Assembly: GCF_963676685.1 (NCBI RefSeq)
Contig: NC_092352.1
Location: 55,676,001 to 55,740,000, forward strand
Length of the DNA stretch: 64,000 bases
From: Mytilus edulis
Lineage: Eukaryota
Direction of reading: 5' to 3'
Both the position numbers and the translations under genes were made by a program. Positions 1-64,000 of the stretch are shown piece by piece (the first letter of the stretch is position 1; each line of letters begins with the position of its first letter). The notes beneath the pieces are model-generated. The model searched no databases, had not been told where the DNA came from, and was given only the letters and a program-made list of their open reading frames with translations.

Positions 1-1895
1 TAATTTTGCGATCGGCAAATTTTGACAGATCTTTATTTTGTGATCGTCAAATTTTGACAGATGTTTTTTGGCGATTGTCATATTTTGACGGACATTACTC
101 GTTCATTCGTCAGAATTTGACAGAAATTCTTTTGCTATCATTTTAATATGACAGACAGCCATTTTTCTAACAGACTAACAGAAATAAATGGTCAAAACGA
201 TATTCTCATTTGACAAATTTTATTGAACTTCAGGCAATCTAAAAGTAAATGGAATGTGTTCAATAATTAATAATAATTTAAATACCCTGCACAGTTAGAT
301 ACCGTTCAACAGAAACATGGGGAGGGGAACCAGAATTAAATATGCTAAAAAAAAGTATCAAGCCTCAGTGGCAGATCCAGTGGGAGTTGAACCCCTTTGT
401 TTGATGATCAATGCATTTGAATGGGGACATACATGTGGTTTGAATCTCCCCTTTTTTAAATGGCTGGACCCACCCCTGAGTCTTCAAGGCAATTAAGAAT
501 ACTTAAGTAAAATGTTGGGTTCCATAATGCCTAAAAAAAAATAAAGTTTTATTTGCTTGATGGTGAGATGAAACACCACCTTCTACTCATATACAAACAT
601 AAGATGTGGTATGATTGCCAATTAGACAACTCTAGAGCAGAGACCAACAATGGCAACATTCTACACCTGTATATATATATATTTTTAGGTACTTCTTTAA
701 TTGACATGGGGGATCTTGTGAAAGTTAAAGGTAAATCTGCGCAATATAGACTAAAACTGAAAGAAGAAAATCCTCTAAAATATTTAAATTATCTTGAAAA
801 ACAACGCCAAAGAGCCAAAAAAACTAGAGAAAATCTAAAAAAAGAATTGAAGAAAAAACAACCATCTGATGAAGCAAAAAAACAAAAACATCGACAATTA
901 GAACAACAAAGGCAAAGGCAAACTAATTACATTGAAAGAAAGAAATCAGAGAATATAAACTGGAAACCATGGAAAAAAAAGAAAGTTGCAGATACACAAA
1001 CCAGAAATGCAATAAAAAGTCGACAGCAATACAATCGTGATAAAAAAAGATTAGATTGGATACGAAAAAAAGACAGAGAAAGGAAAGCTGTAAAAAGAAA
1101 ACATAAAGGGGAAGATGCTGATTCCAAGATCAATAAAAGAGGTAAGCAAGCTAGTATTAATGCATTCAGTTCAAAACAAACAGAATGGAACGTAACTACA
1201 AAGGTAAGAACTGCATTGCCCAGAACACCAATAAAATTTGCCAAAATTGTAAAGAATTTTGTGCAAAACACCACTCCAAGGGAAGAGGAGATTGATGGAA
1301 AAAATTGGAATCAAAACTAGTAGAATTAGATTGAATGGCATCCCTACAGACCTCAATAGATCTTCAGAGGGCAAAACTGCCCTTTAAACAATTGCTAAGT
1401 CCCTTGTTGATGAAAGCAAACGATTTTTGAGTAGAACATTGAAACTTAATAAAAGAACAGTTACTAGAGTTATTTCAAAGTTGGGGAAAAGAAATGGTAC
1501 CATAGTGGGTAAAGAGCGCAAACAGAACTTTTACAAAAGAGAAGATATCGCAAGGATACTACCTCAAAAAAAAATTTGCTACCAAAGATTGCCCTGGGTA
1601 TGGTATGCAAATTTCCGTGAAAGCAGCTCATTTAAAATACGGTACCTGGCAGAAAATCATGCAAAGCCTGTTAGCCTAAGACCTAAAAATGTACGTATAC
1701 TGTCAACATCAGATACAAACTTTTGGTATTTAGCAGGACTGTGAAAGATTCCAGCAAAAAGAAAACAGGTGAAAAGGATATTTTGGATATACATGTACTT
1801 TTATGCAGCAAATCTGACAACGAGCACTTTCATAAGTTCCAGTGTATTAATGTTGAATGTTCAATATGTAATAACTACAATAGGACACTCCAGCT

Positions 1896-2232
1896 ATGAA
1901 GTTGAAGTCCAATCAACTTGAAACTTAGTACACATGTTCCCCATGATATGATCTTTCTAATTTAAATGCCAAATTATAGTTTTGACCCCAATTTCATGGT
2001 CCACTCAACATAGAAAATGATAGTGTGAAGCTCAGGTTTAAGTTTTTGGTCAAGGTAGTTTTTGATGAAGTTAAAGTTACATCAACTTGAAACTTAATAC
2101 ACATGTTTCCTATGATATGATCTTTCTAATTTTAATTCCAAATTAAAGTTTTGACCCCAATTTCACGGTCCCCTGAACATAGAAAATGATAGAGCGAGTG
2201 GGGCAAACGTGTACTATGGACACATTCTTGTT
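1896..2232 (+). repeat. 3' part of Helentron/HINE-like non-autonomous element (same family as 55828-57005 and 60308-60765)
   Basis: gaagttgaagtccaatcaacttgaaacttagtacacatgttcc units and end gcgagtggggca...ggacacattcttgtt shared with the other copies. Confidence 0.75.
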
Positions 2233-2635
2233 AAGCAAGGGTTCCGGGCAATTATCTGGCAAAAACCATACATCTTTGTATGCTCAGTACTCTGATGAAT
2301 TTGATCCATCCCCAGTCTTAACACCAGCAGTTGAAAGAAGAATATATTGCAAAGAACTCATGGAAATAGTAAAACCTGGCAGATACATGGGGATTTGGCA
2401 GATGTTTTGTTTGGCATCTGTTTTAAAATCAAAAGTCAGATCAGTGTATTCCCTCTATGGTAGTGGAATGGTTCGAGAAGATCTGAACCGCTTCATTTTC
2501 CCAAGAGATATTAGCGTTTGTCTTGAGAATGAAATCTGTATTATGTGGTCTCACATACATGGCTGCAATTTTGATAGAAATTTGTCGAGACCAAATCATT
2601 TTGTGGTAACTCAATTCGGGAAATTGATGTTGTGA
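2233..2635 (+). pseudogene. Vertnin-like (OTU-like cysteine protease fold) C-terminal fragment inside the transposon relic
   Basis: ELMEIVKPGRYMGIWQMFCLASVLKSKVRSVY...DLNRFIFPR...ICIMWSH...RPNHFVV. The first ~47 nt of the ORF-track ORF (2186-2232) belong to an inserted repeat. Confidence 0.55.
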
Positions 2636-3242
2636 TGGACTCTGAGTCAGAATCTGAAGAAAACTGGAATGTTGGAGTGGCTGAAATCCTGGACCATCTG
2701 GAGGATACTGAAGGCAAACCATTGCTTGATATAAGTCTTGAATTCTGAGGTTAGATATACATATTTAACTAGGAAGAAAAACGGATGTAGGGTACATTTT
2801 GTAAACTTCAATGAGACAGCAACCCAACAACAAAACCAAATGGGGCTTTTTATAGAAGATGACTACTGTGGATGCATTATTATTCATGGGATACCAAATT
2901 TTGAGGGTATCTAAGTAAAAAACAAATTTAAATGTTAACCGCGTCACAAACTTTCTATAAGGTTGTATGTAGACTTTTGTTAAACCATGAAATTTGGTAT
3001 CCACGAAAAATAAATGAATCCACAATAACTGAGTATACTGTATGGGGTTTTATCATTGTTGAAGGCTGTACATTGACCTATAATTGCCAATTTTCACTGA
3101 TTTGAACTCTTGTGGATAGTTGTCTCATTGGCTATCATACCCCTATATCTCTTTTTTTAATACGGAGGATACAAATGCATGTCAACACGAGAAACTGTTG
3201 TATTAGAACAAATTTACAAAAAACAGGTACACAAAAGACGAG

Positions 3243-3504
3243 TTTTGTCTATATGTTTACAAAATCATTGATTAATCAGTCTTTATGTTTTGTCTATATG
3301 TTTACAAAATCATTGATTAATCAGTCTTTATGTTTTGTCTATATGTTTACAAAATCATTGATTAATCAGTCTTTATGTTTTGTCTATATGTTTACAAAAT
3401 CATTGATTAATCAGTCTTTATGTTTTGTCTATATGTTTACAAAATCATTGATTAATCAGTCTTTATGTTTTGTCTATATGTTTACAAAATCATTGATTAA
3501 TCAG
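3243..3504. repeat. 45-bp tandem repeat, ~6 near-identical copies
   Basis: Unit ttttgtctatatgtttacaaaatcattgattaatcagtctttatg; explains the 15-aa repeat in ORF 3112-3507. Confidence 0.95.
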
Positions 3505-3527
3505 TAGAGTAGCACATAACTATACAT

Positions 3528-3775
3528 AAAATTGAGAATGGAAATGGGGAATGTGCCAAAGAGACAACAACCCGACCATAGAGCAGACAACAGCAGAAGG
3601 TCACCAACAGGTCTTCAATGCAACGAGAAATTCTCGCACCCGGAGGCACCCTTAAGCTGGCCCCTAAACAAATATATACTGGTTCAGTGATAATGAACAC
3701 CATACTAAACTCCAAATTATACACAAGAAACTAAAAGTTAAAATAATACAAGACTAACAAAGGCTTCTGACTTGG
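3528..3775 (+). repeat. Interspersed SINE-like/short repeat (aaattgagaatggaaatggggaatgtg... family)
   Basis: Same head sequence recurs in degenerate form at ~8134-8200. Confidence 0.55.
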
Positions 3776-5224
3776 GATATTAACTTAACCAATGTTGTAC
3801 ATGTAGCAACCATAGTTCTAATGCTAGCTTTATCTATATATAGCAAATAAGGTGAGATAGTAAGTAAATTGTATATTGCTTCTATGTTACTTCCTGTTTA
3901 GATAATTATAAAACAAGTGACAAATTATATATTGCGTTAATCAATGATATTAATTTATATAAATATAGAGTTATAAATGCAAATGATTTTAGTCAATAAT
4001 TTTTTTTCTTTACAGGTGAAGTTTTTAGAATGGGCCTCAGAAGATCTTTGACTAACTACATGGACAATGAAGAAAACAAATTTCTGTCAATAATTTTTGT
4101 TATAATGATATCATTAAATTGGATTCAATGCAAACTGAGTAGATCTTGTTCTGAATTTTTTTTTAAATATATGTATTATACATGTTATAGGCTAAAAACT
4201 TTTTAGTAACCAGTGATTGTGAGGAAGATTTGACTGTAACATTTAACAAGCTTTTTCAGACCAGTTGCTCTTTTCACAAAAGTTTTACGACTAAAATAGA
4301 TTTTCAGTTATACTGAAAAGTTAACGATTTAGAAGTACTTTTTCAAGTAAGATTTTTTGTGAAATGAGTTGCAAAAACTTCTTTAATACGGTACTTAGCA
4401 AATTAAGTTATTTTATTTCTTGATATAAAGAACAAAAAAATATGTTCCAAAAAAATGGACTTCATCTGAAGCCACCCAATTTTTACAGGGTCTTTGTCTT
4501 TAGTTCTTTAGTATTGAGTGTCAATTGTTTGTTGTTGTATGAGATTGTCTTCCTATTGTTTGGTTGCTAATTGCTTTACGCCTCAGCATAACCTTCTTTT
4601 TGACATTTCGGCTGTGAATTTTATGCTTGCGAATAGCATTTTATACCTCTTTTATGTTAACAAAGAGCATTCCGTAACATATTATGATAGCAAATTTCAA
4701 TCCGTCAACATTTTATGTTATTGAATATTGTTCTGTCAGTACTTTAAGTTAGCAAAAAATATTCCGTCAATATTTTATGTTAGCAACTTTTTGTCCGTCA
4801 AATGCTGACATTAACACTGCATTTGTCAGTCAAAAAATGACATTAGCAATATACAAAAATCAATCTTTTTCTCTTGTACCAAAATCTCTATTTATGATGG
4901 ATTGTTATATAGCTTATCTATAGAAGTAAAAACAACTTTACTCAACTTTAAGCAAAACTATCAGAGTTTAATGGCATAAATGTTCATTTATATTTGTTGC
5001 TAATGTCATAAATTCTGTCAAAATGTCTGTCAAAAATGACTTTAGGAACAATTTTTTTAATTTGTTAAATAAAAGATTATTATTGTGGGAATAAATTTTC
5101 TTTTTGCATATTTTGATAGTGTACCTTATTTTCTACTAATTTGTCAAAAACAAAAGTTAAAAAAGTTAACAAAAAAAAATCATTTTCAAGGTAGTTGTTG
5201 GTGCACTTTTAAATGGAAGATGTC

Positions 5225-5450
5225 AGCACTCTGATCCCGCACTTCAGAAAGATATTATTTATACCTTGCTCATAGCAGTGCCCACACATTTAAAACATAA
5301 AACCTGTAACACTGCTCTGATCCTGCACTTCAGAATTATATTATTTATACCTTGCTCATAGCAGTGCTGACACATTTAAAACATAAAACCTGTTACACTG
5401 ATCTGATCCTGCACTTCAGAAAGATATTATTTATACCTTACTCATATCAT
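5225..5450. repeat. ~87-bp tandem repeat, ~2.6 copies
   Basis: ctgatcc(c/t)gcacttcagaa...ttatttataccttgctcatagcagtg...acatttaaaacataaaacctgt repeated. Confidence 0.85.
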
Positions 5451-6501
5451 TGAAGATTACAATGGATTTATGACAAAATATATGGTCAATTTTCATAATA
5501 TACTGTAAATTGAGAAATTATTGACAGGTTTTATTAATGCAAATAATGCAACTTGATGATTATCATAATACTTGTAATATATATATGAACTTGCATTCTG
5601 ATATCTATTTGTTTTAGTTTTTTGAAATGCCAAATGTATGCTTGCATTTTTGATATAGGTTGACCTTGATAAAAAGTAAAATCACAAAAATACTGAACTC
5701 AGAGGAAAATCAATTCGGAAAGTCCATAATCACATGGCAAAATCAAATAACAAAACGCATCAAAAACGAATGGACAAGAACTGTCAAATAGAAATGATAA
5801 GGTTGTTTAATATATGAATATTAAATGAAAATGTAGAATTCACCATTGAGACATTAAAACCAAAATGAAAATATTGTATGCATATTCAGAACAAGAACAA
5901 ATTTACTATAAATACAAAAGATGGTTCTGTTAGCAATAATATTTAGTTGCTTACAGTAACATATTATTTTCTCTTGCAATACACTATATCATTTTATTTA
6001 TAGCACAGAGTTTATTCAATTTAAAGAATATATACTATAGTGACTAAACATGTCATAAACATAGCAGCATCTACATATATATACGAATGTAACTAATTTA
6101 ATTCGACGTAACTGCGCTCACCTTCAACACTAATACATTTAAATGTCAAACTTTATGTAGTATCATAAAAACCTACTCATAAAAAACAGCCAAAACAATT
6201 CTCGTGCCTTTATATGCACCTAAAATCAAACTTTATAAATATTATGTACTGTTGCAGAACTAGTTAACTAGTTCCCATCTATATATTTTTACTATGAATA
6301 GCAAACAGGAAAGACCCAATTTCAAATGAAATGAAATATATTTATGTATTAAGCTGTGTATCACCTTCACTGGTGATCCAATGGATGGATCTGTAGTTGA
6401 GTTGTCATTAGTTTAGACTTACATATGAATTATATATGTAATTGACTGAAAATTATTGTATTGGTTTTCATATCTCTTCTTCTATTTTTTTTTTCACTTA
6501 G

Positions 6502-9500
6502 AATTTAGTCTGATGAAAAGACCAGCAGTAGAAGGTAAATATAATTATAAAGATATAATTGTTTTACTATTAGCAGAGCTGAATACATTTTAATTATTTT
6601 TCTGATATACTATTCCTCTGAAAAACAAATGCTGCACTTTTCTATTCCTGTTCTAAACAAAAACCATTGTTGAAGAATTAATTATGTTTCTACCAAACTG
6701 TTCTACTTCTGTTTTTCCTAGAAAAACATAGTGTAGGAATTGAGTATTTTTTATACCCCCGCTTTAAAAAAGGGGGGGTATACTGTTTTACCTCTGTCTG
6801 TCAGTCCGTCCGTCCGTCAGTCAGTCTGTCCCATGAAACTTTCGTCACATTTTTCTCAGGAACTACACATCCACCCTTTCTGTAATTTGGTATCAACATT
6901 TATATATGTCAGCCATACCGTGTGATGCGTTTTCAGATTCATCACTTGACAACTTCCTGTTTACCGAACACTTGTCTGATTTTACACATGATAGCCAAGT
7001 TGAAAATTTTCGTCACATTTTTCTCAGGAACTACAATACAAGGATTTCTGAAATTTGGTTTCAGGATTTATATAAGTCAGCTATACCGTGTGATGCGTTT
7101 TCAGATTCATCACTCGACAACTTCCTGTTTACCGAACACTTGTATGATTTTACACATGATAGCCAAGTTGAAAATTTTCGTCACATTTTCTCAGGAACTA
7201 CAATACAAGGATTTCTGAAATTTGGTTTCAGGATTTATATAAGTCAGGTATACCGTGTGATGCTTTTTCAGATTCATCACTCGACAACTTCCTGTTTACC
7301 GAACACTTGTATGATTTTACACATGATAACCAAGTTAAAAATTTTCGTCACATTTTTCTCAGGAACTACAATACAAGGATTTCTGAAATTTGGTTTCAGG
7401 ATTTTTATAAGTCAGCTATACCGTGTGATGCGTTTTCAGATTCATCACTCGACAACTTCCTGTTTACCGAACACTTCCATATTTTTACACTATTAATATT
7501 ATCCACTTGCGGCGGGGGTATCATCAGTGAGCAGTAGCTCGCAGTTTCACTTGTTTGCCATACTTTTCTATTCCTATTCATCACAAAATCAATTGTTGAA
7601 ATATTAATTATGTATCTGTCATACTGTTTTACTCCTGTTCTTCTTAAAATCATTATGCAGGAATCGATTATTTTTTTGCCATACTGTTCTACAAAATGTA
7701 TTCCTATTCTTCACAGAAACAATTGTGGAAGAATTAATAGATCCTTCATAAAAGAAGTTCCAATATAAAAATATTCAGTAATTTTTTACCCATTGAACAA
7801 ATATTACAGTATTTGTTCCTTAGGGAATAAAGGGTATGGAATATTTGTTCCAATAGAAACAGATATTATGACATTGTTTATATACAAAGTTTCCAGGGGA
7901 ACAAATATACGTTGGCACTGCAAGCAAAGACATTTATGGATCAACATACAGATTTCAACAATAAACAAAACTCTATACAATGCATACATTTCAAGCTCTG
8001 TATTGACCAGAAATCATCATATTTGTTGTTTTATCCTTTCTCTAAATTCTTTTTTCCATAGTTACAAATCTTATACAGAAACCAGCAGACATTTTACCAG
8101 AAACTAAAGGTAAATATAACTTTAAAAAAATGAAATTGAGAATGGAAATGGGAAAGTTTCAAAGAGAAAACAACCTGACAAAAGAGCAGTTTACAGCCAA
8201 ACCTTATATAATGTATGGTTATAAAAACAGATCACACACATTTAAAAACATACAAATTGTTGTGTCAGATGATCGTTTCATGCCTTTAAAAAAAAACATT
8301 GTAGAAAATTGATTATTTTCCATTGCACATTGAACATCCTTCAAAATGATATATGACTATGTATTAGATGTCAAAATTCAATAATGTCATCAAATGTCTG
8401 CATTCCTCTGAATTTTCTATTGTGATGTCATGAAAATAGGCCACCATGTCTGGTGATGTCATATTGAAGGAACACAACTTTCTGTAGATCATTCTAATAG
8501 AAGGATTGAAATTGTCTATATTTTGTCATTAGAGAAACAGATTTCACCACCAAATATCATATTACAAATGATGTAGTCGTACAATCTATTTTATACAAAT
8601 ATGCAAGATGTAATTTATACAGCCATTATGCTTATGCTTTCTTTTACTTTTTTTCCTAGTAACAAATGTTATACAGAAAACAGCAGAAGTTTTACCAGAA
8701 ACTAAAGGTAACTATGTCTATAAAAAACTATTTCATGGTTATAATAGAAGATCTCACACATTTAAAAACCTACATTGAACTAATGATTCAACTTTCAGTG
8801 GCCTAGTGTTACCGTTCCACGTCAGTAGAATCTAGAGTTGTAACATGATATATTAGGCATGAAGATGGAATTGATTGCAGGTTTGCTAAATAACTGTCTT
8901 AACCCTTTCCTCCATTGATTTATATTTTTCCATACTTGATTGACATAGGAATTTTTCAATAAAAAAAATCTTCAGGTTTAAAGTATTAATGCATTGTGAA
9001 AACGAATATTTCATCAACGAAATTCCAGTCAGATTTTCTTATGAATATCCTTTTTATATTAGATACAAATTTGATTATGTCCGATAAAGTTTTTTCTTAG
9101 GTAAGACATTTCAACTGAGGCACTACACAGGCATCAAAAGGCGTCCTTATGAAAGACAGGGTTAAAGGACAACTCTGCGATAGATCCATCCTTTGGTATA
9201 ATTTTTTGCAGATTTAACTTTGTTACGTTAATATCAACAGTAATTATGGAAGCTGGCTTGTCATGTTTTGGATTTTTTGACAGATTTTCGGAATCCTCTG
9301 GTTTTATCCATTTGAATGCCTGGAAAAAATTTGCCCGGTGACCCCCATTTTTCTTTCTATAAATCTTTTACATGTATAATGATAAGCAATCTGTAAAAGT
9401 CTTATAAAATTTTAATTACTTTTTAACAGTTTTTGAGAACTTTAACTTGTCAATGATAAAGCTATGAAAAGTCAAGAGAGAATATTTTCCCGCCAAAATT

Positions 9501-12500
9501 TCAATGGCATATATCTCGAAAACAAGCACAGCGACCTATATATTTTTTTTGCTCTTTGGATTCCTTTAATAACCCCCTATCTATATAAACTAGTGTTTTG
9601 AAAAGTTAATTACTTTGAAACTGAGAAGCGAACTCCCTTATGTATATAATATATGTATTTCAGCTGTGTGTCACTTACACTGGTGATCCAATGGATAGAT
9701 CTGTTGTAGAGTTGTCATTTGTTCAGACTTACATATATAAAGTATATATATTGACCAGAAATTATCATATTTGTTTTCATATCTTTTCTTCTATTTTTTT
9801 TTTTATATAGAATTTGGTCTGACGAAAAAACAAGCAATAGCAGGTAAATATAGTTATAAAGATATAATTGTTCTATTTGCAGAGCTGAACACATTTTATT
9901 TTTAAAATGTATCAAAATCATGTTTAGAATGACAGATATGTGTTTCAAATATTTGTTTTTAATAGTTTGGCTTTTTTGAAGGACCTGTATTATTGAAACT
10001 AAAGTATAAATAAGAATGCATAATTTAACATTGAGACAGAAAGCAAGCTTTCAATCATTATGGCAAATATTATGTTCATATTCTGGAAAAAGACAAACAA
10101 TAGTTGGTACTGTTTTGGGGAATTAATGGATCCTTCATAATACAATTTCTGAGTAAAAGAAATATTTTGAAATATTTTTCCATGTAATAAAGTGCATACA
10201 ACATTGTTCCAACAGAAACAGATATTATGACATTGTTTATAATAAATTTTCCAGGGGAAAAATAAATTTTGACACTGCTAGCAAAGACATTTAGATGTCA
10301 AAATTCAGTTCAACAATATACAAAACTCTGTACAATGCATACATTTCGAGCTCTGTATTAACCAGAAATCATTATATGTGTTGTCTTATGGTTTCTTTTA
10401 CTTTTTTTTTATAGTAATATGTCAAATAATGAACACAGCAGAAGATTTATCGAAAACTGGAGGTAAATAATATTTTAAAAAACTACTGTATGAGATCTCA
10501 CACATTTAAAAGTATATAATATGTGGCGATGATCTTTTCATGCTTCTAAAAAAAAACATCGTAGAAAATTGATTGTTTTCCTTCAAACATTGAAGATCCT
10601 TCAAACATTGAAGATCCTTCAAAATGATATATGATTATGTATTAGATGTAAAATGCAATTATGACATCAAATTTTCTTGCATTCCTTTGAATTTTCTATT
10701 GTTAAGTCATGAAAATAGGCCACCATGTCTGATGATGACAAACTGAAGGAACACAATTTTCTGTAGATCATTCTAATAGAAAGATAAAAATTGTCTGTAT
10801 ATTGTCTAAAAATCATTAGTGAAACAGATTCAACCACCAAATATTCTATCACATTTGATGCAAAGAGGGTGCAGCACTTTTAAATGTAAATGTATTTAGA
10901 AAGCAAAAGATTTTGTGCAATTTCGATACCATAATTCATGCACATGATCAAACAAATGATACCAAACTATTTTAATAATTTTTAATTAAGGTTCATTGTG
11001 AAATCATTGAATAATTCTATAGTGTGTATCAATGCTATTTTATAACAAACTCCCTACTATAAAGTATTGTACAAATTATTTATGTGAATTTTAGTCAAAT
11101 TTTGTACAAATTGAAATTTGTACCTAAGCACTTTTTAATCATGATTTGTACAAAATGTTAACTTGTACACAACATATAAAAAAGGACATATGGTATGATT
11201 GCCAATCAGCTAATAAATAGAAGGACCTTAGTTTCTGATGAATTAGAAACACTTTGAAATGAAATATTATCAGAGCTATGCAAAAAATTATTTCATGTTG
11301 TTTTTATATTGTAGGACAAAAGAAATTCGATACATTTGTTGGGGTTCCATTCAAAATAAGAAGTAAGTTCCTTATAAATACAACACAAATTAACTTTAAG
11401 GATATACTTAGGTCAGGTTTAGGAATTTGTGTCAGATGTTCAGACTTATTGTTTTAATGCCCCAACTGGGGATTAAGTTTTACCCTTTTCCATCTGTATG
11501 TACGTCCTAAAATTGGTTTCCAAACCAAATGTTATGAAACTTATACACAATGCTTATTACCACAAAACACAGATCAAGTTGGAATTTTGGTACCGTCAGT
11601 ATAACAGTTTAAGAGTAATGCTTCTCTATAAATTGAAAAATTGCTAAAAATTTAGTTTCTGTTCTCTCACTCAAGTTTGCCTAAATCAAATGTTATGAAA
11701 CTTATACACAATTGCCTATGACCCCAAAACACAGATCAAGTTAGAATTTCGGTAGCATCACTTAAATGGTTCTAGAGTTATGCTCCTTTATAAATGGAAA
11801 AATTGCTAAGTTTTTAGTTTCTGTTCTCAAACTTTAAGTTTGCCTCAACCAATTATTATGAAACTTATGCACAATAACTATACTATTACCACAAAATACA
11901 GATTAATTTGAATTTTACTTGGGGTCACTGTAACCATTTTCGAGTTATGCCCCTTTATAAATGGAAAAAAATAAAAAATGTTTAATTTCCGTTCTCTAAC
12001 ATGTTGCCTCAACCAAATGTTATGAAACTTGTACACAATGCTTATAACCTTAAGTTTGCCTCAGCCAAACATTATGAAACTTATACACATTACTTATGAC
12101 CACAAAACTCAAATCAAGTGCAATATGGGTTTTTGTTCTCAGTAATGTCCCTTTATGATGTTCAGTGTTCTAGCTAGGCCATTTTCAGAGGGCGCAGCGC
12201 CCGCCCTTTCCCAAATGCTGCCCTGTGCCTTTTTTAGTTTCCAGGGCGCCCTGCCTATTTTGAAGATCGATTGTATATTATTTTGTTCTAATTGATAAGA
12301 TCCGCTAATTACTAAATTTAACCTGGCGAAAAGTTTATGACTTTGTTTACGATCCCAAGCTAATCAACGGTTACAACTGATGTCATAATCTGTTGTTAAA
12401 GGTAATCTGTTTATCAGATGGGTCATTAATGATCTTCAACATTAATTCATTCAAATAGAATCAGTCAGTCAGCAGATTATCTGTGAGGAAATATCCATAC

Positions 12501-15500
12501 AACAACTTGGGCACAATTTGCAATGTTTACCGTAGTTTCATGGAGAAAACGTAATGCCAGAAAGTTGAAATCCACAAACAACTCGTGGAAGACTTTGTTT
12601 TACTTGTTCTTCGTGAAATAAATAGCAAATTCAGACCTTTGTCATTGACTGCCCTTATTTTTTATACGAAAATAACAAAATCGGCCACCATATTGTTGAT
12701 CATACTGTGAAAGTACTTTAATTCGTCGGTATCAATATTCGTGGTTTGAGCAATATTAAGATGTTCGTGAGTTCTCTAAAAAAAAAACACGAAAAATTAA
12801 AGCCTTTAGAAAAGAAGGTTACAACTAGTCTGGATTGAAGGAAATTTCAAAGTAAACATTGACCCGTGTAAATCGTTGTGACAACACTTATTAACCCAAG
12901 GTTAAGTGATCAACTGATTAAGGACCATCAAAGGTGTTAATTAGGCCATAAACATGTCATCTAAAGAAAACAGTAACATAAACAAATGCTATAAACGTAT
13001 TTGAATTGTCAAATAATTCTTATCAAAATCAAGCCCAGCATTAAATGATTATTTCCCATATGTACGAGAACTATGAGGATATAAAATGAACACTTTATCA
13101 TACAAGCATATCAATACCGGACATCTGACTTTCATCGAAAAAAAATATTTCTATGAGAATAAAAAGATCAAAAGTTGTTCAGTTTAGGTTATTAAAGATA
13201 ACATGGGTATATTAATCCTGCATGCAGTTGTAGTTCTGTGACTGCTATTTGATTTCACTCCAGGTTTTTAGTGGAGTTCCTGTTGTTTCTTAATTATTAT
13301 TTATAACTGTTGATGTAAATGTCCTTTGGTTTTGTGAGTCTTTCATTACTCCTTGGTTTTGATTGTTATTGTCTATTAAAGTATTCTCAGATTCGAGGTT
13401 ATCCAATATATTCTCTAGATCATTTCAGTAGTCAAACCTTCATGGGGATCTTTCCATGTCTTGATTTGGACAATGGTTGTTTTATTTCGTTGGACACTTA
13501 AAATCGTGGATAAAGTCATCCATGAAAACCACGAAAATTGGTGCCCCACGAATAAAAGTACTTTCACACTTATTTACATATCTTCTTCTCAATGTTTATA
13601 ATCCTCCAAAGAAGGAGCACACCTGTATAAAGAAAGATACTCAATCTAATTTTTTTCCAAGCATTGAGTAACCCACTTAACATATTCTAAAATATGTGTA
13701 CATACTTCTTGCTTAAGAATATATATGTTTAGGTATTTTGAGTTATGGGAAAAGTTAAAGATGCTATTAGTAGCAGTGCTGGTAGGGTGCCTTGGTCATC
13801 TTTTTCTGTTTTCTTTATTTTTAATACAAATTTTCACTGTTGCTATATCCTAACATTTACTGACCACAGCTGTTTTGTGCTGTATTGCCATTAAGCACAT
13901 CAGAGGAAGAAAGGTGAAACTGGTAAAGTGTGTCAGACCATAGAAACAGAATGAAGCAGGACACCTTTCAAAACATGCTGCATATAAAGCTTAACTGGGC
14001 CAACCAATGATTTAAAAACGTGTGTGACAAGCTGCTTGACAAGTTTTTCAGCCTAAAAAGTAGAAAGATAGAGTTCTATATGGGCTAATGATGTAGTTCT
14101 TGTATAACCAGTGATTTCAACGAATAAACACAATGTTTGATTTATATCTTTAATAAAACATGCCCTTTTCATAATATCATATCACGCGTTAAATGCCCTT
14201 TTTCAGGATTGGCACCCTGCCCTTTGAAATCCTAGCTGGAACACTGATGTTGTATGCAAGCGGGGGTATCATCTGTGTCCATGGGGACACATTCTTCATT
14301 TTTTTCTCTTCTGGTCAACCTTTCTCAACCAGTGGGAATCCGACGATAAGGTATTAATTTGGCGTGGCCTAATGTATCTTTCAATAAATTATGATAAACA
14401 ATTTGAGAAAAAATGAATATAAAAAAAAATATCTTAATGTTAAAAATATATACAAAACACATTAAATAAATAAAACTGACAAAAATTAAGTATCTTATTT
14501 GTTTCATTTATTTTTCATTAGGTCTTACCATTACTGATTCCATTCCTGTATTGGCCTCAGGGATGCTTGCTTGTAGGATATGTCCAAAACAATTTTGGCA
14601 TCTTGATAGTCTACTTCAACATCATGACATGGAACTTCCTGAAAAAAGGACCGACTGTGGCCACGTAATGTCTCAACTTGATTGTCATGTGTGCCTAAGT
14701 AGGATTGATAATTGGATAAGTGCAACCGACAGTATCATATGTTTTTGTGAAACTTGTGATAAGACCTATACATCTCTCCTTCAATTTAATCATCATGTGA
14801 TCCTACTCCACGGGGAGCAAAAACAATGCATTTTTTGTAAAAAAGACTTTTTTCGTAAAAGAGAATTTAGAGACCATGTTTGTGAAAGATTGAAAAAATT
14901 AAATTATAGCTATAAGATGGATAAGTTTGCATTTTGTTATAAGATGGATGTACCTTTATTACAAAAACTAGCAAAGCGGAAAAAGCTAAATGTTCAAAAA
15001 GTTAAAGGAAGTAGTGATACAAACAATGGTATAATTAGTAATAATTATGAGGCTGAAGGTGACAACTGTACACATAAATTAGCAGAAAATGACAATACAC
15101 ATTATTTAGCAGAAGGTAGCAATGGTACATGTTATCTAGCAGAAGGTGGCAATGGTAAACAATATCTTGCAGAAGGTGGCAATCGTACACATTGTCTAGC
15201 AGGAAGTGGCAATGGTACACATTATCTAGCAGGAGGTGGCAATGGTACACATTATCTAGCAGGAGGTGACAATGGTACACATTATCTAGCAGGAGGTGAC
15301 AATGGTACACATTATCTAGCAGGAGGTGACAATGGTACACATTATCTAGCAGGAGGTGACAATGGTACACATTATCTAGCAGGAGGTGACAATGGTACAC
15401 ATTATCTAGCAGGAGGTGACAATGGTACACATTATCTAGCAGGAGGTGACAATGGTACACATTATTTAGCAGGAGGTGACAATGGTACACATTATCTAGC

Positions 15501-18500
15501 AGGAGGTGACAATGGTACACATTATTTAGCAGGAAAGAAAAAGAGAGTAAACACAAAAGACAGTGCAACCAAGATTGTGAAAACTCCAAGTGAATTATTC
15601 ATGAGTAGTTACACTCTAACAGATAGCGAAAGTGAAAAAGAAACATATATTGTCAGAAGAATTAACAATGAAGCAGAGGCTGTCACTAGAATTAACACTG
15701 AGGCAGAGATTGTAACTAATAGTAACACTGAAGCATTGATGGTCGCTAATAGTAACACTGAAACAGAGATGATCACTAATAGTAACACTGAAGCATTGAT
15801 GGTTGCTAATAGTAACACTGAGGCAGAGATGGTTACTAGAATTAAATCAGAAGCAGAGATGGTCACTAATAGTAACACTGAAGCAGTGATGCTCACTAAT
15901 AGTAACACTGAAGCAGTGATGGTTGCTAATAGTAACACTGAAGCAGTGATGGTTGCTAATAGTAACACTGAAGCAGTGATGGTTGCTGATAGTAAAACTG
16001 AAGCAGAGATGGTCACTTATAGTAACACTGAAGCAGTGATGGTCACTAATAATAACACTGAAGCGGAGATGGTCATTGATGGTAACACTGAAGCAGAGAT
16101 TAACACTGATAGTAACACTGAAACAGAGATTGTCGCTAATAGTAACACTGAAGCTGAGATGGTCACTAGAATAAAAACTGAAGCAGAGATGATCAATTAT
16201 AGTAACACTGAAGCAGAGATTGTCACTAATAGTAACACTGAAGCAGAGATGATCACTAATTGTAACAATGAAGCTGAGATGGTCACTAGAATTAAAACTG
16301 AAGCAGATATTGTCACTTATAGCGACGCTGAAGCAGAGATTGTCGCTAATAGAAACACTGAAGCAGATATTGTTTTTAGAAGTAACACTGTTCTTGAAAA
16401 TTTTGAAAGTCATACCCAAAATAATGAGATTCAACTTCAAGATTCATTAGTTAAAGATCAGATAAAAACAACACATGTCAATTGTTTCTGCAGCCCATGC
16501 AAAGTATTGTTTACTTCTCTTAAGAAGTTAAATGCACATGCTTGGTTTGTACACACACAGAGACAATGTGTGATTTGTCATACATATTTTACAAATCACT
16601 TATGTATGTGTAATCATGAATGTGCTAGAGTGATTTTACAAATGAAAATTAATCCTATGAGTCAAATAGTTTTACATTTTGGGTCAGAAGATAAAATATT
16701 AGAAAAAGTCAGAGGGCATGGCAATCAATGGTATGTTTTTGTTAAAGACAATCCCATGACATTAGAAGAGACTAAAACTAAAGATTTACGTTTACCATGT
16801 TATTGCAGAACATGCAAAATAGGGTTAATTTCTCTTTCTCAATTAAACAATCACATCTATGATGTGCATACAACAAGAGCAGAGTGCATATATTGTAAGA
16901 TGGATTTTAATTCAACTGAAGAAATGGGCGATCATTTTTGTGAAAAATTGAAAACAAAGTTGAAGGAGAACATTTTGACTGAAATTACTGCATGTCCTTG
17001 TTTGGAAACTTACGACAAATATAGCAGAAGAGGAGTTGAAATGATAACCTTGCCATGGCTAAGAATGTCAGCAAAGACTCTACGACAGCTTGCAGAGGAG
17101 AAGTTAGATAAGGTCGGAAAAAGACTATTTATAAAAAAGACTGATGAACAAAAAAAAGAGATATTAAACGAAATTTTGACAAAGAAAAAGAAAAAACTAT
17201 TTTCTTGTTTTGAAAATTCCAATAGGGTACAATTTGTCAAAATGAAAAGGGAACAATTTGTCAAAAAAAACTGTCCAGTTTGCTCTAGGATTTTTTTTGG
17301 GACATCTAATCAAAGTCTTTATGAACATTTTTATAAAAAACACCAAAAAGACACAAAGTACTGTCGTTTTTGCCAACAGGCATTTTTTGCTGACAATCAT
17401 GAATGCAAGAAAGAAAAAGAAGAAAGTTATATGAATAGGAAAGAAAATAAGAAAATAAAAGAAGAACTAGTTGGAGAAGAAAGCATCAAGTTGCAAAAAT
17501 GTCCACAATGTTCATATATAAAAAACTTCTGCAAAGAAAACATTCATAATCAAACTTGTACTAGAAAAGCTTGTCTTTCTTGTGAAAACTGCAGGGAATG
17601 CGAAGGTAAAAACTGTTTTTACTGTGGAAAAATTTTTCATTTTGAAAGTTTGACCTGGAGACATGTGGAAAAAAAGCATAGGTCAACAAAAACCGGTATT
17701 TTTCATTGTTATTTATGTAACATTACAATCAACACTTTAGAACAATTACAACTTCATGTAAAGACTGTTCACCCTCTCGTGGATGCCTTGAGCATTTATC
17801 GTAAAAAAACAAAATATAGACAATGTCGCCGTAAAAAAAAGAGCATTGAACAAAGATTAGCAGATGCTAAAAAGCAAAGGAAGAAATATCAGGAAAAACA
17901 CAAAGATAGGTACAAATGTGAGGTTTGTCAAGAAAAGTTCACTTACTATATTATGCTGAGGAAGCATATTGCAAATGAACATGAAAGGGAAACTTTTGGC
18001 TGTAATATATGTAACATGCAGTTTAAGCATAAAAAAACATTAGAAAGACACCAAATGAAGGGACATTTGCAAGTATGTGAAAAAGAGAAACCTAAACATA
18101 CCTGTTTTGTTTGTGACAAGAAGTATTCGACTTCGAGAAGTTTGAGAAGACACAATTTCAAGGAACATTTAATCGAGGACAAACATATTTCCAAGTTGAG
18201 GGAAAATGTTGCTTGTGAGCAATGTGGTAAAATTGTGATGAGAAAGTGTATGAGGTTACATTTACTGGTTCATCAAGAAAAAGAGTTTATGTGTGAAGAT
18301 TGTGGAGAGAAGTTTCGTAGACCTGATGATTTGAAAAGGCATAGGCAAAAACATTTAAGGAAAAAATATGTGCTCAAGTCCGAAACATCCGGGTATAAAT
18401 GCTTAATATGTGGGTTGATTTTATCTACCAATGGTGCAATAAAAAGACATTTTAGTTTGAAACATTCAAGTGAAAAGATTGCTATACCATGCAAAATCTG

Positions 18501-18729
18501 TGGCAGATTATATGCAAGTAAACCTGTGTTAGATATACACATGAAACTGAAACATTCTGAAAAATCTTTCCAATGTGAAATATGTAATAAGAAATTCTAT
18601 TACAATTACCTGCTTAAAAACCATGTAAAGATCGTTCATGAAAATTATAAGCCTTTTCAGTGTGACATTTGTAATTTCAGGTGTTATATGAAATCTGCAC
18701 TTGTATCACATATGAAATACAATCATTAA
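6502..18729 (+). CDS. Large multi-C2H2 zinc-finger protein with micro-exon-encoded N-terminus and two internal 10-aa repeat tracts (true start uncertain, possibly upstream)
   Basis: Terminal exon 14522-18729 (acceptor ttttcattag|GT, same frame as ORF 14551-18729) with many CxxC...H..H fingers (e.g. CEDCGEKFRRPDDLKRHRQKH, HENYKPFQCDIC). Upstream AG/GT-bounded phase-1 micro-exons 6502-6534, 8062-8109, 8660-8707, 9811-9843, 10415-10462 and 11315-11362 all splice in frame without stops. The terminal exon is certain; the micro-exon joins are predicted. Confidence 0.8.
6750..7553 (+). mobile_element. Helentron/DINE-1-like non-autonomous element (HINE) with ~170-bp central tandem repeats
   Basis: 5' ttttatacccccgc subTIR plus inverted partner ggggggtata, (GTCC/GTCA)n microsatellite, ~3.5 central units, 3' gcgggggtat subTIR and hairpin gtgagc-agta-gctcgc before cttgtt. 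Confidence 0.8.
8903..9161. mobile_element. piggyBac-type MITE
   Basis: TTAA|CCCTTTCCTCCAT ... ATGAAAGACAGGG|TTAA (imperfect 13-bp TIR, TTAA on both sides). Confidence 0.6.
11452..14297 (+). mobile_element. HINE-like element interrupted by a hAT-type insertion
   Basis: Central repeats (caaatgttatgaaacttatacacaatgcttattaccac) at 11520-12120; 3' end gcgggggtatcatc-tgtgtcc-atgg-ggacaca resumes after 14246. Confidence 0.65.
12163..14246. mobile_element. Non-autonomous hAT-like element with 5-bp TSD (hAT5-like), containing a nested TACTGT-type MITE (~12703-13570)
   Basis: TIR CAGTGTTCTAGCTAGG / CCTAGCTGGAACACTG; ATGTT duplicated directly on both sides. Inner inverted repeat tgtgaaagtacttt...aaagtactttcaca. 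Confidence 0.7.
14522..18729 (+). CDS. Terminal ~4.2-kb coding exon of the C2H2 zinc-finger gene
   Basis: Open 1392-aa reading frame with clustered C2H2 fingers; stop TAA ending at 18729. Confidence 0.92.
15050..15535 (+). repeat. Coding 30-bp minisatellite encoding (GGDNGTHYLA)n, ~16 copies
   Basis: Unit aggaggtgacaatggtacacattatctagc; near-perfect in the middle, degenerate at the 5' edge. Confidence 0.95.
15655..16390 (+). repeat. Coding 30-bp minisatellite encoding (NSNTEAEMVT)n, ~24 diverged copies
   Basis: Unit aatagtaacactgaagcagagatggtcact. Confidence 0.95.
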
Positions 18730-21237
18730 TTCAGCTTTATACTATTGCTGGGTGTTGTTTTTGTGCATTAGTGATCCAGGGAGTTGTTAAGGGGATGGAA
18801 AAAAAACTTTTGTTTAATGAAGAAAAAAATGATGTGAATGTTTCATGGTGTTCCAGGGTTGGAATACCCCCCCCCCCCCCTTTTAAATTACTGCATTGGT
18901 GTCTGATATGTACTTAATGTTAGAAGCGTATACCAAGCTATATTTATTTTAATGTTTGTGCAATTGAACCATTATTATGCTAACATTAGTCATAGAAAAG
19001 AGCAATTAATGTTAGATTTTTTTAAATGTGATTTTATCGTGTGTTTCTCATTCTATTTAGGGAATAACTTATTATACTTAAATTTTTGAAAGCAGAGGTG
19101 TGTATTGATCTTTTTGTCATTTCATTCATCTTCTCTTTTGTAATCCACAATGGCATCTAAAATGAGTTTAAATCACCATAAAACTTGCATTAAGGTAGTA
19201 CCTAACACTACAGGGAGATAACTCTGTAAAGTCAGCTAAATGTTTTAATTACATTATGTTGTAAAAGGAATATTAAGCTTCTCAATGATCAAAATTGGTT
19301 TTTGTCAAAGTGCTTTATAACCAGTGTAATTTTTCTGACAAAACGGTTGGTTCAAAATTTTTGAAATTTTTATATTTTTGTTTATTATAGTGAGTTGCTT
19401 ATAGGTGTTACTGTAAAAGTTTACCTATAGCTCAACCTGTTTTTAAAATTGACAATACAATAGGGACATTTAAATTGACCAGTTGGTATTGTTAGATTTA
19501 AATCTACCTTGATGCTACCTGTAAAAAAAATTATTCACCTAACCCAAAGCTTTAACTCAACCTTAATGATGTTATTACTAAATTTGTCTATCAATCTGTA
19601 TAGTTATATTATAGCCATTACCATACTAAAGGTAAAATGTTTTATTTTGAATTGCTATAAAAATGTCCAAACTAAGCTTTTATATACTAGTTTTTCTTTC
19701 GAAAAGGATTTTATATTCATAAGAATCACACATTATGTGAATAAAAACATTTCATATTCAGTAAAATGTTTGTGAAATTGCAATATGTTTGTAGGAAGGG
19801 GAGATAATCTTTTTTGGTTTCAAAAATTTTTTATTCAAAAGAATATAGATTGTAAGAATGTTTTATTTTATCACCTTGCACTTTCACGACTTGACTGTGG
19901 TTTTCTACAGCAGTTTTCAGCAAATTTCTGACCAGTTGAACAATTTGGTTTAATAAAACAAATTGCAATTTGGTCAAATGTTTGAATGAATTGCAATTGG
20001 TGGATAGCAACACTTACAGTCAAGTCACTGTAACGACCTTGACTGGCTAAGGTAGTTACAACAAATGGATGTTTTTAACAACCTTGACTGGCTAAGGTAG
20101 TTACAACAAATGGATGTTTTAACGACATTGACTGGCTATTCAGCTCTTGCACAGTCGGCTAAGGTAGTTCAGGGTTATAAGGCCACCTTGAATTGTACAA
20201 CCACAGTAAATAATCTGTCTAGCTCTTTGCCCAAATCTGGTTTAAAACACTGTTCATTTATATAAAAAAAACCTTAGTTATGCATTGCATTCTCGAAAAT
20301 GTTTTATCTAATACCAGTAACAAATATGTGTGCTTATAGAATTAATTTTTCAAATAAATCTTTTAGTACAAAATTTATGCTGATTATATAGGGAAATTTT
20401 CCTTTTTACTTTTTGCAAGAAAACATTTTTATTTTTTTATTTTCTTAAAATAAATTTTAAAACCTATCTTCTATTTTATTTCAAAATTCTGTCTCATTGA
20501 TGTCTTTGTATGCACAAAAATGTGTTTTTTCATGAACAATCAAAGCAAATTTTGGAAATTTTGAACGACTCAACTACCTTGGAAATAGTGCAGTGACCCA
20601 CAATTTTTATCATTTTTTTTTTAAGCAAGGAATAAGAGAATTCTGTCATTTTTTTTCTATACCCCTAATTTACCTTAACTTTTACAAATATCTTCTTCTC
20701 TGAAATAACTAGGCCAAATTTAACCAGGAAAATATATACTGACATATTGTTCCCAGATTTAACTAATTTACATAATCATCATTGGGGTATCTTGTTCAAA
20801 GGATGTGTCTAATGACCCATCTTTGCTAGCCAAGGTTTATGGACAAGTCTTCTCTACTTAACCACAATAAATAGATAAAATCTGATGTGGGCAAATGTGT
20901 ATAGATTATTGAGCTCCACTCTATTGTCCATTTTTAAGTCAAAACTATTACATGACTCTTTATTGGAGTTACTGCCCTTAAATGATAATTTTACCCTTTT
21001 CTCATTTTTTTTTCTTATTTTCTAGACAACTATAATAGATAGAGATATACTCATAATTACAAGAATGATCCACAAGACAAAATCCACAAAAAAGTCATTA
21101 GTCTGAAATTATAAGTCACCTTCCTATAGAGTTATTGCCCTTTACAGACGATTTTTACTAAAAAAAATAGATTAATAGAAATTTAAAAGTTAAAATAACA
21201 AGACAAAAGTGTGTAGACTCATGATAGGAGCGAGTAC

Positions 21238-21897
21238 CCTTGAATGATGACTTTTTTTTTACCTTCTTGTATTTTGGGCAAAACTAAAGAAGATGGAGAG
21301 AAATTGTAAACTAAAATAATATCAGATCAACTGAAAGGGATTTTTGTCATGAAATCTATTCCAGCCTACCTTGAATGATGACTTTTTTTTTACCTTCTTG
21401 TATTTTGGGCAAAAACTTTAAGAAGATGGAGAGAAATTGTAAACTAAAATAATATCAGATCAACTGAAAGGGATTTTTGTCATGAAATCTATTCCAGCCT
21501 ACCTTGAATGATGACTTTTTTTTTACCCTCTTGTATTTTGGGCAAAAACTAAAGAAGATGGAGAGAAATTGTAAACTAAAATAATATCAGATCAACTGAA
21601 AGGGATTTTTGTCATGAAATCTATTCCAGCCTACCTTGAATGATGACTTTTTTTTTACCCTCTTGTATTTTGGGCAAAAACTAAAGAAGATGGAGAGAAA
21701 TTGTAAACTAAAATAATATCAGATCAACTGAAAGGGATTTTTGTCATGAAATCTATTCCAGCATACCTTGAATGATGACTTTTTTTTACCCTCTTGTATT
21801 TTGGGCAAAAACTAAAGAAGATGAAGAGAAATTGTAAACTAAAATAATATCAGATCAACTGAAAGGGATTTTTGTCATGAAATCTATTCCAGCCTAC
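21238..21897. repeat. ~132-bp tandem repeat, 5 copies
   Basis: Units start at 21238, 21369, 21502, 21634 and 21766 (ccttgaatgatgactttt...ctattccagccta). Confidence 0.95.
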
Positions 21898-22289
21898 TGT
21901 TGAAGATATACATTGATCTATGTGAGCAACACCACTGGCTTTTTAGAGTCTCTAATTAAGTTAATCTATAGCAGAATTTATAAAAGGATATAAATTTTTT
22001 TTCAATGAACCATTCATATATCTGTATTTACATTAGGTGTTGAAATCATAAAGATTTTATAGTTTGAGATTAGGGAGCTACCATTTTATTTTTAGGGAGG
22101 TGTAAAAAAAAAAGGCAGAATGACAATTTATATTTTAAAAAAGTCAGGATAAACTAATAAAAAAAGACAGGAGCTAATAGAGTGAAAAATAATTATGCAA
22201 AACCGAGATTACAACTTAAAAAAAATGCAGGGCAAAATTGTTCATTCTAGCTCCCTTACTGACAATATGATGACATATTTATATTTGGT

Positions 22290-22652
22290 TCTTGGTTTTC
22301 ATTTGATTGTTGACCTTTTTTACCTTGTTGTCTAAAAAGATAAATAATTTTACATATAAGTTTTTTGTATTCTATGTTACCATTTTTTCTCTGTTGTATT
22401 TCAATGTCATTTTGGTTTTCATTTGATTGTAGACCTTTTTAACTTTGATGTCTAAAAAGATAAATAATTTTTCATACAAGTTGTTTGTATCATATGTTAC
22501 CATTTTTTCTCTGTTGTATTTCAATGTCATTTTGGTTTTCATTTGATTGTAGACCTTTTTAACTTTGATGTCTAAAAAGATAAATAATTTTACATGCAAG
22601 TTTTTTGTATCATATGTTACCATTTTTTCTCTGTTGTTTTTCAATGTCATTT
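22290..22652. repeat. 120-bp tandem repeat, 3 copies
   Basis: ttggttttcatttgattgt...catatgttaccattttttctctgttgtatttcaatgtcattt repeated; explains ORF 22372-22650. Confidence 0.93.
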
Positions 22653-25600
22653 TATCATATCAAAGTTGATTTTACACAGTAAAATATGAATACATGACCT
22701 TGAATGAGTTGTCAAGGGAATTTATTCCTTCCTGTTAAACTGTGTATACTTGTTTTAATTTAACATTGTATAAGTTGACTGCTATTTTGTATTTTATGTA
22801 TGTAAGAATGTATTTGAATAAAAGAACAAGAGATTGATGAACTTAATGGTGTGTTAAAACATAAAGAATAGAGGATAATAGGCATAAATATGAAAAATAC
22901 AAATACATTTTCCTATATATTTGGAGTATGCAAAAATGAAGGACCCCTATCAAAACTATAGTATTATCATAAAAAAAATCAAACTTTTCAAACTGAAAGT
23001 TGACATCATGAAGACATACAATAAATGCAAAGTTTAAAATGAAAGTTAGAACAACAGATCGTAGATATAGGAAGATGTGGTATGAGTGCCAATGAGACAA
23101 CTCTCCATCCAAGTAACAATTTATAAAAATAAACCTTTATAGGTCAAGGTACGGCCTTCAACATGGAGCATTGGCTCACATCGAAAAGCAAGCTATAAAG
23201 GGCCCCCTAAAATTACTAGTGTAAAACTATTCAAACGGGAAAACCAACTGTCTAATCTATATAAAAATATTTGATTGATTGATTGGTTGGCTGCATAACG
23301 TCCAGTTGCAAATATTTCATGCATGTTTAGGGCGAAGATCATACAGAAAAGCAGGGAAAGTTGGGAAGTTCTCGAGTAAAATGTATAATGAAACTGAGGC
23401 TAAGATTCAAAGTTTTTTTGCACAGTTTTAAATTTCTTGAAGAAAACAAAAGTATGTTTCTGCAGAATTAGTAGGAAAAATTGGTATTACTGTTATAGTT
23501 GACTAAAACTTGTCTCCTGTTTATCTTAAAAAGTAATTCCAGTAAAGGACAGAATTGAACAAACACATTATCTTACTAAAAAACAAAAAGTCCGAGGAAA
23601 AAAATTATAATATGTCATATTAAGCACGAAAAAAGTGACCCATGAGATGAAAAAGTTGAGGTCCTCATGAATTTTTGCAAGGGAAAATTCTTGATAGCAT
23701 TGAAACGATTTAGCTGTTACAAACATAATAAACATGGATTTTTATAACATAAAAACATCAATTGTTTGACTTTTAGGGTCAATGTCATTTTCCATGGTAC
23801 CAACACCCAAAAAGCGAAATAAAATATAGCTAGTACAAAATAGTATGAAAAGCAGCACCGGAATAAATACTACTAAAACGTAAACTCCCTGTCAATGTTA
23901 GACATAGTTCGCCGAATGGGAGACATACTAAAAGCACCATTGAGTTTTGTGTCCGTCACCTAAAACAATTTGGGTTTCTACTTAAATAAATGTTTCGATG
24001 TGCAAAGAAAATTAATGCCCAATTGTCTGCACAAAGATCTGATTTTCGTGCTCCAATCTCATTTGATGGGTGGGCTTTCGGTAGGATATCATTATTTTGG
24101 AGCCAACCAATTTGAAATGATATGGTCTGTGCGATAAAAACGGAGGCATGACACTTGAGGGACAATCAAACGTCTAGGAAAACGGACTTTAACATACTAC
24201 AAAGTAAACTATCCACAGTACATCACAAACACCACCGAAATCCGAGTGTGAGAATGGTAAATCATACCCTGCTGCACATATGGCACCCTTTCATATGGAA
24301 AGTACATATTCGGTCTAAAGATATGCACTGTAAATTAAAAGGACCACATATTTAAACTTGAATAATCTAGCTCTTAACTCTTAATTTAACGTTAGTCTTG
24401 CCTTTGTTAGACTTGTATGATTTTTGTCTTTCCTTGAAGGAGCCAAAAAGCGAGACATAGGTATGCTGTTTCCGGCGTCGGCTGCGGCGTCAACATTGTA
24501 TTAGTATGTTATTAGGTCTAGTTTATGGGGAACTACAGGTGGTAGGTCAATGATGTTTGGTATTTCTAAGTTCTACAGGCTTATTATTCTTTGCTCTATA
24601 TGAAAAAAATGTTACAAACAAAATAAACCATATTTTTTTTACTTTTACAAAATTACCAAAACAAATGCATGTAAGGATCAGCGAAAACATGACAATAATA
24701 AAGAGCTGCGCCGTAAGCGCATGATACGCTCGTCGTATATATCAAAGAATAAATTCCAATTAGTAAATAAATCCTCAATGTCATAGCAGAAATTTAAAAA
24801 TAAATTAAAGGGAGGCTATTTTGAAAAATATTGCAAATGCCGATATTAAACTCGACAAGCCTCTAAATAAACACTTTTTGTAGGGTCGAATACAACTCGA
24901 TATTGGTATGACTGTGTAGCAACAAGATGATTCATTCTGATCTTGACATTTGAAAATGGTTGATGGAGGCATTTTAAGATTGGGTTGGGTCTGAAACAGT
25001 GGTCTCTTTACAGATCTTTACAGTGCACACTTTGGAAAATGGTTGACTATTATGATGACCCCTATATCAATGCCGCTTAGGAGAGATACAGGAAATTCGA
25101 ACTATCTTTGACAGATGTTTGAACCCATGACCTCCCACAACTGATAGAACAGGCATTGCTTAGGATCTGGATACAGGGTAAACAAAGTTAAGATGTTAGA
25201 TGTAGCTAGGTGGAAAATGGTATTCGGGGAAATGAGCCCGCCCCATCTGCCGTATATCACCTGAATATGACCTCATTTCAGGATCTAGTGATTAGTCGGG
25301 TTAGTTTCTGAATCCGAGACTACTTTGACACAGTTTATACATCTTCGCTATCCAAGGGATTTAGGCCCGTGAACTAAAAATAGATATAATGCATATTGTT
25401 TTTATGTTATGAATATGGTTTGTTTTTTGTACTGTTTAACACGCCAGGATTTCTTTTTTTGCAATACAGTTTTGCCTTAATATTTCACTGGACCACAAAA
25501 TATAAATAAAATTTAAGATGCTGATCGATTCCATAAAAACCGATTCATATTTCGCGCCACGAATTGAATTGCATTATTTCCCTTTCATCCTCACAACAGC

Positions 25601-26320
25601 GTAAACAAAAAGATCTTTTATGTTGTGAAGGTGTTAACTTGCTTCACAAAGACGAAAATCTGTTCTAATTTAAAGGTAAGTATTAATTTCTGGAGAAGTG
25701 GAAATGAAGTTTAATTTTCTAACGAAATATATTGTAAATCACATACAATGTAATGCTTAAAATACGGTTGCATTTACAAAGGTACATGAGGTAGGTTATT
25801 TCCCTTTAAACATTAACTCGACTAAAAAAGATAATATTGTAGAAAACTAAATTTGCAAATATCAAGCGCTCATGATTTAATATCATGACTTATATGCACC
25901 AGCATTGATATGCTACGGATCGCTACTTAACAGGCATATTTATACTACTAACTAAAAAAACTATTTTGTCATTTATGTCTGGAATAACTGCAAATATCTT
26001 TCTGACATCCAAAGCTTTTCAGTATGATACAGAGGGTATTTTTTTTTGGGGGGGGGGGGGGGGGGGGGGAGAGCAAAAAACACCTATTAGACCTATTAGA
26101 CAAAAAGCTAATTTTCATTAAAAAAAAAACGGAAGATATTTATGTTGGCTGTTCTGATTTTGCAGAAAAGCCATACTTATTCTTAATTGTTAACATGATA
26201 AATATATCTGGTATACCGGCATTTGAATTTGCCTTTTACATATCTTTTCAATTCAGACCTCATCCGATTTATTAAAATACTCGTCATCATGTGATTTTAC
26301 TTTCAAGCTTTATTTTTCAG

Positions 26321-28351
26321 ATGGTATCTGAAGCGCATGTTTTAAGTATTCTTCGGAACTTGGAAAAATACTGGACTTTAGAGCGATATCTTGATTTTAC
26401 TATAAATGCCAAAGATGGAAGTATCCAGTGTCATCAAATCCTTTTTTCCAGTTTATGTAAACTTTTTCAAAAACCAGGAACAACAGCAACATCCTTCAAA
26501 AATTCTTTGAATAAAGAAACATGTCTCAATAATGTAGCGTATTTTCTATCAATGCTCTATAAACCTACAATAAAACCTCAGGATTTAAATGAAACTTTTA
26601 TCTCAGCAGCAAAAATGTTTGGGTTGCCAATTCCTCATCTGACAAAAGGCTCAAGAAAACAAAGTTGTTTACACGAAGAATTTGTTAAGCAGAGAAATTT
26701 GACCTTTGGTAACACTTTAGCAAATTCCAGAATAAACGAGAGTTTATCTGATATATTTCTGCTCGTGCAAAAACAAAGATTTTGCTGTCATAAGGTTATT
26801 TTAGCGACTTTCTCTGCATATTTTGACGCCATGTTTTCTTCGGAGCTCAGCGAGTTACATCAGGAGGAAGTCACAATTCATGATGTAGATAAAAAGACGT
26901 TCAGTAAGATTCTCGACTTTATGTATACTGGTGAAATTGCTGTTACAATACAGAATGTCCAGGATTTGATGTCTACCTCATCTTACTTACAGATTCCTTT
27001 ACTTCAAGCTCAATGTGAGCGTTTTATGGTACGCCATATTGAAATTGACAATTGCATTGACGTGGTTCAACTCGGCGACACAGTCGGGTCTGATTATCTA
27101 GTTTGTAAAGGGATAAGCTTTGTGTGTCGCCATTTTAGTTCTGTATCAAAAAACAAAGAATTCCTAACACTAACGAAAAGTATGATAAATAGAATTTTGC
27201 AAAATGACCAGATAAATGCAGAGAATGAATATGTGATCTTAAAATTTGTACTTTTATGGATTAAACAGCAGAAAGATAAAGTCGAAATTACTGATCTTAT
27301 GAAAAATGTTAGACTTTCATTAGTTTTAGAAAGTGCATTAGAAGAAACTTTGGAAAACCCTATAGTCAAGAAAGACAAAAACTGTGTTCAGTATATCAAT
27401 GATGTAATACAAAACAAGATAAGTAAAGAAGAACGTACCAGAACATTTGAAACAGAAGATGTCATGGTTGTTATGTGGTCCTCTAGTTATATACCAGGAC
27501 TTCACTTAGCATGCTTTAGTTTTGTAAACAACTATTGGTACCAGTTGCCGGGGTTACCAACTCATTCGACCGGAGGTTCGTATGGCGCATGTTCCAACGA
27601 CAGTGACATTTATATATGCGGAGGTAGTGGAAATCCAACAGCTTTCCATCGATTCAATTTTACTTCAAATAAATGGCAAAAATTAGGTCCAATTGAGTTT
27701 AAATATGGACGCGCAGATCATGCCATGGTCATTAAGAATGATGATCTGTATATGCTGGGCGGAAGTCAGGATAGAATCGTGGTATGGCCATATGTAGACA
27801 AATACAATATAACGGATAAGTCATGGAATCGAATTGGTTCGCTCAGCATTGCTGTATCCAATCCTTCATGTGCAATATTTAATGAAAGCATTATAGTATT
27901 TGGAGGTAATAAGTCTTTTGGTGAATTTGTCTCTGCTATTCAGATGTACGATTTAACAACCAACTCGTGCACCTCGTTTTCAAAGTTACCAATAATGTGC
28001 AGTTTTAGTGGACTAGTAATGAATGAAGATGTAGCATATATTGTTGGTCCAAAAGGAGATGTGGTTTTATATGAACATGGTAAAGATCCGGTTGTTTTAG
28101 GTTCAGTGCACAAACAAACAATGTTTGGATTTGGTACAGCATTTTATAATGGTAAAGTGTTTGTAATAGGTGGAAGCTCGGATCGCATGGAGTCAACTGA
28201 AGCAAGGGCGTTTGATGTCGTGTCTAAAACTGCTTCTATGACTAATAGGAACATGAAAGTACCTGCTAAAAAGGAATCAAACCAGTATTTCATGATAAGC
28301 CACAACATTCGCAAATCTTTACTTATACCGGAAAATTTGTACAAAGATTGA
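26321..28351 (+). CDS. Kelch-like protein (KLHL24-like) with tandem BTB, BACK and Kelch repeats; single coding exon
   Basis: ATG at 26321 directly after acceptor ttttcag. BTB motifs DFTINAKDGSIQCHQILFS and SDIFLLVQKQRFCCHKVILATFSAYFDAMF, BACK region NAENEYVILKFVLLWI, Kelch IYICGG/LYMLGG/IIVFGG/VFVIGG. Probable non-coding exon 1 ends at 25675 (AAG|GTAAGT). Confidence 0.92.
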   Translation: MVSEAHVLSILRNLEKYWTLERYLDFTINAKDGSIQCHQILFSSLCKLFQKPGTTATSFKNSLNKETCLNNVAYFLSMLYKPTIKPQDLNETFISAAKMFGLPIPHLTKGSRKQSCLHEEFVKQRNLTFGNTLANSRINESLSDIFLLVQKQRFCCHKVILATFSAYFDAMFSSELSELHQEEVTIHDVDKKTFSKILDFMYTGEIAVTIQNVQDLMSTSSYLQIPLLQAQCERFMVRHIEIDNCIDVVQLGDTVGSDYLVCKGISFVCRHFSSVSKNKEFLTLTKSMINRILQNDQINAENEYVILKFVLLWIKQQKDKVEITDLMKNVRLSLVLESALEETLENPIVKKDKNCVQYINDVIQNKISKEERTRTFETEDVMVVMWSSSYIPGLHLACFSFVNNYWYQLPGLPTHSTGGSYGACSNDSDIYICGGSGNPTAFHRFNFTSNKWQKLGPIEFKYGRADHAMVIKNDDLYMLGGSQDRIVVWPYVDKYNITDKSWNRIGSLSIAVSNPSCAIFNESIIVFGGNKSFGEFVSAIQMYDLTTNSCTSFSKLPIMCSFSGLVMNEDVAYIVGPKGDVVLYEHGKDPVVLGSVHKQTMFGFGTAFYNGKVFVIGGSSDRMESTEARAFDVVSKTASMTNRNMKVPAKKESNQYFMISHNIRKSLLIPENLYKD

Positions 28352-29714
28352 CATGACGGGCCGAAGAACAATGAAGACAAATTACTTACTTTTACATGTG
28401 GAGCAGGACTTATTAGCACCTGATATCATCCCGTTTGTTTTGTTTAATGTGTGTTGTTCACTCTTTGAGAGTTAAATTTTGTATTTCGTAAACTCTGTGT
28501 CCTTTGCACTGTTTTACCATGACGTTTGGCAGAGTGTCTTTGACTTGTACGCGTTTGAATGTTCATTTGGTATCCCCCTTCGTTACTTTAAACCGGAATA
28601 ATACATATATAGATGCGAAGAATCGTTTTTTACGTAACTTAGCTCACAAATTGTGAAAGTACGAATTATAGTTTAAAGTGTATGACTTCGTGCAACAGTC
28701 GAAATAAAGCGAAGAAATTCATCTGTTCTTTCAAACCGCCGAACCACAATTTAGAATTGTACTCCAGGGCAATGTACACGAACTAGTTTATAGGCAAATA
28801 TAAAGATTGTTGAAAGGGATTTCCGAGTGTTTATTTATTTTGAATCTACTTCTTATCCTTTCACTAAAGTTTGCTGTAAAAGGTCCTTGGTCTTAATTCT
28901 TATCGCTGATGACTTGCAATATTGCATGTTCCCAAGAACATAGAATTCCATATGCATAGGATGATAGAAGCTTTTGATATTTCTGGCTCTATAGAAATTG
29001 AGAAAAGTTCTAATTGAACGCTGACTATAGCTAATACGAAACACTTTATATATGCTATAACAATAGAGTAAAAAAAAAATCGTTATTTATATTGTACTCA
29101 ATTATTTATGTTCTACTGTTATTTCTATGCATAAATACAATTTAAACATATTGTGATGAATATATGAACTTTTCATCTGTATTTTTATAAGATTTCTCTG
29201 TGCTCAAATACAATTTAAACACATTGTTATAAATTTGACGTTTTCATTTGTATTTTTATAAGATTTTATTTTTTACAGGAGTAATAAAACGTATAATCAA
29301 ATACACAATTTGGTATAAACAACACAAGACTGTGTATACATACATTAAGGTTACGTGAGGCAAAGGTTAAAACAATAATCATGGAAGACTGGTTTCTTCT
29401 CCAAAAAGTTGACACCAATGGCGTGTATAAGGTGGTATTCCCTTTATGTTCCCGTAACTACAATAGGGTAATAATGATAACAGAGAAATACCACGTTTGG
29501 TCATCAGATCAAGACATCACTAGACAAAACACAATGCAAAGACAATACTGAACACCCGTATTTCAAGGAAGACTACGTCACAGTAATCATAAAACTTATG
29601 TACATATACTTTTTTCTCAAGAGAATTTTATAATTTGTCTAAATTTAGATATGTAATCTTTATTCTCAAACTATAAGATATAACGATATATACACGGAGA
29701 TATAACACCAAAAG

Positions 29715-30690
29715 AAATTGTCAATCGAAGATGAAGAACTTCCATCATTGTATTGGAAATTAACCTTAACTACACAAGTGTCCCTACTAACAACGATATA
29801 TATATTACTAGGTCTTCCAATTACTCCTCAAAACCTCTTTCGTATTTATTAACATCAATTTTATCAGTAATCAAGGTCGGGCTTTACAGTTATTGTGAAA
29901 CTGCCTATTCTATAGGTGGCTTGAATCAAATGTGGATACTTAAAAAATCCAAATATCATTTAGAGTACATATGCAATCTAAAACTCTTTTATCTTGCAAT
30001 ATTATTAAAATATTTAACTTTTCTACCCTTTACACAAGTATTCTCAATTCCAAACTAAAAGACAAATTGAACGCATCGATCTATCCTATCGAAATAGAGA
30101 TTAAGGATACAACAGATAGTAAAGTCTGTCTCATATCTTGACTTACATCTAAAAAATGACATTGAGGATCGGTTGAACATAAAACTTTACGACAAAAGAG
30201 ATGATTTCAGTTTCCCAATTGTGAACTTCCAATTTCTATGTAGCAACATCCCAACAGCGCCTGCATACGGAGCCACCTATAGATAGGCTGGTTCCCAATA
30301 ACTTGGAAGCCCGGCTTTGCTTACTGATAAAATTGATACAATATTCACGGGCTTGTATTTTAAATCATGATTCCTACTCACAAGAAAACTATTAAACCAA
30401 GAGTTCCAAAAGGTGAAGTTGAAATCATCCTTTCGTAAATTTTACTGACGCCGTCACGACTTGGTTGGCCGTTACGGAAAATCCGTTTCACAGATGTTCA
30501 TTATGTCGTAGCTACAATCTCTTACACTTTTCACGAATAATAACATGAGCAACACGACGGGTGCCACGTGTGGAACAGGATCCGCTAACCCTTCCGGAGC
30601 AACCACAGATTTTGTTCGTCTGTTTTGTCTTTTTTTCTTTTTTAGCTATGGCGTTGTCAGTTTATTTTCGATCTACGAGTTTGAATGTTC
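29715..30690 (+). mobile_element. Degenerate Penelope-like retroelement (RT C-terminal/thumb region)
   Basis: Translatable pieces IYPIEIEIKDTTD, SVSYLDLHL and IKLYDKRDDFSFPIVNFQFLCSNIPTAPAYG (~30075-30270), typical of the region after the PLE reverse transcriptase; many frameshifts. Confidence 0.7.
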
Positions 30691-31549
30691 CTCTAGTATC
30701 TGTTGCCACATTTTACATAAATGTATCTCGCTACAAACACAAATTTTCTTGTCAAGATTAAATACGAGCTGAAAATAGTCACAACGCAGACATGTTTCCC
30801 CACAATCATAATTTTTTACTCTAAAATAAAAGTCTTCTTTTTCTATACAGGACGTATTCTTGCTTAAGAACCAGAATTGAGATTTAGAATGTTTTTCGTT
30901 TGACACAACAACTTCTCGTTTTTGAGTCGAAAACCGTACTAGAAGACCATTCAGACCAATTGATATTTTTATTGTTTGTGGCGGTATTGTCAAACTAAAT
31001 CTCGCATGATCTTCGCTAGCCAAGGATTGCGATTCACTCCTCTCTTCAGAGGCTCCTGGGGAGGAGGGGAGTGGATTGTACCCCTTGGCTAACGATGATA
31101 ATCTGGCATTAGCAAAACAATTATGCAGGCATACATTTTTTTCCTTTCGCAAAGCCCTTCTTACATTGGTGACTTGACTGTTGTTTTTCTACGGTAATAT
31201 AGTCAAATTTCTGACCAGACGGAGAGTTATTTGATGAGATTGCACTTTGGTCAGAACATAGGATGAACTGCAATGTAGAGAGGAATTCCATTGTTATTGA
31301 AGCATGAGGATTTTCGAGATTGTCTTATGAAGATACAAAGTATTCTCAAAAACAAAGCAGCTTACAAACCTAGTAAATGTTAAGAAAAGTCATATTTTGG
31401 TTAACATAATTATATCCAGGAAGAAAAATTGAATTAGAACGACCACGCGGTTGATATGTGCAAAAGTCACAATAGACTACTGACTTGAAATGTTATTAAT
31501 GTTATAGTAATATTTCCAGGGTTATTTTGTCTTCCGGTTTTCTCTAAAT

Positions 31550-33307
31550 TCAATTGTGTTTACTTCGAGATAACGTTTCGAGATATTTCTTATTAATTAC
31601 AGTTTTCACGCAGCCGATACCCGAAGCTTTTTGTGGTAGGACATCTGCTGATATTGATGAGGTTGATGTTAGAAGATCAAAGGTAATACAGTCCCCATAT
31701 GAATGGTCAGAGTCCATACCACCAAGGACGATAATTGAATTATTCTTTAACACTGCACCAAAGCTATAGCGGTCGAATCCGGGTATTTTTCCCTTTTCTT
31801 CCGTTGTTCCATCTGCTGAAAATACAATAACATCTCCATCTGGGCAGACGAGATAAATGTTATGGTCATGTGATATTGCAGACGATAACCTACAGTATAC
31901 GGGAAGTTCACACACTATATTGCACGTTTTTAGTCTAGTATCAAAGCATTGAACAATTTTCGTATCAAAATCTTCACGTGTAACGCCTCCAAACAAATAT
32001 ATTTTCTCTCTATCTACCGCAACGGACGCAGAACGCACAGCCACCGAAAGATACCCGGCGTCTTCCCAACTTCCAGTTGCTATGCTATATTGTTCAATAC
32101 TCATTAAAGTTCGGAAGTCATCGTCATTATTGTCATCAAACCCTCCCAATACGTAAACATGTTCCCCAACTGCTACCATGGCATGGCGTCGGCGTCCAAG
32201 CAGCATAGGTTCGCAGTATACCCATTTGTTTTGAGTACTTATATAGCAGAGCATTGCATTCATTTTTGTGCTACCACCCGAAATATAAATAGCATTGCCA
32301 TATGAACAAGTTGCAAATTCTACACCCGGATCATGCGGCATAGATGCCAACGAGAACCATTTACTTCTCTTTTCACTGTAACATATCACGCGTTGTGTTG
32401 TTTTGGAATTGTCGTCTGTACCGCCGACACAAACCACTACCTCCTCAAAGTCGCCGAAATTCCGAAAGCTCATTCGAGGCGAAACAAACTCCTGTCTTCT
32501 GGCGGGCAACAAGTGGTATCGTTTGGCTTCTTCTAAAACATCCCGACAGGATTGGTCGTGTCTAATCAACTTATCCTGCTCGAGCACATCAATTAAATAT
32601 TCCGGTTGTATAAGAGGGAGACGCAGTTTTTCAAAAATTCTGGGAAGGTCTTTTATTCTGTTATCAACATTAAAATGCACCCACTTCATAACAGCTTCGC
32701 ATACTAGCTCTTCACTTTTAATGTTCAAATTGTTATTATCTATTATTTGCAATAATTCGTCACAATCAATAGCCAAAAAATCTTCAGTTTTACATATTTG
32801 TTCAAAATAATACAATATGAACTGGAAAGCCCTCTCTGCAAGACACAGACAGCCATGACCTTGGGCTAACTTCCAGGCACCTAAAGAATTTTCAGGATCA
32901 AGTTTCCCCACCATATATTCCTCACATCTTTCTTGCAGACATTTTATTTGTAGCATCACTGCCGCTTGCAGAAGGGAATCAACATTTTCTGTGTCTATAA
33001 AATCCTGTCCACCGTAGATAAATTTCAGGATCTTCTCGAATGCCTCACTTTCAACATTTTGAAGGTGAACGATGCCATCTTGACATTCCTTCATGCCAGA
33101 AGCGAACATTGCACTAAAATACGGTGACATAATTGACAAGACTATACGATGACAGTTAAATGTTTTATCATCAATTATAATTTTAATGTCAGTAAACTCT
33201 TCATTACTTAGTGCCTGTGCAAGGCCATGACATATTTCTTTATGATATCGTACCCGCCATGCTTCACAACTGTCGTCTGTCCAGCTCATTCCATTGTTGT
33301 CATTCAT
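31550..33307 (-). CDS. Kelch-like protein (KLHL24-like BTB-BACK-Kelch), 585 aa, single coding exon
   Basis: FTDIKIIIDDKTFNCHRIVLSIMSPYFSAMF (BTB), SEELVCEAVMKWV...LRLPLI (BACK), Kelch repeats IYISGG/VYVLGG/IYLFGG/IIVLGG. Splice acceptor at 33318-33319 just upstream; probable exon-1 donor at 35041. Confidence 0.95.
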   Translation of the reverse strand: MNDNNGMSWTDDSCEAWRVRYHKEICHGLAQALSNEEFTDIKIIIDDKTFNCHRIVLSIMSPYFSAMFASGMKECQDGIVHLQNVESEAFEKILKFIYGGQDFIDTENVDSLLQAAVMLQIKCLQERCEEYMVGKLDPENSLGAWKLAQGHGCLCLAERAFQFILYYFEQICKTEDFLAIDCDELLQIIDNNNLNIKSEELVCEAVMKWVHFNVDNRIKDLPRIFEKLRLPLIQPEYLIDVLEQDKLIRHDQSCRDVLEEAKRYHLLPARRQEFVSPRMSFRNFGDFEEVVVCVGGTDDNSKTTQRVICYSEKRSKWFSLASMPHDPGVEFATCSYGNAIYISGGSTKMNAMLCYISTQNKWVYCEPMLLGRRRHAMVAVGEHVYVLGGFDDNNDDDFRTLMSIEQYSIATGSWEDAGYLSVAVRSASVAVDREKIYLFGGVTREDFDTKIVQCFDTRLKTCNIVCELPVYCRLSSAISHDHNIYLVCPDGDVIVFSADGTTEEKGKIPGFDRYSFGAVLKNNSIIVLGGMDSDHSYGDCITFDLLTSTSSISADVLPQKASGIGCVKTVINKKYLETLSRSKHN

Positions 33308-34169
33308 TATGAAAAATCTGAAGAAAAAAAAACTTTAGCATATATGTTGTTATACATCGTGAACTGGTAATCTATATAGCTAATAATGAAGAAAAAACAT
33401 CATGGAGTGGAAAGGACCGCTCCCTACAACTCTTTCATCATTTTTTAATTTCAGTTGCACGAGCACGTGAAAACGATTGTCCATTTTGAGAGAAAATAGG
33501 GGGACATGTAAGAAATGCATGATCTGTGTGCTTAAGCAAATGCATAGTGCACTGGCAATATTCAAATGTTGTCTATGAACCTGGCTGCTCTAGTAAGTAC
33601 GGATTTTGTGACTGAAGATCGGTGAACAAGGGTTTTAAAACACGGGATCAGTCACGTGAAACAAAATTAGTTGATGCATGAACCAAGTCAGGAATATGAC
33701 ATTTGTTGTCCATTCGTTTGATGTGTTAGAGCTTTTTGATTTTGCTATTTGATTTAGGATCCTTTAGGACTTTCCGTTTTGAGTTTTCCTCGGAGTTCAG
33801 TATTTTTGTGACATTAATTTTAATAGTGTACATGGTGTAATCAAATAATGTTTTGTCGTTTCGGTCTCATTATCGTGACCATATATTAGTGAACGATAAA
33901 TACATTGACAACGATCGATGTGATGATGATTGTGACTATGATGACGAAAAGGGTCGGTATATTTCCAACGCTGCTTTCCAATCTAAGTGAGAAATTTATA
34001 AATCGTGAAAGCGTCCCAGTTACTGGTTGGCTAGATATATAGCAATAGCTCCTTCTCAAACACTCAGTTTTACCATGTTCAGTTTATGCCAATAGTTAAC
34101 GTTCAATATTATAACTCAACAAAAGCAGATGGTTTCACTGCACTATCGTATTAGGAAAAAAAGGAGTTC

Positions 34170-34470
34170 TTAATTTCTAATGTCTATAATTTTAAATGGT
34201 CTGCTATTTCGGGTCAATTCGTGTCCTCTTCGATGTTTGTGTAGAACATAGTCAGCCTTTGATGTCTCCTCCGTTCTTGAAGAGGTGGTAATTCTAGCCT
34301 AGGTTTTAGCTTTGGATGCATATTTGTTACGCATCCTGTTTCTCTAGATTTGTAGTCGTGCAGTATGAAACGTGCACCTCTTTTCTGTATGCTTTCTATC
34401 TTTTCTATTTCACAAGTAGTGAATAGGTCCCAAATAACAGGACCGTATTCTAGTTCCAGATCTAACCATG
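34170..34470 (-). mobile_element. Non-LTR retrotransposon (CR1/L2-like) ORF2 C-terminal fragment
   Basis: Minus-strand translation LEYGPVIWDLFTTCEIEKIESIQKRGARFILHDYKSRETGCVT...LPPLQERRRHQRLTMFY fits the LEY..VWDP...E.VQRRAARF...L..RR...RL consensus. Confidence 0.75.
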
Positions 34471-35151
34471 GCTAACTCAGATAGCTAAGTAATCTAGCTT
34501 ATCACCAAATACATATACAGATACTTGATGCAGAGATATATACAAAAAAAGCCATACTATATATAGATGTATGTTCATGGTGTAAGTAAAACAGTATAAA
34601 TATGTTCACAATTATAATATAATGTATTCATAACAGATGTCTCCGATAGTTATGTCTACAACAATTTAAATTAAATCAAACTGCTATACACTCAGGCTAT
34701 ACATTAATTGTTTTCATTGTTAGTTATACCATGTAAACGTCTTTGCATTACTATATGGAAGGAATTGTACTATATAAATCCGTTTTTGATATTCAAAATC
34801 CTTGTTCTATGCATGTTTGACATTATATAATACTAAACAGTTATCATTGTCAATACACTGTATTGTTTACGTTGGTTACACATGTTACATGTATACTGTG
34901 ACTTTTTTAAAGCTTGAATATCGCCTCTCCTCAGCACACCTTTAAGTTAATGATTAATATATAATTTCTTAAATGACATAAATTGAGTTTATATAATTTG
35001 TATGTGTCAGAAAGATTAACATCATTAATACAAATACTTACATTGAGGAGCGGTTGACTCACATTTCAAAGGGAGATAAATTGTCATTTGAGCTATCATG
35101 TGACCATCATATGCCTTCCGGATTACATTTGAGAAACGGAAATCAGTAGAA

Positions 35152-38100
35152 ATGGAGGTCTTATGGATTTTAAAAGCAATTTGTTTGTCTTTAATGACAA
35201 AATTTGTTCAGGTAATAAAAATATGAAACAGTTCATGTTTTCGTTTAATGTCTGCAGTTGTTACTCGAGGAACTCAGAAACTTGTTTGTCAATAATTATT
35301 ATGATGTTTATGTTTACATAATTACATGTACATTTATGAAAAAGACTGATTAATTTGTCGAAATGAAAACTACACATGAGACAACAACATTAATAATAGT
35401 GTCTTTTTAAAGTTACATCAACAGAACTTTAACAGTAAATCAATTATTACAAAAATAGATACACATTTATTTACTAAATTACACAAATTATGACATTGTT
35501 TACTTTTGAGAACTTATATTAAGTGTTGGTGTTTTTAATGTTAAATCAACAGAACTTTGCCACAAAAAGTACATTAATTATTACAAACACATGTATTTAT
35601 CTGTTAACTAAAATGACACAAATTATGACATTGTTTATTTTTGATAACTTAGTCAAAAGTTTATAGGTTTATCTGTTAACTTAATTACACAAATTATGAC
35701 ATTGTTTATTTTTGATAACTTAGTCAAAAGTTTATCTAGGATTGTTAACAGGTTGTTCTAAGCTAATTTTATAATTTAAATTAGGATTTTAACTTTTCCC
35801 TCTGAAATTTAAAAGATAATACATTTAAAAAAATATCTACATGGCGGGTATTAACTGATACTCCCTTTTAAATTTAATATAAAAAAATCATAACTCCTAA
35901 ATGACCTCTGCATAACACTCTTCTAAGACAATTATGTTTATAATATATACACCTGCATACATGTACATGAACTACACTTATTAATCATGTTTATCTTTCA
36001 TACTTTAAAAAAAAAAACAATTTTGCTTTTTAAGATATTTCTATTTCGCTAATTTTGATGTCCTGCTATAACTTACAGACTTTGATTATAATTATATGTT
36101 AGAACTTTGTTTATATTTAGGGTGTAACATACTGTCCAAAAGAAGCATGCTATGATGATGACTGTAAGTACTTATAAACTTAAGGACCTATTTTTAACCT
36201 GGGAAGGGTCAGATGTCCTGTTCTAGACTATTTTATAATACACATGTACGTACATGTGTATATAATTTGTGTATGCAATCAGCATGATCAGAGACATATA
36301 TGAAATATATAGGTCTCTGATGAAATCTGAAAAAGCTTAAATAATATTTAATTTGGTGAATAATAATATTCTATTCTATAATTTATGTACCTTCCCTCAT
36401 TTTAGTGTCCAGAAGGCAGATTTAGGGGGGGGGGTATATTGGTTATATAGGGAATATCACTGAAGAGTGAGGGAAGCGGGCCCCCTCTTAGGCAGTCAGT
36501 GGGCCCCCACTTATGAAAAATTCTGGATCAGCCACTGGACTGTCTACCTTTTCCCTTCTCATTTGGAATTTGAGTTTAGTATCATATAATAGGAAAGATT
36601 GTTACCTTCTATACATGTACATGTCATGTAATTTTCCTTGTGTTCTTTCTTTCTTAAAGAACTAGTTGGGTATCATTTGTATGTTTTATTAAATACATGT
36701 ATATACATATATGTTGCACAAATGCAAGAAACAACCAATCTTAATACTGAAAATTCAGAACTAATTGCTAGGTTTTTATTGTCGGGCCTTCAACTTTAGT
36801 AAAAAAAGCGAGACTAAGCGATCCTACATTCCGTTGGCGGCGGCGTCCACAAATATTCACTCTGTGGTTAAAGTTTTTGAAATTTTAATAACTTTCTTAA
36901 ACTATACTGGATTTCTACCAAGCTTGGAAAGAAGCTTGTTTATGATCATAAGATAGTATCCAGAAGTAAATTTTGTAAAAATAAAATTCCATTTTTTCCG
37001 TATTTTACTTATAAATAGACTTAGTTTTTCTGCGGGGAAACATAACATTCACTCTGTGGTTAAAGTTTTTTAAATTTTAATAACTTTCTTAAACTATCCT
37101 GGGTTTGTACCAAACTTAGACAGAAGCTTGTTTACGTTCATAAGATAGTATGCAGTAGTAAATTTTGTAAAAAAATAAATCCATTTTTTCCGTATTTTAC
37201 TTTTAAATGGACTTAGTTTTTCTGCGGGGAAACATTACATTTCCTTTGTGGTTAAAGTTTTTAAAACATTTATTAGATTCAAAAACTATCCTGGATTTTT
37301 ACCAAACTTGGACAGAAGCTTCTTACAATCAAAAGATAGTATCAAGAGGAATATTTTTATTGATTTTTTTCCTCACTTTTGTTGAGCCTGCGATTTACAG
37401 CAAAAGTAGGCAAGACACCGGGTTCCATGGAACCCTTACAAATTTTTAATGAGAATAATGCACTTTAATAATTAGTGAGTATCACAATAATAAAGATTTC
37501 ACATTCTGATATCAATAAATATATAATTGTAATGTATGCATGTTTTCCTGCAATCATAATAATTATTCTACAAACATTGCAATAATATTTGTATGCAGTA
37601 ATTTCTGAGTTTACAGTATTGCAACCATAAATTCTGATACATGTAGTTACGAAAATATGCAACGGAGTTCTGTATTATTTCAGATTATTGCTGTGACGGG
37701 TGGTGTTGTCAAAATTACAGTGTTTATCAAGTTTGGTGTAAGTATTAGTATATAATAGTCATAAACCTTCTATATATGTATAGGCTCCATGTTGAAGGCT
37801 GTACCTTGACCTATGATGGTTTACTTTTATAAATTGTTATTTGGATTGAGAGCTGTCTCATTGGCACTCATACCACATCTACCTATATCTATTTGTCAAT
37901 ACAGATCCTAAAATCAAATAGTACATTATACTTACTTTATAATATTTGCAGGTTTTTTAGTAAATAAATATTAGAGTTATATGTGGCATGTTCTAAATTA
38001 TTGAGTACTATATTCAATGTAGGCACCATTATTATTTTTATATTTTCATTTTTCTTGTACAAAAAGAAAATATGGATTAGATATACCAAAGAGTATTATA

Positions 38101-40316
38101 AAATATCATCATGGCCTAAAGAATAAAAAATAAAAAAAGAAAGAAAGAGTGGTCCACAAAACTTTCTCTTGAAGGATCAACAATTCCTGCTTAACTAGTG
38201 GTACCCCATCATTTTCTTATAACATATTACAAAAATGCATATTCCTTGCAAAGTTGCAATACTGTAATTATTTTTGTTTGTTTCAGGGTTCTGGTGTATA
38301 TGGGTAGTGGTATTTTTACTGATTGTTAGCTGTGTGGTTTGTATCCGACGCAGAAGAATGGCAAGAGCTCGTTACGTTAGAATTGCACAAGTACCTACTG
38401 GTGGCTACAACACAATTATCACTAATCAAAGCCAACAACAGTATACACATGTTCAGACACCAAGATATTATCAACCACCGACAGCCCCTATGCCACCGCA
38501 ATATCAACAAACAGAGATTCCGGTAAAATATTTTTGATATCTGTATAATCTGATAACTGGGGCAATTGTATTTTCGCTGTCTTGTTAAATATTAAAAAAA
38601 AGGGTGAAACTGCATTCATATTTTTTTGTTTGTTAACCAACATTATTTTTTTTATAAGAGGGTAGGAATGCTGTTTACCTTCAGACATCAAAAAGTCATT
38701 TTAGGCTACTGTTAACGTCAATTGGTTAAAATTATACTGTGATTCTTCAGAGGTCTCAAAATAATTATTGCTACCATTATTTTTGGAAAGTTAACGTGAT
38801 ATGTCAAAATCAGTCATTTTTTTTATCGTCTAAAAGAAAGTGCACATTTTATAGTCATGCAGCAAAAATTACTGTTAACATCATTTAACAAGAATTTTAA
38901 TACGCCCGTCGGGACGTATTATGGTATACAAATGTCCGGTGTCCGTCCGTCTGTCCGTCTGTCCGGCGTAAACATGTCGCACCGTAACTTGAGAATGACT
39001 TATCCAAATTTCATGAACATAGTTGTTTCTTATGATGGTCAAATGATCTGTATACTTTTTGGTGAAAATAAGATTTAAACTTTTTGAGTTACGGCACTTT
39101 ATAACTAAAACAGGGGGGTGTTTTTTTCACATGTCGCACTGTATCTCAAAAACGATTCTTGATTATGACTTAAAACTTTAAACACTTCTCAGTTATATTA
39201 ATCTCAATATCTGTATACTTTTTGGTGATGATTCAAAATTTCAATTTTGAGTTCTTGAGTATTTTGTTAAAAAGGGGGAGGTTTTTTTACATGTCGCGCC
39301 ATATCTCAAAAACTATTTATGATTATTGCTTAAAACTTTACACATGTCTTTGTTATATTAATCTCAATATCTGTATACTTTTTGGTGATGATTCAAAATT
39401 TCATTTTTGAGTTATTAGTATTTTGTAAAAAAGGGGGAGTTTTTTTTTTTACATGTTGTGCCGTATCTCAAAAACGATTTATGATTATTGCTTAAAACTT
39501 TACACACTTCTTTGTTCTAATAATCTAAAGATCTGTATACTTTTTGGTGATTATTCAAAATTTTATTTATGAGTTATTGAGTATTTTGTAAAACAGGGGA
39601 GGTTTTTTTACATGTCGCGCCGTATCTCAAAAATAAGTTATGATTATTGCTTAAAACTTTACACACTTCTTTGATATATTAATCTAAAGATCTGTATACT
39701 TTTTGGTTTTGATTCAAAATTTTATTTTGGTAATATTTAGTTTTTGTAAAAAAAAAAACAGGGTGGGGGGTTTCACATGTCCCGCCGTGTCTCTAAAACA
39801 ATATATGGTTATTGCTTAAAACTTTCTCATAAACTATTTATGATTATTGCATAAGACTTCCACATAAGACGTCGGGCGTATCATGCGCTCATGGCGCAGC
39901 TGTTTATTACCGTTATTGTCTTGAGGATACCCTCTATATATTATAGTGCTGTGATTATGATCTTTGTTTTAACAGTGATTTGTGTTTCTTAAAAAGCTTT
40001 TATTTTGTTTTTATGCTGATTCCTTTTTCAAATTGGATAAAAGAGTCCTTTAATTATGTAGTTTTATATCTTTTGCACATTATTCTTAATTTATATTTTA
40101 GAACCCCACTTTTCTATATTGTTAATTTATTTTTTTGGGTGCAATTTTCTGTAGTGTTGACAGACCCATTATTCTCGGTTCTGTCAAAGAGGACTTGGGT
40201 TGTACAATACCTTGATTTCCTGTAAATCCCATCCAGATCTTCATTAATAAAGTCAAATTTGTTATTGATTCATTTATTTTTTACAGAAACAAGCACCACC
40301 CCCTTACCAGCAATGA
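35152..40316 (+). CDS. WBP1/VOPP1/TMEM92-type (Shisa-like) single-pass membrane protein with C-terminal PPPY motif, ~140 aa
   Basis: Exons 35152-35211, 36121-36163, 37684-37737, 38287-38522 and 40287-40316 (all GT-AG, phases consistent) give MEVLWILKAICLSLMTKFVQ-GVTYCPKEACYDDDYYCCDGWCCQNYSVYQVWWFWCIWVVVFLLIVSCVVCIRRRR...QQTEIPKQAPPPYQQ*: signal peptide, C..C..CC...CC ectodomain, WWFW before the TM helix, basic stop-transfer, Pro/Gln tail. Confidence 0.85.
36773..37447 (+). mobile_element. HINE-like non-autonomous element with central tandem repeats
   Basis: ggcggcggcgtcc head, repeated ttcactctgtggttaaagtttt units, 3' gttgagcc subTIR and hairpin gggttcc-at-ggaaccc. Confidence 0.7.
38895..39905 (+). 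mobile_element. HINE-like non-autonomous element with central tandem repeats
   Basis: atacgcccg...(gtcc)n head, ~5 repeats of acatgtcgcgccgtatctcaaaaacg..., tail cgggcgtat plus hairpin tgcgc-tcatg-gcgca. Confidence 0.8.
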
Positions 40317-41791
40317 GCAGTGAACAGTATAGAAGATCATGGAACAGCAATTGACCAGTAATTTGAGAATTTAGAATTGCTATTAAAGGCGCAGTGAATC
40401 AAAATGGAGGACATTCAAAAGATTGTACATTATTACTAATTATTTTAACTCATATTTTGTACATTATAAAATATGTTATTCAGATTTTGTTTGTTAAGTT
40501 ATTTTTTATAGAATAATGCAGTGAGCTTATCATTGAAATTATATGAAACAGAAATACAATTTAAAATTCATTGTATTATTTTTTTTTTATTTTTTTATTT
40601 TCTTGCCTTTTATAGATATTAAGTATCAATCAATTGATTTTTTTCAAAACCATTTTTTTTGCTACATTTATTGTTAACAGAACAATGTATCTTGTGCATA
40701 CAGTACTTAAATGTATAATGTATGAAAAGAATAAATCAGCAGATTAAGAAACAAAAATCACAAAAATTCTCCACTTTCGTATTTTTTTTCATTTTATATA
40801 ATCTTGAACATGTTAATGATTTTTAAAAGTTTTATTTGTAAATCTTGATGATTAACTAAATAAGCTTCATAGTGATTTTTAATTTATTGAAATTTCATTT
40901 GTGTACATATGGATCTTAGTCATTGTTTCACAGTGACCAAATACATGTCAAAATCTGTTTTGCATGCTCCATCAAACCAAACGAATAATATCAGGTCTCC
41001 AGACTGATTGAGTTCCAAGTATATGCAATGCAAATTTAACCATGTATTACTCACTATATCATATATATTTAAACAGGATAATAGTCTTAAGAGTTTTTCC
41101 AAAAGGTTATAAAACCTTATTTTTTTTAATGAGTATTTGTAAAAGACTGTGTTTTATGAGAGTAATAACGAAGTTTCAATAAATTATCATTATCAGATTT
41201 CAAAACAGCAGTATCAGATGCTAAATAGATGAACATCAGTACTTTAATATGTTAATTTTATTTTATTTTTGCATATCAGGGCATCTTTTTTAAGATAATA
41301 ACTTTCTTTTGTTGAAGTATGAAGTATTTGAAATAAGATGTCAATGTTAAAGATAACTATTACCAATTTTGCATTCCTAAGTTTGATAATCAACATATTT
41401 TATGCTTTTCTTTGCTTTTGCCTGCATAAAGTTAAACAGAAATCTGTATTTGACAAAGATATTAAATCCATAGTTTTAAGGGTAATTTATCAAAATGTTG
41501 TTTGTTAATGAAATAAATATTTGTACATTTTACTTCCTTGATTTATCTCTTTTACCAAAGTAAGATATGTGAAATTTAAAGGCAACAAGCATGTTATTAC
41601 ATTATATACTGAACCAGAAAAAGTAACTGTAACGAGAGATGGAAGATACCAGAGGACATCCAAACTAATAAACTGACAATGCCATGGCTAAAAAAGAGAA
41701 AATACAGACAGACAAACAATTGTACACAAAACACAAAATAGAGAGGAATGCACATGTTGAAATGTCTTGCCTTCTTTACAAACCAATGATA

Positions 41792-43419
41792 TCTATACTA
41801 TTAAATGAGAAGACCTAATTTTTGGTGTCGCTTCTCTTCTTTCCACAATAAATTATACTATTAAATGAGAAGACCTAATTTTTGGTGTCGCTTCTCTTCT
41901 TTCCACAATAAATTAATCATCATGCCTCTGTGTCCTATGGGTACAGTGCATAATCGTATTTGTCATCCATTCATATGATTATTCAGATTGAGTTATTTTT
42001 GGGTGAAAAACGAGAAAAAAGACGTCCGGATATGTTTCCGTCATTGGGCGAAATTTTAAGTCAGATTAGACTTCCGGTTTGCGTTTTTCTGTATACTTTG
42101 AACATACATTAATACTACGAATACAGTGTATTTTCTGTCTTATATCCGTCATTGGACGAAATTTAAGTCAGATTAGACCTCCGATTTGGGTTTTTCTTTT
42201 TACTTTGAAACAAATACATATACTACGAATAAAGTGTATTTTTTGTCTGATATCATTTTCAAGTTTACTATCCACGGCACGGCAGTCACAGGGTTTATTT
42301 AATAGAGAGGGTCTGAATAATATATTAATGACCGCTGTGGATCAATTATTAAACTGAGAATTGACTGTAAAAAGAAAATACACTTTCGGGACGTCTGGAA
42401 CGGGTGTTTTTAAGATCGAAATTTCAGGATTGACCATTTCGGGATCCGGGATTTCTTTTTTCGAATTTCGGGATGTCGAGATATTTAATTTGTATAATAA
42501 ATTCATAACCTCGGGATTTCATGTTTTCAAGCCCGGGATATTGGGATCAGGGCCCCTACGCAGTGGCGGATCCAGAAATTTTCATACTCAGGGGCCCGTT
42601 GACTGCCTAAGAGGAGCCCGCTCCGGTCATGCTTCAGTGATTCCCTATATAAGCAACCAATTATTTTCCAGAAAAGGGGGGCGCCCCCAAATCCGCCTCT
42701 GCCCCGACCCCCCCCCCCCCCTTTTAATGAATGTTCATAATATACAGATAAGCGCTAAGATTATTCATGTGTCATTAAAATTAATAGAGAACAAACAAAA
42801 CAAAAGGATTTTTTTGTGGAAAAAGGAGGAGCCGGGCTAGAAAAACAATTATCCTGTCCCAAATTACCTATGACTTTTGATACCTTTTCTGAAATACTCA
42901 AGTCACTAAATGTTTTACATAAAAAAAAGAAGATGAGGTATGAATGCCAATGAGACAGCTCTCCACAAGAGACCAAAATGACACCGAAATTTAAAGGTCA
43001 CCTAACGGCCTTCAACAATAAGCAAAAGCCGATACTTCATAGTCTGATATAAAAGGCCCCGGAATGACAATTTAAAACAATTCAAATGAGAAAACTAACA
43101 GCCTTATTTATGTACAAAAAATGAACGAAAAACAAATATCACTGAACCACTGAATTACAGGCTCCTGACTGGAATGTTCATAATACATGTGCACTAAATG
43201 TATGTTCACAATGAAATTAATAGAAAACAAAAAATGTGAATTTTGGGAATAAAGGAGGAGGGTTAAAAAAAAACATTTTCCTGTCCCCAAGTACCTATGA
43301 CTTTTGATACTTTTCCTGAAATTCTCAAGTTATTAAATCTTTTACAAAATTCTTCCTACAACACTTTACATCCTTTCAAATACGCTCTAAATGCCCGCGA
43401 TTTCGCGGGTGTGTTCTAG
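41792..43419 (+). mobile_element. Non-autonomous Helitron
   Basis: A|TCTATACTATTAAA 5' end (first 60 bp tandemly duplicated, 41794-41914); 3' hairpin GCCCGCGA-TT-TCGCGGGT followed by CTAG|T; inserted between A and T with no TSD. Confidence 0.8.
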
Positions 43420-43824
43420 TTATGTTGATATTCCTAAATATAAAGCTTTACTACAACTATTACATCATACCCGTAGCCAGGGGGGGTTCGGACGAACACC
43501 CCTTTGAAAACAAATAATGACTGTTAAAGTCAACGTTCTGTTCGAATTGTGACTGTTAAAGTCGAGATTTTGAGGCCAAATAACCCCCCTTGGAAATTCC
43601 TGGCTACGGGCCTGTACATTAACTTAACATGATCCAAGAAAATGAGGTCAAGGTCATATAAACAAATTGAGAAATACATGTACACCATATGATCATTCAA
43701 TACACTAAATATAGTTGACATATTGTTTATAGATTCTAAGAAGCAGACTTAAACAAGAAAACTAAACAATAACAACCATTGAATGAACCATGAAAATGAG
43801 GTTCAGGTCAGATGAACCATACTA

Positions 43825-45345
43825 GAGGGGGGCAATACCTTTTTATGTTAACCTGTTTTGGCCTTTTTTAAGGTGTTAACTCTAATCTGAGATAAATTCC
43901 AACCCACTGTCACTGTGTTAACTGTTATCAATCAGGGGCGTAGCTACCCGGAGGCACGACAGCACGTGCATCCACGTCGTTATCACAAATAAAAAAAATA
44001 AAAAAATAAAAAAAGCAGAAGAGAGAGAGATGAGTTGGTCAATCGGAATCGGAGACTGTTGGTGTCTTTCCGTCTATCCCGGATATTAGTTTGACAACCT
44101 AGTTACAAGTGTTGATGAAGCTGTTCATTCAGAAAACTTGAAGATCGTAGCTCCGAAGTTGCGTGCACATTGATTCGGCATGCAAAAAAAAGAAATCGCA
44201 AAATAAAAATTTATAAATTGAATGTTAAAGGAAACACCTATGTTGTCACTTTTTTTAATTGATGAAATATCATTAAATAACGACATTTGGTTTCAAAATT
44301 AAAAAAAAATTGGAGATTATGACAAAATCGGAAGGTTATTTGTATTTTTTACAAGATTTTTACTTTTGAATTTGTAATACTCAGTCCGCTAAGATATGTA
44401 GTTTTGGAGCACATTTTACAGTGAACAGTTCATCAGTTTGGAATGAGATGTACCAATCGACATTAGAATTGTCAGATCCCTTCGATATCGTTGAAAATAT
44501 GCCGAGGCGATGTGGTTGACAGACTACCGGAGCCAATCACCCTGCAACCACGCCAAAACAGTATTGGAAAGTCTCATTATTTTTTGCGTTCATAGACCAT
44601 ATGATAAGGCAACTGGAGAGTGGAGTCGCGTCAAGTTATCAGAAAATCGCTTCTTTGCGCTCTATCTGCTTCATCGTGTTGTAGGAAATATCACAAACGA
44701 ACAAATCTCAATATTGTCTGAAACATACGAAACTGACCTAGCATGTAATTTTGACGAATTCAATTGGGAGGTCGCTCGATGCCGAACACGAACGCTGGTT
44801 TATAACATCTCACGAGCGCTACCATGCCATGATGGCCCTGAGATCTATCAGTCACGGTACTACGTATGTAATTGAAAACAAATGTACGATCAACAATGAA
44901 CAACGAAAGATACATAGCATTACTGCATATTCATCGGGATTTCAGTGCGAGTGTTGACAAAGTAATAGAGAAGTTTGTTTCTGCCCAGACCCGAAGAGCA
45001 GATTTTGGACAATTTTAAGTAAATTCTGTATCACAAATATGTGTTGTTTATGTATTACTATATTCAGAAGATTTATTAATAGTTTTACATTAATAAATTT
45101 TTATCTACATATAGCTCCTCTTTTAACCGTCATATGACCGAAAACCGAAAAAAAAAAAAAAATCTGCATAATATAGGGTCCCAAATTTTGTTCGCCTCGC
45201 TCCGCTCGGCAGTAGTTGCTTCAACATCGTTTCTTTCTAGCTACGCCCCTGTCAATCAGCATGTTTTCATTTAATGTTAATGGTAACTGAAAAACCAAAA
45301 TCGAGTTGTTGTTAACATGTTAATGGACTCCCTATTGCCCCCCTC
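43825..45345. mobile_element. TIR MITE (GAGGGGGGCAATA ends) hosting the hAT insertion
   Basis: GAGGGGGGCAATA at 43825 and TATTGCCCCCCTC ending at 45345. Confidence 0.6.
43933..45251 (+). mobile_element. hAT element remnant with 5-bp TSD (hAT5-like) and decayed transposase C-terminus
   Basis: TIR CAGGGGCGTAGCTA / TAGCTACGCCCCTG, TCAAT on both sides. Internal frameshifted coding remnant ending ...VDKVIEKFVSAQTRRADF, like the end of hAT dimerisation domains. Confidence 0.72.
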
Positions 45346-47054
45346 ATACCATGCAGACATGTACAGCCTACACCCCTTCAATACAACAAATATAGTTGAC
45401 CTGTTGCTTATAGTTTAAATAAAACAGACCAATACCCAAAAACTTTTAAAACACTGATCAATCGATGAATGAACCATGAAAATGAGGTCAAAGAAAAATA
45501 AAACCTGGGAGTCATGTACATCATAATATATTTCCATACACCAAATATAGTTGATCCATTGTATATCGTATTTGAAAAAAAGACCAAAAACTCAAAAACA
45601 TAACTAACAACTGTACCATGAAAATGAGGTCAGGGTCAGATGACACCTGCCAGTTGGAAATGTACACCTTATAAAATCGGGCCATACATCAAAATGTAAT
45701 ATACTAGACATATTGCTTAAAGTGTCTGAGATATGGACTTGACCGACAAAACTTAACCTTGTTTGACAGGCTTCAAGACCTTGCAAGGTATGCAGTCTAC
45801 TACGCACATACCAAATATAGTTATCCTATTTACTCATAATAAAAGAGAAATAATATTACAATAAAAACTTTTTTCAACTAGTCACTGAACAATGAAAATA
45901 AGGTCAAGAACAATGGACATGTGATAGACAGAAACTTCGTAACATGGTTTATCTATTAAAAAAAAAAAAAGTGAAACATCCCGGATCATCCAGGTCTTCC
46001 ACCTTCTAATATGTAAAGATTTGAGGAAGTTGGTTAATACCGGTGGCGTTGCCGCCAGATCACCAAAACTCGGAGGCTCGACAAAAACTTAAGACTGAGC
46101 AACATGAATCCTCCTAAAAATCTGAAGTTTGTTAATCTACAAATGTTACAACTTATCGACCTTAAGCGTTGAACCGATATTAAATGCGTAATACTGTTTC
46201 AGGTGTGGGTAAAATATACAGAAAAAAAATCAAGTTCATTCAGTATATCTAAAATGTCAAAATTTCAGCAAGTAGAAAGTAAATGTTAAATTGCTGGCTG
46301 CTTTACTTACCATTGATTTTATATTAATAGCGGCCTAAATTTAAAGTTTCACTACATGTATCACATCCAAAAGAATGAGGTCATGTTCAGACAAACCAAG
46401 CTAGCAATACATGTTCACATTACAATCATTCCATACATCAATCAAAGTTGACCTATTGCTTATGGTATACTAGAAATAGACCAAACGATGAAAACTTTAT
46501 ATTGACCAATGAACCATGTAAATGAAGTCAAGGTCAGATAAACATACACACATTACATTTATTCCATGTATCAAATATACTGGACCTACTTGCTTTTAGT
46601 ATCAACGAAACAGATCGATTTAACCATGTAAATGAGGTTACGATCATAAGAAAACTTCAAGATAGACATTTACACTTTATTAGCTTCAAAGTATATCAGA
46701 AGAGAACCTCATTATTGAAACTTTGCATAGACCAAATGAACCTCGAGAAAAGGTGAATGACAGATGATACCAGCTAGGCATAATACACTCACATAATGTT
46801 GACCAGTTGCTTATATAATATGAGAAAGGAGACCAAAACACAAAAACTGTCAAATCAAGCAAACCTTAAATCTTTCCATAAACCTGATGTAGATGTGTAA
46901 ACCTACTAGTCCGGGTATCAACAAATGAACAAAGGAGGTCATGGTTAGATGAATCTACCACACGAACGTGCACCATACACCAAACAAAGTTGGATTCCAT
47001 ATAATAGTTCTTGAGAAAATAATAAAAGGTGTTGTCCAGTCCAGCCTCATACCA

Positions 47055-47197
47055 CAGTGGCGGATCCAGAACTTTTCCTAAGGGGGGGGCCCGCTCCAGT
47101 CATGCTTCAATGATTCCCTATATAATCAACCAAATTTTTCCCACGAAAAAGGGGGGGGGGGCGGTCCCCCCCCCCCCACCCCCTTGGATCCGCCTAT
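47055..47197. mobile_element. Short CAGTGGCGGATCC-type hAT-derived MITE (other copies ~366-478, ~36406-36537, ~42561-42701)
   Basis: Ends cagtggcggatccag ... tggatccgcc(a/t); shared internal catgcttca.tgattccctatat. Confidence 0.65.
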
Positions 47198-47462
47198 GAT
47201 ACCACCACCGAAATCGAACCCGGTACAGTTGGAAAAGTTTGTCCTCACATTCCTCAACTATTGGTACCATAACCTCAAACTTTGTTTTGTTGTATGGAAT
47301 CGTTCTTCTGGTAAAAATTCAGAGATCAAATCACTTAAAAGTTTTTTGTCTGGATATCAAATTGTCTTTCAATGATAAACCTTGCAAGATTGTAATGAAC
47401 CCCTTACATTTACCAAATATTGTTGACTTAATGATTACAGGATCAGGGAAACATACCTGGAC

Positions 47463-48304
47463 ACAACCAGGTGCTCCGCAGGGCGCAGCTTTATACGACC
47501 GCAGTGGTCGAACCCTGAACAGATGGGGCAAATTTGGTCACAATATTCAAGCTTGATAAAAGTCTTAATTTGGATTGTGATCAAATTTTGTACATAATAT
47601 AGGTTTTTGTAACAAAATAAATGTGGTCAAAGATCTAACAAATCTTTATCACAATACTGTTTAAATTTAAAAAAAAACCGGAATGATCCCTTAAAAAAAT
47701 TGTAAACACCCCCTCAAACTTATCGAAACCCACCTTGGATCAATAATCCTTAAACAAAAATCCCATCCTTTCCTTTGTAGTAGAATTTCTGAGAGATCCA
47801 TACACTTAAACACAAGTTATTGTCTGGAACTGAGAAACATGCTTCTTTTTGGCCCCCACACCCCCAAACTCCTACATTCTTTGGGCAATTAACCAAAAAC
47901 TTAATCCCCTGTGTTATATGAAATATTGTGGTACAATTTCTGATATCAATACAATTACAAACAAGTTATTGCCTGGAAACAAGAAAAATGCTTGTTTTTG
48001 GCCCTTAATTTCTAAAGTTTGGCCAAATAACTCCCAAAATGAATACAAACCGTCAGAGTAATTGAAACACTTGTACACAAGTTATTATCCTGAAACAAGC
48101 AAAATGCTTGTTTTGGGCCCCCAATTCCTTAACTGTTGGGACCTTCATCCAAACTTTCCTTTTGTGGTATTGAACCTTCTGACAAAATTTTATAAAAATC
48201 TATTGGCTTAAGCTAAAGCTATTGTCTAGAAACCAATGCGTCTTTGGACGACACCATCATACCATTATTCGATCCCAAATTTTTTTTTGAGGTCATATAT
48301 AAAA
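47463..48304 (-). mobile_element. HINE-like element, minus orientation
   Basis: acaaccaggtgctccgcagggcgcagctttatacgaccgc end with hairpin, internal repeats (acacaagttattgtc..gaaac), opposite end cgatccc...ggtcatata. Confidence 0.55.
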
Positions 48305-49810
48305 CTTGTCACCCTTGAAAATGAGGGCAAGGTCATATATAAACGTACCAGTTAAGTTAACAACCAATTCATCAAAGTAGAGACCTACATCTCAATACTT
48401 GAATGACGATTGGTGAATCCTGTTAGACAATCTAGACAAACCAATATACCCGAGTGATATTCAACTTCATAAGCGAAAAAGTTGATCCAACAAAAACTGT
48501 TTACACCAGGCTATGTCTCCCCTTTAAGCAATTTTCATATACTACAACTGTTGAACTTTAAAACCGTAAATAGCCTGGAAGTTCACGAAATCATAAATTT
48601 TGTCATTTCAAACATTGATAAAAGGGGCATCATGAAATAATATTTTGCTGTCAATATTCTGGTTTGGTTCAATTAATATTAGATCAAAATAAGCCGCACA
48701 AAAATCTCCATTATATCATCATAAACTGACCCAATTTCACACAAATACTGTGGATTTATTTATTTTTCTTGGATCGAGAAACACTTGCATTTTCATGGAT
48801 ATTTGATTTGTGGTTATGCCAATCTCAGCATACAAAGCCTTTTAAAAATTTGTAATTTGTTGAACATTTGAAATTGGGGATCACTTGTACCTATGAAACC
48901 CACAAATTGGAATCCACAGTACATTGTTGACACAGCAGCAAAAAAAATGCCCCGAGTACCACTTTTTTATTATTATACTTTTTGCAAACAATTGCTGAAC
49001 TATGAATAAAATTTGGTCTCTTGTCTCATTGGCAATCATACCACATCTTTTGTATACATACAATGTAATAAACATATGGCATCAATATCTAATGCAAGAT
49101 ATGTTTTGTCCTTCTGTATTTATAGATTTTATGGTTAAAGACAAAACAAACTTTTGCCAAAAGTGGCAATTTTAAGTCCAAGTGGTTGATAAATGGTTCC
49201 AGTTGTTTTTATATTTTTGGAGATCTTGTTTTGTTGTGTAGTTTCTGTCAATCATAGTTTTAAAATCTGTTGGCAGTCACTGACCATAATTCACACAAAT
49301 ATCCTGATTTTTGCATCAGTTTATAATATGAAAATTTGTAGAATATTGTCATGTAAGGACAACAACTCCTCCCAAAGAGCCATCTCAAAATGTAGGTACA
49401 ATTGAAAAGCAAGATCTTGACACATCCTTTACATTTTTACCCCTGCCAGATGTATCTAGATTCTATAATGGTTTCAAGATATCAGACTTGCATATTACCC
49501 CAATATATATAGTCATGGCTGCAATGTATGATCAAGACACCAGAAGGACCACTAAAGTTTTCTTTGTATGGGTGAAATAGTTTCTGAGAAGACCTTAGAA
49601 AAAGTATACAACAGATGGACACCCAGTGATGGCTTAAGCTCATCAGGCTATTTAAGAACATAAGCTAGAAAAAAGCTGTCTTGGCAACATTTTGTGTTCT
49701 GGAAGACCAATACTATTCATGGTAAATGCAGAAAGGTTGAACAAGATATTTTCTTTAGTAAGTTTTTTTTTATTTCACAGCACTATCTCCATGAATCAAT
49801 GTCATTTAAT

Positions 49811-58801
<8,991 letters not shown>

Positions 58802-59272
58802 CGTTTTCTTGTTTTTAATGAAAATTCAACTATGATTGGCGCAGATTCGATATAACTTATTTAGTTCGCCATGAACTAAGACGGGCAAACCGGAAAAGGA
58901 AGTCTGTAGTTAACTCGCTTGGTTTAGAAAAATTCCGATAGATGTCACCAAACGGAATAAGGACACCAGCAGAGTGACTCAGAATCCAGTTTATATTTGC
59001 ATTAAAATTTTGAATCATTTAAGATAAATAATGATTAACATCACGATTAGTTCTTAATTTAGTAATTCGTCATTTTTATTTATCTTATATAAATAAAAAT
59101 TTTCATTCGTTAACAATTATTTATGAAAGTGACGTCACTCGAGAAGGAAGACACAGCCATTTTGTCGGCGCCTCGATGTGCTGAGACTTGAAAATAACAC
59201 CAAATAAGAGATAAATAACGCATTTTTGTATACATTTGTCAAGTTTAATACATGTAAACATATCTTTTCAAA
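58802..59272. promoter_or_regulatory. Putative bidirectional promoter between RACK1 and PP2Ac
   Basis: 471 bp between divergent ATGs. Contains a pyrimidine tract CTTCCTTTTCC on the minus strand (58902-58892; TOP/TCT-like start), ETS-like CCGGAA/GGAAGT, CCAAT (ATTGG ~58835), a perfect CRE TGACGTCA at 59130-59137 and a YY1-like GCCATTTTG at 59156-59164. Confidence 0.65.
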
Positions 59273-63824
<4,552 letters not shown>

Positions 63825-64000
63825 GTAAGTAGAATAGATAATGAAAGAATATTTACCTTGATTTTCCAGTGAAATAAAACACACAATTGCCTTCCTTTGA
63901 TGTCATTCAACTATAGTATGAGGTTGCATAAAAAAACTCATCATTTTGTCATTTTATTATCTGAGACTACATGTACATTCTTAATAAATTGCATAACATT

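What the first reader, a model, noticed from the sequence alone, without database searches (positions are those of the whole stretch)
6502..14560. Hidden array of frame-symmetric micro-exons (33/48 nt) feeding a giant zinc-finger exon
Seen: six AG/GT-bounded segments with polypyrimidine tracts (6502-6534, 8062-8109, 8660-8707, 9811-9843, 10415-10462, 11315-11362). All are multiples of 3, phase 1-1 and stop-free, reading EFSLMKRPAVE|VTNLIQKPADILPETK|VTNVIQKTAEVLPETK|EFGLTKKQAIA|VICQIMNTAEDLSKTG|GQKKFDTFVGVPFKIR|SLTITD... into the 14522 exon. Five of the six arose by duplication of whole intron-exon blocks (~6340-8590 resembles ~9650-10860; partial extra copy ~8620-8775), and paralogous exons differ at many amino-acid positions while splice sites and lengths are kept. 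Inference: any subset can be skipped without frameshift. This is the micro-exon-gene (schistosome MEG-like) logic, here attached to a putative transcription factor and allowing combinatorial N-termini. None of it appears in the ORF track.
Basis: partly seen in the sequence, partly recalled or inferred. Interest (0 to 1): 0.7.

Follow-up and report, generated by a model that had tools for sequence, protein, structure and literature searches.

The report
Duplicated mini-exons in mussel zinc-finger gene
Six tiny exons in the middle of a mussel zinc-finger gene are real and are spliced one after another in the RNA examined; they likely arose by copying of exon-plus-intron blocks and change amino acids unusually fast, but they do not behave like a mix-and-match cassette.

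Summary
The six segments are real exons: AG/GT-bounded, 33/48 nt, phase 1-1. Spliced reads show all six consecutive junctions. They are not hidden or N-terminal. They are coding exons 15-20 of a 21-exon gene starting about 31 kb upstream of the window, whose exon chain translates exactly to RefSeq XP_071132719. Combinatorial skipping is not supported. In three RNA libraries from one study, no skip junction among exons 2-6 reached 3 reads, against 5-32 reads per consecutive junction. All 9 of 9 M. edulis isoforms keep all six exons; 2 of 6 M. galloprovincialis models skip exon 2. The annotated alternative exons lie just upstream: two 54-nt duplicates and a 453-nt exon inside a DNA transposon. 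The array is young, since M. californianus appears to have three exons where this gene has six. It is the fastest-changing part of the protein (43 amino-acid-changing against 5-6 silent changes, omega 2.1-2.5, P 0.025-0.052), which means relaxed or possibly positive selection. It fails schistosome MEG membership. The scan noted similar arrays on other DNA, not this gene.

The parts
689..1141 (+). Alternative 453-nt phase 1-1 coding exon (exon 14 of 21; net charge +32), lying inside a DNA transposon
   Evidence: In 4 of 9 RefSeq isoform proteins and 5 of 6 M. galloprovincialis VDH models; boundaries; not tested with reads
1..5224 (.). Terminal-inverted-repeat DNA transposon (starts 1466 bases upstream of the window, G000:C9:55674534); right 26-bp TIR at 5199-5224
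   Evidence: Perfect 26-bp inverted ends and an independent insertion of the same family in the E4-E5 intron of paralogues
6502..6534 (+). E1, 33-nt phase 1-1 exon (exon 15)
   Evidence: E1>E2 loose ends 21 and 25 reads
8062..8109 (+). E2, 48-nt phase 1-1 exon (exon 16); skipped in 2 of 6 M. galloprovincialis models
8660..8707 (+). E3, 48-nt phase 1-1 exon (exon 17), short-block duplicate of E2
9811..9843 (+). E4, 33-nt phase 1-1 exon (exon 18), paralogue of E1
10415..10462 (+). E5, 48-nt phase 1-1 exon (exon 19), paralogue of E2/E3
11315..11362 (+). E6, 48-nt phase 1-1 exon (exon 20), unrelated to E1-E5
14522..18729 (+). Last coding exon (4208 nt): C2H2 zinc fingers plus two 30-nt tandem arrays (15057-15534, 15663-16367)
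   Evidence: E6>14522 reads
6336..8573 (+). Duplicated intron-exon block 1 (E1+E2 region), 80-84% like 9644-10860, interrupted by a 168-bp tandem element at 6836-7490
9644..10860 (+). Duplicated intron-exon block 2 (E4+E5 region)

Best explanation
The six segments are real, internal coding exons of a 21-exon Mytilus zinc-finger gene and are joined in series in the RNA examined; they likely arose by repeated tandem copying of small phase 1-1 intron-exon blocks and likely form a loosely constrained spacer, not a combinatorial cassette. Shown: splicing in series, position, block similarity, four tandem gene copies, excess of amino-acid changes. Inferred mechanism: a duplicated block survives only if its exon keeps the frame, so phase 1-1 symmetry is a survival filter rather than a device for skipping. 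Each copy brings working splice sites, so it is included by default. Selection keeps the frame open but cares little about the residues, so the copies drift apart fast. The protein is likely a nuclear DNA- or chromatin-binding factor. Its regulated variation likely lies in the basic exons just upstream (two 54-nt exons with a KKRKRK run, and the transposon-derived exon).
For: Consecutive joints only: one search lists 7 joints with none hidden, 4 of them the exon joints and 3 repeat noise in contigs; worst-case inclusion is 0.93/0.93/0.91 for E3/E4/E5. All six exons in 9 of 9 isoforms of this gene, 3 of 3 of the paralogue and 5 of 5 M. trossulus; the shorter array in 8 of 8 M. californianus isoforms. 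The last 10 introns are all phase 1. Block homology z 7.6-18 within the 33-nt and 48-nt families and up to 8.0 between them. All six exons keep AG/GT, length and an open frame in all four gene copies; length changes between species are whole codons. Read variants in the exons are 7 amino-acid-changing to 2 silent, near the neutral ratio. PMC8373072 (passage seen) states that most tandemly duplicated exons are incorporated in the constitutive isoform.
Against: E2 is skipped in 2 of 6 M. galloprovincialis models. E2 and E6 have lower read depth than their neighbours (E2 28-30/36-37/14-16 against E3 41/41/28; E6 32/10/16 against E5 41-44/13-20/26-27), and skips E1>E3 and E5>14522 could hide in unshown rows. 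Only three raw libraries from one study of organism B were laid, about 6% of each read, tissue unknown. Omega above 1 is more than plain drift predicts. FoldIndex does not call the six-exon segment disordered (+0.16), so 'spacer' rests on lack of a domain match and fast change.
Confidence: 0.66

Rival explanations
1. The exons are constitutive, but their residues are under positive selection: the segment is a binding surface in a molecular conflict (for example with transposons or partner chromatin proteins), and exon duplication supplies raw material, as gene duplication does for this four-copy cluster.
For: Window gene against paralogue C: 30 amino-acid-changing and 3 silent differences, 17.9 and 5.2 expected from intron rates, omega 2.9. 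Tree count 43:5 or 43:6, omega 2.5 or 2.1, P 0.025 or 0.052. Rest of gene 268:124, Fisher P 0.005. E2 against E5: 18/48 exon mismatches against 26/184 in flanking intron, P 0.0005. It is the least conserved of 8 regions against paralogue C (71%) and M. californianus (60%).
Against: With a more permissive alignment the six exons do not differ from flanking introns overall (34/258 against 413/3623, P 0.22); E1/E4 and E3/E5 are not significant. Silent sites in short exons may be held by splice enhancers, which inflates omega (established knowledge). Read variants are also mostly amino-acid-changing (7:2), as expected from relaxation. The test was post hoc and counts are small. Two other regions also have omega above 1.
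Confidence: 0.22
2. One reading: MEG-like combinatorial skipping of the six exons yields many isoforms, in tissues or stages not sampled here.
For: All exons are frame-symmetric. E2 skip in 2 of 6 models of a sister species, and three neighbouring phase 1-1 exons are alternative in RefSeq. High dN/dS is also reported for MEGs (PMC8293314, passage).
Against: No skip joint among E2-E6 in three libraries. Splice sites are strong and canonical. RefSeq resolves alternative use of the 54-nt exons yet shows none for the six in 17 of 17 six-exon isoform proteins (9 + 3 + 5). The exons are internal, 3.3% of the CDS, in a protein without a signal peptide.
Confidence: 0.1

Closest known systems
Tandem exon duplications included constitutively (PMC8373072; passages of introduction and results seen)
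   Same: Neighbouring homologous exons made by block duplication, all spliced into the main isoform.
   Different: Here the duplicates are very short, recent, genus-restricted as far as searched, and change amino acids fast.
Schistosoma micro-exon genes, MEGs (PMC4015677, PMC8293314, bioRxiv 10.1101/2023.06.21.545858; passages seen; DeMarco 2010 not held)
   Same: Run of short symmetric exons in long introns, exon and gene duplication near transposons, raised dN/dS.
   Different: MEGs are mostly micro-exons of 36 bp or less (up to 75% of CDS), secreted with a signal peptide, small (up to 189 aa), with shown skipping. This is a 2598-aa zinc-finger protein with 3.3% of CDS in the six exons and little skipping.
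RefSeq M. edulis XP_071132719-XP_071132728 (this gene), XP_071132714-18 (paralogue), M. trossulus LOC134725134, M. californianus LOC127709458, M. galloprovincialis VDH98065-71
   Same: The gene, the six exons and the upstream alternative exons are already in these automatic models.
   Different: All are 'uncharacterized'; the duplication history, the transposon origin of the 453-nt exon and the rate excess are not part of such models.
POGZ/ZNF280-type zinc-finger proteins (PF25429)
   Same: N-terminal double zinc finger at the Pfam cut-off (27.1-27.9 bits, cut-off 27), with C2H2 fingers further on.
   Different: The match is marginal, the Atlas structure hits are under the naming bar, and no other POGZ/ZNF280 domain was found. 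Orthology is not shown.

Membership tests
Schistosome MEG | Coding sequence mainly (up to 75%) micro-exons | tested here: not met
   Six exons = 3.3% of the 7797-nt CDS; all exons of 54 nt or less = 5.3%
Schistosome MEG | Exons mostly 36 bp or less | tested here: not met
   2 of 6 are 33 nt, 4 of 6 are 48 nt; another paper allows 3-81 bp
Schistosome MEG | Symmetric exons removable in frame | tested here: met
   Nine consecutive phase 1-1 exons
Schistosome MEG | N-terminal signal peptide, secreted or surface protein | tested here: not met
   Best 19-residue hydropathy in the first 60 residues is 0.35; zinc-finger domains; no dedicated predictor was run
Schistosome MEG | Many splice variants by skipping of the micro-exons | tested here: not met
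   No skip joint among E2-E6 in 3 libraries; 9 of 9 isoforms complete; one exon skipped in 2 of 6 models of a sister species. One study only; E1, E2 and E6 skips weakly tested
Schistosome MEG | Raised dN/dS | tested here: inconclusive
   omega 2.1-2.9, P 0.025-0.052; overall exon-versus-intron test P 0.22
Constitutive tandem exon duplication | Homologous neighbouring exons with homologous flanking intron | tested here: met
   (E1/E4 and E2/E3/E5; not E6)
Constitutive tandem exon duplication | Duplicates included together in the main transcript | tested here: met
Mutually exclusive duplicated exons (Dscam1 type) | Only one homologue per transcript | tested here: not met
   E2>E3 joined directly in 26/32/13 reads
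POGZ/ZNF280 family | PF25429 double zinc finger | tested here: met
   27.1-27.9 bits against cut-off 27 in P0005, P0006, P0008; marginal
POGZ/ZNF280 family | Orthology to POGZ/ZNF280 and their other domains | tested here: inconclusive
   Word-index searches return only Mytilus proteins; Atlas hits under the bar; the sensitive search never returned

The most novel reading that the evidence does not exclude
A Mytilus-specific nuclear zinc-finger gene family carries an evolutionary 'accordion' of phase 1-1 mini-exons that is rebuilt differently in each species by block duplication and transposon exonisation. It is under positive selection and is partly skipped in particular tissues: MEG-like diversification serving an intracellular conflict, such as transposon recognition.
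Probability: 0.15. Interest if true: 0.6.

Novelty: new member of a known kind. Interest (0 to 1): 0.27.

Why it matters
As it stands it is a clear, recent example of how a gene grows by copying frame-preserving exon blocks and by taking an exon from a transposon, with four gene copies and four species to compare. It also shows that exon symmetry alone is no evidence of combinatorial splicing. If the excess of amino-acid change proves to be positive selection, it would point to a fast-evolving interface in an uncharacterised mussel nuclear protein and a testable conflict. No paper on this gene appeared in the title and abstract listings; subscription journals are mostly not covered.

Tried and rejected
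N-terminal position: rejected, 14 coding exons lie upstream. Mutually exclusive use: rejected. Assembly or chance artefact: rejected. A bound on skipping alone: rejected, because 14 joints were hidden; one search was run for that reason. The two E2/E3 block rows are invalid (overlapping flanks aligned to themselves) and were dropped. The first exon-versus-intron test (P 0.02) did not survive a more permissive alignment (P 0.22). 'Disordered linker' is not supported by FoldIndex. No indexed holder was on record as RNA (no RNA holder listed). Contig run X4 did not cover the exons; X1 contigs showed 4 of the 5 joints. The search of cluster representatives stayed queued through, so range outside Mytilus is open. 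No structure or complex prediction was run. Paper searches; no supplements were read.

Full report
Observation. The six segments lie at the stated places, each between AG and GT, 33, 48, 48, 33, 48 and 48 nt long, open in the phase-1 frame; the 4.2-kb exon at 14522 also starts in phase 1. Self-comparison shows the duplicated blocks at 80-84%. A fixed splice-site rule finds five plus-strand candidates between 1142 and 14521, all of them E1-E5, against one on the minus strand and 12 in 45 kb elsewhere on both strands.

The gene. The large exon matches Mytilus proteins, and these contain the six peptides in order. Mapping RefSeq XP_071132719 on G000 gives 21 coding exons from about 31 kb upstream of the window to 18729, and the joined exons translate to that protein exactly. 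The six are exons 15-20, residues 1111-1197 of 2598, so they are internal. The last ten introns are all phase 1, which gives nine consecutive symmetric exons: 54, 54, 453, 33, 48, 48, 33, 48, 48 nt. The protein has a marginal PF25429 double zinc finger near its start and C2H2 fingers in the last exon; a pattern finds 17 finger-like motifs, 15 in the last exon. There is no hydrophobic N-terminus. A nuclear DNA- or chromatin-binding role is inferred from these domains. Reading KKRKRK as a nuclear import signal is recalled, not tested.

Splicing. Three raw RNA runs (X21-X23, one study, organism B, about 6% of each read) show on the expected strand E2>E3 26/32/13, E3>E4 32/31/29, E4>E5 30/21/23, E5>E6 25/5/12 and E6>14522 27/8/15 reads. 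Fourteen joints were hidden there, so a narrower stretch was laid. It lists seven joints with none hidden: the four exon joints and three repeat artefacts in contigs. No skip among E2-E6 reached 3 reads from 2 starts. E1>E2 appears as loose ends in 21 and 25 reads at agreement 1.0. If every run hid two skip reads, inclusion would still be 0.93, 0.93 and 0.91 for E3, E4 and E5. Limits: skips E1>E3 and E5>14522 could be among unshown rows, E2 and E6 have lower depth than their neighbours, and the tissue is unknown.

Annotated isoforms. All six exons are in 9 of 9 isoform proteins of this gene, 3 of 3 of the paralogue and 5 of 5 in M. trossulus. The variation is upstream: either or both 54-nt exons, the 453-nt exon (4 of 9), and a duplicated 111-nt exon pair. 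In M. galloprovincialis 2 of 6 VDH models lack E2 and the other 4 have it two residues shorter; a RefSeq model stops after E5. M. californianus (8 isoforms; exon limits inferred from protein only) has one 11-residue, one 15-residue and one E6-like unit, plus other duplicated basic units upstream. So the array is rebuilt between species, and modest single-exon skipping exists, but nothing like free combination.

Origin. E1/E4 and E2/E3/E5 are two families (z 7.6-18). They share weaker flank similarity with each other and with the 54-nt exon (z up to 8.0 and 4.5; several pairs are not significant). E6 is unrelated. Three further full-length gene copies lie upstream on C9, about 99.8% alike over the first 3.6 kb of CDS and about 90% like the window's gene; all keep the six exons with AG/GT and length. 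The 453-nt exon lies inside an element with perfect 26-bp inverted ends (window -1466 to 5224). The same family sits in the E4-E5 intron of the other copies, so the insertions are independent. The second 54-nt exon likely came from a recent duplication that includes the element's left end.

Rate of change. Against paralogue C the six exons show 30 amino-acid-changing and 3 silent differences; intron rates predict 17.9 and 5.2 (omega 2.9). Eight of 11 other regions give 0.35-0.61, two exceed 1 and one has no silent change. The contrast with the rest of the gene is P 0.005. A tree count gives 43:5 or 43:6, P 0.025 or 0.052. Against this: overall exon and intron divergence do not differ with permissive alignment (P 0.22), only E2/E5 is clearly faster than its intron, and listed read variants are 7:2, near neutral (93 variant rows were not shown). 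Relaxed constraint is the safer reading; positive selection is open.

Comparison. MEGs are defined by mostly 36-bp-or-shorter symmetric exons, a signal peptide and shown skipping (PMC4015677, PMC8293314, bioRxiv 10.1101/2023.06.21.545858; passages seen). This gene meets symmetry and perhaps rate, and fails the rest. It fits ordinary constitutive tandem exon duplication (PMC8373072, passages). Word-index searches found relatives only in Mytilus (one search added two weak zinc-finger-only hits elsewhere), which is weak evidence of range. Earlier scan notes describe like arrays in other genes, mostly without shown skipping; they were not tested here.

Verdict. It is a new member of a known kind, already in automatic annotation. 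Interest 0.27.

Noticed in passing
window 689-1141, inside element G000:C9:55674534-55681224: A TIR DNA transposon donates an alternative, very basic 151-residue in-frame exon; the same family inserted independently in another intron of the three paralogues. The exact 26-bp end occurs 5 times genome-wide. Superfamily not determined.
   Followed up: partly
window 8707 to 8060: Two reads in X21 run from the end of E3 through E1 into E2 (table 5c): a back-spliced circle or an allele with E1-E3 repeated. Too few to tell.
   Followed up: no
G000:C9:55251748-55302104, 55384156-55431962, 55501675-55565458: Three near-identical upstream paralogues with very different intron sizes; the first has a frameshift late in its zinc-finger exon (first stop at residue 2496). 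Real copies or partly assembly haplotypes: not tested.
   Followed up: partly
window 15057-15534 and 15663-16367: Two coding 30-nt tandem arrays in the last exon; lengths differ between copies and species, and many annotated 'isoforms' differ only by repeat units, likely alleles mistaken for introns.
   Followed up: partly
G000:C9:55654645-55665137 and paralogues: Upstream exons are also tandemly duplicated as two-exon units, in different ways in each gene copy and species, and skipped as units in annotated isoforms.
   Followed up: partly
window 26276-28348 (+) and 31553-33334 (-): Two convergent BTB-BACK-Kelch open reading frames; ordinary.
   Followed up: partly
window 3242-3505, 6836-7490, 11522-12039, 21238-21897, 22292-22653: Tandem repeats in introns or downstream DNA; ordinary repeats.
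   Followed up: no
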